Source: a phage | Sequence record: PV467749.1 | Strand: one strand, 5' to 3' | DNA: 64,000 nt | Shown: piece by piece, positions 1 through 64,000 of the stretch | Numbering within the stretch: the first letter of the stretch is position 1 | Layout of the letters: the number at the start of each line of letters is the position of its first letter | Notes under the pieces: model-generated | Seen by the model: only the letters and a program-made list of their open reading frames with translations | Told to the model about the DNA's origin: nothing | Databases searched by the model: none | Program-made: the position numbers and the translations under genes

Positions 1-622
1 TACTTTGACGACCGATTATGATAGAATTTCGGATTAGAAAATTACTACAGTACTGAAAATCTTTGTAGTACTTGTCAAGGATATATGGCATTATCGCTTC
101 TTTCACTTCTTCATATCCATTTGAACTATCAATTGCAGTACAATAATCTTCTCGGTCTTTATTCCCTCGATGATTATCAAACTCGTACTCAAAGAATAAA
201 TTTTCATTTAATGAATTATTTGAACCAACTGATCCACTATAGTATGATTTTCTATCATTCATTCGATCATCGGGGCATGATGCATACATAGAAATGTCAT
301 GTGTTGACGTACCGATATAAATTTTCTTAGTAATGTGATTGTACGCGATGTAATCATAATCTTGTACTCCAGTGAGCATTAACTGGAACATCAATTCATC
401 AGGAACATCAATCAACGGGTACTCAAACTTCGAATATCTACTACGACAGAAATTCTTTTCAAATGCTCGATATGCGATGAAATCTTTTAGGTTTGTAATA
501 GATTCATGCTCATGTGTATTACTGGTGCGTACATTGACATTAGTAGACGAGCAATACCCTTCAGATTCTTCTGTGTAGTCATAATAACCCTTACTGTAGT
601 CAACGATTAGATAAAGTTTCAT
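1..622 (-). CDS. family A (FQ-motif) paralog, 3' end outside window
   Basis: ORF open to window edge; ATG at 620-622 preceded by GGAG; contains DELMFQLML. Confidence 0.5.
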   Translation of the reverse strand, partial: MKLYLIVDYSKGYYDYTEESEGYCSSTNVNVRTSNTHEHESITNLKDFIAYRAFEKNFCRSRYSKFEYPLIDVPDELMFQLMLTGVQDYDYIAYNHITKKIYIGTSTHDISMYASCPDDRMNDRKSYYSGSVGSNNSLNENLFFEYEFDNHRGNKDREDYCTAIDSSNGYEEVKEAIMPYILDKYYKDFQYCSNFLIRNSIIIGRQS

Positions 623-633
623 ATATCTCCAGA

Positions 634-664
634 CAAAAAAAGGACGAGATATTATATCCCGTCC
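634..664 (-). terminator. intrinsic terminator
   Basis: Hairpin GGACGAGAT..ATCCCGTCC 642-664 next to A-run 634-641 (U-run on minus RNA), just 3' of gene 674-979. Confidence 0.5.
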
Positions 665-673
665 TTTGGTTTA

Positions 674-979
674 TTAGTGGCTTGCCCAGCAGTAAACAGG
701 ACGTAGATTTTCCATTGGGTTTACTTCAGGCTTCAGTACTGTAACACGAACTTCATACGGAGTACCATCTGCATGATGGAACGTTTCGTAATGAATACTC
801 TCAATGAAGGTTTCATATTCTTCTTGAGAACGAGCACGAACTGATGGGGAATATTTCTTTTTGGTATCTGATTTTAGTGTAACACTTACTAGTTCTGATT
901 CTTCACCATTTTCAAGTTTATTGAAATCGAACTCTGGTACACCTTCAAACATATCAAATTTCATTCCGTTGTCTTCCAT
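674..979 (-). CDS. hypothetical protein
   Basis: 101 aa ORF, minus strand, terminator downstream. Confidence 0.5.
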   Translation of the reverse strand: MEDNGMKFDMFEGVPEFDFNKLENGEESELVSVTLKSDTKKKYSPSVRARSQEEYETFIESIHYETFHHADGTPYEVRVTVLKPEVNPMENLRPVYCWASH

Positions 980-1030
980 TTTAAATTCCTTTTTATATAA
1001 TGTTAGTTAGATAGTTTTTAATAAATCAGA

Positions 1031-1417
1031 TTAGATTACGTCATACGGTAGAGTACCGTGACGGAATTTATCAAGTTGTGCAAGAACTTCTTTACGTTCG
1101 ACAATCTCTGGCACATCTTCTTGCAGTTGGTCACATACTTCAACGATGAAATCCCAATCGCTCTCACAACTCACACGTACTGCTTCAATTGTTTTCCAAT
1201 CAGCACTAATTTCACCTTCAGGATTTACATACGAAGGCCATACCTTTCCATAGTCTTGTACTGATTTGTCGTTAAGAACACGAATAGCATTGAAAATCTG
1301 TCCAGTACTGAAGTGTTTAGTATTCTTCATGTCTTCTAAGCAACATAGCTTAGGTTCACCCTGGACTTCAATCAGAAGTACACCACCAATAGCTTTTAGA
1401 ACAGAACTTGTATTCAT
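1031..1417 (-). CDS. hypothetical protein
   Basis: 128 aa ORF, minus strand. Confidence 0.5.
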   Translation of the reverse strand: MNTSSVLKAIGGVLLIEVQGEPKLCCLEDMKNTKHFSTGQIFNAIRVLNDKSVQDYGKVWPSYVNPEGEISADWKTIEAVRVSCESDWDFIVEVCDQLQEDVPEIVERKEVLAQLDKFRHGTLPYDVI

Positions 1418-1488
1418 CTATATCTCCATTTATCAAAAAAAGATGTGAACATTATATCACAAGGAATTGTCATGTCCACAATATTTTA

Positions 1489-1782
1489 TCAAATAGTCAA
1501 ACTTTCGTGCCAGTTATTGAAATCGTTAATAGCCAGCATAAACATATTCTCATCATTAAATTCTAGAATATGTTCATTGTATAAGTAGCTAATGTACTTA
1601 TTACTACAGTGTTTGCTATTCATAATTAGCATTTCAACTGCACGTTCATACGAACATGGGCTGAGATACAATTTTGTTCCATCAGGATGCTCAATCTCCA
1701 CAGCACCAGGTGGAATAAAACGTTCACCAGTATAAGGGATATACGGCTCTGTTTTGAAAATAAGTTTGAATTTAGTATCCAT
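1489..1782 (-). CDS. hypothetical protein
   Basis: 97 aa ORF, minus strand. Confidence 0.45.
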   Translation of the reverse strand: MDTKFKLIFKTEPYIPYTGERFIPPGAVEIEHPDGTKLYLSPCSYERAVEMLIMNSKHCSNKYISYLYNEHILEFNDENMFMLAINDFNNWHESLTI

Positions 1783-1798
1783 ACCAAATCCTCCATAA

Positions 1799-2647
1799 TT
1801 ACATTGTTTCTTTTATGTTGCGTAACATAGTATTAACTATGTTCATCTTCCCGCCCAACTTGAAGTAATATTCCAATTTATTAATAATATTACTTTTTAA
1901 TATCTCAAATATTTGATATTCATTTGTTTTGAAACTAAGTTCGAATTGGAAAGTATATAAATTGTTGAATAGATGTACCAACGATGCATCAGGTGATTCC
2001 ATTGTAAATGTGTAGTTGGCACGATAACCAGTACTAATCACTACATCCGATGTTTCACCATTCATTGATATGTCAATATTATACATCATTGGGCGACCAG
2101 TTGCAATATCTTTCATTCGGAAGAATGCAGTACTACGATACACAACACCATCTTCGGTAACCTGTTCTTGTATAGTGATATTTGAAACTTCACTCTCTTT
2201 GAATTTGGATTCGAATGAATGAATACGATTTGATTTTTCATCATCCGTATACATAGTGCATGTATATTTTCCAAAATCATCTCTAGATGTATAAGATTTA
2301 TCACTGGCGGTTTTATAAAACGAAACTCCATTGATGTGTTCTTCTTTGTACATCATAGTGTCATTGGATTTGTAGTATGAACAATTAGGTGTTGAAAGAG
2401 ATTCAAAATTGTTCACATCATGACAGTAAGAAATAGAAGAATCGCTATACAGTACAACATCACGAATTGCAACTTCTTTTGAAGTACCTTTTTTGACAGA
2501 AATTTGAAAGTCATTGCATGGGAAGATTCTATATCCATCGTATGTATCTGATGTACTGATGCCAAATGGTGTTGGGGAATTCAGAAATTCGTTGATATGT
2601 TCAAGTACTGAATACTTTTTGAAATTACGAAAATCTGTGATATCCAT
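1799..2647 (-). CDS. hypothetical protein
   Basis: 282 aa ORF, longest in this block. Confidence 0.55.
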   Translation of the reverse strand: MDITDFRNFKKYSVLEHINEFLNSPTPFGISTSDTYDGYRIFPCNDFQISVKKGTSKEVAIRDVVLYSDSSISYCHDVNNFESLSTPNCSYYKSNDTMMYKEEHINGVSFYKTASDKSYTSRDDFGKYTCTMYTDDEKSNRIHSFESKFKESEVSNITIQEQVTEDGVVYRSTAFFRMKDIATGRPMMYNIDISMNGETSDVVISTGYRANYTFTMESPDASLVHLFNNLYTFQFELSFKTNEYQIFEILKSNIINKLEYYFKLGGKMNIVNTMLRNIKETM

Positions 2648-2671
2648 CGTAATACAATCTCCTAAATTTCG

Positions 2672-2703
2672 GACAAAAAATTAGTCGAGAATAAATCTCG
2701 ACT
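2672..2703 (-). terminator. putative intrinsic terminator
   Basis: Perfect hairpin AGTCGAGA-ataaa-TCTCGACT 2683-2703 followed on minus RNA by AAUUUUUUG. Confidence 0.4.
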
Positions 2704-2814
2704 TGTGTTTTACTTTACCATTCTTCATTGCTTTTTTACGGTCCACATGTGTTTGAGGTTTATTAAACTCATTCATATGCTTTTGTACAAAGTTGTTTAC
2801 ATTTTTAGCCATAC

Positions 2815-3288
2815 TTACTCCAAATCGGGATCTTTAACTGTTAGGCTTTCAATATCACTTGCGTAAAGAACTACATTAGTTTGTGTCTCTGATACTTTAA
2901 AATCATGATAACTATCTTTCACTTTAAAATTATCCAAAATAAACCCTTTACTACAACACATCATGATTTTATCATCTTTGATAGTGTATGTATTCTTTTT
3001 CTTACGTACTTCAGATTGTGGGGTAATATTATCATTGTTACGAATAACACAATCAATGTACTCGTCATTTGTACTCATAGGCATACCCATGATAAACGAA
3101 TTACTAGTACTGATTGTTAGTATAAAAACATTAGTATTTGGATTGTGAAAGAAGTCGTGCATAGTTTTACTGCATAAAAACAAGCACTGAATTATGTCCT
3201 TTACATTGAACATTATATCATGAACTTTGAATGCGTCCAACTCTAAAATGTCATCTATCTTTCCATTCTCAACAGTTTTAATCTCCAT
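2815..3288 (-). CDS. hypothetical protein
   Basis: 157 aa ORF. Confidence 0.5.
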   Translation of the reverse strand: MEIKTVENGKIDDILELDAFKVHDIMFNVKDIIQCLFLCSKTMHDFFHNPNTNVFILTISTSNSFIMGMPMSTNDEYIDCVIRNNDNITPQSEVRKKKNTYTIKDDKIMMCCSKGFILDNFKVKDSYHDFKVSETQTNVVLYASDIESLTVKDPDLE

Positions 3289-3330
3289 GATCTATCCTTG
3301 ATCTTCAAAGGCACTCCATGTGCACATATA

Positions 3331-3831
3331 TTAGGTCACAGCTTTGTATTTCTCCATTGCTTCGGTGATATTCAATACTGCTTGCGGTACGTCACTTTTG
3401 TTGTATGCAATGGTTAGTTTTTCCATGTTATTGAGAAGACTTAGAAACAATGGAAGTACTTCTGCATTGTCACTGAAGTTACAATCATTGACAGTACTCA
3501 ATTGAAATAACTCACCCGCATCAACATTGAGTGTGTTGTATTCTTTAACAATGTTTTCTTCAGTATTGAAGATGTAGAATACAGTCCCCATGTGGTGTAA
3601 GTATACACCAGTTTCATTCTGAATATGACATGGGGTGATTACAATTGCTGTGTTATCAATATTATTTACTATTGTCAAACGCAGACTATGTAACCCAAAG
3701 ATTACAGTACAATCCTTTGTACTGTGTTGGATCTGGTCACTAGTAAAGGAAGACCCACTATGATTTTTAGAACCATTTAGTATTTCTTTGATAATTTTAA
3801 ATGAAATCTTCATCGAATTAGTTAAAAGCAT
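3331..3831 (-). CDS. family A (FQ-motif) paralog
   Basis: 166 aa; motif GELFQLSTV. Confidence 0.55.
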   Translation of the reverse strand: MLLTNSMKISFKIIKEILNGSKNHSGSSFTSDQIQHSTKDCTVIFGLHSLRLTIVNNIDNTAIVITPCHIQNETGVYLHHMGTVFYIFNTEENIVKEYNTLNVDAGELFQLSTVNDCNFSDNAEVLPLFLSLLNNMEKLTIAYNKSDVPQAVLNITEAMEKYKAVT

Positions 3832-4231
3832 GAACTTTACCTTTAAGTAGATTAATTAATGTTCGCATAGATTCAGTACTGACAGTACCAAAATCAACAC
3901 CTAAGCACTCGTATTGAAAGAACTCAATAGAATCAATTGAGTCCAAAGGAATCTCAACAACCTGATTCCCTATACCAGACATAGTAACATTGCTTTTATT
4001 AATCGTCAAGAAGTTTTTTGAATAAGTATTAAATTTTAGTGAAATCGCGTCGGGGTGCTTTGTAACAATGCAGTACTGGGAACCATACACATATAGTACT
4101 TTACTTTCACTAAGATCTGTTTTAAAAAAATGAATCCCATTGAAGTATTTCTCATTGGCTCCCATCGCCGCGATTAGTTCATCTGTTGTTGTTAACCTTG
4201 TTTCGTTCTTCGTTAAACTGTTGAAAAGCAT
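3818..4231 (-). CDS. family A (FQ-motif) paralog
   Basis: 137 aa; motif IEFFQYECL. Confidence 0.5.
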   Translation of the reverse strand: MLFNSLTKNETRLTTTDELIAAMGANEKYFNGIHFFKTDLSESKVLYVYGSQYCIVTKHPDAISLKFNTYSKNFLTINKSNVTMSGIGNQVVEIPLDSIDSIEFFQYECLGVDFGTVSTESMRTLINLLKGKVHAFN

Positions 4232-4652
4232 AGAATACTACCTTAACCATTTGTAGTGTTTCAGACATTACTTCTGATGAAAATTCAACATCATTGAATT
4301 TCAGCATAGTGTTCTGTGTAAAGAAAGTTGCTTCTAAGTCTTCTAGATTGAAGGGTTCATCAAACAAATTAGTACTGAACATGTCAGTCTTCTTCTTGTA
4401 TGTGAACAAGAATTTGGAATTATAACGAAGAACTATTTCATCTTTATTGACCAGAATACGTGCAATGTTCTGACGTGCTAATGTGGTAATGTTTAAATTG
4501 AACACGTTCTTGCGTGTTTCTGTGATATCAACAAAATACCCATCTCCCTGATGGATATTACATCGTACATCCAACCCTTTCTGTACTGTATTGAACAGTG
4601 CATCTTGAATAAAATAATTTGCTGTATCGATGTTTCCTAAAATGTCTAACAT
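4179..4652 (-). CDS. hypothetical protein, divergent family A-like
   Basis: 157 aa; degenerate motif ATFFTQNTM; start may be downstream ATG. Confidence 0.45.
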   Translation of the reverse strand: MLDILGNIDTANYFIQDALFNTVQKGLDVRCNIHQGDGYFVDITETRKNVFNLNITTLARQNIARILVNKDEIVLRYNSKFLFTYKKKTDMFSTNLFDEPFNLEDLEATFFTQNTMLKFNDVEFSSEVMSETLQMVKVVFYAFQQFNEERNKVNNNR

Positions 4653-5164
4653 AACTTCTCCTTGATTGCTGTCATATTTAGAAGAAATTCTTCAAGCAAT
4701 TCCTCTGTAACATACTCAACATACCAGAATATCACAATATCTTTTGAAAGTCGAGTATTCTTAAAAATATCTACTAACTCTTTGTAGTACTCAAGATCAT
4801 ATACATCTTTTATAATTAGTGAGTACTGAAATAGTGATTCTTCAGTTAACTTAAATTCTGGATATAGTAGATCATTAAATTCCTTTGACCCAATTAGGAC
4901 TTTAATTTCTTTAAAATTATTTGTTATACCACCATTGCTTCCATATAACGCCGCATATTCCATGAATTTGGCTTTGGGGTTCCAGTCCAGAACCGTTTCC
5001 CCTTTATATGATAAACGATAGAACGCAGAGAACTTGGTTATTTCCCACGGTTGCTTAATGCCTAATTCATGTATATCAATCCCACTGTACAAAATATCAG
5101 TGAATATCTCACCAATCTTCAATAATAATTTAGTACGTGCTAGTACTGTCATAGGTTCAATCAT
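4646..5164 (-). CDS. family A (FQ-motif) paralog
   Basis: 172 aa; motif EESLFQYSL. Confidence 0.55.
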   Translation of the reverse strand: MIEPMTVLARTKLLLKIGEIFTDILYSGIDIHELGIKQPWEITKFSAFYRLSYKGETVLDWNPKAKFMEYAALYGSNGGITNNFKEIKVLIGSKEFNDLLYPEFKLTEESLFQYSLIIKDVYDLEYYKELVDIFKNTRLSKDIVIFWYVEYVTEELLEEFLLNMTAIKEKLC

Positions 5165-5577
5165 TATACACCTTCATATTCATCAAGGAAATCTTCGATG
5201 ATCATTTCAGCTTCATCCATGTGCATAGCATCAACTTCAACAATGCGAACCTTAGACGTATCCCAAATCATATAGCTAGGAACTGTATCTGGTTCGTAAT
5301 CGTTTTTGTACTGAACTGCATCATAGCCGTTAATTTCGCAGTACTCAATCACTCCACGCCATTCGTCGTCACTGCCCATATCCGTCCACAGAAGCACGTT
5401 ATCAACATCAACTTCTAAGGTATGTAAGTATACTGTATCAGCGTCAACAACGTTCAGTGGGCTTCTCAGCTTGCGTAATGCAGCTTCTAAAGCACTGTGT
5501 TTACCTCCCATATGAAGGCCACCATACGGGATATAAAAGTTATCAATTTTTACAGTACTCGCATGATACAGTTTCAT
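5164..5577 (-). CDS. hypothetical protein
   Basis: 137 aa; no FQ motif. Confidence 0.5.
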   Translation of the reverse strand: MKLYHASTVKIDNFYIPYGGLHMGGKHSALEAALRKLRSPLNVVDADTVYLHTLEVDVDNVLLWTDMGSDDEWRGVIEYCEINGYDAVQYKNDYEPDTVPSYMIWDTSKVRIVEVDAMHMDEAEMIIEDFLDEYEGV

Positions 5578-5586
5578 TATTCATTC

Positions 5587-6171
5587 CTATTTCAGTACTT
5601 TGACCAGGGCTTTAACCGCTGTTTCAAGTTGTGCAAAGTCGTTGATTGTAAGATAATGAATACCCAATGTACTCATTTCTGAATCTATTTTACTATACAA
5701 ATCGAACATGTCAAGTAGATATTGATATGTATATGACTCCGATGACACACATGATTCTTGAAATAGACGTTCTTCCATATCATTTACTACTTCATCATTT
5801 GCGTCTCGAATCACACCATCTTTGTATGTGTAGTAAATCTCATCCCATTCATCTGATAAGCGGAATAGTAAAGGTTTACCATTAAACATCTCAAGGTCAT
5901 ATGCATTGACTTCACTCAATAACATATCATCAGGATCAGGTGTGAAATCGAATTGAGCGAGTGAAGAACCATCATAATCCTTAAGGAATATACCAATAGC
6001 ATTCAATTTAACTTCGCCATAATTGCCATTCTTGAACTTTACACGAATATTAATATCAATGTTTTGAACAGTATCATCATCTTGGAATTGATAATCAATT
6101 TTATACTTTTCCCAAAGTTTTTTAATATCTTTAAAGTACTTAATTTTACTTTCTATTTCTTTAAAGTTCAT
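5587..6171 (-). CDS. family A (FQ-motif) paralog
   Basis: 194 aa; motif EERLFQESC. Confidence 0.55.
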   Translation of the reverse strand: MNFKEIESKIKYFKDIKKLWEKYKIDYQFQDDDTVQNIDINIRVKFKNGNYGEVKLNAIGIFLKDYDGSSLAQFDFTPDPDDMLLSEVNAYDLEMFNGKPLLFRLSDEWDEIYYTYKDGVIRDANDEVVNDMEERLFQESCVSSESYTYQYLLDMFDLYSKIDSEMSTLGIHYLTINDFAQLETAVKALVKVLK

Positions 6172-6799
6172 CTGGAACCGCCATCTCTTGTATGTTCTTG
6201 CATTTTATCATTGCACAATTAGTATGTAAAATGATAGCGTACTTGTGTAATGATTTAATTTTATAACACTCATTAAGTACTGAAATGATGCCCCATAACT
6301 CTTCTACATCAATAGTGATAGGTTCACTAGTACTAAGTTGCATTAGTGCTGCTTCCACATCATCTTTGTTATTGATTTTGAACTGCATACCACGTTTCAG
6401 TATTTTGGTTTTTGGGTTATACTCTGCCATTACATCACCTTCAGGGTAACCCTCGTGTAATAATAATGTAGTCTCATAATCTCCACAATTGAAATTAATT
6501 TCATCATAGTCAGGAACACAAATCATTCCTTCACCATATTGATTATCTACTGATTCGATTGTTAAAATACGCTGATGTTCATTACTCAGGATAATAGAAT
6601 CATGCCAGTACTGCGTAGTGAATTTACTACGTTTCTTTTGACAGCACATACTTGACATGGGACCATACTTTTTATATAGGGACTTCTTGAATGCTATCGC
6701 ATCAGGAGCCACCTTAATAACTTCTCGAATTAGGTCAATAGCTTCTTGATAACTTTTTCTCATTTGTCGTACCCATATAAAATATGATCTAAAGTGCAT
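6161..6799 (-). CDS. hypothetical protein
   Basis: 212 aa; no clear FQ motif. Confidence 0.5.
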   Translation of the reverse strand: MHFRSYFIWVRQMRKSYQEAIDLIREVIKVAPDAIAFKKSLYKKYGPMSSMCCQKKRSKFTTQYWHDSIILSNEHQRILTIESVDNQYGEGMICVPDYDEINFNCGDYETTLLLHEGYPEGDVMAEYNPKTKILKRGMQFKINNKDDVEAALMQLSTSEPITIDVEELWGIISVLNECYKIKSLHKYAIILHTNCAMIKCKNIQEMAVPDEL

Positions 6800-7311
6800 T
6801 GAACTTCTTCATGGAAGAACAGTGGGTAAATTTGTATCAATTTTTCTTTAAGTTCAAGTGAATGACATAATTCTAATGCTTTGATACAATCTTCATATTT
6901 GACTAAATTATGCAATGTACTTAACTGAAAATGTTGTTCTTCAGAGTAAGCTAAATCATATACCAAATTATCATCTAAAAGGTTTGATTTCTTTGAAGGA
7001 TCAAGTACTGTGTTGCTATGACCTACCCAGAAAAAAGCATTGGTGTTCATATTATTACAACCCCAACCTGCCCCCATTTTCTGGTGAATAGCAAAGACAC
7101 AACTATCATAGAGAATAATACCAAGACGCTCTTCGTTGACATAAATCGTAACACCATCGATTGTCATGGTTATTTGGAAACGCATTGAACCTTCACTTCG
7201 TGAACGTGCACAGAAGCCAAGATAACGGTTAATAATTGTATTGATTTTATCTGCCCATCCTTCCACATCTTTGGATGCACATAATTTAAAAAGATCATGA
7301 CTTTGATTCAT
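6760..7311 (-). CDS. family A (FQ-motif) paralog
   Basis: 183 aa; motif EEQHFQLST. Confidence 0.55.
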   Translation of the reverse strand: MNQSHDLFKLCASKDVEGWADKINTIINRYLGFCARSRSEGSMRFQITMTIDGVTIYVNEERLGIILYDSCVFAIHQKMGAGWGCNNMNTNAFFWVGHSNTVLDPSKKSNLLDDNLVYDLAYSEEQHFQLSTLHNLVKYEDCIKALELCHSLELKEKLIQIYPLFFHEEVQCTLDHILYGYDK

Positions 7312-7322
7312 GTAGTTCTCCG

Positions 7323-7904
7323 TTAATCAAGCATAAGTGGCATCATCGCCCATATCTTTTTCATAATCATATCTTCAGTAAAAACAAACGTTTTAGGTGC
7401 AGTATATGATATTGACAACCCAAATGGAAGTACGATTGCATCATCAATTATATTATGAATATCAAACCATGTTTTTACACAATCATATGGTGGAAGTTCA
7501 TGTATTGTACTTAACTGAAAGTATTGTTCTTCACCAAATGTACTGCAATCAATATCACAAATTTTAGTGAATTGATGATTCCATTTAGATATAATACTGT
7601 TTTTATTATTGAACATATTAGTTCTATGCATGAAACCATTTCTGCTAATATGATTTGATATTGCGTTTTCTTCAATATCATTGCTTATTTTAAAATTCAT
7701 GTCAAAGTTGTAGTGCGAACTCGACGATTCTTTGAATTTTAAATGAAAATAACGATTGTTATTAATTTCCATTTCAATACAAAACACATCTGAATCAAAA
7801 CGATTAAACTTGTAATCGTTGTCTTCAGGTAGAGTTTGTAATTTTTTCATAACACCAAGCATAGGGTGCACTAAGCTTCTAATAAAATCATTAGTTATTT
7901 TCAT
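7323..7904 (-). CDS. family A (FQ-motif) paralog
   Basis: 193 aa; motif EEQYFQLST, close relative of 6760-7311. Confidence 0.55.
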   Translation of the reverse strand: MKITNDFIRSLVHPMLGVMKKLQTLPEDNDYKFNRFDSDVFCIEMEINNNRYFHLKFKESSSSHYNFDMNFKISNDIEENAISNHISRNGFMHRTNMFNNKNSIISKWNHQFTKICDIDCSTFGEEQYFQLSTIHELPPYDCVKTWFDIHNIIDDAIVLPFGLSISYTAPKTFVFTEDMIMKKIWAMMPLMLD

Positions 7905-8397
7905 AGTATTCCTTTAGAACTTTAAATGATTCAACAATACTATCTTGTGTGTAATTAGAACTATATACAATTGCATTTGATTTGATTGACCACAGATATG
8001 ACATAAAGGTTATAACACTACTACATGAACTTAATGTATTGTTTTGGAATTCATTTTCTTCAATGTTATCAGTACTGGTATTGATGAATTGGATAGTATC
8101 TTGTTTCTGATTAGACATTGAAACTAAAGTACAATCAGTATAAGGAGTGTACAAAAACGTCTCATTACTAATTGAACTATCATTAGTATATGATGGTTTG
8201 GTAATATAAATCAAACGCATGATATCACGCTCAATACCCGATTTACGACTTTCCACTAAAGAAATCATATCTATATTTTTCATATGATCAACATTGACAT
8301 GGAACTTTTTGTTTAGAATTACATCTTTTGGGGAATTTTTATATGAAGATAAGATCTCATACATCTCAACTAATTCTCGTGCATTTAATAAACTCAT
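7891..8397 (-). CDS. family A (FQ-motif) paralog
   Basis: 168 aa; motif EENEFQNNT. Confidence 0.5.
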   Translation of the reverse strand: MSLLNARELVEMYEILSSYKNSPKDVILNKKFHVNVDHMKNIDMISLVESRKSGIERDIMRLIYITKPSYTNDSSISNETFLYTPYTDCTLVSMSNQKQDTIQFINTSTDNIEENEFQNNTLSSCSSVITFMSYLWSIKSNAIVYSSNYTQDSIVESFKVLKEYYENN

Positions 8398-8822
8398 GTT
8401 TTGTCTCTTAATGAAAGAATATCCTTAGTATAAACTGATACAGAAATGTGATTGTATTTCATCATTAATTTATACACATAAGAAGCTAGTACTAAATCGT
8501 AAATTAATTTAGTATCATACAGTACTCCGTATTGTAAAGCAAGTGAATCAATATCATCTTTACTTTCAATATCCAGAAATGTGCCGAAATATGTAGTACC
8601 GTGGAGATGAAAATTGGAATTAATGCAATCAATGCATTCATTGTCCAACAGAGTAGATGATGATGCCCTCGGTGAATCCCAAATAGTCACTGCGTGTATG
8701 CCCTCAACGAACAAATCTATCCATATTTTGTGTCGTTGTCTTTTTTTTGTTTTATAATTTTCTGGATTTGAAAGTGTAGTTTCAATTATATCCCATATGT
8801 ATAAGCATTCATCTCTTGTCAT
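8394..8822 (-). CDS. hypothetical protein
   Basis: 142 aa; ATGA overlap with neighbour. Confidence 0.5.
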   Translation of the reverse strand: MTRDECLYIWDIIETTLSNPENYKTKKRQRHKIWIDLFVEGIHAVTIWDSPRASSSTLLDNECIDCINSNFHLHGTTYFGTFLDIESKDDIDSLALQYGVLYDTKLIYDLVLASYVYKLMMKYNHISVSVYTKDILSLRDKT

Positions 8823-9400
8823 TATAGCACCTTATCCATTGCTGCATTTAATGCTTTTAAACGATCAACATTCAAAGTATTGAAGATGTACGTTCCTAAA
8901 ATGTGGAAATCGAACTGGTTCTTTTTGTATGTGTGATAAATTAAACTACAAAAAACAACAGTACTAAGAACCTCTTCCGGTATAACGGTGCTCATCTGAA
9001 ACAGTTCTTCATCAACTGTACTTGATTCTGGATTGATAGCTTTTAACTCATACTCTTTATCACCGAATAGTACTTTAATATTATATAAAACACCAACAGT
9101 ACTAATATGAAATGGGTGGTGTGAAAAACTTCCATCATCATTAATTTGGATATCGGATCTAATCTCGCACTCTTCATTACTTTTACTATTATTTTTTACA
9201 ATACAAATATTCCTGGCACCAGAAATAGTAAGAATACCGTGATCGTAATATTCTTTGGACATACATTTAGATGAAAATGACACATCACGAATGAGGTAAT
9301 GTTTGTTAATTTCTTTGGCACTACCAACAATGTGTAGCATCTTTGTACTGATATCATATAGCTGTTGGTGTCTGGCTGTCATATAACTATAAGCGTTCAT
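8822..9400 (-). CDS. family A (FQ-motif) paralog
   Basis: 192 aa; motif DEELFQMST. Confidence 0.55.
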   Translation of the reverse strand: MNAYSYMTARHQQLYDISTKMLHIVGSAKEINKHYLIRDVSFSSKCMSKEYYDHGILTISGARNICIVKNNSKSNEECEIRSDIQINDDGSFSHHPFHISTVGVLYNIKVLFGDKEYELKAINPESSTVDEELFQMSTVIPEEVLSTVVFCSLIYHTYKKNQFDFHILGTYIFNTLNVDRLKALNAAMDKVL

Positions 9401-9971
9401 ATGTATCCTTGATGTTTTTGATTGCCGTGTGTAGCTCTTTTAATGTATCGGATTCACAGTTAATGAACTTACTATACATTACCAATTCACCAGTGTCAAT
9501 AGCTTTTGCAGTTTCATAGCAAAGCATCATGTACTCAAACTCCTTGAAGTTGTCAAGTACTGATCTCTGGAAAATGTATGCTTCACGAATGTCTTCACTT
9601 TGATCTAGTTCTGGTGGAATTTCCAAATATGTATCATTCTCTACGTCATCAAAATTAGATTCAACAATTCGATTAATATCTTCGTGTAAAGCATTGACAA
9701 ATATCATGTTTGGAGTAATGGAACCGATTTGCTCACTATGCCTTGATGTGCGGATATACATTGCCATAGTATCCCATGAACCTTTTTTCGTCGTTCCATA
9801 ATCGTAAACTTTATAAGACTCCAGTACTACTGAACCAAAACGATATGGTGATTTGCATTCAACTTTAAGACGATAATTTCCAATAGGCTCATGTTCAGTA
9901 ATGTTGTGCTTTTCAGATAGTTCTGCAATGTCATGCATCAATTTCATAATTTGAATATGTTCAGCTTGCAT
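9387..9971 (-). CDS. family A (FQ-motif) paralog
   Basis: 194 aa; motif EAYIFQRSV. Confidence 0.5.
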   Translation of the reverse strand: MQAEHIQIMKLMHDIAELSEKHNITEHEPIGNYRLKVECKSPYRFGSVVLESYKVYDYGTTKKGSWDTMAMYIRTSRHSEQIGSITPNMIFVNALHEDINRIVESNFDDVENDTYLEIPPELDQSEDIREAYIFQRSVLDNFKEFEYMMLCYETAKAIDTGELVMYSKFINCESDTLKELHTAIKNIKDTYERL

Positions 9972-10534
9972 TATAAGTCCTCTAATTTAACAGGTACATG
10001 TTCATTGATGAACGTCTTAAGAGCCAGTACTAGATCTTCTAATTCTTCTGTACTGAATTTTAATATAGTTTTAAAGATTATCAATTCATTTCTTTCTATA
10101 ATCTTTGGAATTTCATATGCTAACATAAGATTGCGAACAGTACCAGCGTTGTGTATGAGGTTCGCATTGAATAAAAGTACATCGTACTCGTCTTTTTTAA
10201 TTTTATAATTGTACTCTTCAATTACTTCATGTGTGTATGTATTCTTATAAGCAATTTTATTTTTATGAAATTTATAACCAACAGTAACACTATCATCATA
10301 AAATGTAGAACGATAATCTTGTTTTCTATCGCCGGACGAAATGATGTGTAATGCTGTGTATTTGTCCTCAACATCTAACTCAATGTTTGCATAACTGTTA
10401 ACAGTTTCATTCTTTAGGACGTTAATGTTATATTTCTCATTAACTTTAATGTACTGGCGTGAACCATTATCATCAATGAACTTAAAACAATGCTTTACCA
10501 ACAATGTGATTTCTTTAATTAATTCAGTACTCAT
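9971..10534 (-). CDS. hypothetical protein
   Basis: 187 aa; no FQ motif. Confidence 0.5.
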   Translation of the reverse strand: MSTELIKEITLLVKHCFKFIDDNGSRQYIKVNEKYNINVLKNETVNSYANIELDVEDKYTALHIISSGDRKQDYRSTFYDDSVTVGYKFHKNKIAYKNTYTHEVIEEYNYKIKKDEYDVLLFNANLIHNAGTVRNLMLAYEIPKIIERNELIIFKTILKFSTEELEDLVLALKTFINEHVPVKLEDL

Positions 10535-10595
10535 ATCTTCTCCTGTACTCTGTTAAAAGCGATTATAACACACCTGAATGCTCATGTAAAGCACT

Positions 10596-10621
10596 AAACA
10601 CAAAAAGACCCATAAGGGTCT
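10596..10621 (-). terminator. intrinsic terminator
   Basis: Hairpin AGACCC-ataa-GGGTCT 10606-10621 abutting stop of 10622-11206; U-run follows on minus RNA. Confidence 0.5.
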
Positions 10622-11206
10622 TTATTTTGGTAAAACGCTGTCAATGTACGCTAGAGCCTCATCTCGGAGGTACGTTCCATCTATCGTTATGTAATAGTTC
10701 TTAGGGATATCACTACCAATCTTCTCGTAAATTTTCATACATGATATCACATCTTCATCACAAATGGTACTCAATTGAAACTGTACTTCATCAGTTAAAG
10801 GTACGATATCATGTTTAGATGGGGGGTTGGTATTTTCATTCAAAACAATATCAAACAAATTAGGAGTATTCTTTGACGAAATGTAACGATGTTTACTACG
10901 AATTACCATTCTCGACAGAGAAATACTGGAACTCCATCTTGGGTCCACATCTTCGTATGTTAACGCAATTAACATTTCATAATAATCTTGGAATTTCATT
11001 GATGCATAATATGTTTTGTCCTCACCGTACATTCCAAATGATTTGAATTCAATGTCACCTACATTGTGTGTATCGCTATCACTATTCACGAATTTTAACA
11101 GACTGTTGATTAGTCTGATTAGAATATCATCTTTATTCATTATCAGATAACTCCCTGTGCATGTTGTATAAATCTCTAAAGTCCTGATAGAAATCTTTTT
11201 CTTCAA
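10622..11206 (-). CDS. family A (FQ-motif) paralog
   Basis: 194 aa; motif DEVQFQLST. Confidence 0.55.
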   Translation of the reverse strand: MKKKISIRTLEIYTTCTGSYLIMNKDDILIRLINSLLKFVNSDSDTHNVGDIEFKSFGMYGEDKTYYASMKFQDYYEMLIALTYEDVDPRWSSSISLSRMVIRSKHRYISSKNTPNLFDIVLNENTNPPSKHDIVPLTDEVQFQLSTICDEDVISCMKIYEKIGSDIPKNYYITIDGTYLRDEALAYIDSVLPK

Positions 11207-11699
11207 GAATATCTTTTAAACTAGGAATCTCATCCATAATCTCATCGATATCAGTTTCAATAGTAAAACCTGATTTATAATTTTGTAAGAGATAACTAAA
11301 AGCAACAATGTAAAGAATTTCATTTGGTTTATGGATTAACATGTGTTGGAACATAACTGATTCTAAATCAGATTCAGTACTAAGGTCAGCATAACATGTA
11401 TCGTTTATGTCAATTCGTACTTTACTTGAATTTGGATTCCATGTAAAGCAATGTGTTCCAACTGTTCCCAAACATCCTACTCTTGTACTATCATTTGTTC
11501 CCAAAAAGATATCAAAATACGTTTCATCTGTATAATCGTATTTTTGTACTTTACCTTTTTTAAGGCATAAATCATTATCCTTTCGAAAAGTTTTAGATGA
11601 TAGTGTATCAATGATGCACATTAATGTTTTTGCAAATGCAATACAATGACGTAATTCAAGTCTATGGAAATTATAATTAGTAAAATTCAAAAAATTCAT
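11133..11699 (-). CDS. family A (FQ-motif) paralog
   Basis: 188 aa; motif SVMFQHML; start probably a downstream ATG. Confidence 0.5.
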   Translation of the reverse strand: MNFLNFTNYNFHRLELRHCIAFAKTLMCIIDTLSSKTFRKDNDLCLKKGKVQKYDYTDETYFDIFLGTNDSTRVGCLGTVGTHCFTWNPNSSKVRIDINDTCYADLSTESDLESVMFQHMLIHKPNEILYIVAFSYLLQNYKSGFTIETDIDEIMDEIPSLKDILEEKDFYQDFRDLYNMHRELSDNE

Positions 11700-12238
11700 A
11701 ATTGTACCTTCAATATTTTATCAGCAATTGATATAACCTTGTCATTGAATACATTACCAATTTCAATTCTTATATACATCGCAGGTGGAATCTTTCCCTG
11801 AAGTGCATAATATGTTTGTATACCTAAGTACTCATTATTTGATAATGAAAATTTGATTCTCTCCATATCTATGTCTGATTTTGGTAAATCTAAGAATTCA
11901 TGATGGAAGTCAACATTTTCAGTGTATATCTGTTCGACGTAATTTGAATAGTCACTACTAATGTAGATGCTATCATCACGAACAATTACTTTATAATCAG
12001 AAGGTTCAAACTTATCTTTAGGAGAAAAGAAGACATCATCTATCTTCTCTTCTCGTATACCGAATAACAATTTACCATCGTACTTTACATCAAGCATACT
12101 ACCTAGAATAGTAATTACACAATGTTCATCAATGTCATGACGTAATGAACGAGTCTTGTATTTTGGGTTAATGAAAATTTTCATTAATTTTATACAAATG
12201 TCGGCAATGCATTTTACATTATCATTTTCTATGTACAT
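11696..12238 (-). CDS. hypothetical protein
   Basis: 180 aa. Confidence 0.5.
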   Translation of the reverse strand: MYIENDNVKCIADICIKLMKIFINPKYKTRSLRHDIDEHCVITILGSMLDVKYDGKLLFGIREEKIDDVFFSPKDKFEPSDYKVIVRDDSIYISSDYSNYVEQIYTENVDFHHEFLDLPKSDIDMERIKFSLSNNEYLGIQTYYALQGKIPPAMYIRIEIGNVFNDKVISIADKILKVQL

Positions 12239-12716
12239 CGTAAATCCTCTTTAATTCTTTTACATTTTTAATGAATACTTTCATTGCAGAAATCTCAAAA
12301 GCTAATGATTTAAATTTGCAGTACTTTTTAAAGTACGACATAATGAATAGCATTTTGAGTTCTTTTTCTGTGTAAATTAAACTATTTTGAAAGTAACTTT
12401 CTTCTGATAAATCATCAAGAAAAGGATATACAACTCCATTTGGAGTCAAGAACATGACACGTTCACTCCAAGATCTAAATGAAATGTAATCAGTCTTACC
12501 ACATTCATATAAGGAGTTTATCATTCCGTCAATCATTAAGGAGAACTCAATACTGTATCCTAATCGTTGACACTTGTATCTCTTATCTTCTTTCTTTGTA
12601 ATTACAAAGTGACGACCCAATGCGTCTTTGTTATCGAAAATGAAATCAACTGTCTCTAAACACTCCTTAGCGAACTTTATAGTTTCTCTGTACTTTCGGT
12701 TCATTAGTCTCTCCAA
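12222..12716 (-). CDS. family A (FQ-motif) paralog
   Basis: 164 aa; motif EESYFQNSL. Confidence 0.55.
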   Translation of the reverse strand: MERLMNRKYRETIKFAKECLETVDFIFDNKDALGRHFVITKKEDKRYKCQRLGYSIEFSLMIDGMINSLYECGKTDYISFRSWSERVMFLTPNGVVYPFLDDLSEESYFQNSLIYTEKELKMLFIMSYFKKYCKFKSLAFEISAMKVFIKNVKELKRIYDVHRK

Positions 12717-13117
12717 ACTTTACCAGGGAAGTGTTTCTCGTAGAACTCATCATCACTTAACATATAATCAGGTGTTTCTACTTCTATGGGTTTGTAGAAT
12801 GTTTCTGGAATGTGTGTAATTTTATTGGGTAGTACTTTATGTTCGCGTAAAACCTTCTGTATAGCTCCTAGACGTTGTAAATCAATACAGCCCGGCAGAA
12901 CTAAGCTGTACTGAAATAGCTCATCAGGGGTCATTATAGATACATCCTTGGCTTGTTTGATTTTATTGTTGGCATTAATGAATATATCAAATCCAAGTAC
13001 TGCATTATAGCTTACATATGTTGTTTTGTTTTTGTCAATAGCTGCACTTAAACTATATCCATATATTCCATGTTGGTCAACAATGCATCGTTGCATAATT
13101 TTAATCATTTCGAACAT
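12704..13117 (-). CDS. family A (FQ-motif) paralog
   Basis: 137 aa; motif DELFQYSL. Confidence 0.55.
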   Translation of the reverse strand: MFEMIKIMQRCIVDQHGIYGYSLSAAIDKNKTTYVSYNAVLGFDIFINANNKIKQAKDVSIMTPDELFQYSLVLPGCIDLQRLGAIQKVLREHKVLPNKITHIPETFYKPIEVETPDYMLSDDEFYEKHFPGKVWRD

Positions 13118-13463
13118 AATTTACCTCGTATGTGTTATAATTCCACGTTTTAACACTATCCATTTGTATATCCTGAACTTCATGGAAATATTTAAGTACC
13201 TTCTGGTATTCCATTAGTTCGTACACATCTTCAGTATTGACAGTGCTCTCCTGAAACAATTCCTCTTCTGATAAAGTACTATAATCAGGGATTTTTATTT
13301 CAGAATATATCTCATTCATATATGAATCATTTTGGTAAATCTGTAGATAAAACTGATTATATTCAGGGATATAGGTTACGAAATGGTTCTTGATGAATTC
13401 ATATCTTGAAGCAAAGCAATCATTGCCATCCGTCATGTACTGAATTGTTGTTGTATTATGCAT
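13101..13463 (-). CDS. family A (FQ-motif) paralog
   Basis: 120 aa; motif EEELFQEST. Confidence 0.55.
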   Translation of the reverse strand: MHNTTTIQYMTDGNDCFASRYEFIKNHFVTYIPEYNQFYLQIYQNDSYMNEIYSEIKIPDYSTLSEEELFQESTVNTEDVYELMEYQKVLKYFHEVQDIQMDSVKTWNYNTYEVNYVRND

Positions 13464-13938
13464 TCAAATAATCCACGCATTTATGGTATACATCTAAATC
13501 TAAAAAGAATCGTTGTTTGTATTTGTAATGATGAAGTAGTGCACCATAAAGTAATATAGCATTAAGTACTTTTGCATCATGAATACAAGACCCTTGGAAG
13601 TACATTTCTTCTGTCATGAAAACTAACTCATTGTACGGGATAAGCACTGAATCTCTAAATGTATCAATGTTAATCTTCAAATCGGACCCTTGGCAATATG
13701 AAATATATTCACCTCGGTAATGAAAGTCATTATCGTCAAAGTACTCAGCATATACTTGATTGTTCCTATTATTTTTAAAGGCAAGTCTTCCTTTGGTTGA
13801 ACTGAATTGGTCATATTGGAACATTCCACCAAAAGGCATTCCACCGAAAGGTTGGGGACTTCTGAACTCCTTTGCAATGCGATGAATGTTAGATGCAAAT
13901 TCTAAAACACCATCGTAATCATATTCTGTTGTAATCAT
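13456..13938 (-). CDS. family A (FQ-motif) paralog
   Basis: 160 aa; motif EEMYFQGSC. Confidence 0.55.
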   Translation of the reverse strand: MITTEYDYDGVLEFASNIHRIAKEFRSPQPFGGMPFGGMFQYDQFSSTKGRLAFKNNRNNQVYAEYFDDNDFHYRGEYISYCQGSDLKINIDTFRDSVLIPYNELVFMTEEMYFQGSCIHDAKVLNAILLYGALLHHYKYKQRFFLDLDVYHKCVDYLNA

Positions 13939-14414
13939 AGACCATTTTTCTCCATGTACTCAATGATTTCATCTACGAAGTTTAAATCCATATAGAATCT
14001 ATCATTTGCGTCATTGAGTTCATCTTTAAGTACTGTAAAAATTGTAGAACTAAACACGATTCTCTCATTGTACAAAGTACTGTACTGGAAGAATTCTTCT
14101 TCTGATCTAACATTAAATGTGTCATATTCATCATCATCATTAGATCTAGGATGATAGTACTTAAAACTATCAGATGTATGGAAACAATATGAGATAAAAT
14201 CCCCTGATGGTGCATCGTCAAGTACACGAATACCACAGAAATTCTCATCTGTAGTATGCAACAAATTGCTATTCATTGACAAATAATTTTTGTACGCATA
14301 AAGTGTGCATCGTGGGAGAATTATATTCTCTTTAACTGTTACAAGGAACTTATGAAGTTTAATGATATTTTGTGCGATTTTTTGTGCATTGCTAAATGAT
14401 AGGTCTTTGGACAT
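13935..14414 (-). CDS. family A (FQ-motif) paralog
   Basis: 159 aa; motif EEEFFQYST. Confidence 0.55.
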   Translation of the reverse strand: MSKDLSFSNAQKIAQNIIKLHKFLVTVKENIILPRCTLYAYKNYLSMNSNLLHTTDENFCGIRVLDDAPSGDFISYCFHTSDSFKYYHPRSNDDDEYDTFNVRSEEEFFQYSTLYNERIVFSSTIFTVLKDELNDANDRFYMDLNFVDEIIEYMEKNGL

Positions 14415-14473
14415 TGTGATATAACCCTTTACAATTAATATAAAGAGATTATATCACAAAGATTTGGAGGGTG

Positions 14474-15064
14474 TCAAGAGTTCTCACGAAGTTCTACCAT
14501 TTCTTTCCATACTAAATGGTAATCTTCTAAGTCCAGATAGAAGTCTTCATTTAAGTGCTCATATAAGTACTTGTACATGAATAGTACACCTAAATTGTAT
14601 TCAGTAGTAAGCAATGATTGTTGGAAGTAGTTTTCTTCATTTAGTTCTATATCCATGAACTCAAATCTACCTAGACCTTTTAATGTACGTATCTCAACAT
14701 GTGAAGTATCTGTTTTACTGAAGCACATGAATCCACCTCTAAATTCGGGATCATATTCACATTCATACTGTCCACTGTTATTATAGAAATCTCTATTACC
14801 ATCCTTATCTTTTGGCTTAACAACTGATACGTGAAGGTCGTCATCTTTGTACATTGTACGTTCTGGCGTTTTCACACATTTTAACTTATTTTCTTTAATG
14901 TACTTGATAATATCAATTATATCTTGTGCAGTACTGATTGCTGCCTCGAACGTATCCAACTTAAGATGATTGTATAGAGTTCCCTCGTTCTTTATTTTAT
15001 CTAACATACTAACCTCATAGTTCATACATCTTTGATTTGAATTGCATTGGTCCACCAACTTCAC
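14474..15064 (-). CDS. family A (FQ-motif) paralog
   Basis: 196 aa; motif EENYFQQSL. Confidence 0.55.
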   Translation of the reverse strand: MKLVDQCNSNQRCMNYEVSMLDKIKNEGTLYNHLKLDTFEAAISTAQDIIDIIKYIKENKLKCVKTPERTMYKDDDLHVSVVKPKDKDGNRDFYNNSGQYECEYDPEFRGGFMCFSKTDTSHVEIRTLKGLGRFEFMDIELNEENYFQQSLLTTEYNLGVLFMYKYLYEHLNEDFYLDLEDYHLVWKEMVELRENS

Positions 15065-15353
15065 ATGGATAATTTTCCATAATACGATTCAAAAGTATCT
15101 GGTACTGTTGTAGTACTTCAATTTCCAAATGTATACTACTATCCAGTACTAATGACTCCTGAAACAATTCACCTGTATCTAAACCTGAAAAATCATTTAT
15201 AGTTAGCATTGGCTTATCATTTGTACGCAATGTAAATGATTCCTCATTTCGGATTAATGTACAGAATTCATTATGTTTTCTGTTATAATTCATTTTAACT
15301 AATAATAACTTAGTGTGAGTTGCGTACATTATTTTTACTAATTCAGTCTTCAT
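15015..15353 (-). CDS. family A (FQ-motif) paralog
   Basis: 112 aa; motif GELFQESL; start may be downstream. Confidence 0.5.
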   Translation of the reverse strand: MKTELVKIMYATHTKLLLVKMNYNRKHNEFCTLIRNEESFTLRTNDKPMLTINDFSGLDTGELFQESLVLDSSIHLEIEVLQQYQILLNRIMENYPCEVGGPMQFKSKMYEL

Positions 15354-15702
15354 AACGGAATAAAATTCTCCTGTACTGCTCCGGCTTAGTACTCAATCTC
15401 TTCACCGGATAATTGTCGAAGATCCTTTTCATTTCTTTCTGGATTAAACAAAGAAAATCAAAATCACAATAGTATTTTTTATCCCATACTAAACTTTCTT
15501 GAAATAACTCATCTTCTTGCATTAGCGTAGTATCAATCGTATCTTCACGTGTATTTGAGTACGCTTCATGACATTGAAATCCATCTTCTGACAATTCTAA
15601 TGTATATGCCGCCATTTCAAACATATCATCATTTGTCTTTAACGAAAGTAAACAACAAACGTATTTTTTCGTTGTGTAGTACGTAATACTAATGGTATTC
15701 AT
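15343..15702 (-). CDS. family A (FQ-motif) paralog
   Basis: 119 aa; motif EDELFQESL. Confidence 0.55.
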   Translation of the reverse strand: MNTISITYYTTKKYVCCLLSLKTNDDMFEMAAYTLELSEDGFQCHEAYSNTREDTIDTTLMQEDELFQESLVWDKKYYCDFDFLCLIQKEMKRIFDNYPVKRLSTKPEQYRRILFRYED

Positions 15703-15707
15703 GGCAT

Positions 15708-16310
15708 TTAAACCTCAGTATAAAGCTTACAATAGCTTTCATCGAAATCAAAAATACTTCTCAAGAACTGACAAAGGTCAGTAAAAATATTTACATTTGC
15801 TATATACACATTATCAAATTCTGTTCTTTCGAAGAATGTATGCATAGAATTTGTAATATATCTCATTGCAGATTCACGCTGCATTGTTATATCATTTGTG
15901 AACATCGCATCTTCATCAGTACTGACTAATTCAATATCAAATGATTGCATATATGGGATACTCTTCCCTAGTGCAAAGCTATCACCGTATGATGCTTCAA
16001 CTGCACCTTTAGAATACACCAATTGATATAAGTCCGAAATAGGGTTATAAAAAGTACGACATATTGATGAACATAATTTATTATCTATCCAAAAGAAAAC
16101 CCTATTTGTATTACCGTCAAATGCTATACGCAATCCATCACCATCTAACGATATATCACCATCGAGATTAAAAGAGAACTGAACTAATGCTTTTTCTAAG
16201 TCCATTCTTTTGTGATAAATGATTTCTTGCATATAGATAATATCATTTACTAATTTCTTAAAATACAAATGAACCTCAGTACTACAACATTTATTTGCAT
16301 TTAATAACAT
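15708..16310 (-). CDS. hypothetical protein
   Basis: 200 aa; no FQ motif. Confidence 0.5.
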   Translation of the reverse strand: MLLNANKCCSTEVHLYFKKLVNDIIYMQEIIYHKRMDLEKALVQFSFNLDGDISLDGDGLRIAFDGNTNRVFFWIDNKLCSSICRTFYNPISDLYQLVYSKGAVEASYGDSFALGKSIPYMQSFDIELVSTDEDAMFTNDITMQRESAMRYITNSMHTFFERTEFDNVYIANVNIFTDLCQFLRSIFDFDESYCKLYTEV

Positions 16311-16897
16311 AGTAGTTCCTTATACATTGCGTGTATTCTTTCAATATCTCTGTAATAACTCATATCTTCACGAGTATCATTAAAAATAGTAACACTGAAT
16401 ATATTAATACTAATTGAACTATTATCAATGTACTCTTTTAATTTATTATAAAGATATATACATTTAGTAGATGTATCATCCCACATAAGACTATTTTGAA
16501 AGATGTTTTCTTCTGTATTAGGATATAAGTACTGGTCAATATTGTACTCCAATGAACTATCACAGTTTTTATATACAGAAATAGATGGAAAATTTTTATT
16601 GTACATAATACTAATAACATTATCATTGTATGTAGAAATTAAACTGGTACTGGATGCTACACTTTCATCATAATTCAGTACTGAAATTCTTGCATTATCT
16701 GTGCAGTACAGATGTTTCATTCCACCTCTCATAGCCATAGTAAGAAATTTATCAGTGAACCATATTCCTTTTGTTTTCAGTATAGTTTCATGCATAAGAT
16801 AAGTTTCAATGAAGATTTTTACACGCTCAAATGCTAAGTCAAGTTCATTGTACATAACGGATATCCTTCTGTAAAGAATCAATATATTCTTTAACAA
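16301..16897 (-). CDS. family A (FQ-motif) paralog
   Basis: 198 aa; motif EENIFQNSL. Confidence 0.55.
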   Translation of the reverse strand: MLKNILILYRRISVMYNELDLAFERVKIFIETYLMHETILKTKGIWFTDKFLTMAMRGGMKHLYCTDNARISVLNYDESVASSTSLISTYNDNVISIMYNKNFPSISVYKNCDSSLEYNIDQYLYPNTEENIFQNSLMWDDTSTKCIYLYNKLKEYIDNSSISINIFSVTIFNDTREDMSYYRDIERIHAMYKELLCY

Positions 16898-17036
16898 CTT
16901 GTTCCTGATACTGTGTGCCCAAATACATCAGTACTTTTAACTCTTTGAATTCAGTACTATATGAGTCGGTTTGCATCATTTTAGAAGAATATATATTGAA
17001 TAGTTTGGCAATATCATCTTGGTCTATTATTTTCAT
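16845..17036 (-). CDS. family B (LGTNYQE-motif) small protein, outlier copy
   Basis: 63 aa; motif YLGTQYQEQVV. Confidence 0.5.
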   Translation of the reverse strand: MKIIDQDDIAKLFNIYSSKMMQTDSYSTEFKELKVLMYLGTQYQEQVVKEYIDSLQKDIRYVQ

Positions 17037-17241
17037 ATATTCTCTTCTGGATTAGTTCCTGTAAGTGCTGAATATAACCCTTCATTGCAACATCCTGTTT
17101 GTTAGAGCCAACGAAGAACAATAGCTTAAAGTCATGGTAATCCATTTTTGGTTTAGTAGTGAACCATATGTCCCACACTGCCCTCACAGTTCTCATGTAT
17201 TCAATTCGATTAAATGTTTTTGAATACTTCATCGAAATCAA
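17014..17241 (-). CDS. family B-like small protein
   Basis: 75 aa; degenerate motif FVGSNKQDVAM. Confidence 0.4.
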   Translation of the reverse strand: MISMKYSKTFNRIEYMRTVRAVWDIWFTTKPKMDYHDFKLLFFVGSNKQDVAMKGYIQHLQELIQKRIYENNRPR

Positions 17242-17743
17242 CCTTTAATAAATTGATATTTAAATTACTGTTAAATGCCATCTGCAATTCCATATAGAAC
17301 TGAATAATAGCATAGTCAGGATCAGTACAAGATAGTTGAAAGCACTGTTCTTCAAATGAATTGTAATTGTACTTAGGAATATTAATAGTACGATATAACT
17401 CTGGATAACCCCATATCATAGTGTACACGTCAATTTCAGTACACTTTTTCTTAAAAGTCATCTGTCGAATAGTTTCAGATCTGGATTCAAGGTATACAAC
17501 ATTCTTATGAACGGCTGAACCAATTGAAAGCAATGATGTATCAATGACGTGTTTCTCACGTATCTCACACTTCTGGAATGCACCATTCCCTTGTAGAAGT
17601 TTATGGAAATCGTACTTCTCACTAATAACTGTACTAGGATCAATTAATCCAGTACTGCATTTTTTCAGTACTGGTACGATAGTGCGAATTTTTTTTGATA
17701 AATCTTGTAATGCATCATAATCATTAATGTTAATTTTTCTCAA
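17210..17743 (-). CDS. family A (FQ-motif) paralog
   Basis: 177 aa; motif EEQCFQLSC. Confidence 0.55.
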   Translation of the reverse strand: MRKININDYDALQDLSKKIRTIVPVLKKCSTGLIDPSTVISEKYDFHKLLQGNGAFQKCEIREKHVIDTSLLSIGSAVHKNVVYLESRSETIRQMTFKKKCTEIDVYTMIWGYPELYRTINIPKYNYNSFEEQCFQLSCTDPDYAIIQFYMELQMAFNSNLNINLLKVDFDEVFKNI

Positions 17744-18185
17744 AGGATGCCTCTTCTATAGTAACGAAATCAACTAACCTATCCAGATTTTCAGTGTCAA
17801 GATAAAATACATCCAGTACTGACTTCTGATATAGTACACTAAATGTACATAGATTGTCAAGTGTTCCTTCATTATAAACAGTACTTCCCTGGAAGTACCC
17901 TTCTTCTGTACTCAGAGATAAAATATCAGAAATTTTAAAAGATTCTTCATTCTCATGACGCTCTATCGTAACTTCATCATATTTTCTGTTCAATGAAATA
18001 TAATCGTATGCTAACTCAATTAGACTATAATTATCCGCATTAGTATCAAATAAAGAATCAATTGTAATCTTCGTGCCATTAGAAACTTCTCTTCGTTCAT
18101 CATCTACGTATTCAGGATTTTCTTTGAAGAACTTAACAACTTTTAGAATATCATTTGCTTTCTTGATTGCACTTTCGTAACTCAT
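17730..18185 (-). CDS. family A (FQ-motif) paralog
   Basis: 151 aa; motif EEGYFQGST. Confidence 0.55.
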   Translation of the reverse strand: MSYESAIKKANDILKVVKFFKENPEYVDDERREVSNGTKITIDSLFDTNADNYSLIELAYDYISLNRKYDEVTIERHENEESFKISDILSLSTEEGYFQGSTVYNEGTLDNLCTFSVLYQKSVLDVFYLDTENLDRLVDFVTIEEASFEKN

Positions 18186-18624
18186 TTTTTCTGGACTCCA
18201 TATATATTACCTGATTTAGTTCATATACATAATCTAAATCAATGAATATAGAATTATTAAAGTTCTCTTGCAGGAATGCATTAAAAACTACTAAAGCTCT
18301 TAACGCCCCATTTGGGTATATAGTACTGTACTGGAAGTAAGCATCTTCTGAATTTAAAAATAGTACTTCTTCTTCTGTGAATTCAAAATATTTTCCACCT
18401 TCCTCTATATAATAGAAAGTTCCAGAATCCCATACGAAGTACTTGAATTCCAAATCATAATCATGGGACTCGTACTTATATTCATTACCTAATCCTAGAA
18501 TATCTGTACCAACACTTATAGTACTAATATATGCCCCTTTATAGTCTAAGTACTTTACATTATTTTGAAAGAACTTTACTATATTAACTAATTCCTCAGC
18601 GTGCTTAAGATCACTTTCGTACAT
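18151..18624 (-). CDS. family A (FQ-motif) paralog
   Basis: 157 aa; motif EDAYFQYST. Confidence 0.55.
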   Translation of the reverse strand: MYESDLKHAEELVNIVKFFQNNVKYLDYKGAYISTISVGTDILGLGNEYKYESHDYDLEFKYFVWDSGTFYYIEEGGKYFEFTEEEVLFLNSEDAYFQYSTIYPNGALRALVVFNAFLQENFNNSIFIDLDYVYELNQVIYMESRKNELRKCNQESK

Positions 18625-18938
18625 TATATTTCAATCTCTATATATTTTTGGGTAATTAAGTAATCCCAGTAGTACTTCACATGTTTTTGTATCTCAAGTA
18701 AAGCATAAAAATTAATTCTCTTATCCCATACAAGTGATTCCTGAAAAATAAATGATTCATGATCATCTCTGTAATCACATTCAAGGAAGTCAGGAAGATA
18801 ATCACAATCGTGAAGATATTCAATCATTAAAGATTCATTACATCTTCTAACGGCAAGGTGCTGGAAATTATCATGATCGAAGAAATACATTAAACTAATT
18901 GTACCTGGAATGTACTGAATACTGTATAATAATTTCAT
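18624..18938 (-). CDS. family A (FQ-motif) paralog
   Basis: 104 aa; motif ESFIFQESL. Confidence 0.55.
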   Translation of the reverse strand: MKLLYSIQYIPGTISLMYFFDHDNFQHLAVRRCNESLMIEYLHDCDYLPDFLECDYRDDHESFIFQESLVWDKRINFYALLEIQKHVKYYWDYLITQKYIEIEI

Positions 18939-19378
18939 CGTTTACCCTTATGTTCGGCACGTACATATTCATAATCCAAATAAAACCTTGTACTATCAAT
19001 ACTTTTAAAGTACCACATAATAACTAAAGTATCTAGTACTTCATCATCATACAAAGTACTATTCTGAAAGTAATACTCTTCACTATCCCACGGACCTTTC
19101 AGTACTTCAAAGTTCAATTTTAAAGGTCTGCTGCGATTATAAAAACGGATTTCACCACCATAAGCATAACTGATAAATTCTGCATCTGGATTGTATTGTG
19201 AAAAATCTGCGGGACTTTTGGAATTCAGCCCAAGAATAACTGTAGTTGTGGTAAAATCACTATCCTTGTAGTAGTTACCATTCTCGGCTTTGTATACTTC
19301 TTCGAACTTCCCAGCCTTAATATCTTCAATATATGCCTGTAGTTCTTTTGCTTTATCAAGAGCACTTTGTAATGACAT
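18935..19378 (-). CDS. family A (FQ-motif) paralog, subgroup PWDSEEYYFQ
   Basis: 147 aa; motif EEYYFQNST; one of 4 near-identical tandem copies. Confidence 0.6.
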   Translation of the reverse strand: MSLQSALDKAKELQAYIEDIKAGKFEEVYKAENGNYYKDSDFTTTTVILGLNSKSPADFSQYNPDAEFISYAYGGEIRFYNRSRPLKLNFEVLKGPWDSEEYYFQNSTLYDDEVLDTLVIMWYFKSIDSTRFYLDYEYVRAEHKGKR

Positions 19379-19844
19379 TATCTTCCCCTACAGTATTCTC
19401 TACGTATTCATAATCGAAATAGAAACTATCAGAACCAATACTTTTAAAGTACCACATAATTACAATAACATCTAATTCTTCTTCATTGTACACAGTACTG
19501 TTCTGGAAGTAATATTCTTCACTATCCCACGGACCTTCTAGTACTGAATACGGAATGATTGTGTCATAATCATCGTAATCAGGGCTGTAAATTATAATAT
19601 CTTCATCTCTACAATAACTAATGTACTGATTGTACATATGATATTCACAGTCATCAGTATCACCCGTATCAGTGTGTAGTACTAACGTTTCTGCATGTAT
19701 CTCTGACTCATCATAATCGTCGCGGTCTTTTACAAAAAATTCAGTATCAGATGTTTTATACACACCAGGCACTGAACCTTCTTGTACCATAATCATGTAC
19801 TCATGAATCTTCTTTGCTTCTTTCAATGCACTTTCTAATGACAT
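19356..19844 (-). CDS. family A (FQ-motif) paralog, subgroup PWDSEEYYFQ
   Basis: 162 aa; motif EEYYFQNST. Confidence 0.6.
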   Translation of the reverse strand: MSLESALKEAKKIHEYMIMVQEGSVPGVYKTSDTEFFVKDRDDYDESEIHAETLVLHTDTGDTDDCEYHMYNQYISYCRDEDIIIYSPDYDDYDTIIPYSVLEGPWDSEEYYFQNSTVYNEEELDVIVIMWYFKSIGSDSFYFDYEYVENTVGEDNVITKCS

Positions 19845-19846
19845 TA

Positions 19847-20287
19847 CTAATCCCCTGTACTTAAATATTCACATGCTCCCCAGTCAAGGAAGAAGGGTTC
19901 AAAATTCAATTCCTTAAAGTACCACAAAACAACCAAGGAATCAAGCATTTCTTGGTTAAAAATAAGACTCTGTTGGAAGTAATACTCTTCAGTACCCCAC
20001 GGTCCATCAAGTACCCCGAAGTCAACAGGTGTATTTGATGTGTCAAAAGTAATCTTAGTACCTGGAATATATACAAAAAAACTAGTATATTGACTACATG
20101 AAGAGTACTGTATAGTATTGTCTTTATCATGGCCCATAAGTAAAATATCATCAGAGTATGTCTTTATACCTGATAGATAATACTCATTACCAAATGCACT
20201 TACTTTATCACCATAGAAACCACTTTTTATGTTATCGTGGAAGTGATGTATTTTGTGTGCCAGTTTAAGTGCACTTGCTAAACTCAT
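19847..20287 (-). CDS. family A (FQ-motif) paralog, subgroup PWDSEEYYFQ
   Basis: 146 aa; motif EEYYFQQSL. Confidence 0.6.
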   Translation of the reverse strand: MSLASALKLAHKIHHFHDNIKSGFYGDKVSAFGNEYYLSGIKTYSDDILLMGHDKDNTIQYSSCSQYTSFFVYIPGTKITFDTSNTPVDFGVLDGPWGTEEYYFQQSLIFNQEMLDSLVVLWYFKELNFEPFFLDWGACEYLSTGD

Positions 20288-20754
20288 ATATCCTCTTTAA
20301 TAACTCGTAGTAGATCCAAGTCCAGATAGAAGCTAGGACAATCGGTATTATTAAAGTACCACAGAATGACAAGCTTGTCAAGCACATATTCCTCGTAGAT
20401 AGTATTCTGCTGGAAGTAGAACTCTTCACTTCCCCAGTCATTATCCAGTACTGAATACGGAAGATGTTTCTCTGCTGCACCAGTTTTAATGTCAGTATCT
20501 TGTATTAAAATATCAGCATCACGACAGAAGTACATGTAATTATCTTCCAGATTAACAACACACCCATTGAGTGTTGTTTCAGAAGAATCTAAGTTTTCTT
20601 CATACATGTGAATGTACTCACTACTGTCATCGTATATCATTCGACAATAAGCTTTACCTTCCTTGAATAGATACCCATTGAGACGATTGAGTACTATTTC
20701 CTTTTTACATAAATCAATTAACTTAGCAATTTCTAATGCTCTTGCAAAACTCAT
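20284..20754 (-). CDS. family A (FQ-motif) paralog, subgroup PWDSEEYYFQ
   Basis: 156 aa; motif EEFYFQQNT. Confidence 0.6.
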   Translation of the reverse strand: MSFARALEIAKLIDLCKKEIVLNRLNGYLFKEGKAYCRMIYDDSSEYIHMYEENLDSSETTLNGCVVNLEDNYMYFCRDADILIQDTDIKTGAAEKHLPYSVLDNDWGSEEFYFQQNTIYEEYVLDKLVILWYFNNTDCPSFYLDLDLLRVIKEDI

Positions 20755-20755
20755 A

Positions 20756-20941
20756 TCAACTCCTGTGTTGTGTCTTGATATAATCTCGGTAAACCATGTG
20801 AATATTAGCTATATACAATTCACTAATATCATATGTACCGAAGTACATGTCATTCCTAATGCTGTTGTTATGTCTAATATCAATTACGAATCGTCGAAGT
20901 ATTGTATTCATGAATGATTCCATTTGTTCTTTTTTATTCAT
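20756..20941 (-). CDS. hypothetical small protein
   Basis: 61 aa ORF filling the gap between array members. Confidence 0.4.
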   Translation of the reverse strand: MNKKEQMESFMNTILRRFVIDIRHNNSIRNDMYFGTYDISELYIANIHMVYRDYIKTQHRS

Positions 20942-21282
20942 AGCTTAAAACGATACCTATCTTTGGAATCAGTCTCTATACAGATTCTTCTATATTCTTT
21001 CATCTTCTGTTGGAGTTCAATAACTTCCTCTAGTGTACACAAGTACTTCTTGTCAAATATTAATGACTCTTGAAATATTTCAGCCTCACCCTGTACAGTT
21101 GTATAGTCTTTCATATTTTCTACAACTGTTCCTTTGGACTGATAATCAATTAAGCTAAAGTAAGAACCATTAAATTTAATGTACTGATCCATTTTGTGTT
21201 CATAATCACCTTTGTTAAGATTGCAATACACTTCCAGTGAAGTACTAATCTTAGGTATAAACATAGAAAAATCATATGTCAT
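20938..21282 (-). CDS. family A (FQ-motif) paralog, subgroup FDKKYLCT
   Basis: 114 aa; motif AEIFQESLIFDKKYLCT. Confidence 0.6.
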   Translation of the reverse strand: MTYDFSMFIPKISTSLEVYCNLNKGDYEHKMDQYIKFNGSYFSLIDYQSKGTVVENMKDYTTVQGEAEIFQESLIFDKKYLCTLEEVIELQQKMKEYRRICIETDSKDRYRFKL

Positions 21283-21638
21283 TATGTAATTCCTATATTG
21301 AATTTGTATTCTTGATTAATACTTACATTGGATGTATTCAAAGCAGCATACTCTTTCATTTCATTTTGTATTGTAATAACTTCTTCAAATGTACACAAGT
21401 ACTTCTTATCAAATACTAATGCAGCTTGGAATAGTTCAGCGGCATCCATTACTGTATAATCCGGCATATCTTGATGTGGATACTGTAATGAATCGTAATC
21501 AATAAATGTAAATTTACCCTGAGTGTAATGAATATACTCATTTGCACTGTGCATTAAATCACCTTTGTTTAAATTACAAAAGTACTGAAAACTGTTCTTA
21601 AAAGAATGTACTGATATTACAAAATCAAATTCCATCAC
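21282..21638 (-). CDS. family A (FQ-motif) paralog, subgroup FDKKYLCT
   Basis: 118 aa; motif AELFQAALVFDKKYLCT. Confidence 0.6.
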   Translation of the reverse strand: MMEFDFVISVHSFKNSFQYFCNLNKGDLMHSANEYIHYTQGKFTFIDYDSLQYPHQDMPDYTVMDAAELFQAALVFDKKYLCTFEEVITIQNEMKEYAALNTSNVSINQEYKFNIGIT

Positions 21639-22048
21639 TCTTCCCCTAGATTGAAATGATTACTAAAATTAGTTTCACCAGTTTTACACCATTTATCTAT
21701 ACATTCCCTGTGAATGCATTTAATTCTACGCTGGATTTCAACAATCTCTTCTAATGTACAGATGTACTTCTTGTCAAATACTAATGACTCCTGAAATAGT
21801 GCAGCATCATCCATTAAGGTATAGTCCAGCATATCGGTTGCTTTACAACTAAATCCAGTACCAAGATCCATTAAATAAAATTGTGAATTCCAGAACTTTA
21901 TAACCTTGCCCCTTGTGTAGTTTAAATCACCTTTGTACAAATTACAACACGTAATCAACTCACCCGTGTACATCCATGTCCCTATACAAAATTCATTATA
22001 TTTTATTTCCATAATAATCTCTACTGTAATTAATAAGGTAAACTCCAA
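21635..22048 (-). CDS. family A (FQ-motif) paralog, subgroup FDKKYLCT
   Basis: 137 aa; motif AALFQESLVFDKKYICT. Confidence 0.6.
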   Translation of the reverse strand: MEFTLLITVEIIMEIKYNEFCIGTWMYTGELITCCNLYKGDLNYTRGKVIKFWNSQFYLMDLGTGFSCKATDMLDYTLMDDAALFQESLVFDKKYICTLEEIVEIQRRIKCIHRECIDKWCKTGETNFSNHFNLGEE

Positions 22049-22210
22049 TATAAGGAGAACGTTTGCGGGGGCGGGGTATTTTTTGTTTCAGGAAACATGA
22101 ACTGTACTCTGTGAACACATTTTAAAACTTTATATTAAACATATACCTTAACATGTTTTTCAGCGAAAATTTTTTTGACCCCCCCAGCGGCCTGTGAAAA
22201 CGAAACGTCT

Positions 22211-22426
22211 CTATTTATTCAGCCTAGAAATCTTGATTTCTTCAATCCTTTTCATTGCACAAAGCCTTCGACTCGTCTTCTCGTATATATTCAATACTCG
22301 TTGTACTGCATTATCTGCATCTGCAATCTGAACCAAATATGTATCCTTCAAAATCGAATCCATCATGTATTCAAAACCTTTCACACTATAGCAATATACC
22401 ACTTCCGGCTCTTCAAACGTAATCAT
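22211..22426 (-). CDS. hypothetical small protein
   Basis: 71 aa ORF, minus strand. Confidence 0.4.
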   Translation of the reverse strand: MITFEEPEVVYCYSVKGFEYMMDSILKDTYLVQIADADNAVQRVLNIYEKTSRRLCAMKRIEEIKISRLNK

Positions 22427-22616
22427 AATTCCAATCCCCTATCCCATCTAACCTTCTAAGATATCTTGCGTAAATTATTTCGAAATATCTGTGCAACGAA
22501 ATTACGGATTGCTCATAATCATCATTCCTGTACATTGTGCATGTAAGAAAATCATTTAAACCGTAATCTAAACTGCACTTGAACTTCTCCTTTGCAACAT
22601 CTCTAAAATTATCCAT
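22413..22616 (-). CDS. hypothetical small protein
   Basis: 67 aa ORF, minus strand. Confidence 0.4.
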   Translation of the reverse strand: MDNFRDVAKEKFKCSLDYGLNDFLTCTMYRNDDYEQSVISLHRYFEIIYARYLRRLDGIGDWNYDYV

Positions 22617-22770
22617 AATATGTCCTCTGCACAGCGTAGGTGTACTGTGAACTCAGCACCGTTAATAGGTAATCTATGTTGTAAGCACGATTTCCTCGTT
22701 GACTAGCACGGCTAGAATAAAGAATATTATCCACATATGTATCGAACTGTTCTTCAAATAACTCTTTCAT
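22609..22770 (-). CDS. hypothetical small protein (below ORF-track cutoff)
   Basis: 53 aa ORF read by hand (MKELFEEQFDTYVDN...); its stop overlaps the ATG of 22413-22616; weak SD. Confidence 0.3.
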   Translation of the reverse strand: MKELFEEQFDTYVDNILYSSRASQRGNRAYNIDYLLTVLSSQYTYAVQRTYYG

Positions 22771-22779
22771 CAGCACCCT

Positions 22780-23334
22780 TTAGCACCCTTTAACAACTTT
22801 TGAAATGTAATCTTCTAATGCACCAATGTTCTTTGTATTCGTTCGAACTAAAAGATAACTTAAATCCTCGAACTCCTGAACATAATGCTTAACAGCGTAC
22901 ATGCATCGTAATTCAAAATCTGTATGAACCGTTTTGTACTGAAATAACATCTCTTCTGAAGCCTCTAAAAGCTCTGTGGCTTGTTCTGTACTGAACTTAA
23001 AGGGATTCTGTACTCCTGAACTAAAACACTTTTGTTCGTTCGTCTGGACACCCTGTGATAGATATAATCCTGTGCTACCATCTTGTGTTGATATCGAATT
23101 GAAACCATTACTTGCAACCATTAAATCTGAACTCAATACAAATAATAATTTATCTTCCTTATGAATTAATAAATCTGACTTCAGGGATTTTATTCCTGTA
23201 CTGGTTATATCACCTATACTAAGATTGTCACTGAACTTCTCAGCGTTGTTCGCAATGCTCTGGACAAGATTTTTTAATCTCTTAATGGCACTTCTGTCTT
23301 TTTCTAATGTATCTAATAAACTCATTGAACTCAT
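22780..23334 (-). CDS. family A (FQ-motif) paralog
   Basis: 184 aa after trimming to the ATG with an AGGAA SD; motif EEMLFQYKT. Confidence 0.5.
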   Translation of the reverse strand: MSSMSLLDTLEKDRSAIKRLKNLVQSIANNAEKFSDNLSIGDITSTGIKSLKSDLLIHKEDKLLFVLSSDLMVASNGFNSISTQDGSTGLYLSQGVQTNEQKCFSSGVQNPFKFSTEQATELLEASEEMLFQYKTVHTDFELRCMYAVKHYVQEFEDLSYLLVRTNTKNIGALEDYISKVVKGC

Positions 23335-23344
23335 TGTACTTTCC

Positions 23345-23689
23345 TTACATATTTGTACCGAACAAAACGGAACTTTGAATGCCATTAATCGACACTTCAT
23401 GTACATATATATTTTGTCTGAATACCTGAAGCAATTGAACTAAACTCTGTTGCATAATAATATGCATCGCTAAATTATCAAAGGCCGTTTCGTATTGGAA
23501 TCGTGCAGCTTCATCTTCTATGAAATTCGGAACTTGGACTGGATTTTCAAAATTTGTCCTTGTACTGAACTGTACATCATTGTCCTGTACCTTAATACCA
23601 TATGAATTATCATTGTTATCAACTACATCAAATTCAATTAAACTACCATCTTTACTGACGTTTACTATATAAACTGAAAATCTACTCAT
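23345..23689 (-). CDS. family A (FQ-motif) paralog
   Basis: 114 aa; motif AARFQYET. Confidence 0.5.
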   Translation of the reverse strand: MSRFSVYIVNVSKDGSLIEFDVVDNNDNSYGIKVQDNDVQFSTRTNFENPVQVPNFIEDEAARFQYETAFDNLAMHIIMQQSLVQLLQVFRQNIYVHEVSINGIQSSVLFGTNM

Positions 23690-24204
23690 AATCCTATTTC
23701 CTTTAAATCTTCCAAAAATGTTTCATAATCACTTAAGGAAAAAAAGATATCCGTATCGATGTTCGCATCTAATACATTATACAAATTCTGCATCTGTAAC
23801 ACATCAGGAGCATCAATCAATGATTGCTGGAAATATGCAGCTTCATCTTCTAAAATATCCCTGAATGATCTCTCTCGTACTCTGTGGTGTACTGAATTGA
23901 ATATTGATTTCTCATCCTTAAGCATTGGTAGGTATCGAATGTACATGTGTTCTCTTAGCTCTGGACTGATGGAACCCCTGAACTGTAACACGTATTCGAA
24001 GCACATAACAACATCCTGAAGGTAATTGGCACTGTAATTATTGCTGTAAACAATCTTATGACTTCTGAACTCATCATCATTTCTGAACCAATTGTCACCT
24101 ACTCTGGTGTACTTATGACTAAGCAATCCACCCTCTAACGCTTTGATGATCTTCAAAATGTTGTGTGCAAATGCATATGATGTATTGTACTTGGCCTGAT
24201 ACAT
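23686..24204 (-). CDS. family A (FQ-motif) paralog
   Basis: 172 aa after trimming to ATG at 24202-24204 (GAGG SD); motif AAYFQQSL. Confidence 0.5.
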   Translation of the reverse strand: MYQAKYNTSYAFAHNILKIIKALEGGLLSHKYTRVGDNWFRNDDEFRSHKIVYSNNYSANYLQDVVMCFEYVLQFRGSISPELREHMYIRYLPMLKDEKSIFNSVHHRVRERSFRDILEDEAAYFQQSLIDAPDVLQMQNLYNVLDANIDTDIFFSLSDYETFLEDLKEIGL

Positions 24205-24217
24205 GTGTGCCTCAACC

Positions 24218-24412
24218 TTATCTTGTGTTAAAATATTCACTGAAATGATTATAACACAAAAGCACCACGATGTTAAGCACTCTGTTGTCAAAATCATCTT
24301 GTGATGTAGGATGCAAGGACGCATTGATGTTAAAATTCACTATATCATTGTGGAATTGGTATGTGAACAAATCAAACTTCGTATGCCTTTGTTTGATATC
24401 ATAGGCGGTCAT
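24218..24412 (-). CDS. hypothetical small protein
   Basis: 64 aa ORF between two array members. Confidence 0.4.
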   Translation of the reverse strand: MTAYDIKQRHTKFDLFTYQFHNDIVNFNINASLHPTSQDDFDNRVLNIVVLLCYNHFSEYFNTR

Positions 24413-24413
24413 A

Positions 24414-25022
24414 TTATATATTCAACCCTTTAACAATGGAAATAAATTCTTTGTATACATTTTCAGGTAAAGCTCTACTACCATAAAGAACACTAAATTC
24501 AGGTAACATATCCGAAATCTCTTTCGCTAAATTTATTTCATCCCTGAACATTTGCACAGGCATGATATCCTGTACCAATGATAACTGAAAGAAAAATGAT
24601 TCAATATCTTCATGCACCTCTGAATTTAAATAAATCTCTTCTGGAAACTGGGCTGTACTGTAATAATAAAATACGTCAATTCTTTTTTCATTATTTTGTA
24701 CAAGAGGTAAATTTCTTTCGTCTCTCTTATTAATATTTGTTTTCCATGACTCAATGTTATTCGGAACCCAAAACTCATAAGGTGTCTTCTCTCCTGAAAT
24801 ATTATCCAGCTTCAATCCATAATATTCACTTTCGCCGTACTTTTGCTTCAAAACAATACCTGTACTACTAATGTTTACAATGTACGTATCAACAATCCCT
24901 TCTGTGGTAAAAGGAATATTTAACTCTGAACCTTCAGGGTACTTAGCATTGAATGCATCTAATGCTTTACTTAGCACTGGAATTGCACTTGTACTGTACT
25001 TCATTAATTGGTCTATGTTCAT
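24414..25022 (-). CDS. family A (FQ-motif) paralog
   Basis: 202 aa; motif ESFFFQLSL. Confidence 0.55.
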   Translation of the reverse strand: MNIDQLMKYSTSAIPVLSKALDAFNAKYPEGSELNIPFTTEGIVDTYIVNISSTGIVLKQKYGESEYYGLKLDNISGEKTPYEFWVPNNIESWKTNINKRDERNLPLVQNNEKRIDVFYYYSTAQFPEEIYLNSEVHEDIESFFFQLSLVQDIMPVQMFRDEINLAKEISDMLPEFSVLYGSRALPENVYKEFISIVKGLNI

Positions 25023-25603
25023 TTTAATTCCCCTGTAATCATACTGATATTTGAACGATACATATCGTACACTGTACTTTCTTTCTTGTGCACAATGAAA
25101 TCATAAAGATCAACAAATGCAGGAATAATAATCTTGAATGATTTATTTGGGTACGTCCCAAAATCAACTGTACTCAATTTTGCAACGAGCATAACAACAA
25201 AGATTTCTTCTGGACTATGCAATGTACTGTACTGAAAATATTCCTCAGCACTCATGGCACTTATTGCATTTATATCTTGTGTTTGTAATGTAATATTAAG
25301 ATATTCAAAAATAGAATAAAACTCTGATTTTGTTTGTATTTTGTATTTGTCAATTGGGGTATCTCTCATGAACCATAAACGGTCCTGACCATAAAAAGGA
25401 ATGATTGAATTTGGGGAACCCAAAAAAACTTCTTCTCTATCAATATCCTTTAACTCAATTTGCATACCGGATGAATTGGCAATAATTAATTCATTAAAAA
25501 TGTAATGAACCTTGTGTACAATCTCTTGTACTGAATTGAAATCATCTGGTATTTTAAAATTTTCCATAGGTATCTCCTTAAAAATGATTACACATTGTAC
25601 CAT
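25019..25603 (-). CDS. family A (FQ-motif) paralog
   Basis: 194 aa; motif AEEYFQYST. Confidence 0.55.
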   Translation of the reverse strand: MVQCVIIFKEIPMENFKIPDDFNSVQEIVHKVHYIFNELIIANSSGMQIELKDIDREEVFLGSPNSIIPFYGQDRLWFMRDTPIDKYKIQTKSEFYSIFEYLNITLQTQDINAISAMSAEEYFQYSTLHSPEEIFVVMLVAKLSTVDFGTYPNKSFKIIIPAFVDLYDFIVHKKESTVYDMYRSNISMITGELK

Positions 25604-25640
25604 GCATTTGTACTCGTGTCAAACAAAAAAAGCCCATATC

Positions 25641-26138
25641 TTACGATACAGGCATGTTTATTTGAATTTCATTGTACAAATCATCAATATATAGACATGA
25701 AAACGATAAACTTTCTTTAACTATATTGTTGTGATAAAGCATTTTAAACACTATATAGAAAAATAAATCAATATCATCATGAACTAAATTCTGCTGGAAC
25801 CACCACTCTTCTGTTAAATCTTGTGCATTAAAATCATCAGGAACTTCAATTGACGACATATCAGCATCTTCTTTGTACTCAAACCACATGTCGTCATTTG
25901 GAAAACGTTCATGCTTCTCTGGGTAACAATTGCTGGGATTAAATGCTAAAATATAAAATACCGTCGCAGAATGTTCTTTATTAAAAAATGAATTATTCCA
26001 CACCTGATACCTTTCACCAACATCAAGCTCTTTTGATACTGATGTTATTGCACATAATGTACGATATATTGTTTCTATTTTGTGAACAAATTTAAAGGCT
26101 GCATCTAAACTAAACTCTAAATCAGACATGCGGTGCAT
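25641..26138 (-). CDS. family A (FQ-motif) paralog
   Basis: 165 aa; motif EEWWFQQNL. Confidence 0.55.
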   Translation of the reverse strand: MHRMSDLEFSLDAAFKFVHKIETIYRTLCAITSVSKELDVGERYQVWNNSFFNKEHSATVFYILAFNPSNCYPEKHERFPNDDMWFEYKEDADMSSIEVPDDFNAQDLTEEWWFQQNLVHDDIDLFFYIVFKMLYHNNIVKESLSFSCLYIDDLYNEIQINMPVS

Positions 26139-26458
26139 AAAATTACCTCAACTAAAATAAGAACGGTATTGAATTCGAGGCAACCTTTGATACCTTGATT
26201 GTACATGTACTTTGCTACTACATATTTCTGTACTAAATTATAATTATTAAATTCCTCAAAATTGTAATTTAGAATGAAATTTGTACTCAAAAATAACTTA
26301 TGCATCTCTAATGCACTCTGATAATATTTGTACAACTCACTGATATCAATACTTTGTAAATCACTTTGTTCATATGTATGATAAGGAATGGCGTCAATAT
26401 CAATATTATTAAACCATTCTCTTAACTTATTAATATCAAATGTATTATTCAGCTTCAT
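26117..26458 (-). CDS. hypothetical protein
   Basis: 113 aa; no clear FQ motif. Confidence 0.45.
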   Translation of the reverse strand: MKLNNTFDINKLREWFNNIDIDAIPYHTYEQSDLQSIDISELYKYYQSALEMHKLFLSTNFILNYNFEEFNNYNLVQKYVVAKYMYNQGIKGCLEFNTVLILVEVILCTACLI

Positions 26459-27023
26459 AACTCAATACCTCCATTAAGCACTCATAAACACCATCAATCG
26501 CATAAGCACAAAAACTGAAATTAATTTTGTTATTCTTGTGTAATGGACTATCGTGTACTGTACTCAACATAACACTATAAAACAAAGAACGTTCATGTGT
26601 AAATAATGATTCCTGAAAAAATGCTTCCTCTGATTTAATTTTATTATATTCAATCGATTGATCATTAGAATAAAATGAATCTTGATTTGAATTGTACCAT
26701 GTGTAATCCAAATCATTCTTTGATATAACTGGTGTTGGATTAAACTGTAAAAGACTAATAACACTACGGGCATTTGGGGTATCAGGTGTATTGAATCGTT
26801 TATCAAAATGACTCGTGCACGCAATATGTGAATCAAAATCAGATGGTTTAAACCCCATGAATGCGTTAATGATTCTTGTATATGGTTTTTTATTATGTGC
26901 TGCTTTCTGTACATTATATAAGGCTGCAACAATACAAGCTAACTTTTGTCCCATAAGGATTGCATTAGCGTAGGTGTACTGAATTTCATTGTACTCATTG
27001 CTTTCATTGTACTTCGAGATCAT
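26445..27023 (-). CDS. family A (FQ-motif) paralog
   Basis: 192 aa; motif EEAFFQESL. Confidence 0.55.
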   Translation of the reverse strand: MISKYNESNEYNEIQYTYANAILMGQKLACIVAALYNVQKAAHNKKPYTRIINAFMGFKPSDFDSHIACTSHFDKRFNTPDTPNARSVISLLQFNPTPVISKNDLDYTWYNSNQDSFYSNDQSIEYNKIKSEEAFFQESLFTHERSLFYSVMLSTVHDSPLHKNNKINFSFCAYAIDGVYECLMEVLSYEAE

Positions 27024-27345
27024 GGAACAGCCTCACTTTGCCTAACTCGTCATTGGATATAAATTCGTTAACAGCTTTCTGTATATTCCTTAATAATAGC
27101 ACATCAAATCCTTTTGTGTCAAGCACACATTGCATTTGGAAGAATTCTTCTTCTGATAATGTATTAAAATCCACAAAATTGTCTAATATTACGTCATTAT
27201 CCAAATGTGCCATGTGCCATGTATTTCTTTCGGAGCGTTTAATAAAATTCCATCCATCTGGATAATCGGGTTCTAATTCTACATATATCCCCGATACTGT
27301 ATAAAGCATTTTATATATCATAACTATTGTACTCATTGCTTTCAC
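27004..27345 (-). CDS. family A (FQ-motif) paralog
   Basis: 113 aa; motif LSEEEFFQMQC; close copy of 27342-27653. Confidence 0.6.
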   Translation of the reverse strand: MKAMSTIVMIYKMLYTVSGIYVELEPDYPDGWNFIKRSERNTWHMAHLDNDVILDNFVDFNTLSEEEFFQMQCVLDTKGFDVLLLRNIQKAVNEFISNDELGKVRLFHDLEVQ

Positions 27346-27653
27346 TGTACGTCGATGTCATAATACGCTCCTACCTCATAATCTTTCTTGCTTTGGAATT
27401 CATTAACGACTTTCTGTATATTTCTTAATGTTACCATGTCATGTCCGTACATGTCAACCACCAATTGCATTTGGAAAAATTCTTCTTCAGATAATGTATT
27501 AAAATCTATAAAATAATCCGTAACAACATGTTCGTCTAAATTTGCCATGTACCATTGATTGGTATCGACCTCTTTAACCAAATTCCATGCATCTGGATCG
27601 GATTCTAATTCTACATATATTAATGTTAATGTATACAGCATTTTATACTTCAT
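27342..27653 (-). CDS. family A (FQ-motif) paralog
   Basis: 103 aa; motif LSEEEFFQMQL. Confidence 0.6.
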   Translation of the reverse strand: MKYKMLYTLTLIYVELESDPDAWNLVKEVDTNQWYMANLDEHVVTDYFIDFNTLSEEEFFQMQLVVDMYGHDMVTLRNIQKVVNEFQSKKDYEVGAYYDIDVQ

Positions 27654-28203
27654 AACTATATCCTTGCATTAAAAGAACATAAGCAATATCAACTAATTCT
27701 AAACGAATGAAAAATTTTAAATTATCTTTCAATAGATTCAAATGCATTATACTAAACAACATAAGATACTTCATTTGATTTGTATTGTATATTAGGGATG
27801 TCTGAAATACTTCTGCTTCATTGTAAGGATCAATAAATTTTATACCTTCTTCACTGTAATCCGTTTTGGAATTCTGATATATAAAATAATCATCACCAGC
27901 ATTGTACCACAAATAACCTTCAAAACTAGAATCAAATTCTGAATTTTCATTTCGCATTAAAGGTGATACTGAAATTGGATTTGAACCAACTGTTGCACAA
28001 ACCTCAATGTAAGCATCTTCACTTCCCTTAACTTCCTCTTTGATTTTATCATTGTACTGTCCTGCAAAACCAGCTTTTACTTCCAAATATAAACTACTCC
28101 CAACTTTATTAATTCTTAAAAGGGAACTCTGTACTGTATTCGCATTGTTCAGCACTAACGATATTGTGCAAATCTTATGTACCAATAACTCAATATCATT
28201 CAT
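27643..28203 (-). CDS. family A (FQ-motif) paralog
   Basis: 186 aa; motif AEVFQTSL. Confidence 0.55.
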   Translation of the reverse strand: MNDIELLVHKICTISLVLNNANTVQSSLLRINKVGSSLYLEVKAGFAGQYNDKIKEEVKGSEDAYIEVCATVGSNPISVSPLMRNENSEFDSSFEGYLWYNAGDDYFIYQNSKTDYSEEGIKFIDPYNEAEVFQTSLIYNTNQMKYLMLFSIMHLNLLKDNLKFFIRLELVDIAYVLLMQGYSYEV

Positions 28204-28214
28204 ATTGGTATTCC

Positions 28215-28397
28215 TTAATTTGGTGGATTTGGATGTAATAAACGATCTTGATAATTTAAATGCTCTTGTAATATTGCACTAAGATAATAACTAAAATCAT
28301 TAATTCCACCCTTTAAATGTATATTGTAATACATCTTAATGCTTGTAATCAATGAATTATTTAAATCATCAAATGTTCTTGCTTCATATGATTTCAT
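28215..28397 (-). CDS. hypothetical small protein
   Basis: 60 aa ORF. Confidence 0.35.
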   Translation of the reverse strand: MKSYEARTFDDLNNSLITSIKMYYNIHLKGGINDFSYYLSAILQEHLNYQDRLLHPNPPN

Positions 28398-28536
28398 TAA
28401 AATTCTTCCCTCAAATAACGCTTAATGGCACAATCTAAATAAAAATCATAATACATCATATCTCTATTCTTAACCCATACACAATAATCTGCATTAATAT
28501 TTCTTAATAATATATTCATATTATAATCTTCACACC

Positions 28537-28947
28537 CTAATCGTGCCATTTAATAGGATACTCCGTTCCATTTATTGTATAAGATATAATCCATCCGTAA
28601 TGAATAGGATGATTTTTGTCTGAAACAGGAATAAAATATAAAGATGTACTAGGATTATAACTGAATAAATCGTTGTTACCAATTGTAAAATGTGATAACT
28701 CAATCTTCCTTGTACCTGTACTTGGACGAAGAACATTCTTAACACCGAAGACTGTACCTTGATATTTCTCGGAAAATTCAAACAATGCATCTGCAATTAA
28801 ATCACGAAACTCCGCATGTATGGTTTCAAAAAAATCTATATTACACGATGTTTTAATATCCTTGAACTCCTTATATAAAGAGCTTCTTGTATTCAAAAGA
28901 AATATTACTTTTTTAAGATCCTGAACTATTTCTGGATTCATATTCAT
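28537..28947 (-). CDS. hypothetical protein
   Basis: 136 aa; no family motif. Confidence 0.5.
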   Translation of the reverse strand: MNMNPEIVQDLKKVIFLLNTRSSLYKEFKDIKTSCNIDFFETIHAEFRDLIADALFEFSEKYQGTVFGVKNVLRPSTGTRKIELSHFTIGNNDLFSYNPSTSLYFIPVSDKNHPIHYGWIISYTINGTEYPIKWHD

Positions 28948-29188
28948 TTATCTCATTCTGTAACTTAAGCATCAAAATTTGCATATTAATTTTTTGTACA
29001 AGATGATTGAGAAATTTCTGTACTGTATCTTCTTGTTCTTTTGTACCAAGATAAAATAACATATTAAATTCAGATAATCTCAGAGCGAAATCTTCCTCTC
29101 CCCCTAGTAAACAAAAATCCCTGTACTTTGAAGCATACAAATAAGCATCTATCTTTTTATAATTCACTGTACTTCCTTTCATATGCAT
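28913..29188 (-). CDS. family B (LGTNYQE-motif) small protein, outlier copy
   Basis: 91 aa; motif YLGTKEQEDTV; start probably a downstream ATG. Confidence 0.5.
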   Translation of the reverse strand: MHMKGSTVNYKKIDAYLYASKYRDFCLLGGEEDFALRLSEFNMLFYLGTKEQEDTVQKFLNHLVQKINMQILMLKLQNEINEYESRNSSGS

Positions 29189-29199
29189 TAGGTATCTCC

Positions 29200-29511
29200 T
29201 TATATATTGACATGTTTTGTTATCCCTGCTGTACCTTGTATTAAATTATCATACATATCGAGCATCACTTTTTGAATACTAATTAATACTGGCATCGTGC
29301 AAATATCAATGTCGTATATTAAGCTGTACTGGAATAATTCCTCTTCCTGCATTTGTACTAAATTAGGTAAAAGATAATTGTCTGCCTCTTCATCCTGGTA
29401 CTTGAAATGCATAACACCATCCTTTTTGTACAAAAGAATGTCAATATCACCTAACTCTTCTGCATAACCAAAAATACATATACTCGATGTTTTTGCTATA
29501 TTAAATTTCAT
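29200..29511 (-). CDS. family A (FQ-motif) paralog
   Basis: 103 aa; motif EEELFQYSL. Confidence 0.55.
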   Translation of the reverse strand: MKFNIAKTSSICIFGYAEELGDIDILLYKKDGVMHFKYQDEEADNYLLPNLVQMQEEELFQYSLIYDIDICTMPVLISIQKVMLDMYDNLIQGTAGITKHVNI

Positions 29512-29520
29512 ATTCTTCTC

Positions 29521-29871
29521 TTATATGTAGAATTCACATACGCGTTGAACAAAATTCTTTGGAAGATGACAATGTGCAATCATCTGCTTTTGTACTTCCT
29601 TCATGTCTTCGAATGTAAATCCTAAAGAATCATCATGTACTAACAAGTACTGAAACTCTTCTTCTTCAGAGATAGAACATAAATTCGGTACTGAAATTGT
29701 TTTTGCTTTTCTTGCACCCAATTTCCAATGAAAAGAATTATTGCATTTTCTGTACTCAAATATCTTCAACCCAGAACCTGTATTAAAATCAGCTACTACA
29801 ATGTAACATGAATTCTTACGTACAATACAATTGAACTTACGCATTATCTCCACCTCTCTCCGTCTGTACAA
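29521..29871 (-). CDS. family A (FQ-motif) paralog
   Basis: 116 aa; motif EEEEFQYLL. Confidence 0.55.
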   Translation of the reverse strand: MYRRREVEIMRKFNCIVRKNSCYIVVADFNTGSGLKIFEYRKCNNSFHWKLGARKAKTISVPNLCSISEEEEFQYLLVHDDSLGFTFEDMKEVQKQMIAHCHLPKNFVQRVCEFYI

Positions 29872-30089
29872 GAGTACTGGTACGTTGTCGTTAGGGTAGG
29901 GACCATGTTTGTAATGGGCATATTATTAACAATAACGGTAACAGGCATAAGAATCGTCTCTTCTCTACTCTGTCCTGTCCTTGTGCAATTCATCTTTTGC
30001 ATTTCATCGGACTCCATGAAATACAATACAAATGGTGCAATCCCAAGAACAATACACAAGACGATAAGGAAATTTAAAAAATTCAACAT
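29844..30089 (-). CDS. small membrane protein
   Basis: 81 aa; hydrophobic N-terminal stretch FLIVLCIVLGIAPFVLYF; own promoter upstream. Confidence 0.45.
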   Translation of the reverse strand: MLNFLNFLIVLCIVLGIAPFVLYFMESDEMQKMNCTRTGQSREETILMPVTVIVNNMPITNMVPTLTTTYQYSCTDGERWR

Positions 30090-30118
30090 AATTTTTACCC
30101 CATGATTAACGTACAGGT

Positions 30119-30147
30119 ACTATATCAGTAATGAAAAGTACTGTCAA
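30119..30147 (-). promoter_or_regulatory. sigma70-like promoter
   Basis: Minus-strand TTGACA, 17 bp spacer, TATAGT, upstream of 29844-30089. Confidence 0.45.
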
Positions 30148-30153
30148 GTACTG

Positions 30154-30369
30154 TCATTTGCATTTGGACTTTATTTGACACATCAACCCCCAAATTAAAT
30201 ATCGAACACTATCAGCTTGATAGTTTGTTCCTACTGTGTGTTTTAAGATTAACTCATCTTTCAGTACTGAACATTCTGCATTAGATATAGGAAGAGAATT
30301 AATTCTTTTAATTTCTGGTTGTAAAGTCCTGATAAGATTGGTGTAATCTTTGTATGATAATCTTTTCAT
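30154..30369 (-). CDS. family B (LGTNYQE-motif) small protein
   Basis: 71 aa; motif VGTNYQADSV. Confidence 0.5.
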   Translation of the reverse strand: MKRLSYKDYTNLIRTLQPEIKRINSLPISNAECSVLKDELILKHTVGTNYQADSVRYLIWGLMCQIKSKCK

Positions 30370-30372
30370 TGT

Positions 30373-30714
30373 TCAGTACTCAACGATGTGTTCTTCATAA
30401 CCATTAAACTCCGGTTTAGTTTCTTTCATTAGGACTACCATTTTATGTACTAATGGCATAGGAAATTCTAAATCCCATACTAATGATTCTTGAAAGTATT
30501 CTTCTTCAGATAAAGTACTTAAATCTTTAATATCAACGTGCTTGTATATTTTATTTTCGTAATTAAGAAATGATATATATAAATCATTAACATAAGAATC
30601 ATAAGTAATTGTGAATGGCTTACCCTTGTAGTCCATTACATCTTTACATAGACTGCATTTGATATATGTATGTTCTTCTGAACTGTATACATTGAGTTGT
30701 ATATTAGTTTTCAT
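30373..30714 (-). CDS. family A (FQ-motif) paralog
   Basis: 113 aa; motif DLSTLSEEEYFQESLVWDLEFPMPLVHKM, near-identical to next gene. Confidence 0.6.
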   Translation of the reverse strand: MKTNIQLNVYSSEEHTYIKCSLCKDVMDYKGKPFTITYDSYVNDLYISFLNYENKIYKHVDIKDLSTLSEEEYFQESLVWDLEFPMPLVHKMVVLMKETKPEFNGYEEHIVEY

Positions 30715-30728
30715 AGTTACCTTATATA

Positions 30729-31067
30729 TTAATACTCAATAATGTGATCTTCATAACCATTAGGTACAGGCTTAGTTTCTTTTATTAGTACTATCATCTT
30801 ATGTACTAATGGCATAGGAAACTCCAAATCCCATACTAATGATTCTTGAAAGTATTCCTCTTCAGATAAAGTACTTAAATCTTCAATGTCAATGTGTTCG
30901 TACATGTTATATTTGTAATCAGCAAAAGATATATAAAAACCTCTTGTATTATCATAAGTAAGTGCAAATGGCTTACCTTTGTAGTCCATTACAGAGTTAC
31001 ATGTATGGCATTTGATGTATGTACTTGCAAATGATTTATATACCTTGAGTTTTATATTAGTTTTCAT
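30729..31067 (-). CDS. family A (FQ-motif) paralog
   Basis: 112 aa; same motif as 30373-30714. Confidence 0.6.
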   Translation of the reverse strand: MKTNIKLKVYKSFASTYIKCHTCNSVMDYKGKPFALTYDNTRGFYISFADYKYNMYEHIDIEDLSTLSEEEYFQESLVWDLEFPMPLVHKMIVLIKETKPVPNGYEDHIIEY

Positions 31068-31341
31068 ATTTCTCTTTATTAGCTTGTTTAGATTGTTTGG
31101 TTTTATAGTGAATGAAATCTATTAATGTAATCAAGTACAACGTCAAATAGTACTCTTGTTGATCTGTACCTAATGATACAAAGAACTTGTGCTCATAGAT
31201 TAAAACCTGTTTCTCTTCAAATGGACATTTAATCCTCTGTATAGGCTTAAGTAAATGATAGTACTTATTAAATCTATGATACATTTCTAGTTCTGTCAGT
31301 ACTTTCATATTAAACATGTACTCCATTAGCTGTAGCATCAC
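31057..31341 (-). CDS. family B (LGTNYQE-motif) small protein
   Basis: 94 aa; motif SLGTDQQEYYL; start probably an internal ATG. Confidence 0.5.
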   Translation of the reverse strand: MMLQLMEYMFNMKVLTELEMYHRFNKYYHLLKPIQRIKCPFEEKQVLIYEHKFFVSLGTDQQEYYLTLYLITLIDFIHYKTKQSKQANKEKYEN

Positions 31342-31531
31342 GTAAAGCTCTCAAATACTTCTGTACTGCTTGCTCTTGATGATCTGTACCTAAAAGTATA
31401 TACATCCATAATTCACTGTAATGTACATCTTGTGTATAAGGGTTGTTGTAACTTTTTGATAATATAGCATCAAATTCAGATGCATGAACCCTTGCGAACT
31501 TAAGCATATCTTGTTGTGTTATGATTCTCAT
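31310..31531 (-). CDS. family B (LGTNYQE-motif) small protein
   Basis: 73 aa; motif LGTDHQEQAV. Confidence 0.55.
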   Translation of the reverse strand: MRIITQQDMLKFARVHASEFDAILSKSYNNPYTQDVHYSELWMYILLGTDHQEQAVQKYLRALRDATANGVHV

Positions 31532-31743
31532 ATCTTTTCCTGTACTATCTGCATAAGAATCTCTATGTGTGAATTAACAGTTCTCTCTTGATGCTGTGTT
31601 CCTAAGAGTGTCAGTACTATCATCTCTGAACGCAAAAGATTTTTTTCAAGTTCACTTATATCAGTTCTTGAATCAAGTGCCATATATTTGTGATTATTCT
31701 TCCTGAATAGTGCCAAGTACTCTTGATTTGATATTTCCTTCAT
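31528..31743 (-). CDS. family B (LGTNYQE-motif) small protein
   Basis: 71 aa; motif LGTQHQERTV; ATGA overlap. Confidence 0.55.
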   Translation of the reverse strand: MKEISNQEYLALFRKNNHKYMALDSRTDISELEKNLLRSEMIVLTLLGTQHQERTVNSHIEILMQIVQEKI

Positions 31744-31970
31744 AGTTTATTCCTGATGCCATTTAAAAGTGCTCTAATATGCTCCTGTACGAATTTGTAC
31801 TGACTGTCTGTTCCTAGAGTGAGTAGTAATCTTAAATCTGAACTTTTGATATGATATTCTAAATCATTATTTGATTCTTGCATCAGTTTCTTAAAGGATG
31901 AGAAGTTTGCAGCCATTAGTTCAATGTATTCTGCTGTTCCTAGTGGTTTGTGTATTGGCTGTTTGTGCAT
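31740..31970 (-). CDS. family B (LGTNYQE-motif) small protein
   Basis: 76 aa; motif LGTDSQYKFV. Confidence 0.55.
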   Translation of the reverse strand: MHKQPIHKPLGTAEYIELMAANFSSFKKLMQESNNDLEYHIKSSDLRLLLTLGTDSQYKFVQEHIRALLNGIRNKL

Positions 31971-32182
31971 TTTAATTTTATTACCCTTTTGAGTGTATTA
32001 ATGTAATTATACACATTGGCTTCTTGATAGTTAGTTCCCAGTGTAGCTTGAACATAGATTTCATTTAACTTAATAATTTTATCAGTATCTGGTAGTTTTG
32101 ATGTGTTAATGGCAAATAACTTCAAAAACAGTCCATTTAAGATTGTTAGGTATTCTTCGTCGGTAATGATTCGCATTTGCAT
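31940..32182 (-). CDS. family B (LGTNYQE-motif) small protein
   Basis: 80 aa; motif LGTNYQEANV; near-copy of next gene. Confidence 0.55.
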   Translation of the reverse strand: MQMRIITDEEYLTILNGLFLKLFAINTSKLPDTDKIIKLNEIYVQATLGTNYQEANVYNYINTLKRVIKLKCTNSQYTNH

Positions 32183-32388
32183 TGGATAAACCTTTTTAGT
32201 TCTTTGATGTAATCATTAATATTGCATTCTTGATAGTTAGTCCCTAGGGTAGCTTGAACATAGATTTCACTCATTAGAATATTTTTTTCTTCATCAGGTA
32301 AATCTGTGGTCTTTGCTATATACAATTTTAGAATTAAACTACTTAATAGTTCGTGGTATTCACTTGGTGAAAGGATTTTCATTTGCAT
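32146..32388 (-). CDS. family B (LGTNYQE-motif) small protein
   Basis: 80 aa; motif LGTNYQECNI. Confidence 0.55.
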   Translation of the reverse strand: MQMKILSPSEYHELLSSLILKLYIAKTTDLPDEEKNILMSEIYVQATLGTNYQECNINDYIKELKRFIQCKCESLPTKNT

Positions 32389-32594
32389 GTTCTCAGTACA
32401 GATTCTTTAAGTTCATCGATGTAGTCCTCAACGAATTGCTCTTGGAAGTTAGTTCCAACATATAAAAGAACTCTTAAATCTGCTCTAAGTAACTCTTTTT
32501 CATCATCATCTATATCAGACAATGTTATGTTTAAGAATTTACTTGTATTAAAGATTAACAATTCTGTTTGTTCACTGTGGCTTAAAATTTTCAT
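32379..32594 (-). CDS. family B (LGTNYQE-motif) small protein
   Basis: 71 aa; motif VGTNFQEQFV. Confidence 0.55.
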   Translation of the reverse strand: MKILSHSEQTELLIFNTSKFLNITLSDIDDDEKELLRADLRVLLYVGTNFQEQFVEDYIDELKESVLRTCK

Positions 32595-32802
32595 AATCTC
32601 TTTTTGCTTTCCTCGCCAAAAGGTACATATACGATTCTTCGTATTGTGCTTGGTAGTTTGTGTTTAAGAGTCGAAACAACTTCTGTTCTGCTAGAACGAG
32701 TTGCTTATCTTCATAACAACGATAGCGTATCAACTTTTTGTATTCGATGTTGATTACATCCATTACTATAAGCCCATGTTCATCATCTGTCAAGTGTTTC
32801 AT
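32572..32802 (-). CDS. family B (LGTNYQE-motif) small protein
   Basis: 76 aa; motif LNTNYQAQYE. Confidence 0.5.
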   Translation of the reverse strand: MKHLTDDEHGLIVMDVINIEYKKLIRYRCYEDKQLVLAEQKLFRLLNTNYQAQYEESYMYLLARKAKRDYENFKPQ

Positions 32803-33041
32803 GCATTTTTTCTTTTTCTTATATGTTTAGTTAAAAGGTATATTAGTTTTCTGATGTATTCTTCTTGGTAGTTTGTTCCTAGGAGTGCAAGAAGCTTTGC
32901 TTCAACTAGAGCTAATTGACGTTCTTCAAATGTGTGTTCCAGTATGTACTTTGGGTTTGATTTTTTAGAAATTGCACTATTAGTTTTCATTACAATCTTA
33001 TGATATTCATTAACTGTTAGGATTTTTAAATTCTTGAGCAT
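32799..33041 (-). CDS. family B (LGTNYQE-motif) small protein
   Basis: 80 aa; motif LGTNYQEEYI. Confidence 0.55.
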   Translation of the reverse strand: MLKNLKILTVNEYHKIVMKTNSAISKKSNPKYILEHTFEERQLALVEAKLLALLGTNYQEEYIRKLIYLLTKHIRKRKNA

Positions 33042-33267
33042 GTACCTTTTCCTTTATAGAGAATTTAAGATATCGAAGCATACTTTCAATGTAATACTCT
33101 TGTCTGTCAGTTCCAAGAAAGTACATGAGTTGAATGTATAAAACTTCTGCACTCCTTTCGGCAGGTGACTTGTTTGTGTCGTTTGGAAGTTGATTTGTAA
33201 GTTTTCTGGATTTAATTAATCGTTCTTTTAACTCATCGTCTGTTAAGTATTTCATTTCATTTTGCAT
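33010..33267 (-). CDS. family B (LGTNYQE-motif) small protein
   Basis: 85 aa; motif LGTDRQEYYI; near-copy of 33477-33713. Confidence 0.55.
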   Translation of the reverse strand: MQNEMKYLTDDELKERLIKSRKLTNQLPNDTNKSPAERSAEVLYIQLMYFLGTDRQEYYIESMLRYLKFSIKEKVHAQEFKNPNS

Positions 33268-33487
33268 TTACTTTTTCCATAATACTCATTACAAGATGTT
33301 CAATCATATTTTGAACCATAAATTCTTGTTTATCAGTTCCAAGAACGTATTGTAGCTTCTGAAACAATACATTCGCAGACATTTCATATATTGATTGATT
33401 TGGAACGAACTTAAGAGTAATGTTATTGGCTTTTAACATCTTCTCTTGAAATTCTTCATTCGTTAAGTATATCATTTCACTTTGCAT
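33257..33487 (-). CDS. family B (LGTNYQE-motif) small protein
   Basis: 76 aa; motif LGTDKQEFMV. Confidence 0.55.
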   Translation of the reverse strand: MQSEMIYLTNEEFQEKMLKANNITLKFVPNQSIYEMSANVLFQKLQYVLGTDKQEFMVQNMIEHLVMSIMEKVNAK

Positions 33488-33713
33488 TTATTTTTTCCAT
33501 AATAGTGATTTTAAGATATTTAATTATACGTTCAACGTGATACTCTTGCCTATCAGTTCCAAGAAGGTATGGTAATGACTGGAATAAAACTTCTGCACTC
33601 CTTTCCGCTGGGGTTTGGTTTGGGTTGTGTGGAAGATATTTTGTAAGTTTTTTGGATTTATCTAGTCTTTCTGTTAACTCATCATGTGTTAAGTATATCA
33701 TTTCATTTTGCAT
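33477..33713 (-). CDS. family B (LGTNYQE-motif) small protein
   Basis: 78 aa; motif LGTDRQEYHV. Confidence 0.55.
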   Translation of the reverse strand: MQNEMIYLTHDELTERLDKSKKLTKYLPHNPNQTPAERSAEVLFQSLPYLLGTDRQEYHVERIIKYLKITIMEKINAK

Positions 33714-33940
33714 TTAATGTTCCTTACGTAAATTGTCTGGATTAAAAGTGAAATCCATTTTTCTACATATTGGTTTTGATACTGTGTACCTAAGAGGAAC
33801 TGCATTTTAAACTCTGCTTCAAGTTCATATCTCTTTTCTATAGAAAAGCTTAAATGACCATATTCCTTATCGTATCGTCTCATAGCTTCCCCAATTCTAT
33901 CAAATCTTTCTGCTAATCTGATGTTATTCACAATATTCAT
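33698..33940 (-). CDS. family B (LGTNYQE-motif) small protein
   Basis: 80 aa; motif LGTQYQNQYV. Confidence 0.55.
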   Translation of the reverse strand: MNIVNNIRLAERFDRIGEAMRRYDKEYGHLSFSIEKRYELEAEFKMQFLLGTQYQNQYVEKWISLLIQTIYVRNIKCKMK

Positions 33941-34194
33941 CGATCAGTACACCTCAGTGGTTGGGTCATTTGATAAAAGTACAGCTTACCTTTGATTTCC
34001 AATAGTAACTCCGCGATTAAGCGATTTACTTCTGGCTCTTGATAGTTTGTTCCTAAGAATACACCCATCTTTAACTCACGCATCATAATCATTTTCTTAC
34101 TGTGTTGAATTTCTGGGTTGTGATAGATTGTATTACGTTTGTGTGTAATTTTTGTCATACGCTCGGTATATTCATCTTTACTTAAATTGATCAT
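33937..34194 (-). CDS. family B (LGTNYQE-motif) small protein
   Basis: 85 aa; motif LGTNYQEPEV. Confidence 0.55.
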   Translation of the reverse strand: MINLSKDEYTERMTKITHKRNTIYHNPEIQHSKKMIMMRELKMGVFLGTNYQEPEVNRLIAELLLEIKGKLYFYQMTQPLRCTDR

Positions 34195-34427
34195 TTTTTA
34201 TTCTCCAAAGCATCGCATTTATTTTCGATACAATTCATTAGTTCTCTAAGATAGTTTTTTACCTTACCTGCCTGATAGTTCGTCCCCAGGAAGTTGCATA
34301 ACTCTGCTTCTATTATTTTGATTCTTCTGTTATCAGGTTTCAATTTTTTGTTATTGAAGATTTGAATCCTTATATCCCTTGATGCATTTAAACGTTTTTG
34401 ATAATCATGGTAAGATAAATGAATCAT
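34191..34427 (-). CDS. family B (LGTNYQE-motif) small protein
   Basis: 78 aa; motif LGTNYQAGKV. Confidence 0.55.
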   Translation of the reverse strand: MIHLSYHDYQKRLNASRDIRIQIFNNKKLKPDNRRIKIIEAELCNFLGTNYQAGKVKNYLRELMNCIENKCDALENKK

Positions 34428-34642
34428 TTACTTTGTATCTCTCTCTTGAGGGCATCAATTAACAACAGTACAGCATTCTCTTGATAGTTTGTTCCTAAGA
34501 CTGAAAGCATCTTAATCTCATTTACTACAATCAACTTCTTTGAGCGTTCAATAATGTTACTATTATAAACGGCGTTACGTGCTGGATAAGTTTTTGCAAG
34601 ACGATCATAATATTCATCTTTACTTAAATTAATCATTTGCAT
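34424..34642 (-). CDS. family B (LGTNYQE-motif) small protein
   Basis: 72 aa; motif LGTNYQENAV. Confidence 0.55.
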   Translation of the reverse strand: MQMINLSKDEYYDRLAKTYPARNAVYNSNIIERSKKLIVVNEIKMLSVLGTNYQENAVLLLIDALKREIQSK

Positions 34643-34851
34643 TTACTTTTGACCTCTTTCAGTAGAGCATCAACCCATATGTCTACATACATTTGTTGAT
34701 AGTTTGTGTCTAATAGTGCACCTACATATAGTTCAGCTACCATTGCGTGCTTTAGGTCAACAGGGATGCTCTTATCAGATTGAATCTTTACCCTTCTGCT
34801 TCCACATGTTTTCAGAAGCTTAACATATTCGTAACCTATTAATTTTCTCAT
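34633..34851 (-). CDS. family B (LGTNYQE-motif) small protein
   Basis: 72 aa; motif LDTNYQQMYV. Confidence 0.55.
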   Translation of the reverse strand: MRKLIGYEYVKLLKTCGSRRVKIQSDKSIPVDLKHAMVAELYVGALLDTNYQQMYVDIWVDALLKEVKSKCK

Positions 34852-35063
34852 TCTCTGGATAACACCTTGTTGCGTAAGGCACTTAACAATACGTCAGTGT
34901 AGATGTTTTGATAGTTTGTTCCTACGAAAGCACCCAACTTCATTTCAGCTATTATAACACATTTGTCCTCTTGTGCAATAGACTTGTCTAAAGAAATACT
35001 AACAACTTTCCTTCTTATAGCTTGTAACCTCCAATGATACTGAAACTCATTTAGTGTTATCAT
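34848..35063 (-). CDS. family B (LGTNYQE-motif) small protein
   Basis: 71 aa; motif VGTNYQNIYT. Confidence 0.55.
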   Translation of the reverse strand: MITLNEFQYHWRLQAIRRKVVSISLDKSIAQEDKCVIIAEMKLGAFVGTNYQNIYTDVLLSALRNKVLSRE

Positions 35064-35298
35064 TATCTCGTCTCCATATCTCGGTTCTAATGTGTTGACA
35101 TTGTGCTTCGATGAACATATCTATTGATTTGGCAATTGCGTTTTTATCTGTGCCAGTCATCAGTACAAGCATCTCGGCCTCACAGTGAAGTAAACGCATG
35201 ATATCATAGGGTAATATTCCAGATACCGTGTCATAGTGTTTCTGTGCCAGTGTCTGTAATAGTTTACAATACATTTTGTGATTTAGTCTGTGTCGCAT
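35047..35298 (-). CDS. family B-like small protein (divergent)
   Basis: 83 aa; degenerate motif TGTDKNAIAK. Confidence 0.45.
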   Translation of the reverse strand: MRHRLNHKMYCKLLQTLAQKHYDTVSGILPYDIMRLLHCEAEMLVLMTGTDKNAIAKSIDMFIEAQCQHIRTEIWRRDNDNTK

Positions 35299-35558
35299 TG
35301 TTTATTCCATTCTTTTTTTTTGGCCTTGATGGTTTTATATTGGATTTGGTTTCTTAATGCTGATAAGTATCGTTGAATGAACAGATCTTGATAGTTTGTT
35401 CCAATGAATTTCATAAGATAAAGTTCACCGTTGATAACATCCACTTCAGGTGCACCATATAAGGCATTGTTTTTTCTAAGGGCATGGATTAAAGAGAATA
35501 GGGCAGTTTGATACTCAACTCCTGATAAAATCTTCATGTTTTGTGAGCAAATAATCAT
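35283..35558 (-). CDS. family B (LGTNYQE-motif) small protein
   Basis: 91 aa; motif IGTNYQDLFI. Confidence 0.5.
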   Translation of the reverse strand: MIICSQNMKILSGVEYQTALFSLIHALRKNNALYGAPEVDVINGELYLMKFIGTNYQDLFIQRYLSALRNQIQYKTIKAKKKEWNKQCDTD

Positions 35559-35772
35559 CTAGTTTATCCTGTATAACATTCGTTAATTGTTCGATATATT
35601 CTGTGCAAAACTTATCTTGATATTGAGTCCCCATAAAGTACAGCAACCATAGCTCATTAACTTTAGCTCGCATTTGGTTCCATGTAAGGCTGGGGTCATC
35701 GTAGACTATCCTTGCTATAGGGGTTAGTTTACGGACTATAGTTTCATATTCATCTAGTGTTAAGTGTTTCAT
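35515..35772 (-). CDS. family B (LGTNYQE-motif) small protein
   Basis: 85 aa; motif MGTQYQDKFC. Confidence 0.5.
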   Translation of the reverse strand: MKHLTLDEYETIVRKLTPIARIVYDDPSLTWNQMRAKVNELWLLYFMGTQYQDKFCTEYIEQLTNVIQDKLDDYLLTKHEDFIRS

Positions 35773-35987
35773 TTACATTTGTCCCTTATTAGATCAGTGA
35801 GGGCAACTATGTGTGCAACAACATACTCTTCCTGAAAGTTCGTCCCCAGTACAGCCATCATGCGTATATCGGTGGTGTTTATCCTGTGTTCCCTTACACA
35901 TAAACCTTCTGTGTGAGGAAGTGTAAAATATTTGTTTATTGCAGCAACGATAATTTTATTCTTCTCGGAGTTACTTAAATGTTTCAT
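35769..35987 (-). CDS. family B (LGTNYQE-motif) small protein
   Basis: 72 aa; motif LGTNFQEEYV. Confidence 0.55.
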   Translation of the reverse strand: MKHLSNSEKNKIIVAAINKYFTLPHTEGLCVREHRINTTDIRMMAVLGTNFQEEYVVAHIVALTDLIRDKCK

Positions 35988-36196
35988 AGTTTACTCCTGA
36001 TATAATTCTGAAGTGCAATTAAGTATTCCCCTACATAATACACCTGAAAGTCTGTATCAAGGAATGCACCCATAAGTAAATCTTTTTCTAATACCCTTGA
36101 TAAGTTAAGGTCTGCATTTGAAAGGTATATAAGTAAGATTTCACCCTGTGCGGAATTGAAACGTTTCTTATATTCTTCTGGTGTTAAAAAAATCAT
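35984..36196 (-). CDS. family B (LGTNYQE-motif) small protein
   Basis: 70 aa; motif LDTDFQVYYV; near-copy of next gene. Confidence 0.55.
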   Translation of the reverse strand: MIFLTPEEYKKRFNSAQGEILLIYLSNADLNLSRVLEKDLLMGAFLDTDFQVYYVGEYLIALQNYIRSKL

Positions 36197-36408
36197 AATT
36201 TGCTCCTGATATATTTCTCAAGAGATGACAAATACTTTTCCTCATAATACTTCTGATAGTCTGTTCCTAAGAATGCACCCAAAAGTATTTCATTTTCCAA
36301 TACCTCGGCTAAGTTTAAATCAGAAGTCTCTTCGTATATTATGAGGATTTCAAGTTGTCTGGCAGCGATGCGTTCAGTATATTGATATGAGTTTTCTATA
36401 ATAATCAT
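36193..36408 (-). CDS. family B (LGTNYQE-motif) small protein
   Basis: 71 aa; motif LGTDYQKYYE. Confidence 0.55.
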   Translation of the reverse strand: MIIIENSYQYTERIAARQLEILIIYEETSDLNLAEVLENEILLGAFLGTDYQKYYEEKYLSSLEKYIRSKL

Positions 36409-36614
36409 AATTTACTCTTTATATCTTGAATTAAAAATCGAATCCATTCTTCAACATAATCTTCCTGATGGTTTGTGTTCAGTACAGCCAACATGCGGAT
36501 CTCTGCTCTTGCAACTTCAATTTCAGTTTTAGGAAGGTCTTTGCTGATATCCACCATTAAGTCCATGTATTTCAAGATAAGACCGTATGATTGGGTTCGT
36601 GTTATAGTTTTCAT
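36405..36614 (-). CDS. family B (LGTNYQE-motif) small protein
   Basis: 69 aa; motif LNTNHQEDYV. Confidence 0.55.
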   Translation of the reverse strand: MKTITRTQSYGLILKYMDLMVDISKDLPKTEIEVARAEIRMLAVLNTNHQEDYVEEWIRFLIQDIKSKL

Positions 36615-36811
36615 TGTTTCCTCGTGGACAATATTTTATTTTTCAATGTATCCATATATTGAATCACCCATCTTTCCTGATAGTTAGTTCCCAAAGTAAT
36701 CAAAAGGTATAACTCCATTCGTTCTACGTGTGTGTCTGTATTATAAATCTTTGTGAAGTTTTTACGTAACAGTTCTTGATAATCTTCTTTATTTAAAATA
36801 CGCATTTTCAT
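36611..36811 (-). CDS. family B (LGTNYQE-motif) small protein
   Basis: 66 aa; motif LGTNYQERWV. Confidence 0.55.
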   Translation of the reverse strand: MKMRILNKEDYQELLRKNFTKIYNTDTHVERMELYLLITLGTNYQERWVIQYMDTLKNKILSTRKQ

Positions 36812-37005
36812 AGTCTACCTTTTATGTCCCTTCGTAATTCTTGTAAGTATAGTTCGATATACTTTTCTTGATAGTTAGTTCCTATGAAAAGTTTCATAAC
36901 CAATTCACGCTTATATGCAATACCACGGATATGTGACATATGTAGGATATATGCCATGTTGGATATGAGTGTGTGGTTGTGCTCTTCTTGAGTTAAAATA
37001 CGCAT
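36808..37005 (-). CDS. family B (LGTNYQE-motif) small protein, first gene of array
   Basis: 65 aa; motif IGTNYQEKYI. Confidence 0.55.
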   Translation of the reverse strand: MRILTQEEHNHTLISNMAYILHMSHIRGIAYKRELVMKLFIGTNYQEKYIELYLQELRRDIKGRL

Positions 37006-37254
37006 AGGGACTCCATTAAAAATAATATCAATCCAATAATATACGATTCATATAAAAAGTCAATAACATTTTATAAGTAATACCCCTTTATCGAAGTCGC
37101 TAAGGTTACCCGCCCTTTAGCCCCCTACGCATTTTGCCATAGTCCAATCCCTTTTTATTCATAAAAGTCAAGGGATTACCTATGCATTTTTTTAACGCTG
37201 AAGTTTAAAAATGCCTTGACTTTTTTATGATTCAGTACTAAATCCTTTTACGCA

Positions 37255-37464
37255 TTAATCCTTCGTTACGCTTACGATTATCTGTGTATCCCCATAGTCC
37301 TGCCATACTTCCACGCCAGCCGTCGCCCTGGTTAGTCGTGCTGTCATCTGCTTAATGGTCTTAGGCTTTAGTGGAACCTGTTGCAGTACTGTACGCATAG
37401 CACTATCGACGTTATCATGTACGCCTGCAATAGTGCCTAGGACGCTGTATACTGTATAGAACAT
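37255..37464 (-). CDS. hypothetical small protein
   Basis: 69 aa; AGGAGG SD; intergenic hairpin AGGCCGC..GCGGCCT upstream. Confidence 0.5.
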   Translation of the reverse strand: MFYTVYSVLGTIAGVHDNVDSAMRTVLQQVPLKPKTIKQMTARLTRATAGVEVWQDYGDTQIIVSVTKD

Positions 37465-37532
37465 ATGTATGCCCTCCTGATATAGTTAAGGCCGCTACAA
37501 GGCGGCCTATGATGTTTGGTGATGTGTAACGC

Positions 37533-37934
37533 TTACAGTCCTAAGATAGTGCGTGCTTCGTTACGTTCCGTACACAGCTGCATGATGTGAGCAAGTAAGT
37601 CCTTGCTAATGTATCCGGTGTTCATAGCTTCACGAATAGATACATCATAAGCACCGAACCCAGTGCGAACGATACGCACATCATTCAGGTTAGTATTATA
37701 GATACCGCCGAGATCAACGGCTTCGAATACTACATCAACAGAATATTCATTGTTGCCATCGTGGAAGTTTTCCAGTGCAATAGTATTGGAAACCGCCCAA
37801 CGTTTGCAGTTTCCAATGATGCGGCACTGTTCCGGTTGGATAGTGCCATTACTTACAGCGTACTCCAGTGCATCTTTACCAAAAGTCCGAGCCAGTACTA
37901 AAACGTCAGCGAAGGAAGTGATTGAGAAGGTCAT
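37533..37934 (-). CDS. hypothetical protein
   Basis: 133 aa from ATG 37932-37934 (AAGGAG SD); track ORF extended through promoter. Confidence 0.55.
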   Translation of the reverse strand: MTFSITSFADVLVLARTFGKDALEYAVSNGTIQPEQCRIIGNCKRWAVSNTIALENFHDGNNEYSVDVVFEAVDLGGIYNTNLNDVRIVRTGFGAYDVSIREAMNTGYISKDLLAHIMQLCTERNEARTILGL

Positions 37935-37988
37935 GATAAAACTCCTTAATTTAGGAGGGAGAACCATTTCCCCCTCTCTATGTAAAAC

Positions 37989-38016
37989 ATTATACATGAA
38001 TCTAAGTACTATGCAA
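37989..38016 (-). promoter_or_regulatory. sigma70-like early promoter
   Basis: Minus-strand TTGCAT, 16 bp spacer, TATAAT; transcript start context TACAT. Confidence 0.5.
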
Positions 38017-38023
38017 GTACTTT

Positions 38024-38356
38024 TTACATTTTGATACCTGGATTCAGGTAGCGGTGAGATCCATACTCTGGATCGGTTTCGGTCCAGTACTGTAAATCGA
38101 TAGTACCTTTCGCGTTAATCTTGTCTACCAGCTTATTCATCTTAGCGTATACTACATCAGCATCGATGCGTTTAAAGCCAGTGGCTTTAGTGAAGTAGTA
38201 GTGATTTGCTTCACTATCATTCAGGATGTACCGAGAACCGTTTGCCGTTTGTGCGATAATGATTGAGTATTCTACGTTACGGTCGAGGCCGTCGATGAAT
38301 ACAGAGGAAACATTAGTACGGATGAATGCTTTAACGATAGCGATTGAAGTAGTCAT
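38024..38356 (-). CDS. hypothetical protein
   Basis: 110 aa; AGGAG SD. Confidence 0.55.
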   Translation of the reverse strand: MTTSIAIVKAFIRTNVSSVFIDGLDRNVEYSIIIAQTANGSRYILNDSEANHYYFTKATGFKRIDADVVYAKMNKLVDKINAKGTIDLQYWTETDPEYGSHRYLNPGIKM

Positions 38357-38409
38357 TTTGAATCTCCTAACTTTGTGGGCCGTCGCACCATTGCCGCCCT
38401 ACGAGATAC

Positions 38410-38438
38410 ATTATCGCAGTACTGATATACTTTGTCAA
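38410..38438 (-). promoter_or_regulatory. sigma70-like early promoter
   Basis: Minus-strand TTGACA, 17 bp spacer with CAGTACTG, GATAAT. Confidence 0.5.
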
Positions 38439-38560
38439 TACTTTTTTATTAATAGTTTTCACCCCACCAGCAGATAGTTACTCACCGTTATTAACTATAT
38501 ATTTTGGATACACCTATGCACCCTGTGGGCTAGTTTTTGTCTATGCGTATATAATAGCAA

Positions 38561-38584
38561 AGGGACTGACCGGAGTCAATCCCT
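38561..38584. terminator. bidirectional terminator inside repeated intergenic cassette
   Basis: Hairpin AGGGACTGAC-cgga-GTCAATCCCT with T7 on plus and U-rich tail on minus; 3' of gene 38602-38802. Confidence 0.5.
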
Positions 38585-38601
38585 TTTTTTATTCTTTTTT
38601 G

Positions 38602-38802
38602 TTAGATGATTCTCCAATCATCAACGATCATGGTAAGATACCGAACCAGTGATTCGAGTGATTCGTGTTCTCGATAGTCTGCCGCTCCACCAGCGGTACA
38701 AGTACAGCCGATTAAGCCGTTTTGTAGTTCCTGGATCTTTACGTCGATCTGGTTGGCTTTAGCTTCTTTCAGTACTGCAACCAGGGCGATAGCGATAGAC
38801 AT
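38602..38802 (-). CDS. hypothetical small protein
   Basis: 66 aa. Confidence 0.5.
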   Translation of the reverse strand: MSIAIALVAVLKEAKANQIDVKIQELQNGLIGCTCTAGGAADYREHESLESLVRYLTMIVDDWRII

Positions 38803-38892
38803 AATGTTTTACTCCAAACTATTGGCGGGAGAACTATTCCCCCGCTCTATGTAAAACATTATACATTACTGGTTAGTACTGTCAAATAGTTT

Positions 38893-39150
38893 TTATGAAA
38901 TATCTTCGATGTAGTCGGCCCATTTCATTTTTTCAGTACTGTCAATGGCGACCGGATTATTTGGATCAAACCATTCACCATCACCGCAATACATACCCAC
39001 GGCTACGGTTTTATAGCCATCCTGGGCAGTACACCACGACATTGCACGATAGATATGGCCTTTAACTGGTTGCAGTACTGGTAACGTTTTATGGTCTTCT
39101 ACGTAGGCCATAGCTTGTGGATTTACCCGATATTGTGTGAACTGATCCAT
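38893..39150 (-). CDS. hypothetical protein
   Basis: 85 aa. Confidence 0.5.
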   Translation of the reverse strand: MDQFTQYRVNPQAMAYVEDHKTLPVLQPVKGHIYRAMSWCTAQDGYKTVAVGMYCGDGEWFDPNNPVAIDSTEKMKWADYIEDIS

Positions 39151-39226
39151 TATGTTTCCCCTTGTAGTTAGTAAAGTTATTACATCAGTACTATCAAGCT
39201 ATGTCAATAGTACTGAAATAAAACTT

Positions 39227-39451
39227 TTAGATTAGATTATTGAGGCCGTCAATGGTAGACTCACCTTCTTCTTTCTCCCATTGTCGGTAGTACTTCCATG
39301 CTTCATGATAGGTGGCGATTAGTTCATCTTTTTGATCCTGGTTACATGCCAGTACTGAATCACGGTGAGCGGTGTTATAGATAGAATCGAATGATTTCTT
39401 CTCTTCTGCCAGGTTAGCTACTTCCCGCATCAGTTCATCAAAGTTAGCCAT
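39227..39451 (-). CDS. hypothetical small protein
   Basis: 74 aa; promoter and hairpin upstream. Confidence 0.5.
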   Translation of the reverse strand: MANFDELMREVANLAEEKKSFDSIYNTAHRDSVLACNQDQKDELIATYHEAWKYYRQWEKEEGESTIDGLNNLI

Positions 39452-39518
39452 TTTATTACTCCTTTTAGTGGGGGAGGATATCTCCCCCTATGCAAAACAT
39501 TATACTTTGTTTTAGTTA

Positions 39519-39782
39519 TTATGCAAGTACTTTTTTCATATAAACATTAAATTCTACACCGCCGTAACCTTCCACGATGATATGTTTTGCGTTATCACGT
39601 TTGCACATAGTGAAACCGTTGTTGATGTGTTCTGAATTTTCCAGGGCGACATCACCGATAGCGGCACATACAGCACTAATAACAGTATTCCGCAAAGTAC
39701 TGGTATCATTGGCGGTCATAGTAGTTTGCAGTACTACGTTGTCGTATACGTGTGCATTGATAGTGATTTCGATAGTGTTCAT
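39519..39782 (-). CDS. hypothetical protein
   Basis: 87 aa from ATG 39780-39782 (AGGAG SD); track N-terminus MFYIERGKWF is promoter and hairpin sequence. Confidence 0.55.
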   Translation of the reverse strand: MNTIEITINAHVYDNVVLQTTMTANDTSTLRNTVISAVCAAIGDVALENSEHINNGFTMCKRDNAKHIIVEGYGGVEFNVYMKKVLA

Positions 39783-39869
39783 GTTGTATCTCCTGGACTT
39801 GAGGGGAAACCATTTCCCCCTCTCGATATAAAACATTATACGTTAATCTAACTACAATGCAAGTACTTT

Positions 39870-40061
39870 TTAAATTTTATTTCCGATATAGTCCGGCATG
39901 TTCTTTTCAGTCATACGCTTTGCTAATGTCTGCATATGGCTTATAGCGTTCAAGGTGTCTTCCTCCAGGGATGAATCGAGATAATCAGGATCATTCTTCA
40001 CCTTGCAATGATTATGATAGCGTAGTACTGCCAGTACTTTTTTAACTTCTTCAACTGTCAT
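39870..40061 (-). CDS. hypothetical small protein
   Basis: 63 aa; ATGA overlap with upstream gene. Confidence 0.5.
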   Translation of the reverse strand: MTVEEVKKVLAVLRYHNHCKVKNDPDYLDSSLEEDTLNAISHMQTLAKRMTEKNMPDYIGNKI

Positions 40062-40330
40062 AATAAGTACTCCACTTCGTTAGCTTTCAGGTTAGTATCA
40101 ATCATCAATGGTTTTTTGTAGTTCACAAAACGATTAGTTTTTTCGATAGCAAATCCCATATAATCCAGCTTACTAACAGTACATTCATTCTTAAAAACTT
40201 CTTTCGCTGCATCGATGGCTGATTGCATGGATAACCGACCATCTAAATTAATGTTTCCAAATGATCCACCAGCAGAAGTAGGATTACCGTTCATATCTTT
40301 AATGATCATAGTAGCGGAGTAGCTGGACAT
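40058..40330 (-). CDS. hypothetical protein
   Basis: 90 aa; PeSL cassette upstream. Confidence 0.55.
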   Translation of the reverse strand: MSSYSATMIIKDMNGNPTSAGGSFGNINLDGRLSMQSAIDAAKEVFKNECTVSKLDYMGFAIEKTNRFVNYKKPLMIDTNLKANEVEYLL

Positions 40331-40352
40331 AATTTTGTTTCCTTTTATTGGT

Positions 40353-40411
40353 GGGGAGAACTATTCTCCCCTTGATGTAAACTATTATACAGTACTGATA
40401 TACTTTGTCAA
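40353..40411 (-). promoter_or_regulatory. promoter plus stem-loop cassette (PeSL-like)
   Basis: TTGACA 40406-40411, 16 bp spacer, TATAAT 40384-40389, then hairpin GGGGAGA-actat-TCTCCCC 40353-40371. Confidence 0.55.
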
Positions 40412-40417
40412 ATACTT

Positions 40418-40825
40418 TTATTCGCCCATATAGATTAGATTATCATCGCCTACATAGGGATCGCAAACGTTGATTTCTTCGCAGTACTTAGTGAATATAT
40501 CATCATAGTGACCGATATCACGATCCCAAAAACCAGTGCCGTGACCTTCGCGAGTAAGAAAGAGATCATGACCTGCATGACTATAAGTATAATCAGGATT
40601 ATGGTGTTTTTGTACTGTTTCCATATCTTCACCATGTACAGCAAGGAAACGTGAACATGCAATCACTGCCGCTTGATGGGCTTGCTCTGATAATTCATAA
40701 TCTTCCAGGTATTCGCCGTTCTCATTGTGTACTGTACTGAATTGCATAGCTTCAATGTAACCAGCGACCATTGCAGCATGATTTTTATCGTTGGCGATGG
40801 ACCGAGCTTGATTAGTAGTAGTCAT
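40418..40825 (-). CDS. hypothetical protein
   Basis: 135 aa; His-rich motif GHDLFLTREGHGTGFWDRDIGHYDD. Confidence 0.55.
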   Translation of the reverse strand: MTTTNQARSIANDKNHAAMVAGYIEAMQFSTVHNENGEYLEDYELSEQAHQAAVIACSRFLAVHGEDMETVQKHHNPDYTYSHAGHDLFLTREGHGTGFWDRDIGHYDDIFTKYCEEINVCDPYVGDDNLIYMGE

Positions 40826-40846
40826 GATTTTATTCCTTTTAGTATC

Positions 40847-40905
40847 GGGGAGAACTATTCTCCCCTTGATGTAAACTATTATACAGTACTGGTATACTTT
40901 GTCAA
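40847..40905 (-). promoter_or_regulatory. promoter plus stem-loop cassette (PeSL-like)
   Basis: Identical architecture to 40353-40411. Confidence 0.55.
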
Positions 40906-40908
40906 TAC

Positions 40909-41130
40909 TTAATTACGTTTAAAATGATATGTACCTTTATCATCCTGTACGCCCCATACTGATTTACCATTTAAACCAGTGAAGCCGGATTGTAATTCAA
41001 TATGGAAACCATTATTATCAACTACAAAAACTTTTTTATTTTCATCCCGATAGCATTGATATTCTTCACCTGCTTTAAATGCTGCATCATTCAGAAGATT
41101 TGAAGCGTGAACGCAGGTCATAGTAGTCAT
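40909..41130 (-). CDS. hypothetical small protein
   Basis: 73 aa from ATG 41128-41130; track ORF extended through promoter. Confidence 0.5.
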   Translation of the reverse strand: MTTMTCVHASNLLNDAAFKAGEEYQCYRDENKKVFVVDNNGFHIELQSGFTGLNGKSVWGVQDDKGTYHFKRN

Positions 41131-41317
41131 CGTCTTGATTCCTTTTAGTACTAGGGAGAACCATTTCCCCCTCTCGATATAAAACATTATACGCTCATTG
41201 AGATAGTTTGCAAGTACTTTTTTAAAAATAGTTTTCAGTACTGAATACTTATATAATAGATACACTTCCGCACCCTATGGGTCAGTGAGTTATCTCTCAA
41301 TGGATATATAATAGCAA

Positions 41318-41341
41318 AGGGACTGACCGGAGTCAATCCCT
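41318..41341. terminator. bidirectional terminator inside repeated intergenic cassette
   Basis: Same hairpin as 38561-38584, followed by T6; 3' of kinase-like gene. Confidence 0.5.
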
Positions 41342-41354
41342 TTTTTAATCTTTT

Positions 41355-41939
41355 TTATCGTGTTACCTTACTTGCTGCCACATCACGCTTTTTATAGTAC
41401 TGATTCCAGATATTGCAGGTTAAACCGTAATCAAGTACTTTAATAAGGCCATTACGATCCTGGCCGATATTCTGTTTTCTGATATCTCTTATCGTTAGTG
41501 TTGATAATGTATCATCGACGTGTTGTAGTGCATCAGCAAAGCGGTGCTGGCGTTCGATTGCATTACGTTTAATATTGTACTTTAATTCATTGCACGCGTT
41601 TACGTGCTTCACACTACCTTTGCTTGCAGTACTCAACCGATCCATAACGATAAACATATTATCAGGATCGCATAAATGCATATGCACCTTTGCAAAGTAC
41701 TGTTTCAACTGAGGGCGGTCATAGTCTAAAAAATTCCATACCTTACATTCAGTTTCATTTTGTTCTACACCCGCATCACAATTCGCGACCTTAATCACTA
41801 ACCGATCATTTAAAGCGAAAACTATACGGGAAGAACCAGCACCGATGATCTCCAGGCCAGCTAACCGACAAGCTGAAAGGATCTCTTTGTTGGTTTCCAT
41901 TTCTGACAGTGTACGGATGAATTTAGTATAATTACGCAT
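41355..41939 (-). CDS. protein kinase-like protein (minimal ePK/RIO/KdoK-like fold)
   Basis: 194 aa from ATG 41937-41939 (AAGGAG SD); motifs in order IIGAGSSRIVF, VIKV, RDIRKQN, VLDYG. Confidence 0.5.
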   Translation of the reverse strand: MRNYTKFIRTLSEMETNKEILSACRLAGLEIIGAGSSRIVFALNDRLVIKVANCDAGVEQNETECKVWNFLDYDRPQLKQYFAKVHMHLCDPDNMFIVMDRLSTASKGSVKHVNACNELKYNIKRNAIERQHRFADALQHVDDTLSTLTIRDIRKQNIGQDRNGLIKVLDYGLTCNIWNQYYKKRDVAASKVTR

Positions 41940-41970
41940 TGCATGTTCTCCTTGAGTTAATGAAACTATA

Positions 41971-42213
41971 TTACAGTACTTTACTATCAATGGCAACTAC
42001 TTTTTTAACATTAACGGCGTGGATCACTTCCTTCGTGTTTTTAGTACTGAATACTTTCGCCGCTCCTTGTTCGACCGTGATACGATAGCGACCATTAACA
42101 TCAACCATATTAATAAAGTCCGGCGTGCTGAATGGTGTTGTTTTACATTTGAGTACTGTTAACAGTTCCACCAGCGATGTAGTTTCTTTGATACGTTTTT
42201 CTAAAGTAATCAT
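41971..42213 (-). CDS. hypothetical protein
   Basis: 80 aa from ATG 42211-42213; upstream leader duplicated at 42490-42546. Confidence 0.5.
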   Translation of the reverse strand: MITLEKRIKETTSLVELLTVLKCKTTPFSTPDFINMVDVNGRYRITVEQGAAKVFSTKNTKEVIHAVNVKKVVAIDSKVL

Positions 42214-42270
42214 TTTGTTTCCCCCGTGTTGGTATGTACATATAGTACTAAAACATTTGAGTACTGTCAA

Positions 42271-42489
42271 TTAGATAATATTATATTTCTTAAAATAAAA
42301 TGCGTCCTGTGTTGGTTGATACTCAATTCCATTGCCGTTATTGACTTCAACTAATAAACCTTTGTCAATAAGTTTTTTAATAGTACGATACCCTTGTTGA
42401 AAATTGGTAAAATGTGAATCATTACGAAAGGTATAACCGTGCTTAACTGCTTCATCAATAGTTTTCTTTTCGATTTTAGATAATTTCAT
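42271..42489 (-). CDS. hypothetical small protein
   Basis: 72 aa from ATG 42487-42489; promoter TTGACA-17-TACTAT upstream. Confidence 0.5.
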   Translation of the reverse strand: MKLSKIEKKTIDEAVKHGYTFRNDSHFTNFQQGYRTIKKLIDKGLLVEVNNGNGIEYQPTQDAFYFKKYNII

Positions 42490-42542
42490 TTTGTTTCTCC
42501 CGTGTTGGTATGTGTACATAGTACTAAAACATTTGAGTACTG

Positions 42543-42797
42543 TCAACGTGATATTAGTTTTATTTTCTTATTGTATTGTTGATGCTCATAAAGGTTTATC
42601 TTTCCTGTGTTCTCGATTACTATCCTGTTGTTAGTGTCCACGTCGATTACACGCAGTTTCCCGTTGCTTAACTTCCTAGGTAATAGGTTACCATTAATAA
42701 ACTCATTAGCAAGCTGTACGGCCTTTGTGATGATTCTCTGAGGTGCTTTATAGTGTACCCGTAAGATGTTATCTTTATATAGTTGAACCTTAATCAT
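42543..42797 (-). CDS. hypothetical protein
   Basis: 84 aa. Confidence 0.5.
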   Translation of the reverse strand: MIKVQLYKDNILRVHYKAPQRIITKAVQLANEFINGNLLPRKLSNGKLRVIDVDTNNRIVIENTGKINLYEHQQYNKKIKLISR

Positions 42798-42804
42798 TTT
42801 GTTT

Positions 42805-42836
42805 GTCCGATAAAAAAGGCGGGAACTGATCCCGCC
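42805..42836 (-). terminator. intrinsic terminator
   Basis: Hairpin GGCGGGA-actga-TCCCGCC 42818-42836 with U-run on minus RNA; 3' of gene 42859-43254. Confidence 0.55.
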
Positions 42837-42858
42837 GTGTTGTTAGTACTGCAAGTTA

Positions 42859-43254
42859 TTAGATAACCTGGCGGCGTTTACTGTATACTGTTACACGATT
42901 ACCCTTACGATCATGTCGGATCTCTTTCTGGTTGCGAATCAGTTCACTTGGACGCTTAAGGTTTGCCAGGTGATCCGCGTGAGTCCATGCGGTGTGGTTT
43001 ACCTGTACTTTGATATCAGAATCAGCGATAAACTCATCTTGTGCGTCAAGTATTGCCGCCAGCATATCCGCTCGTTTTAGTTCTGCTGCTGTCAGTACTG
43101 GCTCAGGTGAATTCACAATATCAGAGATTTCTTTGAACTGTACGGCCCAGCGTTGACCTTTCGGTGCATCTTTGCCCATGTCTTTAAATGCTGCTCCTTC
43201 CTCGCGTGCAACAATACGGGCAGCTTCACGGGTAGCGTAGAATTTAGTAATCAT
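42859..43254 (-). CDS. hypothetical protein, paralog of 54841-55107
   Basis: 131 aa; shared N-terminal YFATRE.AR..AR..GA.FKDMG and C-terminal DRKGNRVTVY. Confidence 0.55.
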   Translation of the reverse strand: MITKFYATREAARIVAREEGAAFKDMGKDAPKGQRWAVQFKEISDIVNSPEPVLTAAELKRADMLAAILDAQDEFIADSDIKVQVNHTAWTHADHLANLKRPSELIRNQKEIRHDRKGNRVTVYSKRRQVI

Positions 43255-43349
43255 GGTATACATCCTATTAGTTAAGTTAGTACTACAAGTTAGAGTCTAT
43301 TATAAAGTACTATCTGGACAGTGTCAAATAGTACTTTAAATGGATTCTA

Positions 43350-43673
43350 TTACATGTCTTTCTTACGTTTTACATCGTGGTAGCGAACTGTAATTTCTTT
43401 GTTGATCTCTTCCTCGATGCGGTGAATAACTTTTTCTTTCGGGTTGAAACCTATAACGGTTTCTTTAATGATCTCCAAGCCCGTGTATTCGCCTTGTGTA
43501 CCGTAACCGTATGTAAAGGTTTCGTGTCCCAGGTCTTCCCAGCGATCACCAATCAATGCGGACACGTAGCAGGAGTGGTAAGTATTGCCGTGGCTATCAG
43601 TCCACCGATTAACTTTAATGTCAAAGGAGGTTACAATTTTCAGTTCTACTTTCTGGGTAAGGATCATAGCCAT
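43350..43673 (-). CDS. hypothetical protein, paralog of 49861-50184
   Basis: 107 aa; shared RWTDS.GNTYHSC.VS and TYGY; C-terminal VKRKKD. Confidence 0.55.
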   Translation of the reverse strand: MAMILTQKVELKIVTSFDIKVNRWTDSHGNTYHSCYVSALIGDRWEDLGHETFTYGYGTQGEYTGLEIIKETVIGFNPKEKVIHRIEEEINKEITVRYHDVKRKKDM

Positions 43674-43696
43674 TTTTATTTCTCTCTCTTTGTTAG

Positions 43697-43757
43697 GAGG
43701 GGAACCATTCCCCTCGCTTGATGTAAACTATTATACAGTACTAAGATACTTTGTCAA
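43697..43757 (-). promoter_or_regulatory. promoter plus stem-loop cassette (PeSL-like)
   Basis: TTGACA 43752-43757, TATAAT 43730-43735, hairpin GAGGGGAA-cca-TTCCCCTC 43697-43715. Confidence 0.55.
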
Positions 43758-43760
43758 TAC

Positions 43761-43943
43761 TTATTTTTTGGAAAGTTTACGCATTAATTCTACGCTTTCT
43801 TGTGAACGTTTTGCTACCTGGCAAGCTGTATGGGCAGTAAACATTTTTGTATAGTCTGACGCTTTGCCACCGAACCGAGCGGCACGTTCACGGGCACTTG
43901 GAACTAATACTATTTCTTTCTTGCAGATAGTGCACTTAGCCAT
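43761..43943 (-). CDS. hypothetical small protein
   Basis: 60 aa; cysteines CTIC and C at 40. Confidence 0.45.
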   Translation of the reverse strand: MAKCTICKKEIVLVPSARERAARFGGKASDYTKMFTAHTACQVAKRSQESVELMRKLSKK

Positions 43944-43966
43944 TTTTATTTCTCTCTTTTAGTTAG

Positions 43967-44026
43967 GAGGGGAACCATTCCCCCTCTCGATGTAAACTAT
44001 TATACAGTACTAAGATACTTTGTCAA
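43967..44026 (-). promoter_or_regulatory. promoter plus stem-loop cassette (PeSL-like)
   Basis: Near-duplicate of 43697-43757. Confidence 0.55.
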
Positions 44027-44029
44027 TAC

Positions 44030-44305
44030 TTAAGTATTGTAAATGTCGTGAATAGTGATAAAGTTTTTACGACCGTAAACATGTAAATCAGTATCAATGT
44101 AGTGCTTATCAAGTACATCATCGACGCTTAAAGACGTGTCGTGAATATCTTCATAAAATTGTGGATCAACAATCGTGCTTAAGTCATCTGGCGTTAACTT
44201 ATCGTTAAGGCATTGAACCGCCTGGATATCTGCTTCACGTTTCCATTGTTCCAGATTAGTAGTCAGTACTTGCTCGATTTCGTTAGCTGTAAGTAAAGTC
44301 CGCAT
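44030..44305 (-). CDS. hypothetical protein
   Basis: 91 aa. Confidence 0.5.
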   Translation of the reverse strand: MRTLLTANEIEQVLTTNLEQWKREADIQAVQCLNDKLTPDDLSTIVDPQFYEDIHDTSLSVDDVLDKHYIDTDLHVYGRKNFITIHDIYNT

Positions 44306-44374
44306 TTTAATGTTTCCTTATCAGTGGTTGATGTAAGTATTATACTCGTTTACTTTCTATTGTCAAACTATTTT

Positions 44375-44447
44375 ATCAGGGGAGTTTTTCGTATGTCTTA
44401 CTCCTGGACTACTTAACGGGGTTACTTATTTCGTTCCCCGTCCTGAT
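44375..44447 (-). ncRNA. candidate structured RNA element between tandem promoters (copy 1)
   Basis: 73 nt, outer stem ATCAGG/CCTGAT, inner hairpin CGGGG..CCCCG; second copy at 54161-54235 with compensatory stem changes. Confidence 0.3.
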
Positions 44448-44582
44448 GTAAAACATTATACTTGATTCTAAGTACAATGCAAGTACTTTTTAAAAATAGT
44501 TTTCAGTACTAGCCACCAGTAAACAATAGATACATTTATGCACCCGGTGGGCTGATTTGTTTCTATGCGTATATAATAGCAA

Positions 44583-44606
44583 AGGGACTGACCGGAGTCA
44601 ATCCCT
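44583..44606. terminator. bidirectional terminator inside repeated intergenic cassette
   Basis: Same hairpin as 38561-38584, T5 follows. Confidence 0.5.
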
Positions 44607-44619
44607 TTTTCAATTATTT

Positions 44620-44769
44620 TTAAACTTCTTTCGGGTTGCGATATGTGATAGCGTTCGGGTACATTTGTTTAATGTTATTCCATGCCTGGTTAACATTATA
44701 ACCACTTGATCGAATCAGTTGGTTATTACCGACACCTTGAAACACTACTTCAAATAAGAATTCTTTCAT
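44620..44769 (-). CDS. hypothetical small protein (below ORF-track cutoff)
   Basis: 49 aa ORF read by hand (MKEFLFEVVFQGVGNNQ...); ATGA overlap with stop of upstream gene. Confidence 0.35.
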   Translation of the reverse strand: MKEFLFEVVFQGVGNNQLIRSSGYNVNQAWNNIKQMYPNAITYRNPKEV

Positions 44770-44939
44770 GCTTTCACCTCGCTATCTGCTTTGCCTTTAC
44801 GCCAGGCCGTTGCTAATTGTTCGCGTTGCCATAAGTCGAGTGATACGTAAAGTTTTGCATTATCACCCTTCGGATATTCGCCAGTAGTACCAATCCGATA
44901 AAACAGATCTTTCAGTACTGTTAATTCTACCTGGACCAT
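44766..44939 (-). CDS. hypothetical small protein
   Basis: 57 aa from ATG 44937-44939; track ORF extended through promoter. Confidence 0.45.
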   Translation of the reverse strand: MVQVELTVLKDLFYRIGTTGEYPKGDNAKLYVSLDLWQREQLATAWRKGKADSEVKA

Positions 44940-45026
44940 TATACTTTCCTCTTTGTTCGGAGGGGAACTATTCCCCTTCCGATATAAAACATTATACACT
45001 TTATTCAGTACTGTGCAAGTACTTTT

Positions 45027-45239
45027 TTAATCTTTCAGCCAATGATCCTGAATGAATTTTTCACCGGAACCTTGCTGCATTGATTGTAACAGACGTTCGC
45101 GATGAGCGGCGGCGAATTGCTCAGTACTATGCGTTACACCTGGTTGATATCTGGATTCACCATTGGGGGCGATGTATTGTACATCCCACGGTTTTTCGTT
45201 AGTATCAGACCATTTACGAACGATTAGTTGACCTTGCAT
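45027..45239 (-). CDS. hypothetical small protein
   Basis: 70 aa; PeSL cassette upstream. Confidence 0.5.
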   Translation of the reverse strand: MQGQLIVRKWSDTNEKPWDVQYIAPNGESRYQPGVTHSTEQFAAAHRERLLQSMQQGSGEKFIQDHWLKD

Positions 45240-45324
45240 TTTTCTTTCCTCTTAGTGGGGAGAATCATTTCTCCCCTTCATGTAAACTATTATACAGTAC
45301 TATAATCTATTGTCCAGTACTTTT

Positions 45325-45513
45325 TTACAGTTTATGAATCAATTCTTTATCTAAGCGATAGCGTACATTATTAATGGTAACAGCATTATTTTTAATGCTA
45401 CGCTGTACGGGTCCACCAGCAATAACAAACGTTGCTTTATTGCCCCGAACAATGATAGCACTTCCAGGATTACCGAAATCATCTTGTACTAAAATACTTG
45501 ATAAGTTTTCCAT
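45325..45513 (-). CDS. hypothetical small protein
   Basis: 62 aa; promoter and GGGGAA..TTCCCC hairpin upstream. Confidence 0.5.
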   Translation of the reverse strand: MENLSSILVQDDFGNPGSAIIVRGNKATFVIAGGPVQRSIKNNAVTINNVRYRLDKELIHKL

Positions 45514-45591
45514 TTTTATTTCCTCTTAGTAGGGGAAGATGTTTCCCCTTGATGCAAGTACTATAACAGTACTGAAAACTAAATGCAAGTA

Positions 45592-45948
45592 CTATGATAA
45601 AATCATGATAGGATATTCACTATCGATCAGTACCTCGAATCCGAATCCTTCGTACCATTCTTTAAGATTAAAGGCGTTATCTTCTCCCGTATCGCATTCT
45701 AAGATGATACAATCTGAATCATCGGCGGCATCGATAAAGGCATTCATTAATTCGTTACCTTCACCATTGCCCCGACTATCAGGATCAACATAAAGAGAAT
45801 CAATAAACGCTACACGGTCATAATCAAGATCCGGTGCAATGATTCCACGTTTAACAAACCAGTACTGCAATTGTGCTACTTTGCCCTGTACTTGATAACC
45901 AGTGATCTCGCCATTGTCAGTAGTACGCGTGATATGTTGTATTCCCAT
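45592..45948 (-). CDS. GNAT-family acetyltransferase-like protein
   Basis: 118 aa; motif A-like VDPDSRGNGEGNELMNAF and C-terminal EGFGFEV. Confidence 0.5.
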   Translation of the reverse strand: MGIQHITRTTDNGEITGYQVQGKVAQLQYWFVKRGIIAPDLDYDRVAFIDSLYVDPDSRGNGEGNELMNAFIDAADDSDCIILECDTGEDNAFNLKEWYEGFGFEVLIDSEYPIMILS

Positions 45949-46011
45949 GATTTCAATCCTCAGTTAAGATATAAAACATTATACACTACTGGATAGTACT
46001 GTCAATACTTT

Positions 46012-46269
46012 TTATCTCATAGATCTATGCCAACAATTACGCGGATCTCTTTTAAAAGTACTATCATGATCCTCCTGGCAAGTAATACAATACATGCACC
46101 CTATAACGGCCTGGCGTCGATTCTCAGGGATTTTATCGCCGCAGTCGAGGCAATGTACTAGTGATTCTCTTTGTGCGTTAATTTGCTTTCTAGCGTGGTT
46201 AACGGCGGCCTGAATCACTGCGTTAATCTCGTCTTGCTCGGCCCCATCTTTCGCGAATCCTACTGCCAT
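46012..46269 (-). CDS. TraR/DksA-family C4 zinc-finger protein
   Basis: 85 aa; CLDCGDKIPENRRQAVIGCMYCITCQE matches C-x2-CG-x2-IP-x2-RR and C-x2-CQ. Confidence 0.6.
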   Translation of the reverse strand: MAVGFAKDGAEQDEINAVIQAAVNHARKQINAQRESLVHCLDCGDKIPENRRQAVIGCMYCITCQEDHDSTFKRDPRNCWHRSMR

Positions 46270-46430
46270 TATTTTAACCTCATTATAAAAATACTATAGT
46301 ACTGTAATGCTACAATAATACTACTAGTGTTTATCTTATTCAAACCATATGATACTACATATCCACCAGCATTACCACGGATAGTAACGCCTTTGTACTG
46401 TCTATATAAATTCAACTGCGTATATTGCCT

Positions 46431-46503
46431 TTGATCAAGAATTGATCAGAATTATACTCCTTATGCTAAATTGATCCAGTACTTTTTTGATCATTTATTG
46501 ATC
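46431..46503. repeat. GATC / TGATCA cluster
   Basis: Five GATC sites within 73 bp inside a 290-bp non-coding leader. Confidence 0.5.
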
Positions 46504-46605
46504 GATATTATATAGTTACATTTGTGCACCCTATGGGTTAGTGACGTTCTCGTCTTGATGTAAGTATTATGCCAGTACTGGCATTGTATGTCAACAATTA
46601 TTTTC

Positions 46606-46643
46606 AAAAAAAGAAAAAGCCCACCAGCGTTAACCAGTGGGCT
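46606..46643 (-). terminator. intrinsic terminator
   Basis: Hairpin AGCCCAC..GTGGGCT 46618-46643 with long U-rich tail on minus RNA. Confidence 0.45.
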
Positions 46644-46649
46644 ATAATC

Positions 46650-46793
46650 TTACATCTTGCGGATAATCTTAACAGTATCTTTCACCGATTTACCGTTTTG
46701 CTGACATTGCTCGATCATTGCGTATTGTTCTGCGGTCAGATCCTCGCCAGTTTTTGCCAGTACTGCATCGATGAATGAATCCAGTGCGATCAT
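46650..46793 (-). CDS. hypothetical small protein (below ORF-track cutoff)
   Basis: 47 aa ORF read by hand (MIALDSFIDAVLAKTGEDL...), terminator immediately 3'. Confidence 0.4.
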   Translation of the reverse strand: MIALDSFIDAVLAKTGEDLTAEQYAMIEQCQQNGKSVKDTVKIIRKM

Positions 46794-46884
46794 TTTGTTT
46801 CTCTCTTATGTTAAGTTAACTACTGTTTATAAAACTTATTATACAGTACTATCAAACTATGTCAATAGTACTGGTAATATATTT

Positions 46885-47097
46885 TTAGTTAATGATAGTC
46901 AGTGTAAAATTGTAATCACCTGCCTGGTATAGTACTTTGTCGCCGAACGTTCCAACACGTTTCATATTGCAATAGATACCCATAACACTTTTTACATCTT
47001 TGATATTCCGAACGCCAGTAATATCCTTGTTTAAATGATCGTGATCAGAAAATAAAACTTGTTTTGCATTTTTCAGTACAGTGCAGATATTAGCCAT
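46885..47097 (-). CDS. hypothetical small protein
   Basis: 70 aa; PeSL cassette upstream. Confidence 0.5.
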   Translation of the reverse strand: MANICTVLKNAKQVLFSDHDHLNKDITGVRNIKDVKSVMGIYCNMKRVGTFGDKVLYQAGDYNFTLTIIN

Positions 47098-47193
47098 TTT
47101 GTTTTCTCTCTCTGTTAGTGGGGAGAAGTTTTTCTCCCCTTGATGTAAACTATTATACAGTACTATAATCTATTGTCAAACTATTTTTTTATA

Positions 47194-47535
47194 TTATTCG
47201 AAATCTTCTGGACCGGACTGATAATCATCTTCACCGCATGCACTTTCTAACGTTTCACCAGTGTAGTCATCAGTTAGTGAGTCATCCTCATAGTTCACGT
47301 CTACGCCAGTGATGTAAAACTGGCTATCGTCTGGATCATTGAAATTAATTTTTTGGATGTTTACAATAACTGTATTGATACCCAGGACACCGCCATCAGC
47401 CGTTACAAAGTACTGATATTTTTCACAACCGCCTGAATTGAAACCGTAATTAATTTCGGCCCGACCATCATTTAAACGCAGTGCCTGGGCGATGATTTCA
47501 TTTTCAAAGTTAGATTGAGCAATTGAGATAGTCAT
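47194..47535 (-). CDS. hypothetical acidic protein
   Basis: 113 aa; strongly acidic C-terminus. Confidence 0.5.
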   Translation of the reverse strand: MTISIAQSNFENEIIAQALRLNDGRAEINYGFNSGGCEKYQYFVTADGGVLGINTVIVNIQKINFNDPDDSQFYITGVDVNYEDDSLTDDYTGETLESACGEDDYQSGPEDFE

Positions 47536-47617
47536 GATTTGTTTCCTTATTACCAGGGGAAACCGTTTCCCCTTTCGATGTAAAACATTATACGCTTATC
47601 AGGAAGTAATGCAAGTA

Positions 47618-48085
47618 CTATTTCACGTTAATTTCAAAGTACTGCTCTTTGATGTTTTCCTGTTGGTAAATCTCGTTTAATGCTTTAAGATCTAAAACCT
47701 GTTTACCTGCTGCCTGAATATACTTTTTAAGAGTCGCTAACAGCTTCTCAGGCGTGTTTGTAGTCTTACGTGTTGGGATCTTATCGTGCCCCATAGCGTA
47801 ATACTGCTTACGTGCTATAGTACTGATAACACTGCGGTACGGTTCCATGATCAGCTTGTCTGTGTATTCGTCGCTATCCCCAAACTTCATACCGTGGATC
47901 GCAAAGGTCATCATCATGCGGTCGTTATCGCGGATATTGTGGGGGCAGTCGGCAAGCTCGCGAGTCAGTGACATAGTGATCCCCACGTCGCCACCCAGCG
48001 GTAAAGGTCGGGCGATAAAGAAACCGTTAGGGAATACTTTCAGGAAGTTTTCTTGAACTGCTGCGACGAATTCGATGCTATTCAT
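47618..48085 (-). CDS. hypothetical protein
   Basis: 155 aa; PeSL cassette upstream. Confidence 0.55.
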   Translation of the reverse strand: MNSIEFVAAVQENFLKVFPNGFFIARPLPLGGDVGITMSLTRELADCPHNIRDNDRMMMTFAIHGMKFGDSDEYTDKLIMEPYRSVISTIARKQYYAMGHDKIPTRKTTNTPEKLLATLKKYIQAAGKQVLDLKALNEIYQQENIKEQYFEINVK

Positions 48086-48300
48086 AATTCATTTCCTTAA
48101 TTAGTGGGGGAAACCGTTTCCCCTTTCGATGTAAAACATTATACGCCTATTGAGATAGTTTGCAAGTACTTTTTAAAAATAGTTTTCAGTACTCAATACT
48201 TATATAATAGATACACTTCCGCACCCTGTGGGCTAGTGAGCTATCTCTCAATGAATATATAATAGCAAAATGGCTGACCGAAGTCAACCACTTTTTTCAT

Positions 48301-48435
48301 TTATTTTTTAGCTTTAAGTACTGCGGCCTTTCGCGTCATGCCTTGCTTGATGTACTCCTTTACTTTCGCTTTTTTAGCGTTTACCTTGTCTGCTTTCGTT
48401 TTAGGAGTACTGTAAATTATACCGTTAGGATTCAT
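48301..48435 (-). CDS. hypothetical small basic protein (below ORF-track cutoff)
   Basis: 44 aa Lys-rich ORF read by hand; start overlaps stop of 48436-48525. Confidence 0.35.
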   Translation of the reverse strand: MNPNGIIYSTPKTKADKVNAKKAKVKEYIKQGMTRKAAVLKAKK

Positions 48436-48525
48436 TTAAATCACCATAAAGAATAGATAGGTTACTAACAATGCCGCGATCAATGCACCGACCAGGGCCG
48501 AACTATAGTAAGCTAATGATTTCAT
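48436..48525 (-). CDS. hypothetical hydrophobic peptide
   Basis: 29 aa (MKSLAYYSSALVGALIAALLVTYLFFMVI); ATGA overlap with upstream gene. Confidence 0.3.
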   Translation of the reverse strand: MKSLAYYSSALVGALIAALLVTYLFFMVI

Positions 48526-48674
48526 TTTTTAGCCTGAAAATAATGTTTAATTTGAGCGGCGGTCAGTGCACAATTACGCAGGAAGTTTTCTGTATAACTT
48601 TTGCGAGTACTGAAAGAGAATTGACCTTTGCCGTTACCGATAGTAACATCAAACCGAGCGTTGTATTGTTTCAT
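48522..48674 (-). CDS. hypothetical small protein
   Basis: 50 aa from ATG 48672-48674 (AGGAG SD); first gene of a coupled trio. Confidence 0.45.
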   Translation of the reverse strand: MKQYNARFDVTIGNGKGQFSFSTRKSYTENFLRNCALTAAQIKHYFQAKK

Positions 48675-48755
48675 TTTGATTCTCCTGTTATTGGGGAGAA
48701 TCATTTCTCCCCTCTATGTAAAACATTATACGCGTTTAAAAACTAATTACAAGTA

Positions 48756-48902
48756 CTATTTTTTAGATTTACGCAAACTTTCTACCATCTCAGGAGTAAG
48801 GCCCGGCGGGTAGGAAACTACTTCATCAACGAAACGTAATGGGAATACCCCATCTAAGGTTGAACGTGCTTTCTTGTTAGTACTCTTTTTTGATGCTTTC
48901 AT
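48756..48902 (-). CDS. hypothetical small protein (below ORF-track cutoff)
   Basis: 48 aa ORF read by hand; PeSL cassette upstream. Confidence 0.4.
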   Translation of the reverse strand: MKASKKSTNKKARSTLDGVFPLRFVDEVVSYPPGLTPEMVESLRKSKK

Positions 48903-48971
48903 TTCATATTCCTTAATTAGTGGGGAGAATCATTTCTCCCCTTCATGTAAAACATTATACGCGTTTAAAAA

Positions 48972-49181
48972 CTAATTACAAGTACTATTTGAAAGTAAAT
49001 GCTCATACGCTGCATTAACTACGTTTTCAATAACCGACTGTACAGAAAGATCCCCCACGTCCTGGCTATAGTAGAAATTGCTTACAGTGGTGTCATCGTA
49101 TGCAAATACTTTACCAGGTACGGCATCAATCACATACATATTAACCTTTAAGATGTCGATCTTATCCTGTACAGTAAGCAT
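48972..49181 (-). CDS. hypothetical small protein
   Basis: 69 aa. Confidence 0.5.
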   Translation of the reverse strand: MLTVQDKIDILKVNMYVIDAVPGKVFAYDDTTVSNFYYSQDVGDLSVQSVIENVVNAAYEHLLSNSTCN

Positions 49182-49186
49182 ATTAA

Positions 49187-49459
49187 TTACCCTTTTAAGT
49201 ACTGGATTAAGTAGTCTTGTTGATCTTCGGTGATTGCCGCCATCTTCCCTAGTACTGGATTAATGATATAATCCCCGGTAACGTCCTGTAACGCATTCTC
49301 AGGCGGTGAAACGGCTGGGGTAGCCATAGCCATCGCCTGGACTTGTTCGACGCTGTATCGCTCATATAGGCGGCATTCTTCCGGTGTTAACATAGCATCA
49401 GTACGCTTCATCGGTTTAATGATGCTTTCGATCTCATTCAGTACTTGATTAACGTTCAT
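49187..49459 (-). CDS. hypothetical protein
   Basis: 90 aa. Confidence 0.5.
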   Translation of the reverse strand: MNVNQVLNEIESIIKPMKRTDAMLTPEECRLYERYSVEQVQAMAMATPAVSPPENALQDVTGDYIINPVLGKMAAITEDQQDYLIQYLKG

Positions 49460-49510
49460 GGTATAATCCCCAATATAAGCGGCCTGAATCGACCGCTAAC
49501 GATGTTTTGA

Positions 49511-49780
49511 TTAATAGGTGTATGGTTGACGCTCAAACAATGATTGCACGTTGTACGCCCCGCTTATGGGCTTCGCTGGTAAATCAATTTTATATTGTTC
49601 ACGCTTAAAGATAATAAAACGGCAATTGTTTTTAACATCAAAATTGATTGAACGTTCCAGGAGTTTTCCATCGTGCACAAATACAAGATAACCGCTTGCT
49701 ACTTGTTTTGTAGTACTGGTTGCAACCATAGACCGCCGAACATGTGTACCTGCGTCGATTAAAGTACTGATATTTTTCAT
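49511..49780 (-). CDS. hypothetical protein
   Basis: 89 aa. Confidence 0.5.
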   Translation of the reverse strand: MKNISTLIDAGTHVRRSMVATSTTKQVASGYLVFVHDGKLLERSINFDVKNNCRFIIFKREQYKIDLPAKPISGAYNVQSLFERQPYTY

Positions 49781-49860
49781 TATACGATCCTCTTAAGTTA
49801 ATTTAATTTCTTTCCCCTATGCAGACACTATATCAAAGTATCTGCATAAAGTAAAGCTAA

Positions 49861-50184
49861 TTAAAGATCTTTTTTGCGTTTAACATTCTGTACAGTACAA
49901 TGCAACGGGATATTAAGATCATTGCACAAACGAGTAAGGGAGGTTTCATCAGTATTAAGCCCGTCTACTGATTCCTTTAAGAGAGATAACGCCGTTTGTT
50001 GATATGCATCTTCATAGCCATAAGTAAATGATTCAACCGCCAGATCATTCAAACCGTTATCCAGTTCAACGCTTACATGACAAGAATGATAAGTATTGCC
50101 ATATGAATCAGTCCAACGTTTACCGTCAACATTGATTGCACGGATTGCAGCCAGGGAAACGGTGTTAATGATAGTTTTAGCCAT
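49861..50184 (-). CDS. hypothetical protein, paralog of 43350-43673
   Basis: 107 aa; shared RWTDSYGNTYHSCHVS and TYGY motifs. Confidence 0.55.
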   Translation of the reverse strand: MAKTIINTVSLAAIRAINVDGKRWTDSYGNTYHSCHVSVELDNGLNDLAVESFTYGYEDAYQQTALSLLKESVDGLNTDETSLTRLCNDLNIPLHCTVQNVKRKKDL

Positions 50185-50273
50185 TTTTGTATTCCTTAAA
50201 TTAATATGTTGTCTTGATAAAATCTATTATGCCAGTACTATCAAACTATGTCAATAGTACTGTGATAATATTT

Positions 50274-50417
50274 TTACTTACTTTTTGCTTTCTTTGCTGC
50301 TTCCACCTGGTCGGCCCATTCTTTACCCCATACTTGTAAATTATAATGGTACTGGCAAAGAGCAACGCCCCGCTTTAAACCAGTAATAGATTTCTGACCA
50401 CATTGACAAGTTTTCAT
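50274..50417 (-). CDS. hypothetical small Cys-containing protein (below ORF-track cutoff)
   Basis: 47 aa ORF read by hand (MKTCQCGQKS...); PeSL cassette upstream. Confidence 0.4.
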   Translation of the reverse strand: MKTCQCGQKSITGLKRGVALCQYHYNLQVWGKEWADQVEAAKKAKSK

Positions 50418-50502
50418 TTTAGTTTCCTTGTAGTGGGGAGAACCATTTCTCCCCTTGATGTAATGTATTATACTTTATTCGATTTACTTTGCAAGTACTT
50501 TT

Positions 50503-50730
50503 TTAATTTAATTCATCAAGGCAAAGGATACGCTCAACGCCCAAATCAGTTAAACTAATCGACGGCACTTGATAGGTTTCAATGTATGCTACACTTGCCC
50601 ACTGACCGAACTCATTAACGGCCCAGGTATTCATTGCATTTTGCAATTCCGCACCTTCCTTGTTGGTAATGACTGCAACTACTTGTTCGTTGCCAGTAGT
50701 ACCAGATACGCGAGTAATGATAATAGCCAT
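50503..50730 (-). CDS. hypothetical small protein
   Basis: 75 aa from ATG 50728-50730; track ORF extended through promoter. Confidence 0.5.
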   Translation of the reverse strand: MAIIITRVSGTTGNEQVVAVITNKEGAELQNAMNTWAVNEFGQWASVAYIETYQVPSISLTDLGVERILCLDELN

Positions 50731-50962
50731 TGTTTTGATTCCTTTGATTTTGAAGGAGAACCGTTTCCCCCTCTCGATGTAAAACATTATACGCTAATCT
50801 CTTAATCGTGCAAGTACTTTTTATTACTTTTTGCAAAATACTTTAAACGCTCTCAATCGCGTTCTTACAGCCTTAACGCCACCAGCTAGGGCAATGCATC
50901 AGATAATCAGTTTAATGCGTTAGAATCGTTTCTAGGCGGTGCTGGTGGCCTGGTAAACGATA

Positions 50963-50994
50963 AACACAAAAAAGCCCACCGTTTAAGGTGGGCT
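50963..50994 (-). terminator. intrinsic terminator
   Basis: Hairpin AGCCCACC-gtttaa-GGTGGGCT 50973-50994, U-run on minus RNA, 3' of gene 51016-51498. Confidence 0.6.
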
Positions 50995-51015
50995 AGTGAT
51001 TCAGTACTTTAATTG

Positions 51016-51498
51016 TTATGCTTCAACTTTGCGATGAGCTTCGATCCATTCCTCGCGAGTCATACCACTGGAGTTAATCGCGTCCAGTACTACCGCAATA
51101 CAGTTACCACGCACCGGAATCAGATATTCTTCCCCGTTGTCCAGTACTACCGCTACGCGTTCCTGAATCCATTTTTTGGCTTTTACTTCTGGCTTGTCTT
51201 CCCCATACTTAACCGCCAGGGCTTTTTGTGCCATCTCTGTAACTACTTCCAGATCCAATCCAACTACTGCCGCCTGAATACTTTCGATTGTTGCTTGTAG
51301 TTCTGCTTCACGGGCCGCCTTTGCCGCTTCAATTTCTGCCGCTTTATTTGCTTGTAGTTCTTTCGCAGTACTGTACGCGATGTTAAAATTATTGCGTACC
51401 GCTTTCATGGTATCGTTATCCAGTTCAGCCAGGATCTCAGCCGCTACGTTAGTTTCATTTGCTACCAGTGCTTTGATGAATGATTTTACATTAGCCAT
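51016..51498 (-). CDS. hypothetical Ala/Glu-rich protein
   Basis: 160 aa from ATG 51496-51498 (AGGA SD); promoter TTGACA-16-TAGAAT upstream. Confidence 0.55.
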   Translation of the reverse strand: MANVKSFIKALVANETNVAAEILAELDNDTMKAVRNNFNIAYSTAKELQANKAAEIEAAKAAREAELQATIESIQAAVVGLDLEVVTEMAQKALAVKYGEDKPEVKAKKWIQERVAVVLDNGEEYLIPVRGNCIAVVLDAINSSGMTREEWIEAHRKVEA

Positions 51499-51697
51499 TT
51501 TATAAATCCTCAATTAAAGTTTAGTTTACGTTTATTAGTGTATCAAAGTTTTCTCGACGTGTCCAGTTTTTCGTTCGACTTACTGGCGGTCTACTTAGTG
51601 CTCCCCGTCTTGATGTAATACATTCTACGCTTTTCTGCGGTAATGTCAACTACTTTCTTAAAACTATTTTCAAAGTATCTCAGTACTACGATACTAC

Positions 51698-51724
51698 AAA
51701 AACAAAAAAGCCCACCAGGTGGGC
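51698..51724 (-). terminator. intrinsic terminator
   Basis: Hairpin AGCCCACC..GGTGGGCT 51708-51724 with U-run on minus RNA, 3' of gene 51732-51962. Confidence 0.55.
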
Positions 51725-51731
51725 TATGTAC

Positions 51732-51962
51732 TTAATCAGTGAGTAAAATATTAAACACTTTACCATTTAACGTTATTGGTGCACTGCTACCAGGCTCAAG
51801 ATCCGTTAATATACCTGCAATCGCTTTATCATTGGCGACCTTTCCAGTGTCCAACAGTACTACAGTACTGATAAGATTAACGCTCGTTTCAATATCATAA
51901 TGCACGGCGTTAAGTAGTTGTGTAGTACTGCTTTCGTTAAGTAAAACAATTCGCTTAGTCAT
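51732..51962 (-). CDS. hypothetical small protein
   Basis: 76 aa. Confidence 0.5.
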   Translation of the reverse strand: MTKRIVLLNESSTTQLLNAVHYDIETSVNLISTVVLLDTGKVANDKAIAGILTDLEPGSSAPITLNGKVFNILLTD

Positions 51963-51983
51963 GATGTTACCCCGTAGTATCTA

Positions 51984-52283
51984 TCAACGGCAATTAATAA
52001 CGCCGGTATGCGTTACTTTCTCAGTATCCATTACAGTGACCGAACCGCGTTTAGTACTGGCATCATAATAAATTGTTGTGCTACCGTTTTCGTCTTCTTC
52101 ATGGAACGGGCCGTTTTTAAATGCTTCCGGCTGGATCTCTAAATCCTTTAATACAATCTCGCCAGTACTTTCATCGGTCATTGCAACAGTGCACTGAATG
52201 AATTTTTCACTACTTACATCTAATGACGCATTAACAGCGAAAGAGGAAACAGATAAAGCCAGGGCGATGATTGTAATTTTCAT
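51984..52283 (-). CDS. secreted or periplasmic protein with signal peptide
   Basis: 99 aa from ATG 52281-52283; N-terminus MKITIIALALSVSSFAVNA then S. Confidence 0.5.
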   Translation of the reverse strand: MKITIIALALSVSSFAVNASLDVSSEKFIQCTVAMTDESTGEIVLKDLEIQPEAFKNGPFHEEDENGSTTIYYDASTKRGSVTVMDTEKVTHTGVINCR

Positions 52284-52389
52284 TTGATTATCCTTAGTTA
52301 CCAGGGGAACCGCTCCCCTATGCAAAACATTATACGCGTTTAAAAACTAATTGCAAGTATTTTAATAAAAAGTATTTGAAAAATAATTG

Positions 52390-52418
52390 TTGACAACTGC
52401 ATCCAGTACTGGCATAAT
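52390..52418 (+). promoter_or_regulatory. plus-strand sigma70-like promoter, antisense to gene array
   Basis: TTGACA 52390-52395, 17 bp spacer with CAGTACTG, CATAAT 52413-52418. Confidence 0.45.
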
Positions 52419-52499
52419 TACTACATCAAGACGAAACAGTCACTAACCCACCGGGTGCCGAGATCCGTCTATTAAATGATTCAGTACTGAAAAAGTAAC

Positions 52500-52518
52500 G
52501 GGGAGTTATTATCTCCCC
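52500..52518. terminator. bidirectional terminator
   Basis: Hairpin GGGGAG-ttattat-CTCCCC; U-rich on both strands; 3' of minus gene 52525-52746 and of the short plus transcript. Confidence 0.5.
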
Positions 52519-52524
52519 GCGTTG

Positions 52525-52746
52525 TTATTTTGTAAGGTATAAACAGAAGTCGCCTTTATTTGCTACGCCGCCAGTGTAACGCGATGAATAGTTAGAAACG
52601 TCCTGGACTTCTGCTATTACCAGGGTATCATCATTCAATTCGTCGCAGAAGCAAACGGCTGGATCTTGTACGCCGATTTTGTCGGCATGTTCCCGCATAG
52701 ATTTAACCAGTGCTTCCAGTTGGGAAAGAGTAGTGATATTAGCCAT
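52525..52746 (-). CDS. hypothetical small protein
   Basis: 73 aa from ATG 52744-52746; track ORF extended through promoter. Confidence 0.5.
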   Translation of the reverse strand: MANITTLSQLEALVKSMREHADKIGVQDPAVCFCDELNDDTLVIAEVQDVSNYSSRYTGGVANKGDFCLYLTK

Positions 52747-52832
52747 TTTATTTTCCTCATTACCAGGGAGAACCATTTCTCCCTTTGATGTAAACCATTA
52801 TACAGTACTGAAAACTAATTGCAAGTACTTTT

Positions 52833-53093
52833 TCAATATTGTTTGTCGTCGTCTTCCTCGATGAATTGACCGACGAAATGATCTACTTTCGCTTTGAGGC
52901 TTTTATAATCTTCTTCTACTTCCTTTAAACGTTCCTGGTAGTATTCCAATGCTTCAAGATACGCCGCCTCAGCAGTTTTTGCACGCATGGCTAAATTCAT
53001 GCCACGCGTTTCATCAAATAGCCAATAACCATCGGTGCACTGGCTAATAGATAATGTCTTGCTTAGTGCTGTATAGCTAATTACTTTACTCAT
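52833..53093 (-). CDS. hypothetical protein
   Basis: 86 aa; charged helical C-terminal half; GAGGG SD. Confidence 0.5.
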   Translation of the reverse strand: MSKVISYTALSKTLSISQCTDGYWLFDETRGMNLAMRAKTAEAAYLEALEYYQERLKEVEEDYKSLKAKVDHFVGQFIEEDDDKQY

Positions 53094-53150
53094 TAGATAA
53101 CCCTCAGTAAAGGCGGGAACTATTACCCGCCATTATCTCAGTACTGAATA

Positions 53151-53390
53151 TTACATTCCAACCATTGCAGCACGGATCGCAGTAGTGCTATATTTGAATC
53201 CGTCCGGCGTTGTAGTAGTACCGTTGGCTTTTAATCTGCGGTACATACATTCCGCAGCAATATCTTTAGTTCTACTTTGTGCGATGCAACTTTGTGCAAG
53301 CCGATACAATGACTCACCGTTATTAATCCAAAGGCTTACATTCCAATGAGTTTTGTTTTTGTGTCCGTTGTAAGTTTTAGTACTAGCCAT
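53151..53390 (-). CDS. hypothetical protein, paralog of 55196-55435
   Basis: 79 aa from ATG 53388-53390; shared HKNKTHWNVSLWINN and PDGFKYSTTAIRAAMVGM. Confidence 0.55.
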   Translation of the reverse strand: MASTKTYNGHKNKTHWNVSLWINNGESLYRLAQSCIAQSRTKDIAAECMYRRLKANGTTTTPDGFKYSTTAIRAAMVGM

Positions 53391-53480
53391 TTTTAAATCC
53401 TCGTTTGAGCGGGGAACCACTCCCCGCCTTGATGTAAAGTATTATACGCTTTTAAACTTAGTTTACAAGTACTTTTTAAA

Positions 53481-54092
53481 TTAATATTCGATTGATTCCA
53501 CTACGCCATCAATAACATTGAATTGATATTCGTTACCCTCAATCAGTGCAGTAATGTTTTCAGTAGTGAATTGATCCTCATATGCATTCTCTAAATCACG
53601 GTACAACTTACGAGATAATTCACGGATCGCATCAGTCAGTAAGTTTTCCAGGTCATCAGCAAGTGCCGCTTGTTTTACAGTTAAATCAGTGTAGCGAGTA
53701 TCAACGCAACCGCTTACCGTGTTTTCGTGTGCGTAGCGAGAGTGTGAACGTTCTACACTCATTGCCAAATCATCTTCATTCAACAAGTGACGGATTGAAC
53801 GATATTTCGTTAACGCCTTAACCTTGCGTAAAAACTTCTCAGCGTCAACGTGGTTAGTACTGATTGATGCACCGTCACCTTGCGACCAAAAACCACTGTA
53901 TTGCAATTCAGCTTCATCTATGCCGTATTCTGGTAGTACTGTTTCTTTATAGTACTCGATAACGCCCTCAGCAAAGAAATTATCCTCACATGAACGCTCA
54001 CGATCCCGAACCAGTTCGATAGCCGCCGTTTTTTGTTCTGCGTTCAGTTCAGAAAAAGCCATAACAAAAGTAGTAGTAGTGATAGTTTTCAT
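53481..54092 (-). CDS. hypothetical protein
   Basis: 203 aa; motif YSGFWSQGDGASIS; no family recognised. Confidence 0.55.
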   Translation of the reverse strand: MKTITTTTFVMAFSELNAEQKTAAIELVRDRERSCEDNFFAEGVIEYYKETVLPEYGIDEAELQYSGFWSQGDGASISTNHVDAEKFLRKVKALTKYRSIRHLLNEDDLAMSVERSHSRYAHENTVSGCVDTRYTDLTVKQAALADDLENLLTDAIRELSRKLYRDLENAYEDQFTTENITALIEGNEYQFNVIDGVVESIEY

Positions 54093-54160
54093 TTTGTAAC
54101 CCTCATTCAGTAGTTGATGTAAGTATTATACGCTTTTAAAAACATTTGTCAAACTATTTT

Positions 54161-54235
54161 ATCAGGGGAGTTTTTCGTGTGCCTTACTCCTGGGCTACTT
54201 AACGGGAAGTTACTTATTTCGTTCCCCGTCCTGAT
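54161..54235 (-). ncRNA. candidate structured RNA element between tandem promoters (copy 2)
   Basis: 75 nt duplicate of 44375-44447; inner stem CGGGAA..TTCCCG replaces CGGGG..CCCCG. Confidence 0.3.
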
Positions 54236-54316
54236 GTAAAACATTATACGCTTATTGAGATAGTTTGCAAGTACTTTTTAAAAATAGTTTTCAGTACTGA
54301 ATAGTAAAAAAAAGTA

Positions 54317-54345
54317 TTGACAGCATTATCAAGTACTGGCATAAT
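54317..54345 (+). promoter_or_regulatory. plus-strand sigma70-like promoter
   Basis: TTGACA, 17 bp spacer with AGTACTG, CATAAT; followed by the ACCCACCGGGTGC box. Confidence 0.45.
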
Positions 54346-54522
54346 ATACCCCATGACAACAGCTAACCCACCGGGTGCACAATTGTAACTATACTAAACT
54401 AATTTTTCTATAGATACACTCCCGCACCCTATGGGCTACGGCTTATCTGCCAATGAATACATTATGCCAGTACTGACAAAATAAGTCAATACCGGCAATT
54501 GTAAATTTTTCAAAAAATATGA

Positions 54523-54753
54523 TTATACTGCAATCGCGTCCAGGCTGTAATAATAATAAGTGCCGTATTGGTGTACTTTATTACCTTTTATTTCAGTACT
54601 GAATGAATCCGAACGATTTGCATATGATGTTAATTTAAAGTACTTTGATTTGCTGATACGTTGCCATACACCACAGATCCGCTGTAAGTAAGTAGTTTTA
54701 TTCGTGGTCGTATCTTTTACGGTTTTAACTTCAGTCATATACATATTAGTCAT
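54523..54753 (-). CDS. hypothetical small protein
   Basis: 76 aa; PeSL cassette upstream. Confidence 0.5.
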   Translation of the reverse strand: MTNMYMTEVKTVKDTTTNKTTYLQRICGVWQRISKSKYFKLTSYANRSDSFSTEIKGNKVHQYGTYYYYSLDAIAV

Positions 54754-54840
54754 TTTTATTACTCCAGGTTATAGGCGGGAAGAGTTCCCGCTCTCGATGT
54801 AAAACATTATACGCCTTTAAACATAGTTTGCAAGTACTTT

Positions 54841-55107
54841 TTATTCAAGTACTGCAATCTTTTTAGTACGGTACACGGTCACGCGGTTGCCCTTTCGGTC
54901 GAGCTTTATTTCTACCACTCGACGCGATACACTATCGGGACTTTTTAAGGCCGCTAACCAGTACTGTAATGATCTGGCGGTACTACGCTTTACAATGGCC
55001 CAACGTTTACCACGTTCCGATTGTACGCCCATATCTTTAAACGTTGCCCCGTCCTGGCGTGCGGCGATCCGAGCTTGTTCACGCGTCGCAAAATACTTAA
55101 TATTCAT
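54841..55107 (-). CDS. hypothetical protein, paralog of 42859-43254
   Basis: 88 aa from ATG 55105-55107. Confidence 0.55.
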   Translation of the reverse strand: MNIKYFATREQARIAARQDGATFKDMGVQSERGKRWAIVKRSTARSLQYWLAALKSPDSVSRRVVEIKLDRKGNRVTVYRTKKIAVLE

Positions 55108-55195
55108 GCTGTTGCCCTTATCGTTGGTGTATGAATAAAACACTATTATAAAGTACTATCCCCGTGCAATAGTACTTTAAATAAATTCTATTCTA

Positions 55196-55435
55196 TTACA
55201 TTCCAACCATTGCCGCACGGATCGCAGTAGTGCTATATTTGAATCCGTCCGGTGTTTTATCTTGTCCAGTCTGTTCTAAAAATAACATCATATGACGGGC
55301 CGCATCATTGCGATTAGTGCTATCGTTAATAAAGTCCTGGGCCAACCGGTATAATGATTCATCGTTATTAATCCAAAGGCTTACATTCCAATGAGTTTTG
55401 TTTTTGTGACCTAAGAACATTTTTGATTTAGCCAT
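55196..55435 (-). CDS. hypothetical protein, paralog of 53151-53390
   Basis: 79 aa from ATG 55433-55435. Confidence 0.55.
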   Translation of the reverse strand: MAKSKMFLGHKNKTHWNVSLWINNDESLYRLAQDFINDSTNRNDAARHMMLFLEQTGQDKTPDGFKYSTTAIRAAMVGM

Positions 55436-55528
55436 TTTTTTAATCCTCTTATATAGTGGGGAACTATTCCCCACCTGATGTAAAACATTATACGCTTTTA
55501 AACTTAGTTTGCAAGTACTTTATTAAAC

Positions 55529-55891
55529 TTATTTGTAAATTTTGCCACTTTCTACCCATACCAGGAAACGAGGCATATTATCCCATGCATCTTGCTTTAA
55601 GTTTAAGCCGTGCAATTCCTCAGTTGTTGCCATGCCTGGGACTGGTTTACTATACACCGAGAATTTTTCGCCCATGTACTGATAAACCATCGTCAAATCA
55701 CTGGCGATCATCTTATGGATCATCGCATCAAGCATCACGGTCGCGGCGTATTGTTCACGCTTAAGCGGCAGCATTTTAATCAGTTCGCGGTATGCGTCAA
55801 TGTGAGTTTTAACCGTTGCCGCCGGAAGATCTTTCATCTCGTCGCGGAAGTTAACCAGGTTAGCAATAATTTTGGTGATTTGAGTCGCCAT
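55529..55891 (-). CDS. hypothetical protein
   Basis: 120 aa from ATG 55889-55891; track ORF extended through promoter. Confidence 0.55.
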   Translation of the reverse strand: MATQITKIIANLVNFRDEMKDLPAATVKTHIDAYRELIKMLPLKREQYAATVMLDAMIHKMIASDLTMVYQYMGEKFSVYSKPVPGMATTEELHGLNLKQDAWDNMPRFLVWVESGKIYK

Positions 55892-56199
55892 CGTTTTAAT
55901 CTCTCTTAAAAGTGAGTTAGGAGCGTTTCCCCCGTCTCGATGTAAAACATTATACGCCTTTAAACATAGTTTACAAGTACTTTCTACAAATACTTTTAAA
56001 ATAGTTTTCTTTCTATATAGGGAAACTATCATTCAGTACTGAATCAACCAAATCACTACTACACCCCGTAAAACGGCCTCAATCGCATTCTAACGCATTA
56101 TTACACCTAAGCTATACATTTGCACCATTCTAATCATTCCAGTGCGTTACGGGCCGTTTAAACGCGTTAAATTATTTTCAATTATTTTGTTTTTAGGTA

Positions 56200-56227
56200 T
56201 TGACTCAGTACTAAAAAAGCGTATAAT
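56200..56227 (+). promoter_or_regulatory. plus-strand promoter 1 of non-coding hub
   Basis: TTGACT, 16 bp spacer with CAGTACT, TATAAT. Confidence 0.45.
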
Positions 56228-56415
56228 TACTACATAGACGCGAGAAAGCGGATACCCCAGGGGGTGCGGAATTGTGCCCAAAATTCAAGATATAAAAAAA
56301 GGATACACTCCCGCACCCTAGCAGGTAAACGCACTTTCTCAGTACTGAAATATAGTACCATAGTCCGGCCCAGGATAGCAAGCAAATTAATTAAAACTTT
56401 TTTGCTTCCAGGGTA

Positions 56416-56443
56416 TTGCTTTATTTTTTCAGTACTGTATAAT
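56416..56443 (+). promoter_or_regulatory. plus-strand promoter 2 of non-coding hub
   Basis: TTGCTT, 16 bp spacer with CAGTACTG, TATAAT. Confidence 0.4.
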
Positions 56444-56540
56444 AGTTCCATCAAGTCGAGAAAGACTCAAGCCCACCGGGTGCATAGTTACGCCCAAAAT
56501 TCAGTACTGAAAAAATTTTTAAAAATATCCGTCCAGGTCG

Positions 56541-56569
56541 TTGACATTGCCCCCAGTTTATAAGATAAT
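56541..56569 (+). promoter_or_regulatory. plus-strand promoter 3 of non-coding hub
   Basis: TTGACA, 17 bp spacer, GATAAT; faces the iteron cluster. Confidence 0.45.
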
Positions 56570-56659
56570 GATTCCAGATTCAGAAAAATCTAACACCAGA
56601 TACTGCGGGGAAACTATCCCCACGCGGTAGGGGAACTATTGGAAAAAACAAAATAAAAT

Positions 56660-56810
56660 TTTGATTTAGCCGTCTATACTTCCAGACGTGTAACCATCTA
56701 GCCGTTTAGCCGTCCAAACGTCTAGCCATCCAGCCATCCAGAAATCTAGCCGTTTAGCCGTCTAGATGGATAGCCATCTTTACTTCCAGACTTCTGGAGG
56801 GCTAGACATA
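56660..56810. repeat. iteron cluster
   Basis: Short direct repeats TAGCCGT, CCATCCAG, GGCTAGA and twice TACTTCCAGAC within about 150 bp; no ORF. Confidence 0.55.
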
Positions 56811-57180
56811 TCTACGCCCAAAATCCATCCAGGGTAACTACACCCAAAATCCGTCAGTACTATACCATAGATCTATCTTTTGAAAGGGAGTATTCAGTAC
56901 TGCCATCATAGCCCTCACTATGTTACCCTAGGAGGATGAAGACTATCATGTAGTACTGAATACTGTTAGAGGGAATCCACCAGCTTGTGCTGGTGGCATA
57001 ATGCTTTAGATTAAAATCAGTACTGACACCATTCTGTTAATATCAGTACTGTTATTACGATTTTCATATGAGGTTCAAAAAGATGTACCACCACAGGAGG
57101 AACTATCTTTTCTGTACTGTCTCACGACAGGAGGTAGAGTAAATGAATTGTTCGCAGCAACTCATCTCTCTATGTAGAAC

Positions 57181-57209
57181 ATTATACAGTACTGAATCAT
57201 AATGTCAAT
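57181..57209 (-). promoter_or_regulatory. minus-strand promoter facing into the non-coding hub
   Basis: TTGACA 57204-57209, 17 bp spacer with CAGTACTG, TATAAT 57181-57186. Confidence 0.45.
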
Positions 57210-57875
57210 AGCTTTCTTTCATTATTCAGTACTGATATTCTTGAGAACTACCCGACTACAAACATCATTATATCCCACAAATCATAAACGTCCCAACGTA
57301 AATTTCAACTTTCGAAGAACCAACTTTTATTTCATAGGTACTCCAAAATTTTTAGGATCGAGATTTAGGATGGAGTACTAACCAACTTTTTGCTGGAGCC
57401 TCAAGGGGTAATTGAATTTTACCCCGAAGGGTAAAAGGGTAATTGAAATTAAGGTGAAAGTAATAATTCAGTACTAATCATTGCGTGATTACTTTTGATT
57501 ACATTTGATGTAATTTGCAAAATGGAAAAGGAGCTTGGAAACTACAAAGTACGGCAGACTTCCTCTGCCTACTTAGTGACATATCGACACCTTCAGTACT
57601 GAATACTTTTAGGGCAGTACTGAATCCTTCCCTAGCATTCTTGAGTAATCTTGTCTATAATAATCAGTACTGAATCATATATAATCATTCTGTGATTCTA
57701 CGGTGCTCATATAAATGTTTATATATGATTACTTATGACTACATATGATTACGGGGTTTAGCCTGGGGAGAATCCTAGTGATCGCATTTGTCCAGGCTGA
57801 ATTTTAACAATTCTTCTAATTGTTAAAGCCTGTCCAATGCTTTCCCTGCGGAGCTTCCCCTGTCTATATGTTGAA

Positions 57876-58082
57876 TTACTTCCTATATATAAGCATTAAC
57901 ATATAGTAGTACTGATTATGCTGTACATTCTCTTTAATATTATAAGGGTCTATAGCAATCTCGGTACATCTGTTAAATGCATATCTATTAAATGCCAGTA
58001 CTATTATAGATCTAATCCATGCTTGGTCAGTCGGTGGTAGTTTACTTATATAGTACTCTTTATAGTTTTTTATGTTCTGCAT
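57876..58082 (-). CDS. family C small protein
   Basis: 68 aa; conserved N-terminal K-[EY]-YY-x-KL and C-terminal Y..L.LIYR. Confidence 0.5.
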   Translation of the reverse strand: MQNIKNYKEYYISKLPPTDQAWIRSIIVLAFNRYAFNRCTEIAIDPYNIKENVQHNQYYYMLMLIYRK

Positions 58083-58093
58083 AGTATACCTTA

Positions 58094-58285
58094 TTATTTC
58101 AAAGTACCATATAGTACTCTTAATAGGAAGTAGTACGTATTAGAGATATCATTAGTAGTTAAAACAATCTTAGTACACATATTAAATTCGTATTGAGTCA
58201 TTGCCAGGGGGATTAAATTGTTAACCCATGCTTGTTCGTTTTCTTTGAGTTTACTTATATAGAAATCTTTATGTTCTTTATTCAT
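58094..58285 (-). CDS. family C small protein
   Basis: 63 aa; MNKEHKDFYISKL...LLRVLYG. Confidence 0.5.
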   Translation of the reverse strand: MNKEHKDFYISKLKENEQAWVNNLIPLAMTQYEFNMCTKIVLTTNDISNTYYFLLRVLYGTLK

Positions 58286-58487
58286 ATAGGAATAGTATAC
58301 CTATGATGCCGGAGTACATATTAGTACTGTTATTATTGTCGTTTGCGTTTAAGGTCATTTGAATACAATTATTGTAGCATAATCTGCCGAAATATGTATC
58401 AGTACTTAAAGGTGCTGTAGTCCTTAGAAACATTTGTTCTGTGGGGCTGAGGTGTTTGGAGTAGAATTCTTTATGTTCTTTATTCAT
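58278..58487 (-). CDS. family C small protein
   Basis: 69 aa; MNKEHKEFYSKHL; near-copy of 58861-59067. Confidence 0.5.
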   Translation of the reverse strand: MNKEHKEFYSKHLSPTEQMFLRTTAPLSTDTYFGRLCYNNCIQMTLNANDNNNSTNMYSGIIGILFLYE

Positions 58488-58492
58488 ATTAG

Positions 58493-58678
58493 TTAGTGTC
58501 TGTATATAAGTAATAGTAAGAATACGTACTGCACCTGTTCATCTTTAGTATTGAGTACTGTACGTATTGCGTCATGGAACAAGAATATAGTACTTGGGTC
58601 ATTAGAATTTAAGGGGTTTACGGGGACGGCGTGTTTGTAGTTCCCTTTAACAAATTGTATATAGTATTCTCTATGCAT
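58493..58678 (-). CDS. family C small protein
   Basis: 61 aa; MHREYYIQF...LLLLIYRH. Confidence 0.5.
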   Translation of the reverse strand: MHREYYIQFVKGNYKHAVPVNPLNSNDPSTIFLFHDAIRTVLNTKDEQVQYVFLLLLIYRH

Positions 58679-58679
58679 A

Positions 58680-58868
58680 TCAGTACCTATATATTAGGGC
58701 GAGAATGTAGTACAGTTTATATGTATTATAATCTGGGTTGATAGCACATAGTGTGTGGTAGTGGAATTGTTTGGTATTTTTCTTATCCTTGATATCTATT
58801 GGGATTTGTGGTATAAGCATTTGGGAGTTTAGATCGAGATGGCTTAAGTAGAATTCTTTGTTATTCAT
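58680..58868 (-). CDS. family C small protein
   Basis: 62 aa; MNNKEFYLSHL...ILALIYRY. Confidence 0.5.
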   Translation of the reverse strand: MNNKEFYLSHLDLNSQMLIPQIPIDIKDKKNTKQFHYHTLCAINPDYNTYKLYYILALIYRY

Positions 58869-59067
58869 AGAAGAATATTAGTCCCATTACGCCTGAGTAT
58901 TGAATATTTTTGTTATTGTTTTCTAAAGCTTCTAGAGTAATACGTATACAATTATTAAAGCAATCTCTGGCGTGTGGTGTATCTAAACGTAAAGGTGATA
59001 CACTCCTTAGAAACATTTGTTCTGATGCACTGAGGTGTTTGGTGTAAAATTCTTTCTGTTCGTTCAT
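58861..59067 (-). CDS. family C small protein
   Basis: 68 aa; MNEQKEFYTKHL. Confidence 0.5.
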   Translation of the reverse strand: MNEQKEFYTKHLSASEQMFLRSVSPLRLDTPHARDCFNNCIRITLEALENNNKNIQYSGVMGLIFFYE

Positions 59068-59077
59068 ATTGGCCTCT

Positions 59078-59266
59078 TTAGTACACGAAAGCTAGGTACA
59101 GTACATGATACAGTACTCGATGATAGCTATCAAAATCTAGTATACATGCTTTAGTGCACATAGTAAAGTACACTTTATCGTTTTGAGCATTGATACCGCG
59201 AGGTTTATCTAATAGATTAGTACTGAGGTACATTGGGAAATATTTTGTGTAGTATTCTTTATGCAT
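59078..59266 (-). CDS. family C small protein
   Basis: About 62 aa from the internal ATG (MHKEYYTKYF); track ORF 59078-59311 is longer. Confidence 0.45.
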   Translation of the reverse strand: MHKEYYTKYFPMYLSTNLLDKPRGINAQNDKVYFTMCTKACILDFDSYHRVLYHVLYLAFVY

Positions 59267-59267
59267 A

Positions 59268-59450
59268 TTAGTACCTGAATATAAGTAGGATAGTGTTATA
59301 TAATTGGTCATAGCTACTACTATTTTCTATACTGCGTTCTATGCAATTATTGAATCCCAGTACTGCCAAATCGTTATCCAGGGGGACTTTATATCTGGCG
59401 TAGTGTTCAAATATACTGGGGAGAAATTGTGTGTAGTATTCTTTGTGCAT
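59268..59450 (-). CDS. family C small protein
   Basis: 60 aa; MHKEYYTQFL...ILLIFRY. Confidence 0.5.
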   Translation of the reverse strand: MHKEYYTQFLPSIFEHYARYKVPLDNDLAVLGFNNCIERSIENSSSYDQLYNTILLIFRY

Positions 59451-59451
59451 A

Positions 59452-59643
59452 TTAGTACTTATATATTAGTAAAAGGATGTGATACAGTACTCTATTATAG
59501 TCCTCAATATATATCGAGGATTTAGTGCACTGAATGAAGTAGTCTTTTTCGTAGTCTTTTTCTATACTCAATTGTTTTGTTGGTACAAGGTGTTGGAGAT
59601 ACATTGGGAGTTTCTCTATGTAGTATTCTTTGTGGTTATTCAT
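59452..59643 (-). CDS. family C small protein
   Basis: 63 aa; MNNHKEYYIEKL...ILLLIYKY. Confidence 0.5.
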   Translation of the reverse strand: MNNHKEYYIEKLPMYLQHLVPTKQLSIEKDYEKDYFIQCTKSSIYIEDYNRVLYHILLLIYKY

Positions 59644-59651
59644 ATTATGTG

Positions 59652-59825
59652 TTATTTCGTGAAAACAAGGGTTAGTACTGCATAGTACAAGTCATACGTA
59701 TCTTTAGGGTTAATAGCACCTTTAATACATTCTTTCATTACTTCATTATAGATAATTTTAGTACTGAATGTATTGGATGTTACTATATCGGAATTAAGGT
59801 ACGAGAGGTAGAATTCTTTATACAT
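59652..59825 (-). CDS. family C small protein
   Basis: About 57 aa from the internal ATG (MYKEFYLSYL); track ORF 59652-59888 is longer. Confidence 0.45.
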   Translation of the reverse strand: MYKEFYLSYLNSDIVTSNTFSTKIIYNEVMKECIKGAINPKDTYDLYYAVLTLVFTK

Positions 59826-60477
59826 AGTTTGAAATATACGTAATGAGGTGATGAAATTTCTTATCAGTACTGATAAGTTCCTGTACATGTTTTGTTAGTT
59901 TGTACGCGTTTTTATAGAGTCCTGGATTATCGATTACAGTACTGTACATGAATTCTTCTTCCTCGGATAATTCTTTGTGTTCTAGTTCTTTGAGGAATTG
60001 CAGTACTGTATCAGTTTCGTTAGTACGTTGCTTTTGGAAGAAGTGCATGTTATCGTGTATTTTTTCTGAACCCATGCAGTACATATCGCCGATTTGGAAT
60101 TGTGCAGTACTGATATCATGGGTGCTATTACAATTCCCGAAGAAGTATACATTCCCGAAAGATAGAATTATAGTGCACGGGATATTATCCATGTGTATAT
60201 AGATAGATGCATTCTTTAGTGCTTTTGTGCTGGTATTAGTACTCAATACTTTTAAATCAGTATTATAGATATTAATAAAAGCAAGAGCTATATTATTTTT
60301 CTTCAAGTACGATTTGAGGTTCTTAGATACGAGAACATTTCTGGATTTTTTCTTTTTATTTCGTTTCTTTAGTACACACGGGTCGTAAGTATATGCTGGT
60401 GTAAAAGATTCTGCTTGAATACTGTTGAGGTATTTAAAGTGCTTAAGGTATTGTTTGCTGTGTGCATTAAGTTTCAT
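59818..60477 (-). CDS. family A-like protein embedded in family C array
   Basis: 219 aa; motif LSEEEEFMYSTVID (FM in place of FQ). Confidence 0.5.
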   Translation of the reverse strand: MKLNAHSKQYLKHFKYLNSIQAESFTPAYTYDPCVLKKRNKKKKSRNVLVSKNLKSYLKKNNIALAFINIYNTDLKVLSTNTSTKALKNASIYIHMDNIPCTIILSFGNVYFFGNCNSTHDISTAQFQIGDMYCMGSEKIHDNMHFFQKQRTNETDTVLQFLKELEHKELSEEEEFMYSTVIDNPGLYKNAYKLTKHVQELISTDKKFHHLITYISNYV

Positions 60478-60487
60478 TTGGTTTCCT

Positions 60488-60667
60488 TTATACAGATGCG
60501 AGAGCGAGGATTTCCCTGAAGGGATTATCTTTTGTTAGTGCGTGATGAATGCAGCTATTGAGATTAATATTTTTAGTACTATTAGTTGCCAGGTTGTAGT
60601 ACTTCACGAAGGTGTCGTACATGAAACGGTCTTTAATGCTTATGTGTTCTATATAGTATTCTTGCAT
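60488..60667 (-). CDS. family C small protein (below ORF-track cutoff)
   Basis: 59 aa ORF read by hand (MQEYYIEHISIKDRF...). Confidence 0.4.
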   Translation of the reverse strand: MQEYYIEHISIKDRFMYDTFVKYYNLATNSTKNINLNSCIHHALTKDNPFREILALASV

Positions 60668-60675
60668 ATTATTCC

Positions 60676-60864
60676 TTACATAGAGATGAGTTTCAGTACA
60701 TCAATATACATATAACGTTCAGATGACAGTACACGGGTAGTGATAATCTCAATCGATATATTTTTAATTCCATGTGCAGATGATTGATGGTGCTGAATAA
60801 ATGAGTTGTGCATACTTTGTTCTATGTGGTTTAGTTTATTGAAGTAGTACTCAAAAGTGTTCAT
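60676..60864 (-). CDS. family C small protein, subgroup VLKLI
   Basis: 62 aa; MNTFEYYFNKL...YIDVLKLISM. Confidence 0.5.
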   Translation of the reverse strand: MNTFEYYFNKLNHIEQSMHNSFIQHHQSSAHGIKNISIEIITTRVLSSERYMYIDVLKLISM

Positions 60865-60871
60865 GTCTACC

Positions 60872-61051
60872 TTAGATTAAGATTAGTTTAAGTACTTCTC
60901 TGTACGTGTACTTTTCGTTTTGTGCTTCTACTGTACACGAGAGTAGATAACGTTTTTTATCTCTTTTGTTCCCGACTGTGTAGTACCTTTGGAATTTATT
61001 ATAGTTGTATCTATCTTTGTGCTGGAGGTTATAGATATAGAATTCTTGCAT
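60872..61051 (-). CDS. family C small protein, subgroup VLKLI (below ORF-track cutoff)
   Basis: 59 aa ORF read by hand (MQEFYIYNL...YTYREVLKLILI). Confidence 0.4.
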   Translation of the reverse strand: MQEFYIYNLQHKDRYNYNKFQRYYTVGNKRDKKRYLLSCTVEAQNEKYTYREVLKLILI

Positions 61052-61059
61052 AGAGTACC

Positions 61060-61245
61060 TTAGATTGCTATCAGTTTGAGTACTTCAATATATGTGCGGT
61101 ACTCTGCTTTAATTAAATTTGTACACACTGTAAGGGAATTTCTTTGTATAAGTTTATTGCCGCTTTTATACGCATTTCTCCACACATAGAGATGAGATCT
61201 TTCAGGCATAGATAGTTTATTTGTATAGTACTCAAATGTGTTCAT
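61060..61245 (-). CDS. family C small protein, subgroup VLKLI
   Basis: 61 aa; MNTFEYYTNKL...YIEVLKLIAI. Confidence 0.5.
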   Translation of the reverse strand: MNTFEYYTNKLSMPERSHLYVWRNAYKSGNKLIQRNSLTVCTNLIKAEYRTYIEVLKLIAI

Positions 61246-61253
61246 ATATTACC

Positions 61254-61436
61254 TCAAATAGAGATTAGTTTAAGTACTTCTCTGTATGTGTACTTTTCGT
61301 TTTGTGCATCTCTTGTGCTTGTATATAGGTATCCTCGACGATATTTGTTGCTCCCGTTCTTGTAGTTGAATTCGAACTTATTGTAGATGAATCTATCGCC
61401 AGGCTGTAATTTACTTAAGTACAATTCAATGTTCAT
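61254..61436 (-). CDS. family C small protein, subgroup VLKLI
   Basis: About 60 aa from the internal ATG (MNIELYLSKL...YTYREVLKLISI). Confidence 0.45.
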   Translation of the reverse strand: MNIELYLSKLQPGDRFIYNKFEFNYKNGSNKYRRGYLYTSTRDAQNEKYTYREVLKLISI

Positions 61437-61446
61437 AGTATTCTCT

Positions 61447-61632
61447 TTACATATCAATAAGTTTCAGTACTGCTCTGTACGTGTACTTAGTTGTTAGTGC
61501 TTCTTTTATAGCAATACAGAAGTAATGTTGTTTGTCTCTTATACTACCGCGTTTGTAGTACCATACATTGGAGTTGTGGGTGTACTTGTCCCTGTCGGAT
61601 AGATTTTGGTAATAGTATAATATATGATTCAT
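61447..61632 (-). CDS. family C small protein, subgroup VLKLI
   Basis: 61 aa; ...YTYRAVLKLIDM. Confidence 0.5.
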   Translation of the reverse strand: MNHILYYYQNLSDRDKYTHNSNVWYYKRGSIRDKQHYFCIAIKEALTTKYTYRAVLKLIDM

Positions 61633-61841
61633 GGTAATGTAATTAGCCTTATTATGTTAAAGTACTCGGTCCCTGGTACACCTTGTAGAATATTATCAAC
61701 TACATTTTCTTGGTGCAGGATTAATACATTCGGTGCGGTTCTTTTAAGGTTTTTTAAAGTACTGTATTCTTGTTTAAGGATGAACTGTACATCTTTAGGG
61801 AGAATATCTAAGTAGTACTGGTGTATGTTCATAGTTTTCAT
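61629..61841 (-). CDS. family C small protein
   Basis: 70 aa; MKTMNIHQYYLDIL...IIRLITLP. Confidence 0.5.
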   Translation of the reverse strand: MKTMNIHQYYLDILPKDVQFILKQEYSTLKNLKRTAPNVLILHQENVVDNILQGVPGTEYFNIIRLITLP

Positions 61842-61852
61842 ATAGTACTCTT

Positions 61853-62038
61853 TTAGAACTTAAAGATGAGGTTCATGATAGATAAGTACTTAGTTTCAGG
61901 AAATTGATGTTCTATTGCATAACGTGTCTCCAGTCTGAAGTCAAATTTATAAAAGGGACTATTCATATCCATAGGTTCATTGGGAAATGAATCTCTGTAT
62001 TGTTTGTGCAGCTTACTACAGTAGAATTCTTTATACAT
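61853..62038 (-). CDS. family C small protein
   Basis: 61 aa; MYKEFYCSKL...IMNLIFKF. Confidence 0.5.
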   Translation of the reverse strand: MYKEFYCSKLHKQYRDSFPNEPMDMNSPFYKFDFRLETRYAIEHQFPETKYLSIMNLIFKF

Positions 62039-62039
62039 A

Positions 62040-62252
62040 TTAGTGCTCGATTAAAAGGGTTAGGATGTAATAGTATTGCATACTTTCTACCCCTTGTACA
62101 GCATTTCTTATTTTATTATTCCTGTACGAGTTCAAGAGTTTAGGACAATGTTTGAAGTTTATATAATTATTTTGTGTATACAGTAGGCTTTCTCGTAGAC
62201 CTTTTGTTGGTAGTGCATCAATGTAGTACTGTTCAATGTTCATAGTGTTCAT
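62040..62252 (-). CDS. family C small protein
   Basis: 70 aa; MNTMNIEQYYIDAL...ILTLLIEH. Confidence 0.5.
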   Translation of the reverse strand: MNTMNIEQYYIDALPTKGLRESLLYTQNNYINFKHCPKLLNSYRNNKIRNAVQGVESMQYYYILTLLIEH

Positions 62253-62476
62253 AGAGCTACCAGTACTAAGATTTTTGATAATTGTTTATTGCTATCCCCG
62301 CAGATGTTGCTGTGTAAAATACTCACTACAAGGGTATCAAGTGCATTGTTCAGCATAAGGTTACATCCAGTACTGTTATGTGTTTTTAGCTCAATTAGCC
62401 ACGAACTATCCGCGAGAAACTTCGCGTACTCTAGTTCATTTAGAGTATTAATGTAGTACTTAAGTGTAGTTGTCAT
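62249..62476 (-). CDS. family C-like small protein, first gene of array
   Basis: 75 aa; MTTTLKYYINTL...ILVLVAL. Confidence 0.45.
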   Translation of the reverse strand: MTTTLKYYINTLNELEYAKFLADSSWLIELKTHNSTGCNLMLNNALDTLVVSILHSNICGDSNKQLSKILVLVAL

Positions 62477-62562
62477 GTACAGTTCTCCTTATATTCCTTA
62501 TATTCCTTCTATAGTACATCAGTACTGAAAGGTTGTCAAGGGTTTTCTTTTTGGGGTAAATA

Positions 62563-62571
62563 TGATATAAT
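62563..62571 (+). promoter_or_regulatory. extended -10 promoter
   Basis: TGaTATAAT about 15 bp upstream of AGGAGG SD and ATG 62588; no good -35 at 17 bp. Confidence 0.35.
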
Positions 62572-62587
62572 GAATAAAGGAGGAAAT

Positions 62588-63724
62588 ATGTTACCTTTTG
62601 CAAGAATGGTTAAGTACGGGAACGTAGCACCAGATAAACTAAAAATACGTGATATTGTTGCAGGTGCTAATTCATTATTACTAATAACCGAGGATAATGA
62701 ATTATGGGTGCGTGGTAATAATGCGTATGGCAAATTAGGTATAGGAACTGATACTATAGTGAATGTAACCGAGTGGACTAAAGTTAGAGATGATGTTAAG
62801 TTTGCTTGTGCTAGTAATTTAGTATGCGTTGTATTAACTGTAGATAATAAAATTTTCTACTGTGGTGATCAATGGTTTGAATCTGGTGGTTCGACAAGTT
62901 CTAAAGTTGTTACATGGAAAGATGTTACGACACAATTTAGTGCAGTGAATCTAAGCACAGTTCGTGAAATGAAAATAACTTATTATTGTGTAGGATTACT
63001 TACAAATGATAATAGATTATATGCTAAAGGATATGATAATAACCAATCATTTGGTGGTTCAACAAGCAAAGTTAATGCTGTATTAGTTGCGTCAAATGTT
63101 TCAAAATTCTACACTTCTCTATCTGGTACTATATATTCTAGTACTACTGGTGGTTACTACCGCTGTGGTATAAGCAATACTGGAGCATTGGGTACTAGCA
63201 CAAATTTAACTTCTTATAATTTGTACTCTGCTCCCGAATTTGCATCCGAATGTGCAGTTGGTATGTCAACATTAAACTCTGGTATATTATATTATGATAC
63301 TAATGGTATCACTAGATATGTTATAGCAGGTCAAAATAGAAATTATCAACTAGGTAATTCTTCTTCAAATACCACAAACGTATATTCGTATACAGAATTA
63401 ACCGGATATAGAGGCAGGTTTAGGGATTTGTGGAGTGATATGAATAACTCTGTTCTTTCTTTTGCTATAAGCACAGATGGCAATACTTTATATTATGCTG
63501 GTACTAACAATACACTATCTTCTGGTGATCCTGGTGTTGAATATTCATCTGCATTTAAAGAAGTACCACACGGGTTTAATGATATAACAAAGGTGGTATC
63601 GTTAGCCTATCTATCTATAGTGCAAGATTCAACTGGATGGTATTATTCTGGAAATGCAACTACGTTATATGGTTTGCCATCGAGTGATGAATTTATACCA
63701 TTACCATTACCAACAATAATTTAA
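62588..63724 (+). CDS. RCC1-like repeat protein
   Basis: 378 aa from ATG after AGGAGG SD; repeats such as VRGNNAYGKLGIG and YAKGYDNNQSFGG. Confidence 0.5.
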   Translation: MLPFARMVKYGNVAPDKLKIRDIVAGANSLLLITEDNELWVRGNNAYGKLGIGTDTIVNVTEWTKVRDDVKFACASNLVCVVLTVDNKIFYCGDQWFESGGSTSSKVVTWKDVTTQFSAVNLSTVREMKITYYCVGLLTNDNRLYAKGYDNNQSFGGSTSKVNAVLVASNVSKFYTSLSGTIYSSTTGGYYRCGISNTGALGTSTNLTSYNLYSAPEFASECAVGMSTLNSGILYYDTNGITRYVIAGQNRNYQLGNSSSNTTNVYSYTELTGYRGRFRDLWSDMNNSVLSFAISTDGNTLYYAGTNNTLSSGDPGVEYSSAFKEVPHGFNDITKVVSLAYLSIVQDSTGWYYSGNATTLYGLPSSDEFIPLPLPTII

Positions 63725-63730
63725 ATACAG

Positions 63731-63757
63731 GCCAGTACTTGATACTGGCTTTTTTTG
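63731..63757 (+). terminator. intrinsic terminator
   Basis: Hairpin GCCAGTA-cttga-TACTGGC 63731-63749 followed by T7. Confidence 0.6.
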
Positions 63758-63790
63758 ATTAAATATAGTATAATGAATAAGGGAGGGAAT

Positions 63791-64000
63791 ATGTTACCTT
63801 TTGTAAGAATGTTTGATTATGGAAATGAAGCTCCTACCAACTCTGGTCGTTATAAAATATATTCCAGTGATTCTATGTATCTTCATGATACTTATACTGA
63901 CAAGTTGTATGCATCTTCTGCGACGAATTGGGGTACTGGTACAGGTGTAGCATCGAGTAAATTTATTCTTTGTGCGGAGAATGTTAAACGAGTTCTATTG
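63791..64000 (+). CDS. paralog of RCC1-like repeat protein, 3' end outside window
   Basis: Starts MLPFVRMFDYGN, same N-terminus as 62588-63724; GGGAGG SD; ORF open to window end. Confidence 0.45.
   Translation, partial: MLPFVRMFDYGNEAPTNSGRYKIYSSDSMYLHDTYTDKLYASSATNWGTGTGVASSKFILCAENVKRVLL

Follow-up and report, generated by a model that had tools for sequence, protein, structure and literature searches.

The untranslated hub and its features

The window analysed here is a 64,000-nucleotide stretch of phage DNA (record PV467749.1), which on sequence is assigned to an Asteriusvirus (PBECO4/121Q/G17-like) jumbo coliphage, with 42 Asteriusvirus records matching it at 90–98%. Whichever threshold was tried, no ORF-free gap in the window is larger than that at window positions 56033-57875, hereafter the hub, in agreement with the original prediction, and all of the features that it listed are present to within about 3 nt. 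The elements of the region are given below by window position and strand, together with the left boundary of the direct terminal repeat (DTR).

37096-37105, plus: left DTR boundary, ...GAAGTCGCTA^AGGTTACCC, cut after 37102; outside the hub interval
55949-55976, minus: σ70-like promoter of the first leftward DTR gene (55529-55891), TTGTAA-16-TATAAT, 10/12
56200-56227, plus: P1, outward σ70 promoter, TTGACT-16-TATAAT, 11/12; conservation 0.92-0.96
56234-56345, plus: predicted P1 transcript or leader, long-range stems GGGGUGCGG/CCGCACCC and GAGAAAGCG/CGCACUUUCUC
56300-56319, minus: terminator-like hairpin followed by seven Ts, for leftward transcripts
56416-56443, plus: P2, outward promoter, TTGCTT-16-TGTATAAT, extended -10; CAGTACTG in the spacer
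56541-56569, plus: P3, outward σ70 promoter aimed into the array, TTGACA-17-GATAAT, 11/12
56607-56648, plus: leader hairpin GGGGAAACTATCCCC and block CGCGGTAGGGGAACTATTGGAAAAAA, conserved across genera, directly before the array; z = -3.2
56668-56811, no strand assigned: tandem 8-bp units in one register, AGCCGTCT-like; 14 consecutive predicted metboxes at 56668-56779 and two more good boxes at 56788 and 56804
56814-56852, plus: conserved block ACGCCCAAAATCC...ACACCCAAAATCC (reverse complement GATTTTGGGTGT), common to Eneladusvirus and Kae01
56977-56996, both strands: back-to-back Chi octamers, CCACCAGC (Chi on minus), loop ttgt, GCTGGTGG (Chi on plus)
57018-57051, minus: hairpin from two CAGTACTG palindromes, then a T-rich tail
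57181-57208, minus: inward σ70 promoter, TTGACA-16-TATAAT, perfect 12/12; CAGTACTG in the spacer
57337-57370, no strand assigned: cross-genus conserved block (reverse complement TCCTAAATCTCGATCCTAAAAATTTTGGAGTACC), ~200-240 bp from the end
57405-57447, plus: GGGTAATTGAA direct repeats (57406, 57437) and hairpin GGGGTAA...TTACCCC
57486-57519, plus: inner TGATTAC repeats, 10-bp period, with ATTACA/TGTAAT dyad; 54-87 bp inside the terminus
57553-57580, no strand assigned: terminal inverted repeat GGCAGA...TCTGCC and right DTR boundary or physical end, ...CTCTGCCTACT^TAGTGAC, cut 57573/57574
57725-57752, plus: outer TGATTAC repeats, 10-bp period; 152-179 bp outside the terminus

None of the 29 ORFs of at least 18 aa in the hub is intact in all nine aligned genomes, on which ground hidden small genes were rejected. 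These included a pair of tiny ORFs at 57068-57202 with good Shine-Dalgarno sequences and the 99-aa ORF (g614) that is annotated in fEgEco12, in one DTR copy only, and is broken in six of the nine genomes. No tRNA/tmRNA genes or Rfam matches were found in the window. The DTR part of the hub is conserved at ~0.9 across the nine genomes, compared with 0.6-0.85 at the flanking CDS edges, and conservation falls to 0.5-0.6 just right of 57573. Hub conservation equals or exceeds that of the flanking genes, and stays at ~90% in comparison with a genome whose overall identity across the aligned region is just 73%; moreover, the hub architecture is common to genera at about 23-30% genome identity. Whilst the annotation of g614 could be taken to favour decayed coding sequence, or a neutral spacer with chance repeats, such a view is effectively refuted by the conservation data.

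The three plus-strand promoters and the opposing minus-strand promoter originally described were recovered, P2 by direct reading by eye, its score lying under the scanner threshold. P2 is the same module as the DTR early promoters. The window has 33 promoter-like sites scoring at least 11/12, where shuffles give 4.8, and those within the DTR are distributed as 18 on the minus strand and five on the plus strand; the total count of weaker promoter-like sites in the hub (9 against 8.5) is not beyond chance. The inward promoter is the first to be met from the right terminus, 365 bp in, and has equivalents in other genera, and an outward promoter equivalent to P3 is found in Eneladusvirus, Mimasvirus and Kae01. 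As judged from these sequences, strong σ70 early promoters converge to meet at the array in an arrangement that is conserved across genera.

The dominant motif of the region, which the original prediction did not mention, is the palindrome CAGTACTG, which has 12 copies in the hub; the window contains 63, where 0.9 would be expected. Both the GGGTAATTGAA direct repeats and the TGATTAC repeats that had been described were found again. TGATTAC occurs only eight times in the window, with four of these in the inner and outer sets, and the outer set forms an island of conservation (0.88-0.92) amid a variable stretch.

The terminal repeat, its physical end and its Chi sites

By homology to end-mapped relatives, the DTR is placed at window positions 37103-57573, giving a repeat of ~20.5 kb. 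The ends of G17, from read coverage (PMC6563267), and of fEgEco12, from PhageTerm plus restriction digests (PMC13070987), were mapped separately and fall on identical window positions, 37103 and 57573, with the left boundary corresponding to G17 position 1 and to the fEgEco12 DTR end. The perfect DTR in the G17 record is 20,668 bp, the same length as PhageTerm gives for Sharanji. Transferred from these relatives, the right physical end of the packaged genome is positioned at 57573/57574, a fixed-sequence end inside the hub whose junction, ...GCCTACT^TAGTG..., is identical in both. The hub is accordingly split into ~1.54 kb within the DTR and ~0.3 kb in unique DNA, and the DTR has a GC content of 40% compared with 32% outside. 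The original proposal of a packaging or regulatory site is supported by this placement of the end, whilst its other half, a replication origin, gains no positive support.

The sequence GTCRCTAAG occurs once per strand in the window, solely at the two DTR boundaries and in inverted orientation, such that the GTCGCTA^AG of the left boundary is the inverted partner of the motif at the right. In Kae01, RCTA^ likewise stands upstream of both PhageTerm-mapped ends. As a universal cut motif GTCRCTAAG is weakened by other strains, which have GCCACTA or CCCACTA; the core common to strains is only C-R-CTA^AG, a 7-mer with 12 copies in the window. The inverted C-R-CTA^AG at both boundaries is suggestive only of a terminase cutting motif.

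The perfect hairpin noted at the outset is present at 56977-56996 and consists of two opposed E. coli Chi octamers, with the exact octamer GCTGGTGG at 56989-56996 on the plus strand and at 56977-56984 on the minus strand. The G17 annotation treats this hairpin as an intrinsic terminator, which was rejected as the main reading, as neither strand has a U-run after it and the arms are exact Chi. The pair is located 577-596 bp from the right terminus, with the plus-strand copy 584 bp away, and Klebsiella phage Kae01 has the same pair 484-503 bp from its PhageTerm-mapped end. In total the DTR contains 11 Chi (9 + 2) against 0.21 + 0.065 expected, with none in the 43.5 kb outside; genome-wide in a relative there are 11 in the 21.3 kb DTR compared with 17 in 329 kb elsewhere, and the pattern is repeated in fEgEco12, G17 and Kae01.

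RecBCD coming from a DNA end must meet Chi from its 3' side (PMC12315714). The plus-strand Chi of the pair is correctly oriented for RecBCD entering at the right terminus, and nine minus-strand sites face the left (37103) end; only two sites face the hub-side end. From this orientation it is predicted that the Chi sites should tame the host DNA-end nuclease RecBCD. Precedents are provided by the Chi clusters near the ends of phage P1 and lambdoid LLS (Subramaniam & Smith 2022; Genome Res 2025, PMC12315714), which also have exact octamers enriched near ends and an orientation bias that fits RecBCD entry. Unlike these, the clusters described here are in the DTR of a virulent jumbo phage encoding its own RecA-like recombinase, and one pair forms a perfect hairpin with one Chi per direction.

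The 8-bp array and its predicted MetJ boxes

TRF reports a repeat at 56667-56765 with a period of 8, 12.4 copies and the consensus TAGCCGTC. The iteron cluster of the original prediction is thus confirmed as a set of tandem repeats and not as iterons, since it has an 8-bp period, is GC-rich and matches the boxes of the methionine/SAM repressor MetJ. The repeats had also been called easily melted, but the GC content of the array, ~50%, is the highest of any part of the hub. Measured downstream, its distance is 90-230 nt from P3 and ~370 nt from the minus-strand promoter; in the four records whose ends are defined, the array begins 744-751 nt from the end of the record. The number of boxes differs among strains, in register, with 11-15 in the longest run.

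A MetJ site is defined as at least two adjacent 8-bp metboxes, each with at least a quarter of the consensus score and together summing to at least the consensus score of 12.58 bits (Augustus & Spicer 2011). With the published matrix the array scores as 14 adjacent boxes totalling 102.8 bits, the sole passing site in the window, and a passing MetJ-type site is likewise unique within the 350 kb of a relative's genome. Shuffled controls gave at most 3 boxes or 19.8 bits, and the E. coli metJ-metB operator, used as a positive control, gave 4 boxes and 31.2 bits. The consensus unit of the array ranks 11th among the 65,536 octamers under this matrix, and the chance that any 8-bp tandem repeat would resemble a metbox array in some register is roughly 0.2-0.8%. 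By the published matrix and thresholds, the array hence represents 14-17 predicted MetJ operator boxes.

E. coli MetJ operators (consensus AGACGTCT) share with the array the 8-bp tandem phasing and a T-A junction giving CTAG, and the array passes the published thresholds with a per-box score of 7.3 bits, which is reported as equal to the 7.8 bits of the natural metJ-metB operator. The two differ in size, with 14-17 boxes in the phage against four in the metJ-metB control. Natural MetJ operators generally have two to five boxes, and the predicted array is several times longer than any host operator. They also differ in location, the phage array lying on a genome end and off met promoters, with no met-gene promoter at the array and no met gene nearby. 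A further difference is found at box position 3, which is mostly C in the array, whereas natural metboxes have A in 87% and C in 10% (PMC3228920).

Arrays of 9-15 boxes are also found near the ends of Eneladusvirus, Mimasvirus, the T7-like PGT2/phiKT, the T5-like Vibrio phage Pontus and a 63.5-kb IMG/VR contig. The distance to the genome ends is 0.04-0.9 kb in several DTR phage families, and in PGT2 the array is 40 bp from the end. Near-identical array stretches (21-mer TTTAGCCGTCYAAACGTCYAG) are shared by T7-like, T5-like and Rak2-like phages and the 63.5-kb contig, and in the sister lineages Kae01 and Muenster, and in T5, Fur-box-like palindromes occupy the array slot. The hosts of the array-bearing phages are E. 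coli, Salmonella, Yersinia, Erwinia, Serratia, Cronobacter, Klebsiella, Providencia, Vibrio and Aeromonas, and MetJ is reported in Enterobacterales, Vibrionales, Aeromonadales, Pasteurellales and Alteromonadales (PMC3228920). The one exception to these MetJ-bearing orders is the array phage XbC2, recorded on Xanthomonas.

Proposed working of the end and competing explanations

The hub is probably the untranslated terminal control region of the ~20.5-kb Asteriusvirus DTR, in which a physical end, convergent σ70 promoters, opposed Chi and a predicted MetJ array are brought together. The end would be made by sequence-specific cutting at the inverted C-R-CTA^AG of both DTR boundaries, an inversion compatible with staggered nicks, after which the repeat would be copied by strand displacement. 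After entry, RecBCD would load on the naked ends and meet correctly oriented Chi (one of two within 0.6 kb of the hub-side end, and nine facing the other end), whereupon degradation would switch to RecA loading and favour DTR-DTR recombination into a circle or concatemer. Host RNA polymerase would fire from the hub both inward, into early genes, and outward, giving ORF-free transcripts that run through the array toward the end. The array itself may recruit a cooperative host MetJ-SAM filament, which between the convergent promoters could serve as an anchor or roadblock; alternatively, the array may be a decoy, titrating MetJ and thereby relieving the repression of methionine/SAM synthesis.

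More tentatively, and at somewhat below an even chance, super-arrays of a host-repressor operator could stand beside the genome ends of fixed-end DTR phages in no fewer than three families that are unrelated to one another, namely the Rak2-like jumbo myoviruses, the T5-like Demerecviridae and the T7-like Autographiviridae, and a filament of host protein would be built on them. This proposal takes in, at the same joint strength, a filament that senses SAM and serves as an anchor or roadblock, whether to stop injection, to protect the end or to form a barrier between convergent promoters, or a MetJ-titrating decoy that takes effect as the genome replicates; with the array and the oriented Chi sites together, the genome end would be a device made from host recognition sequences. 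Several observations are counted against the best explanation, namely the two Chi facing the hub-side end against nine for the other, the commonness of the cut-motif core, the chance resemblance of some 8-bp tandem repeats to a metbox array, the C at box position 3 along with the siting of the array away from met promoters and the Xanthomonas record of XbC2, and a GC-skew switch at the hub for which it does not account.

The closest analogue of the hub is the untranslated Repeat Region 3 (iss region) of T5, at the inner end of the left terminal repeat, which is 1.2 kb long, runs 270 bp past the repeat and is conserved beyond the ORFs. In each case a long DTR has at its inner end a long, untranslated, repeat-dense region that overruns into unique DNA (by 270 bp in T5 and by about 300 bp in the hub) and is conserved above the repeat ORFs (~0.9 in the hub against 0.6-0.85 at CDS edges), with small, early, σ70-driven repeat genes that all read away. 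They differ in that the hub lacks the paired DnaA boxes of the IRD'/IRC' arrangement, and has the 8-bp metbox-like array, the Chi pair and CAGTACTG where T5 has DRC, DRD and palindromes. No homology of the hub to Repeat Region 3 was seen in the T5 sequence. T5-like Vibrio phages carry the same 8-bp array beside DRD-like repeats. Fur boxes at a threshold of at least 14/19 are absent from the hub and occur only in Kae01, Muenster and T5, and the Fur-box-like copies of T5 bracket its first-step shear point, 9618.

The T7 concatemer junction, or genome-end region, comprises a φOR or φOL promoter, the SRL/SRR short-repeat arrays, pacB and the terminal repeat. As T7 is generally understood, it shares with the hub a promoter aimed at the repeat end through short direct repeats, strong tandem σ70 early promoters close to the end, and a fixed-sequence end formed with duplication of the repeat. 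T7 has its own RNA polymerase, a 160-bp repeat and short repeats that are neither 8-bp phased nor metbox-like, whereas the hub arrays are within a 20-kb repeat and the promoters are of the host type. By analogy, the hub would work like the T5 inner-end untranslated region and the T7 concatemer junction.

The likeness to T5 raises the thought of a T5-type injection stop, with the DTR entering first and pausing at the hub on host proteins (MetJ) bound to the array, until early DTR proteins release the block. Position and anatomy are those of Repeat Region 3, with all repeat genes reading away from the hub; Davison proposed host DnaA boxes as the T5 injection stop, Kae01, Muenster and T5 hold Fur-box-like repeats in the same slot, and the nine co-oriented Chi facing the 37103 end are as expected if that end enters first and unprotected. 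However, two-step transfer is without evidence in any Rak2-like phage, the hub has no DnaA boxes, no homologues of T5 pre-early genes were identified in a limited Pfam test, and the PGT2 array, at 40 bp from the end, cannot be where a first-step segment stops, such that this explanation is thought unlikely. Of similarly low probability is a pac-like packaging array bound by a phage protein (a small terminase subunit, a ribbon-helix-helix (RHH) regulator or an end-binding protein) instead of by host MetJ. The closeness of arrays to the ends in several DTR families and the systematic C at position 3, unlike natural metboxes, would fit such a protein, and the TGATTAC repeats (10 bp) on either side of the cut likewise point to cutting guided by a protein. 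Against it, phages with no evident shared packaging proteins have near-identical array stretches, the host range follows the MetJ distribution, and the ten largest DTR proteins, in a limited comparison with Pfam, include no RHH family.

A hub that is mainly a non-coding RNA locus, with P1-P3 and leftward transcripts serving as antisense regulators of neighbours or as protein sponges, is doubtful, if slightly less so. The P1 leader folds with an MFE of -38.4 kcal/mol (z = -5.17; 0/200 shuffles as stable) and the predicted minus-strand array transcript with z = -6.35, the DTR has further promoter-leader modules of the same family, whose paralogous copies show compensatory changes in their stems, and in the related jumbo phage PA5oct the DTR genes are early and the DTR yields two abundant ncRNAs. 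However, the P1 leader has no Rfam match and the locus no tRNA, the hub sequences are too conserved for a covariation test, the plus-strand transcripts have no clear intrinsic terminators, and arrays near T7-like genome ends have no upstream promoter. A CsrA-sponge reading of the minus-strand array transcript, based on GGA motifs, was dropped, there being no enrichment and T7-like arrays lacking an upstream promoter.

Least probable of these alternatives is a replication origin, either with convergent host-polymerase transcription into the array giving an R-loop or primer, as in T4 oriF/ori(uvsY) and T7 φOL/φOR, or with iterons for a phage initiator. It would draw on the strong convergent promoters on both sides of the array, the 25-nt AT-rich tract at 56643-56667 that precedes the array, and the secondary origins that T7 has at end-proximal promoters. 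The sole origin-like signal is the cumulative GC-skew minimum of a 350-kb relative, at kb 322, which corresponds to the hub. As evidence for an origin this was set aside, as the profile mostly tracks gene orientation; a 4.6-kb block of minus-strand genes right of the hub nevertheless has plus-strand-type skew, which gene orientation does not explain. Moreover, the arms of the profile, 24 kb rising against 326 kb falling, are unlike bidirectional replication. The hub does not look like an iteron-type origin, with iterons of ~17-22 bp in helical phase and an adjacent initiator, as its period is 8 bp, the GC-rich array matches MetJ boxes and DnaA boxes (TTWTNCACA) number 0 in the hub and 12 elsewhere in the window. 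Nor does the resemblance to T4 oriF/ori(uvsY) that had been drawn hold, since the MotA-dependent middle promoter and AT-rich unwinding element were not seen, and the hub instead has canonical σ70 -35/-10 promoters with the GC-rich array downstream. The ten largest DTR proteins gave only a GNAT acetyltransferase and a weak kinase-like match in Pfam (a limited test), with no replication-initiator, RHH or SAM-related family, and the same array lies 40-114 bp from the end of a T7-like phage.

Terminal repeats of ~20 kb have already been reported for several Asteriusvirus and related jumbo phages, whilst the contents of the ends are not described in the literature found. What is added here is an end placed to the nucleotide, by homology, and a proposed cut motif. 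No other non-coding DNA in the region is as constrained as the end-piece, the architecture of which is conserved across the sampled Rak2-like genera. If the Chi sites act as predicted, these phages would exploit RecBCD to recombine their repeats, rather than only inhibit it. Should a MetJ super-operator be confirmed, no earlier example is known to us of a phage that recruits or titrates the methionine/SAM repressor. The predicted MetJ boxes would also bear on the long-standing question of what the T5 injection-stop region binds, and the presence of the array at T7-like and T5-like ends suggests a general, hitherto unrecognised feature of fixed-end genomes.

A genome end within the hub

The hub, an ORF-free stretch at 56033-57875, is real as a feature and under strong constraint, and most plausibly represents the terminal control region of a direct terminal repeat (DTR), where a genome end would be combined with Chi end-protection/recombination signals, early promoters and a predicted host-repressor array. 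Together with its flanks it matches 42 phage records at 90-98% identity, all of them from the genus Asteriusvirus, either jumbo coliphages of the PBECO4/121Q/G17 type or Salmonella phages, and 348-386 kb in genome length. G17 is recorded as a linear genome whose direct terminal repeat, perfect over 20,668 bp, was inferred by its authors from read coverage (PMC6563267). For fEgEco12, PhageTerm gave a repeat of 20,993 bp, and restriction digests bore this out (PMC13070987). The PhageTerm repeat of Sharanji is also 20,668 bp. The ends of G17 and fEgEco12 both fall at identical window positions, 37103 and 57573, and in four end-defined records the distance from the record end to the start of the 8-bp repeat array is 744-751 nt. 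The hub therefore takes in the final 1.54 kb of the repeat and runs on for about 0.3 kb into unique DNA.

The predicted DTR (37103-57573) is a compositional island, with 40% GC against 32%, and its genes all lie on the minus strand, pointing away from the hub. The hub is the largest gap without ORFs in the window, and no small ORF among the 29 it contains stays intact across all nine aligned genomes. Neither tRNA genes nor Rfam families were found in the window. In the nine-genome alignment the DTR portion of the hub is about 90% conserved, equal to or above its flanking genes, even though EJP2 is only 73% identical overall over the aligned region, and conservation drops to 0.5-0.6 just beyond 57573. 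A 99-aa ORF of fEgEco12, g614 (window 56264-56563), is annotated in the right DTR copy and absent from the annotation of the identical left copy; it is probably spurious, since it is broken in six of nine related genomes.

The left junction reads GAAGTCGCTA/AGGTTACC and the right junction, on the opposite strand, ATGTCACTA/AGTAGGCA, the slash marking the boundary. Each strand of the 64-kb window carries a single GTCRCTAAG; the two copies stand precisely at the DTR boundaries, inverted relative to each other, and RCTA/ also precedes both PhageTerm-mapped ends of the Klebsiella phage fENko-Kae01 (Kae01). The cut motif is suggestive rather than proven, because only C-R-CTA/AG is common to all strains compared and this 7-mer is not rare. 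If opposite strands were nicked at the two boundaries, the resulting 3'-OH groups would lie outside the repeat, as a staggered-nick and strand-displacement model of repeat duplication would require.

A common order of elements, read inward from the end, is found in Asteriusvirus, Eneladusvirus, Mimasvirus, Kae01 and Muenster.

Elements of the terminal architecture, read inward from the end
1. Terminal stretch of ~1.2-1.8 kb with at most one small annotated ORF
2. Block TCCTAAATCTCGATYCTARAAATTTTGGAGTACC
3. Inward σ70 promoter, ~300-390 bp from the end
4. Block GATTTTGGGTGTA
5. Repeat "slot", the position of the array in Asteriusvirus
6. Block CGCGGWAGGGGAACTAWTGGAAAA
7. Outward promoter TTGACA-17-GATAAT

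The records of pEa_SNUABM_47, XbC2 and Kae01, from three different genera, share the opening TATCT(T/G)(T/C)TC at position 1; of the three, Kae01 is the one with a mapped end, a hint that the records from Eneladusvirus and Mimasvirus likewise begin at true termini. The fHe-Yen9-04 record has a different starting point.

Chi sites of the terminal repeat

The perfect hairpin, the GGGTAATTGAA repeats (about 57400-57460) and both TGATTAC repeat sets (near 57480-57520 and 57700-57760) were all found where they had been placed. The hairpin (56977-56996), CCACCAGC-ttgt-GCTGGTGG, carries the E. coli Chi octamer once on each strand. The DTR contains nine minus-strand and two plus-strand Chi sites, no two in the same sequence context, where 0.21 and 0.065 would be expected, and there are none in the 43.5 kb of the window outside it. 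In the closest relative (350 kb) 11 Chi lie in the 21.3-kb DTR and 17 in the remaining 329 kb, and the enrichment is repeated in G17, fEgEco12 and Kae01, the last of which has the same Chi pair 484-503 bp from its mapped end.

Chi sites in the DTR interior
38464-50941, 8 minus and 1 plus: scattered over genes and spacers, contexts unique
50879/50941, both strands: second inverted Chi pair, 62 bp apart

By the orientation rule restated in PMC12315714, RecBCD entering from the 37103 end would be faced by the nine minus-strand sites, and RecBCD entering from the 57573 end by the hairpin's plus-strand arm, at a distance of 584 bp. The cluster joins a kind already known from the terminal Chi clusters of phage P1 and the lambdoid phage LLS (PMC12315714).

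The loop of the Chi hairpin (56985-56988) is ttgt in the window, PBECO4 and ph0011 and acaa in G17, fEgEco12 and 121Q; it is inverted with the arms intact, as if the segment flips via intra-hairpin recombination.

A predicted MetJ operator array

The repeats at 56668-56811 had been described as iterons in easily melted DNA. The array itself is real (TRF: 56667-56765, 8-bp unit, 12.4 copies), but its units look like operator boxes of the MetJ repressor, to which binding is predicted from sequence, and at about 50% GC it is the GC maximum of the hub, contrary to easy melting. Set in the register AGNCNTCY, the array is built of AGCCGTCT, AGACGTGT, AAACGTCT, AGCCATCC and the like; MetJ operators consist of tandem 8-bp metboxes with the consensus AGACGTCT. 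When the window was scanned with the weight matrix and site criteria published by Augustus & Spicer (PMC3228920), exactly one site passed, with a shuffle maximum of 3 boxes and 19.8 bits.

Predicted metboxes (Augustus & Spicer matrix)
56668-56779: 14 in-register boxes, 102.8 bits
56788 and 56804: two further good boxes beyond the 14-box run

The array site is also unique in the relative's 350 kb, where the runner-up has 2 boxes and 16.9 bits, and a control scan of 6 kb of E. coli K-12 found the metJ-metB operator as the sole site (4 boxes, 31.2 bits). Per box the phage array, at 7.3 bits, matches that operator, at 7.8. The array consensus unit ranks 11th among 65,536 octamers, and the chance that an arbitrary 8-bp tandem unit would look as good in some rotation is about 0.15%. 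The longest run varies from 11 to 15 predicted boxes depending on the strain, and the changes stay in register. Position 3 of the array boxes is mostly C, a base found there in 10% of natural boxes against 87% for A, and the array is not at a met promoter. The MetJ assignment, a predicted function, is the most interesting and most testable claim made here.

Distant BLAST and an exact 21-mer scan with TTTAGCCGTCYAAACGTCYAG recovered arrays of 9-15 predicted boxes in several phage groups, so that the array crosses phage families, sitting near genome ends.

Predicted metbox arrays in other phages
Eneladusvirus: record positions 38-144 or ~725-805
Mimasvirus: XbC2 and GAP32
T7-like phages: PGT2, 40-114 bp from both ends; also phiKT
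Klebsiella phage KPV811: ~70-140 bp from one end
T5-like Vibrio and Aeromonas phages: Pontus, 15 boxes, 111.7 bits
IMG/VR contig of 63.5 kb: at most ~170 bp from the contig end

The hosts are nearly all in MetJ-bearing orders (per PMC3228920), the exception being XbC2, which is recorded on Xanthomonas. The literature search found no mention of metboxes on phage genomes; as far as the literature searched shows, the DTR of the relatives is already published, and its end anatomy, Chi loading and metbox array are not.

Instead of metboxes, Kae01 and Muenster have Fur-box-like palindromes (15-16/19 Fur-box matches) in the slot.

Fur-box-like palindromes, e.g. GAGAATGATAATGATTCTC
Kae01 (L006): 700-800
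Muenster (L011, reverse complement): 780-1330
T5 (L018): 9574-9634, flanking on both sides the first-step-transfer shear point at 9618 (shear point: Davison)

Promoters, known systems and the origin question

The promoters originally proposed in the hub are all present.

56200-56227, plus: P1, 11/12 against the σ70 consensus
56416-56443, plus: P2, extended -10 TGTATAAT, weak -35
56541-56569, plus: P3, 11/12
57208-57181, minus: opposing promoter, 12/12, perfect σ70 consensus

Promoter sites of at least 11/12 are seven-fold over chance in the window and concentrated in the DTR, where 18 lie on the minus strand; they have the consensus TTGACA-N9-AGTACTG-TATAAT in common. Genome-wide there are only seven such plus-strand sites, five of them in or adjoining the DTR. 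No ORF lies downstream of P1, P2 or P3; the predicted P1 transcript has an unusually stable fold (z = -5.2), as does the minus strand of the array (z = -6.35). The related jumbo phage PA5oct has early DTR genes and two abundant ncRNAs from its DTR. Transcription of the hub is predicted.

The alternative, that the hub is a replication origin, did not hold up when the hub was tested as an iteron origin and as a T4-type transcription-primed origin, and of the original proposal of an origin or a packaging/regulatory site it is the packaging/regulatory half, through the genome end placed by homology to end-mapped relatives, that is supported. A single signal is origin-like, the minimum of the genome-wide cumulative GC skew, which falls at the hub; the overall skew profile tracks gene orientation. 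As a terminal control region, the hub has its closest analogue in Repeat Region 3 of T5, an untranslated, repeat-dense 1.2 kb at the inner end of the terminal repeat that extends 270 bp past it and is conserved above the level of ORFs. The hub shares no homology with that region, and DnaA boxes are absent from it. The hub also resembles the T7 concatemer junction, where a promoter is directed through short-repeat arrays at the repeat end and early σ70 promoters lie in tandem close to the terminus, but it is without a phage RNA polymerase.

Right of the hub, 4.6 kb of packed small minus-strand genes (57876-62500) have a GC skew of +0.16, against -0.08 to -0.13 in all other minus-strand gene blocks examined, and the sign therefore switches at the DTR boundary and not at the orientation change (~62.5 kb).

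Strong plus-strand promoter and leader modules of the P1/P2 family at 52390-52545 and 54317-54345, amid the otherwise minus-strand DTR, may encode short RNAs. The leader hairpin has compensatory stem changes in paralogous copies (CGC-GAGAAA-GCG, GTC-GAGAAA-GAC, GAC-GAAACA-GTC), and a terminator-like hairpin closes the 52390 module. Some 10-30 nt past many DTR early promoters, after a conserved CATCAAG start, stands a hairpin of the form GGGGAGAA-loop-TTCTCCCC (e.g. 40350-40420, 40850-40910, 52770-52810 and similar DTR spacers); these hairpins are terminators in the G17 annotation, yet lie at predicted transcript 5' ends and have no U-runs.

Pfam families among the ten largest DTR proteins
45592-45948, minus: GNAT acetyltransferase (E = 4e-9)
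41355-41996, minus: weak protein-kinase-like match, below cut-off
The rest: orphans

No other palindromic hexamer is nearly as over-represented as AGTACT, which has 274 copies in the window against ~19 expected (CAGTACTG, e.g. 56034, 56340, 56430, 57187 and 57594, and across the whole window). Its core presumably corresponds to the middle of the site bound by E. coli SlmA. The enrichment affects genes and intergenic DNA alike, the motif lying in the promoter spacer within the DTR; the relative's 350 kb has 918 copies, at peak density in and beside the DTR, and AGTACT is frequent in the terminal regions of other Rak2-like genera too.

Follow-up and report, generated by a model that had tools for sequence, protein, structure and literature searches.

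Gene Content of Array C

The DNA analyzed here is a 64,000-nt stretch of a phage genome (PV467749.1), to which we refer as a whole as the window. It shares 98.6% identity with Escherichia phage WPEC5, and 37 Asteriusvirus records match it; by this similarity, the source is an Asteriusvirus jumbo coliphage of the 121Q/PBECO4/G17 type. Positions 57876–62476 hold a run of 21 minus-strand genes, array C, 20 of which encode 57–75 residues and one 219 residues (Table 1). All 21 ORFs were found where the initial annotation had placed them: its two 59-residue members are real, and so is the 219-residue gene carrying EEEEFMYST. Three ORFs are over-extended, and their likely starts, following the WPEC5 annotation, lie at 59266, 59825 and 61436. 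With these corrected starts, all gene-to-gene distances fall between −8 and +11 nt, so that the array contains no unfilled gap, a point that the initial annotation had asked to be checked for ORFs of fewer than 60 codons. In total, the region contains 21 ORFs of at least 57 residues covering 4578 of 4601 nt, compared with a mean of 0.63 and a maximum of 3 in 300 dinucleotide-preserving shuffles.

Table 1. Genes and other features of array C and its flanks (positions in the window).
Feature	Position	Strand	Length	Subgroup	Remarks
Genome terminus and terminal repeat edge	57553..57573	−			fEgEco12 blastn match; terminal GGCAGA..TCTGCC hairpin
Non-coding spacer, array C to terminal repeat	57574..57875	−	302 nt		highly structured; three CAGTACTG copies
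C01	57876..58082	−	68 aa	g1	operon's last gene; phrog_11711 E=3e-19; dN/dS about 1.0
C02	58094..58285	−	63 aa	g1	
C03	58278..58487	−	69 aa	g1	
C04	58493..58678	−	61 aa	g1	
C05	58680..58868	−	62 aa	g1	
C06	58861..59067	−	68 aa	g1	58% identical to C03, E=8e-29
C07	59078..59266	−	62 aa	g1	corrected start MHKEYY; dN/dS 0.13
C08	59268..59450	−	60 aa	g1	dN/dS 0.02 (8–9 synonymous vs 1 non-synonymous change)
C09	59452..59643	−	63 aa	g1	modelled protein; phrog_11711 E=4e-24; AlphaFold2 pLDDT 90, four helices
C10	59652..59825	−	57 aa	g1	corrected start MYKEFY
C11	59818..60477	−	219 aa		not family C; phrog_29152 (unknown function); LSEEEEFMYSTV at residues 170–181
C12	60488..60667	−	59 aa	g2	
C13	60676..60864	−	62 aa	g2	
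C14	60872..61051	−	59 aa	g2	
C15	61060..61245	−	61 aa	g2	best cross-subgroup link
C16	61254..61436	−	60 aa	g2	corrected start MNIELY
C17	61447..61632	−	61 aa	g2	dN/dS vs G17 = 0.18
C18	61629..61841	−	70 aa	g3	leave-one-out E=1e-4
C19	61853..62038	−	61 aa	g1	phrog_11711 E=2e-15; leave-one-out E=1.1e-8
C20	62040..62252	−	70 aa	g3	pairs with C18 at E=1e-9; leave-one-out E=1.6e-5
C21	62249..62476	−	75 aa		operon's first gene; family membership doubtful; leave-one-out HMM E=1.8
Array C promoter, sigma70-like	62511..62539	−			TTGACA, 17-nt spacer with CAGTACTG, TACTAT; A-rich stretch upstream

Paralogy of the Small Proteins

Pairwise BLASTP (E-values down to 8e-29), hhalign and leave-one-out HMMs agree that array C is a tandem array of paralogues, as originally proposed. 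The number of 20 paralogues has to be reduced to 19, all of which are recovered by the leave-one-out HMMs at E ≤ 1e-4; C21, which is conserved in relatives (P0030, P0033, P0065), is not supported as a member by the same procedure. Moreover, the family falls into three subgroups instead of the two initially discerned: g1 with 11 genes (C01–C10 and C19), g2 with six (C12–C17), and g3 with C18 and C20. In profile comparisons with hhalign, g1 aligns with g2 over its full length (E=7e-5, 54 columns) and with g3 over 51 columns (E=1.3e-3), while g2 and g3 can be aligned at the N-terminus only. Searches with HMMs from which a whole subgroup had been left out rank the omitted members 1–8 among about 433 ORFs, and C15 connects the subgroups most clearly (g1 HMM, E=8.7e-4; leave-g2-out search, E=2.5e-5). 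With moderate confidence, we thus regard g1, g2 and g3 as one putative superfamily that is linked at the profile level only. Its mean column identity is 28%, its tyrosine content is very high (10%), the small proteins have a hydrophobic C-terminal helix in common, and g2 is basic (pI 9.4–9.6).

All 11 g1 members match phrog_11711 (62 positions) over the full length with E-values of 3e-12 to 4e-24, C01, C06, C09 and C19 covering profile positions 1–62 at 3e-19 to 4e-24, whereas a PHROG search of g2, g3 and C21 (C14, C15, C20 and C21, at E ≤ 0.01) matched no family. Orthologues have already been deposited, in GenBank as "hypothetical proteins" of 121Q, PBECO4, G17, WPEC5 and related phages; many records leave family C genes unannotated. 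By these profile matches, g1 alone corresponds to a known family of unknown function, and it is the wider link between g1, g2 and g3 that is new here.

The AlphaFold2 model of C09 gives a high-confidence prediction of a four-helix protein for family C, which has no structural or Pfam match. Pfam searches with all 21 products gave nothing significant: the small proteins produced single-member matches at chance level (best E=0.0072), and C11 stayed below the threshold. Solved structures, searched by sequence and by fold, returned no match, and BFVD none beyond family C itself. An anti-CRISPR-type locus is not supported: in these searches, neither a helix-turn-helix regulator (Aca) nor similarity to a known inhibitor was found. 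In the virion proteome of phAPEC6, the flanking RCC1-like gp549 and gp551 are present and the array members absent, an absence to be read with the caveat that virion mass spectrometry often misses small proteins. The literature yielded no transcriptome or functional study of an Asteriusvirus.

The Embedded 219-Residue Protein

The initial annotation had described C11 as family-A-like and had taken it as a sign of exchange between arrays. The array A superfamily comprises about 40 proteins of roughly 100–210 residues with the signature EEx[FYL]FQxS[TL][VI], which in the extended form [ST]xEEx[FYL]FQxS[TL][VI] is present in at least 27 array A proteins. C11 carries [ST]xEEx[FYL]F[QM]xS[TL][VI] about 45 residues from its C-terminus, a distance similar to that in array A proteins; the actual sequence, LSEEEEFMYSTV, does not vary among 19 orthologues; in JNE01 it reads SEDEMFQWSTII. 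A profile–profile comparison of this region with array A gives E=5.4e-6 and a probability of 86% over only 18 columns (hhalign). For the whole protein, the best phmmer match to array A is not significant (E=0.087), and the array A HMM yields E=1.8 for all of C11, E=0.096 for its best domain and E=0.0023 for the domain of the JNE01 orthologue; the AlphaFold2 model of C11 is unusable (pLDDT 38). The likeness to family A is therefore supported for the short signature of 18 residues only.

All relatives examined, down to the divergent JNE01 (where it is 39% identical), have a gene of about 220 codons at this site of the array, from which it follows that its presence is old. Because this position is ancient, recent exchange between arrays is unsupported. 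Compared with arrays A and B at the protein level, family C matches neither: the signature is missing from the small proteins, which the array A profile fails to match (E ≥ 1), and a relationship to family B was rejected (hhalign probability 0.7%). No further members of family C were found elsewhere in the window.

Genome Terminus, Promoter and AGTACT Motif

Array C adjoins a direct terminal repeat (DTR) of 20.5 kb; a terminal repeat of 20,993 bp has been determined by experiment (PMC13070987). Positions 1–1498 of fEgEco12 align with window positions 57573–56084 (blastn, 97.2%). As base 1 of fEgEco12 falls on 57573 and the array's final stop codon on 57876, array C ends 303 bp short of the right terminal repeat and thus lies outside of it. 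The intervening spacer has an RNA fold z-score of −7.5.

Upstream of C21, we identified a candidate promoter, which is a consensus sequence match only and whose −10 element is weaker than in the repeat promoters. Of 37 promoter cassettes that the terminal repeat contains, 34 share its AGTACT-bearing architecture, and the 5′ UTR contains a repeated AAGGAATAT, a Shine-Dalgarno-like element. Within the array, no terminator-like sites were found, and internal promoter-like sites are not more frequent than in shuffles. Array C is accordingly predicted from its sequence to be a single operon with one upstream promoter.

At 8.0 per kb, array C has the highest density of AGTACT in the window. There is strong enrichment of AGTACT/GTAC, and in some members the motif coincides with the conserved xYY and xVL positions; most family C N-termini (KEYY, KEFY) are free of AGTACT. 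Tyrosine richness and TAC codon bias are entangled with this enrichment at the DNA level, and the shared protein pattern could for this reason be partly DNA-driven.

Variation among Relatives

The pooled pN/pS of family C (0.44–0.46) is about twice that of neighboring repeat genes (0.20–0.26), and individual array genes reach values as low as 0.02–0.2; a pooled value of 0.45 is compatible with diversifying selection and equally with relaxed constraint. Among relatives, the position of the array is kept, while membership ranges from 14 to 20 genes and replacement alleles occur. In JNE01, whose DNA polymerase gene has 83.8% nucleotide identity, array and subgroup order persist; array proteins are 30–57% identical compared with 83–100% for adjacent repeat proteins. 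In SP27, C12–C16 are 98–100% identical despite a polymerase gene with no more than 86% identity, which points to mosaic exchange. The junction GTACTRATATG recurs in array C, and several paralogue pairs show locally higher nucleotide identity at their 5′ end, their 3′ end or both, as in C14/C16 with 86–90% in the 3′ part versus 68% overall. Shine-Dalgarno/stop–start junctions are kept, and the ORFs retain their lengths throughout the genus. Only 32 clusters of family C (50% identity) were found among 1.84 billion proteins, tblastn matches come from 36 Asteriusvirus records (Escherichia and Salmonella) and no others, and the equivalent junction of CBB holds no such array; as far as these searches reach, family C is restricted to the genus Asteriusvirus.

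Proposed Role and Alternatives

What are these proteins for? Jointly, the evidence is best explained by an early operon of diversifying small proteins for host takeover, anti-defence or host range, a reading that we consider plausible without going further. Host RNA polymerase would most likely transcribe the array from the single sigma70-type promoter, which shares its AGTACT-containing design with those of the adjacent DTR genes. Translation is probably coupled, because no gap exceeds 11 nt and many stop codons adjoin or overlap the following start. The products are most likely small binding or inhibitor proteins directed at strain-variable host targets: specificity would come from the variable middle, with the conserved helices at the N- and C-terminus as a scaffold. 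The repertoire turns over by duplication of units of one to three genes, divergence and recombinational exchange between phages. Early timing is probable by analogy: DTR genes of the related jumbo phage PA5oct are early and highly transcribed (PMC7318152), a parallel that is indirect as array C lies just outside the repeat, and the short-ORF region beside the repeat of CBB, with RpoD-type promoters, has been proposed to contain early host-takeover genes (PMC5259590).

Alternatively, array C might be nearly neutral genome filler, its duplicates being retained to fill a larger capsid, as in the ratchet of Hua et al. 2017, who propose tandem duplication for jumbo genome expansion and refer to an array in 121Q (PMC5646251), a proposal repeated by the authors of phAPEC6 (PMC7247149). 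The raised pN/pS, the value near 1.0 for C01 and the variable membership would agree with this. We nevertheless judge it unlikely, given the strong purifying selection on C08, C07 and C17, the order preserved in the JNE01 lineage, the dedicated promoter with its retained translational junctions, and a conserved fold that is predicted with confidence. More doubtful still is a role at the end of the DNA or within the particle, with proteins that are packaged or injected, or that bind DNA (for example the palindrome AGTACT) and thereby serve packaging, condensation or the protection of ends; to this the array's location next to the genome terminus, the adjoining virion-associated RCC1-like "DNA condensation" genes, the peak in AGTACT density and the basic g2 proteins would correspond. 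Slightly less probable again are subunits of hetero-oligomers, formed among the small proteins or with the 219-residue protein, instead of independent effectors: co-transcription with tight coupling, the common hydrophobic helix and the fixed position of C11 speak for such an assembly, whereas members are freely gained, lost and replaced between close relatives, which is unusual for obligate subunits. That the ORFs are not genes at all but side effects of AT-rich repeats or AGTACT, as the overlap of this motif with conserved positions might suggest, is effectively refuted by selection (pN/pS below 1) and by the ORF statistics, along with the confident AlphaFold2 model, the genus-wide ORF lengths and the N-termini without the motif.

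Relation to Known Systems

The tandem arrays described in 121Q and phage G (PMC5646251) and in phAPEC6 (PMC7247149) share with array C the phage group and the expansion by tandem duplication; array C, which is not described there, is smaller and far more diverged. With the DTR early or host-takeover sets, for which early expression is demonstrated in PA5oct and proposed in CBB, it shares many small genes of unknown function at or beside a long DTR and strong sigma70-type promoters, the latter being represented here by a consensus match of the repeat-promoter class. It differs from terminal-repeat gene sets in its location outside the repeat, in being a polycistronic operon instead of having one promoter per gene, and in consisting of paralogues. 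The pre-early genes of T5 and the host-takeover module of SPO1 are likewise early gene sets in terminal repeats.

Terminal multigene families are also known from eukaryotic viruses, namely MGF100/110/360/505 of ASFV and the variable ends and gene "accordions" of poxviruses: tandem paralogues beside the termini that diverge fast, differ in content between strains and presumably serve host range or immune evasion. Array C matches this organization in its tandem paralogues beside a terminus and its content varying between strains, but it belongs to a bacterial virus, its proteins are much smaller, and no relationship in sequence or fold exists, so that the analogy is one of organization only. Tentatively, array C may be the phage counterpart of these families: a nursery at the junction of unique sequence and terminal repeat, in which copies of an orphan four-helix scaffold arise by duplication, are shuffled between phages and diverge in their middle segment, yielding strain-specific early inhibitors of host defences or surface exclusion that are co-regulated with the terminal-repeat genes via the clade-wide CAGTACTG promoter element. 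If this is true, each strain would own its set of early inhibitors against variable defences and surface-exclusion systems.

Gene content of array C

By megablast, 37 phage records match window 57000-64000, all from Asteriusvirus-type jumbo phages that infect Escherichia or Salmonella (121Q, PBECO4, G17, phAPEC6); WPEC5 is the best match (98.6% identity), and "hypothetical protein" is the sole annotation of the array C region in the matching records. The minus strand holds 160 of the 178 chosen ORFs of the window. All 21 ORFs listed for array C (C01 to C21) in the initial annotation were found at its coordinates, and three of them (C07, C10 and C16) likely start at internal ATGs, following the WPEC5 annotation. 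The suggestion that ORFs might fill every gap of the array holds: With corrected starts, the intergenic distances lie between -8 and +11 nt (11, -8, 5, 1, -8, 10, 1, 1, 8, -8, 10, 8, 7, 8, 8, 10, -4, 11, 1, -4), and none is left unfilled. ORFs of at least 57 aa, 21 in number, cover 4578 of 4601 nt, compared with a mean of 0.63 and a maximum of 3 ORFs in 300 dinucleotide-preserving shuffles of the region; a run of this kind is far from chance. A search for tRNAs found none, and Rfam gave no match anywhere in the window.

Features of array C and its surroundings (window positions)
Feature	Coordinates	Strand	Details
C07 corrected start	59266	-	MHKEYY; WPEC5 annotation
C10 corrected start	59825	-	MYKEFY; WPEC5 annotation
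C16 corrected start	61436	-	MNIELY; WPEC5 annotation
Subgroup g1			C01-C10 and C19; corresponds to phrog_11711
Subgroup g2			C12-C17
Subgroup g3			C18 and C20
Array C promoter, only good candidate	62511-62539	-	TTGACA, 17-nt spacer with CAGTACTG, TACTAT; A-rich stretch upstream
Terminal repeat (DTR, ~20.5 kb)	~37.1-57.6 kb (37100-57573)		GC 0.37-0.40
DTR cassette			sigma70-like promoter with embedded AGTACT, then conserved transcribed GTTTTACATC, 5'-UTR hairpin (GGGGAGA...TCTCCCC), Shine-Dalgarno
Non-coding region (~1.4 kb) around terminus 57573	56.5-57.9 kb (within 56084-57875)		many CAGTACTG copies
8-bp tandem repeat	56671-56822		CGTCTAGC/CATCCAGC type

Family C: paralogy, predicted fold and distribution

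That the small genes are tandem paralogues is borne out by pairwise BLASTP, which links many members (C03-C06, E=8e-29; C14-C16, 2e-17; C01-C02, 1e-15), and by leave-one-out profile HMMs, which recover 19 of the 20 members at E<=1e-4; C21, the first gene of the operon, is not recovered (E=1.8). The subgrouping claimed earlier stands, but the number of subgroups is three (g1, g2 and g3) rather than two. In leave-subgroup-out profiles the members of the omitted subgroup rank top among the other window ORFs, and hhalign aligns g1 with g2 over the full length (E=7e-5) and g1 with g3 (E=1.3e-3): The three appear to be joined at the profile level only. Elsewhere in the window there are no family C members, and homology to family B (hhalign probability 0.7%) or to the array-A profile (E>=1) is ruled out.

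The family conserves KE[YF]YxxxL at the N-terminus, FxxC[TI] in the centre and YxxLxLIxxx at the C-terminus. Besides Tyr and Asn (10.2% and 9%), the proteins (pI 5.5-9.6) are enriched in His and Leu, and Gly, Asp, Glu, Ala and Val are scarce, an unusual composition that fits the switch in GC skew from negative to about +0.2 near 58 kb, beyond which the array C genes nonetheless lie on the minus strand. An AlphaFold2 model of C09, computed from a 38-sequence family alignment (pLDDT 90, pTM 0.73), predicts helices at residues 3-10, 14-17, 30-45 and 49-62. The hydrophobic C-terminus was considered as a membrane anchor and rejected: In the model the segment, only ~10-14 residues long, packs as a helix into the bundle. 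This confidently predicted fold has no detectable match in PDB and viral structure libraries. At the sequence level, Pfam, PADLOC and PDB yielded nothing significant for the array products, with single-member chance-level hits at best E=0.0027-0.013 (Pfam, best E=0.0072; PADLOC, no significant match; PDB profile search, only a designed protein, E=0.013).

The family is rare. Among 5.8 billion proteins, a word-indexed search gave 42 hits, and when 1.84 billion cluster representatives were scanned exhaustively with HMMER, only 32 clusters emerged, all of 59-75 aa. Family C is thus genus-specific: tblastn finds it in 36 of 50,697 phage records (32 Escherichia, 4 Salmonella), all of Asteriusvirus type, and in none of the more distant relatives (DNA polymerase gene 75-77% identical), CBB, GAP32, Serratia BF and Erwinia and Yersinia phages among them. 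At the equivalent junction of CBB, beta-propeller structural genes run directly into the terminal repeat without a small-gene array.

The 219-aa gene within the array

C11, the 219-aa gene in the middle of the array, had been described as family-A-like and taken as a hint of exchange between arrays. The likeness holds at the level of a motif. C11 belongs to phrog_29152, has only close orthologues, and is most conserved in the stretch FLKELxxKELSEEExFMYSTVIDNPxLYKNAY. At least 27 array-A proteins contain [ST]xEEx[FYL]FQxS[TL][VI], and the JNE01 orthologue of C11 has SEDEMFQWSTII. Profile-profile comparison aligns this region with array A over 18 columns (E=5.4e-6), but whole-protein similarity to array A is not significant. 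A structural model from 19 orthologues was unusable (pLDDT 38). Recent exchange between the arrays is not borne out, as the position of C11 is fixed in all relatives examined, which argues against it.

As to the other arrays, the array A (3331-31067) signature EEx[YFL]FQxS[TL][VI], found in at least 27 proteins and in about 40 by profile (e.g., EEMYFQGS, EEGYFQGS, EEYYFQNS), resembles the TEV/3C protease site ENLYFQ(S/G) and might either be cleaved or have a structural role. The 27 paralogues of array B (30154-37005) are 63-91 aa long and share an LGTNYQE motif that looks invariant.

Genome terminus, flanking genes and promoter

PhageTerm identified a DTR of 20,993 bp in fEgEco12, and restriction digests confirmed it (PMC13070987). 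Base 1 of that genome corresponds to window 57573, running downward (97.2% over 1498 nt), and the inner edge of the repeat lies at ~37100. Array B begins directly after this inner edge, array C stops 303 bp short of the DTR, and both share one orientation with the DTR genes. A hairpin sits exactly at the terminus and the adjoining 302-nt spacer is strongly structured (z-score -7.5); the non-coding region around the terminus is a likely place for end formation or for recognition by the terminase.

On the flank away from the terminus, array C is bordered by divergently transcribed RCC1-like genes. These beta-propeller paralogues, annotated as "DNA condensation protein" or "chromosome condensation regulator", occur in tandem in 4-8 copies (window 62570-64000 and relatives) and diverge strongly between lineages (29-46% identity in JNE01); in CBB, kelch-like propellers take their place. 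Two RCC1-like products are present in the phAPEC6 virion, among whose proteins no array C product was detected.

Within array C there are no terminator-like sites. Nearly each gene of the DTR has its own promoter cassette: On the strand of array C the repeat holds 37 sigma70-like cassettes, 34 of which contain AGTACT either just before the -10 box (CAGTACTG-TATAAT) or abutting the -35 box (AGTAC-TTGCAA). A seven-member plus-strand ORF family at 40727-55764 proved spurious and is explained by the repetition of these cassettes. The predicted array C promoter follows the same AGTACT design, and a promoter class common to array C and the DTR genes is therefore suggested. In the related phage PA5oct the repeat genes are early, highly transcribed genes (PMC7318152), and the authors of CBB proposed that the short-ORF region by the repeat serves early host takeover (PMC5259590). 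From the common promoter class and these two comparisons we infer that array C would be expressed early.

An old array with changing contents

Pooled pN/pS of the small genes amounts to 0.44-0.46 in comparisons with G17, phAPEC6 and SP27, ranging per gene from 0.02 (C08) up to about 1.0 (C01), versus 0.20-0.26 for neighbouring repeat genes in the same comparisons. The number of family members varies from 20 (WPEC5, fEgEco12) over 19 (SP27), 18 (phAPEC6) and 17 (G17, PBECO4) to 14 (JNE01), and some genes are swapped for alleles only 35-64% identical in relatives. Divergence of the array is mosaic: In SP27, C12-C16 are 98-100% identical, against only 86% for the DNA polymerase gene, whereas identity in JNE01 is 30-57% for the array proteins, 83-100% for adjacent repeat proteins and 83.8% for the polymerase gene. 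The order g3, g2, 219-aa gene, g1 is retained even in JNE01, which argues for an old array whose contents turn over. Several features point to duplication of units and to local homogenisation: Repeats are spaced by about 190, 383 and 585 nt; C14 and C16 share 86-90% nucleotide identity in the 3' part versus 68% overall; and GTACTRATATG, in which a tyrosine codon plus stop, a Shine-Dalgarno-like element and the following start codon are joined, recurs at three g1 junctions.

A DNA motif entangled with the protein sequence

AGTACT, a palindrome, occurs 274 times in the window versus 19 expected (~14-fold excess), and CAGTACTG 63 times versus 0.9. The hexamer is found in every codon phase as well as in intergenic DNA (flanking consensus tCAGTACTGa) and reaches 8.0 copies per kb in array C. 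Its excess is genome-wide (107 versus 15 in a core 50-kb region, WPEC5 150-200 kb) and extends to CBB (343-358 kb, 61 versus 5), with copies concentrated at the edge of the repeat. Regulator site, promoter element and modification site are possibilities for its role; the literature searched holds no description of the motif. Two zones, window 21601-29600 (part of array A) and 31751-37100 (all of array B), contain zero copies, compared with 3.7-8 per kb in the flanking DNA, which suggests recent acquisition of these blocks or their recent expansion from a founder gene without the motif.

On one reading, the shared protein motifs of family C would merely reflect AGTACT. The hexamer does contribute: TAC exceeds TAT among the array C codons (80 versus 50), 36 TAC codons are preceded by G, and AGTACT overlaps some of the conserved xYY and xVL positions, so that the tyrosine richness of the family may partly serve a DNA signal. 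As the main cause of the shared motifs it is ruled out, since most N-termini (KEYY, KEFY) lack the hexamer and its position varies between paralogues.

Discussion

The best-supported reading of array C is an early polycistronic operon whose products would be a diversifying set of small binding proteins that act in host takeover, anti-defence or host range. Tandem paralogue arrays of 121Q-type phages have been mentioned before (PMC5646251; PMC7247149) and g1 is already known as a PHROG; array C is therefore an uncharacterised case of a known phenomenon and no new kind of system. The literature searched contains nothing specific on Asteriusvirus transcriptomics or on the array.

Jumbo phages of the Asteriusvirus group are under development for therapy, with ~80% of their genes lacking a known function. 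Array C, being compact and sharply delimited, is a candidate locus for determinants of host range or anti-defence that differ between strains, and it is directly testable by virtue of one promoter, about 20 related proteins, natural presence/absence variation in 36 sequenced relatives and a confidently predicted fold. Moreover, the predicted AGTACT promoter type common to array C and the DTR genes points to a regulatory signal not previously described.

Follow-up and report, generated by a model that had tools for sequence, protein, structure and literature searches.

An N-terminal peptide shared by RCC1-like propellers and other virion proteins of Rak2-like jumbo phages is part of a recombining gene cassette in Asteriusvirus

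Background

The RCC1-like gene array of Asteriusvirus is probably a shuffled set of binding modules borne by the virion, in which a 12-residue N-terminal tag would bring otherwise variable protein bodies into the virion. The window analysed here, a stretch of 64,000 nucleotides (PV467749.1), is Asteriusvirus (121Q/PBECO4/phAPEC6/G17-like) DNA whose right end enters the start of that array. Two plus-strand genes located there, designated gene A and gene B, are the first two genes of the array, which adjoins the long terminal repeat.

RCC1-like paralogs at this strand switch were already annotated and published, as were the multi-copy nature of the array and the detection of its products in virions (PMC5259590, PMC7247149), and nothing is added by their presence alone. 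Literature searches on the MLPF peptide, on RCC1-like virion and tail-fibre proteins and on cryo-EM of 121Q- and RaK2-like phages yielded nothing that described the tag or located the proteins, and neither this shared peptide nor the cassette structure was mentioned in the literature searched. The occurrence of the tag across genera, its presence on Kelch, LamG-like and glycine-rich proteins, its enrichment in virions and its recombining cassettes were likewise not found in the literature searched.

Layout of the window

Open reading frames of at least 55 residues covered the minus strand from 674 to 62476 with hardly a gap, and the sole long plus-strand frame was 62570..63724. The strand switch that the preliminary description had placed after about 62 kb of minus-strand genes was thus borne out, the last minus-strand frame ending at 62476 and both gene A and gene B lying on the plus strand (Table 1). 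The junction between the two blocks was kept in G17 and fEgEco12, where it is also upstream of the first gene of the array, and the position of the array after the leftward small-gene block was the same in the window and in its relatives.

Table 1. Features at the right end of the window
Feature	Position	Strand	Remarks
Divergent intergenic junction	62477..62587 (111 bp)		Separates leftward small-gene block from rightward propeller array
Sigma-70-like promoter for leftward genes	62511..62539	-	TTGACA, 17 nt, TACTAT; 10/12
Extended -10 of gene A, TGaTATAAT	62563..62571	+	TG 62563-62564, TATAAT 62566-62571
Shine-Dalgarno of gene A, AAGGAGG	62577..62583	+	4 nt 5' of ATG
Gene A, 378-aa RCC1-like protein, predicted seven-bladed beta-propeller, array ortholog group I	62588..63724	+	SD-supported start, profiles, model
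Tag MLPFARMVKYGN of gene A, codons 1-12	62588..62623	+	Outside propeller; residues 1-14 pLDDT <50
Intrinsic-terminator-like hairpin GGCCAGTAC..GTACTGGCT and T run	63729..63751	+	3' of gene A; 5' element of next cassette
Cassette promoter/SD block AAATATAGTATAATGAATAAGGGAGGG	63761..63787	+	-10 (TATAAT) 63769-63774, SD (GGGAGGG) 63781-63787
Gene B, first 70 codons, tag MLPFVRMFDYGN, array group A	63791..64000	+	Cut by window end

Gene A starts at the Shine-Dalgarno-supported ATG at 62588 and stops at TAA 63722-63724, giving the 378 residues originally claimed for it. The in-frame ATG at 62570 was rejected as the start and treated as a gene-caller artefact, as it falls within the -10 box; some database entries have 384 residues because this ATG was called. 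Annotated genes of UB, slurp01 and Sharanji encode proteins with 96-98% identity to gene A, whose nucleotide identity to G17 and Sharanji was about 96%. Nonsynonymous codon differences exceeded synonymous ones among the close orthologs (15:4, 8:6 and 14:6), an excess that could reflect relaxed constraint instead of diversifying selection.

Gene B is the ortholog of fEgEco12 g595 (100% identity over 70 residues), of phAPEC6 gp549 (88.6%) and of 121Q gp248. Both genes matched PHROG 4219, with E values of 2e-56 for gene A and 1e-18 for gene B, and they are paralogs as proposed, having bodies that are about 23% identical and a common N-terminus. Their sequence and synteny, compared with the array annotated in 121Q, PBECO4, phAPEC6 and G17, place them in a known locus; the arrays described in Rak2-like jumbo phages (121Q_234-238, 240-242 and 244-248; PBECO4; phAPEC6 gp549-gp010; GAP32 gp001) have the same genes at the same position. 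The relatives carry 11-15 tandem paralogs, most with a terminator of their own, in an order and with a content that vary between genomes, and the adjacency of groups I and A seen in the window occurred in none of the five relatives compared.

The RCC1-like fold

The repeat profiles of Pfam gave marginal matches for gene A, 27.2 bits for RCC1_2 (cutoff 22) and 22.6 bits for RCC1 (cutoff 21.7), while the whole-domain model PF25390 (RCC1-like domain) scored 72.8 against a cutoff of 150, below threshold, yet with an E value of 4e-20. PHROG 4219 is annotated as 'regulator of chromosome condensation'. An AlphaFold2 model of gene A (pLDDT 83.3, pTM 0.85) had 28 strands, which are read as seven four-stranded blades, so that the model makes gene A a seven-bladed RCC1-like propeller. 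The top Foldseek matches of this model were UVR8, HERC2-RLD, RPGR and RCC1, with TM scores of 0.66-0.78 and E values down to 3e-19. Two outcomes had been named beforehand as speaking against the fold, the lack of a repeat-profile match and the lack of a predicted propeller, and neither arose.

The G-x-N-x-x-G-x-L-G-like repeats that had been read from the letters were clear in three blades (GNNAYGKLG at 43, GYDNNQSFG at 148 and GQNRNYQLG at 248), the four remaining blades having degenerate forms. The glycine that ends strand C occurs seven times at a spacing of 46-57 residues. The eukaryotic RCC1-like domains of RCC1, UVR8, the HERC2 RLD and RPGR share the seven-bladed propeller, the repeats of about 50 residues and the loop motif, but their sequence identity to gene A is only 13-18%, that of RCC1 itself being 15-17%. 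Eukaryotic RCC1 is an exchange factor for Ran, which bacteria are not known to have. Nothing in this analysis supports an exchange-factor or chromatin function for gene A.

A search of 1.84 billion representative proteins returned mostly giant multi-repeat RCC1 proteins. The tag was present on seven of the nine matches retrieved from this search (P0030, P0033, P0035, P0158, P0161, P0168 and P0171), all of them 360-390 residues long. RCC1-like domains were also found fused into long proteins, one of which is annotated as a tail fibre.

The N-terminal tag

The common N-terminus noted at the outset, MLPFARM in one gene and MLPFVRM in the other, extends further than those seven residues, both genes having MLPF[A/V]RM..YGN, and in the array the tag common to all copies is M-L-P-F-x-R-M-x-x-Y-G-N. 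Among the paralogs residues 1-12 were 84% conserved, compared with a median body identity of 23%, and residues 1-14 were disordered in the gene A model and lay outside the propeller. No conserved, glutamate-containing site for a prohead protease was found after the tag, position 13 being I, V, K, E, T or N.

The peptide was kept in Munch, GAP32, Serratia BF, XaC1 and CBB. Outside Asteriusvirus proline is encoded in the tag by CCA, CCG, CCT or CCC and glycine by GGA, GGG, GGT or GGC; a constant peptide with freely varying synonymous sites across genera indicates that selection acts on the tag peptide itself. Within Asteriusvirus the codons are fixed at synonymous sites as well, with TTA in 28 of 28 copies, CCT in 28 of 28 and AGA in 27 of 28 (all 27 arginine codons), against frequencies of 0.47, 0.29 and 0.42 for the same codons in the bodies. 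A scan of IMG/VR with the tag-coding DNA retrieved only 121Q and one contig (378,379 bp) matching CBB.

The tag heads four unrelated folds, 1) the RCC1-like propeller, 2) a Kelch propeller, 3) a LamG_3/ConA-like domain and 4) Gly_rich_2. LamG-like domains are also present in large virion and baseplate proteins.

The cassette and its promoter

Each gene of the array is part of a cassette of hairpin, -10, Shine-Dalgarno and tag that recombines between paralogs. The TATAAT and strong Shine-Dalgarno sequence claimed for each of the two genes were found in both (Table 1), and the extended -10 of gene A is found before the first array gene of G17 and fEgEco12 as well. In these two phages hairpins of the type at 63729..63751 recur between the paralogs. 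The 26-nt promoter/Shine-Dalgarno block occurred twice in the window at up to three mismatches and not at all in 100 shuffles. The 41-nt cassette was present in up to 12 copies per Asteriusvirus genome, mostly 6-12, and in the phage collection it was absent outside Asteriusvirus save for three Clostridium phages with a weak, partial match.

Several signatures of recombination were seen. The gene A body was about 98% identical to G17_70, yet codons 5-10 carried a different tag haplotype, and the tag of one ortholog group varies from phage to phage. The haplotype VRMFD, with its close variants VRLFD and VLLFD, was found on 10 of the 15 fEgEco12 paralogs. The varying order and content of the arrays and the tag codons fixed within Asteriusvirus are further signatures of this kind.

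No -35 element was found at 16-18 nt from the -10 of the plus-strand genes, the sequence at 17 nt in gene A being TTTTCT, and the sigma-70 scan did not pick up the cassette. A canonical sigma-70 promoter was rejected on these grounds; the nearest candidates, TTGATT and TTGTAT, are just 8-9 nt upstream of the -10. The plus-strand TTGTCA at 62534-62539 was discarded as a -35 of gene A, being the reverse complement of the TTGACA in the minus-strand promoter at 62539..62511. A middle promoter was considered as well; TTTGATTAA agreed by eye at 7 of 9 positions with the MotA box of T4, and it was rejected because it lies 6 nt from the -10 and not the approximately 12 nt of the T4 element. A T4-type late promoter was likewise rejected, with no occurrence of TATAAATA in the 16-kb phAPEC6 array. 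In phAPEC6, which encodes a gp55-like sigma factor, this motif precedes the genes for the major capsid protein, the scaffold, gp232, gp238 and gp242. The published PA5oct transcriptome gives generic -10/-35 motifs only and is uninformative on the cassette. The cassette promoter, consisting of a -10 only, is a third promoter class beside the sigma-70 consensus and the TATAAATA late type.

The leftward block has many consensus sigma-70 promoters, including nine perfect copies of TTGACA-16/17-TATAAT that lie between 43 and 57 kb and are all minus-strand, and because of them it fits early genes. The suggestion that the junction separates early from later modules is supported in part: the left side fits it, whereas the propeller genes lack the late promoter of the phAPEC6 structural genes.

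The cassette resembles the PeSLs of T4-type phages, in which a stem-loop terminator, a promoter and a Shine-Dalgarno sequence are likewise repeated between variable genes. PeSLs sit on either side of such genes, and recombination through them shuffles modules (Arbiol et al. 2010, PMC2839356; Comeau et al. 2014, PMC4122927). They differ from the array cassette in having a full sigma-70 consensus with a -35, and the repeat of the array, in contrast to PeSLs, runs 36 nt into the coding region and thus homogenises a peptide. The true PeSL-like units of the window are in the leftward early block.

Association with virions

Tagged proteins were enriched in purified phAPEC6 virions, where 8 of the 11 annotated were detected, compared with 62 of 551 proteins overall (Fisher p = 2e-6). 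The tagged proteins detected include gp549, the ortholog of gene B, which was found by mass spectrometry (PMC7247149 Table 1). In CBB virions five of the seven tagged proteins were detected, and GAP32 gp001 was also found by mass spectrometry. The phAPEC6 proteins were represented by 1-5 peptides each, which is compatible with a low copy number or with carry-over. The link of gene A to virions is by family, the phages with a published proteome having no gene A ortholog. The possibility that the hair-like whiskers of phAPEC6 consist of the propellers was weakened on two counts: CBB has whiskers without an RCC1-like homolog, and the peptide coverage of the propellers is low relative to that of abundant small virion proteins.

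Discussion

In the explanation that we favour on balance, each array gene is a self-contained cassette made up of a terminator hairpin, a -10-only promoter, a strong Shine-Dalgarno sequence and 12 conserved codons that lead into a variable body of a single domain. The tag would act as a flexible N-terminal extension that carries the body into the virion, and the bodies would be diversified ligand-binding modules, present at low copy number on the particle, possibly on its outside and with ligands on the host surface. Recombination between near-identical cassettes would add, delete, reorder and re-tag modules, leaving each phage with a distinct repertoire. A broader proposal, which we put forward tentatively though it may well be correct, is that M-[LIF]-P-[FI]-x-[RKI]-[IML]-x-x-Y-G-N serves as a portable signal for incorporation into the virion, in use on four or more unrelated binding folds among Rak2-like jumbo phages (Asteriusvirus, Mimasvirus, Eneladusvirus, Munch-like and Xanthomonas phages), and that the locus adjoining the terminal repeat is a plug-in repertoire of virion-borne binding modules, shuffled and re-tagged in Asteriusvirus by means of the hairpin/promoter/SD/tag cassettes. 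Besides the low peptide counts, the family-level link of gene A to virions and the excess of nonsynonymous differences given above, further considerations weigh against the favoured explanation, 1) the cassette promoter is not of the TATAAATA late type of structural genes, which is unusual for virion proteins, 2) 12 residues are short for a docking element and 3) the propellers could equally bind intracellular host proteins.

The tagged proteins might instead be internal head proteins that enter the capsid along with the DNA and pass into the host on ejection, to act there as effectors or in counter-defence, the tag then resembling the capsid targeting sequence (CTS) of T4 and the array being the counterpart of the polymorphic T4 internal-protein locus. 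T4 internal proteins also combine a short conserved N-terminal peptide with unrelated, diverse, fast-evolving and virion-bound bodies (PMC3012670), and an inner body and a T4-like prohead protease (gp227c) are both present in phAPEC6. The virion association at low abundance and the promoter that is not late-type would suit internal proteins too, and beta-propellers are common scaffolds for protein-protein interaction. The T4 prohead protease cuts after L/I-x-E, however, and the tag is followed by no conserved protease site. The bodies here are beta-rich binding folds of 25-45 kDa. Moreover, LamG-like domains in large virion and baseplate proteins, and RCC1-like domains in long proteins such as the annotated tail fibre, suit external fibre parts. 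On this evidence an internal location is unlikely.

Less likely again is that the array proteins work inside the infected cell, for example in taking over the host or as scaffolds, so that their detection in virions would be carry-over and the conserved 5' end mainly a nucleic-acid feature, both translation-initiation region and recombination cassette. The fixation of the first 12 codons in Asteriusvirus even at synonymous sites, along with the upstream 41 nt, is what such a feature would produce, and the low peptide counts and the promoter class agree with it. Other genera, however, keep the peptide while codons and upstream DNA differ, and the virion enrichment was found independently in phAPEC6 and CBB, with GAP32 gp001 detected as well.

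A role in DNA condensation, or as inner-body proteins organising the 350-kb genome in the head, is very improbable: the name is used in many database records and the proteins do occur in virions, but it derives from eukaryotic RCC1 with its activity on Ran, the 50 tagged proteins are not basic (K+R 5-9%, net charge -6 to +7, median pI 6.6), the same tag and locus bear Kelch, LamG and glycine-rich bodies, and structural DNA packing does not predict 10-15 paralogs at 23% identity. The phAPEC6 paper had proposed condensation from the role of eukaryotic RCC1, its authors regarding the prokaryotic function as unknown. Since the proteins are not basic, the label has no support, and its widespread use as "DNA condensation protein" is a transfer of name.

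At this locus 350-kb coliphages retain 10-15 diverged propellers and their relatives retain proteins of the Kelch, LamG-like and glycine-rich types, which all occur in virions. If the tag is an incorporation signal, it would account for the loading of interchangeable accessory modules by jumbo phages and could serve as a short label with which foreign proteins are displayed or packaged on their particles, and the role of the modules, whether in adhesion, in host range or as injected effectors, would become directly testable.

The strand switch and its promoters

The preliminary description reported a change from minus- to plus-strand genes near the end of the window, followed by two plus-strand genes with a common N-terminus, each preceded by a TATAAT and a strong SD, and all of these features were borne out. 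Between 674 and 62476 the minus strand is covered by ORFs of 55 aa or more, no comparable plus-strand ORF precedes 62570, and a 111-bp gap separates the minus-strand block from the first RCC1-like gene, designated gene A. Gene A and the second such gene, gene B, both start with MLPF[A/V]RM..YGN and both have a TATAAT and strong SD on their 5' side. The 26-nt promoter/SD block has two copies in the window and was absent from all 100 shuffles.

Features of the window around the strand switch and on its leftward side
Feature	Position	Strand	Description
Gene A	62588-63724	+	378 aa
Gene A TATAAT	62566-62571	+	
Gene A SD	62577-62583	+	AAGGAGG
Terminator-like hairpin and T run	63729-63751		3' of gene A
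Gene B	from 63791	+	cut by window end after 70 codons
Gene B TATAAT	63769-63774	+	
Gene B SD	63781-63787	+	GGGAGGG
Promoter TTGACA-17-TACTAT	62539..62511	-	serves leftward genes; -35 is TTGTCA 62534-62539 on the plus strand
9-bp repeat	62486-62512		TCCTTATAT twice, then TCCTTCTAT
Small-gene family	57876-62476	-	nineteen tightly packed ORFs, 59-78 aa
Leftward block	43000-57300	-	sigma-70 promoters
Second small-gene array	31310-37005	-	about 25 back-to-back ORFs, 65-91 aa

The in-frame ATG at 62570, which explains the 384-aa database versions of gene A, sits within the -10 box and is not its start, and the TTGTCA was rejected as a gene A element because it belongs to the opposite strand. The 9-bp repeat gives three SD-like AAGGA motifs on the minus strand, within the short leader that precedes the gene at 62249-62476; phage G17 has one unit fewer.

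The junction had also been proposed to divide early from later modules, and only the early side of this proposal held. The leftward block contains nine perfect TTGACA-16/17-TATAAT sigma-70 promoters, all on the minus strand, about fifteen near-perfect sites (TTG[CT]AA-16-TATAAT) and several terminator hairpins rich in GC, and these elements fit early genes driven by host RNA polymerase. The arrangement resembles the stem-loop/promoter/SD cassettes (PeSL) that characterise the early hyperplastic regions of T4-type phages, and in the relative PA5oct the terminal-repeat genes are expressed early. In phage phAPEC6, gp237c is a gp55-like late sigma factor, and a T4-type late promoter, TATAAATA, lies 5' of the capsid, scaffold, gp232, gp238 and gp242 genes between 135000 and 184000. 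In the propeller array an extended -10 (TGaTATAAT) precedes the first gene and TAGTATAAT the internal genes, but neither a -35 nor TATAAATA was found in the propeller cassettes, so that the junction splits an early block from something else, for which the term late is not established.

The nineteen ORFs next to the junction form one diverged paralog family (consensus M..xEYY..L ... C ... Y..L.LI, mean column identity 25%) that occupies the space from the probable terminal-repeat boundary to the propeller array and is annotated merely as hypothetical in G17, 121Q and fEgEco12. Most ORFs of the second small-gene array have short overlaps with their neighbours.

Gene A encodes an RCC1-like propeller

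The RCC1-type repeats of the preliminary description were recovered both by profile search and by structure prediction. Gene A matched Pfam RCC1_2 (27.2 bits, cutoff 22) and RCC1 (22.6 bits, cutoff 21.7), while its match to the RCC1-like domain PF25390 (E 4e-20) was under the whole-domain cutoff. PHROG 4219, 'regulator of chromosome condensation', matched gene A at E 2e-56 and the gene B fragment at 1e-18, and a profile built on gene A together with its homologs matched the solved structures of HERC1, RPGR, HERC2, RCC2, UVR8 and RCC1. An AlphaFold2 model built with an 11-sequence alignment (pLDDT 83.3, pTM 0.85) was a propeller of 28 strands, which can be read as seven four-stranded blades; pLDDT was below 50 for residues 1-14. 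A Foldseek search of the PDB was led by UVR8, the HERC2 RLDs, RPGR, RCC2 and RCC1 (TM 0.66-0.78, E down to 3e-19), and the top viral models were annotated proteins of PBECO4, GAP32, slurp01, Yersinia fHe-Yen9 and Erwinia pEa_SNUABM. In addition to these matches, three blades show a clear G-x-N-x-x-G-x-L-G loop and the other four a degenerate one, and the Gly that closes strand C occurs seven times at a spacing of 46-57 residues; the fold assignment is therefore solid.

The array in Asteriusvirus

The region matches the Asteriusvirus E. coli jumbo myoviruses (121Q, PBECO4, phAPEC6, G17, UB, slurp01, Sharanji and fEgEco12). Gene A is about 96% identical in nucleotide sequence to genes of slurp01, UB, G17 and Sharanji, its protein is 96-98% identical to those of UB, slurp01 and Sharanji, and it shares about 51% identity with a paralog group present in many other phages. 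The 70 residues of gene B are 100% identical to fEgEco12 g595 and 88.6% identical to 121Q gp248 and phAPEC6 gp549. Among the near-identical gene A orthologs of the window, G17 and UB, nonsynonymous codon differences exceeded synonymous ones (15:4, 8:6, 14:6), which suggests relaxed or diversifying selection, the counts being too small for a test.

In the relatives the tandem array continues beyond the point where the window ends, with 11-12 genes in G17, 11 in UB, 15 in fEgEco12 and 13 in phAPEC6, mostly of 370-400 aa and the majority with their own terminator. The fEgEco12 array begins about 5 kb inside the terminal repeat (20,993 bp), by arithmetic on record coordinates, and in Pectobacterium phage CBB some 0.5 kb lies between the end of the tagged locus and the annotated terminal repeat. 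The ends of the phAPEC6 record duplicate array genes gp550 and gp551 (350178-352535 and again 3-2360).

The RCC1-like paralogs at the strand switch are thus real, and they are an annotated, published Asteriusvirus trait, so the finding as such is ordinary. The 121Q and PBECO4 homologs were tabulated in the CBB paper (121Q_234-238, 240-242, 244-248; PMC5259590), and two 'chromosome condensation regulators' were among the few strongly diverged proteins of two phages of one species in the fEgEco12 paper.

A homogenised cassette and a conserved N-terminal tag

When 24 full-length paralogs (G17 and fEgEco12) and gene A were compared, the first 12 residues, the tag, were 84% conserved, whereas the remainder, or body, had a median identity of 23%. 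The cassette heading the genes consists of a hairpin (GCCAGTAC-n-GTACTGGC), a T run, TTGATTAAATATAGTATAATGAATAAAGGAGGGAAAT and then ATG TTA CCT TTT ... AGA ATG. It resembles the PeSL cassettes of T4-type phages but differs from them in lacking a -35 and in extending into the coding region. The 41-nt promoter/SD part is present in up to 12 copies in each Asteriusvirus genome (6-12 in most); elsewhere among 50,697 phage records the sole match was a weak, partial one to three Clostridium phages. Synonymous sites of the Asteriusvirus tags are fixed (TTA 28/28, CCT 28/28, AGA 27/28, that is, all 27 Arg codons) and the Gly11 codon is never GGT, as against body usages of 0.47, 0.29, 0.42 and 0.63 for TTA, CCT, AGA and GGT, which shows homogenisation at the DNA level within the genus.

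Tags and bodies were differently combined among genomes. Gene A and G17_70 have bodies about 98% identical and codons 5-10 of differing haplotype (ARMVK and VRMLN, respectively), and the ortholog group of gene B carries VRMFD in the window and fEgEco12, ARMMN in G17, VRMIK in 121Q and ARMIK in phAPEC6. When its near variants VRLFD and VLLFD are included, the VRMFD haplotype occurs on 10 of the 15 paralogs in fEgEco12. Array order and content also vary, with more than 25 body groups (70% identity) over five phages, in none of which the gene order of the window was found.

The tag extends beyond Asteriusvirus to a 13-gene array of Salmonella phage Munch (MIPF[ATS]R[IM]..YGN), gp001, gp002 and a third ORF of Cronobacter phage GAP32, Serratia phage BF, Xanthomonas phage XaC1 (MFPIPIISKYGN) and CBB (CBB_548-554). 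In these phages the synonymous codons are free to vary and the upstream DNA is unrelated, which points to selection on the tag peptide itself. At least four body types carry it: the RCC1-like propeller, the Kelch propeller (CBB_550, 552, 554), LamG_3/ConA-like domains (Munch_534, 36.7 bits, cutoff 27.6; CBB_548 and CBB_551; GAP32_002 weakly) and a glycine-rich body (Munch_544, with G17_77 in the same PHROG 4474). The seven CBB genes, at 350196-355464, share one N-terminal peptide on Kelch-propeller, LamG-like or GAP32_002-like bodies. A search of 1.84 billion representatives gave seven tagged metagenomic RCC1-like proteins of 360-390 aa, most with a C-terminal F-x-x-h-P-x-h-P motif.

Association with the virion

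The 62 virion proteins of phAPEC6 include gp003, 005, 006, 007, 009, 010, 549 and 551 (PMC7247149, Table 1), so that eight of the 11 tagged proteins in the annotation were on the list, compared with 62 of 551 overall (Fisher p = 2e-6). Three intact tagged ORFs of phAPEC6 (MK817115.1; 2434, 6063 and 7325; 369, 396 and 244 aa) are without annotation and thus could not be detected in that proteome search. Mass spectrometry of CBB virions detected five of seven tagged proteins (CBB_548, 549, 551, 552, 553; coverage 9.5-51%), the RCC1-like GAP32 gp001 is a virion protein by the same method (PMC5259590), and GAP32 gp002 carries the annotation of a virion structural protein.

We favor, with modest confidence, the explanation that the array encodes a set of single-domain binding modules borne by the virion: the tag would direct incorporation into the virion, the bodies would be the modules carried on it, and recombination between cassettes would diversify the repertoire. 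The body folds, together with RCC1- and LamG-like domains in large virion proteins (the viral model search found RCC1-like domains within long proteins of over 1000 aa, one of which bears a tail-fibre annotation), lead us to infer that the modules lie outside the particle and bind host-surface ligands.

The main rival, a system like the T4 capsid targeting sequence (CTS) in which tagged proteins are packaged and then ejected, accounts for the tag and the diversity equally well, but it has no conserved protease site to point to and suits the lectin-like bodies less well, and we consider it unlikely. Less likely still is a cytoplasmic role, with detection in the virion reflecting carry-over. DNA condensation is very improbable: the phAPEC6 authors, who described eleven RCC1-like proteins, speculated on a DNA-ordering role while conceding that nothing is known of the prokaryotic function (PMC7247149), but the name was transferred from eukaryotic RCC1, and the values for 50 tagged proteins (K+R 5-9%, net charge -6 to +7, median pI 6.6) and the composition of gene A, rich in Ser, Thr, Gly, Asn and Tyr, do not suit such a role.

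The favored explanation, that of tagged modules borne on the virion, brings together the occurrence of one tag on several folds, the link between this tag and virion proteomes, and concerted evolution driven by the cassette, none of which is described in the searchable literature, and which in combination provide a testable hypothesis.
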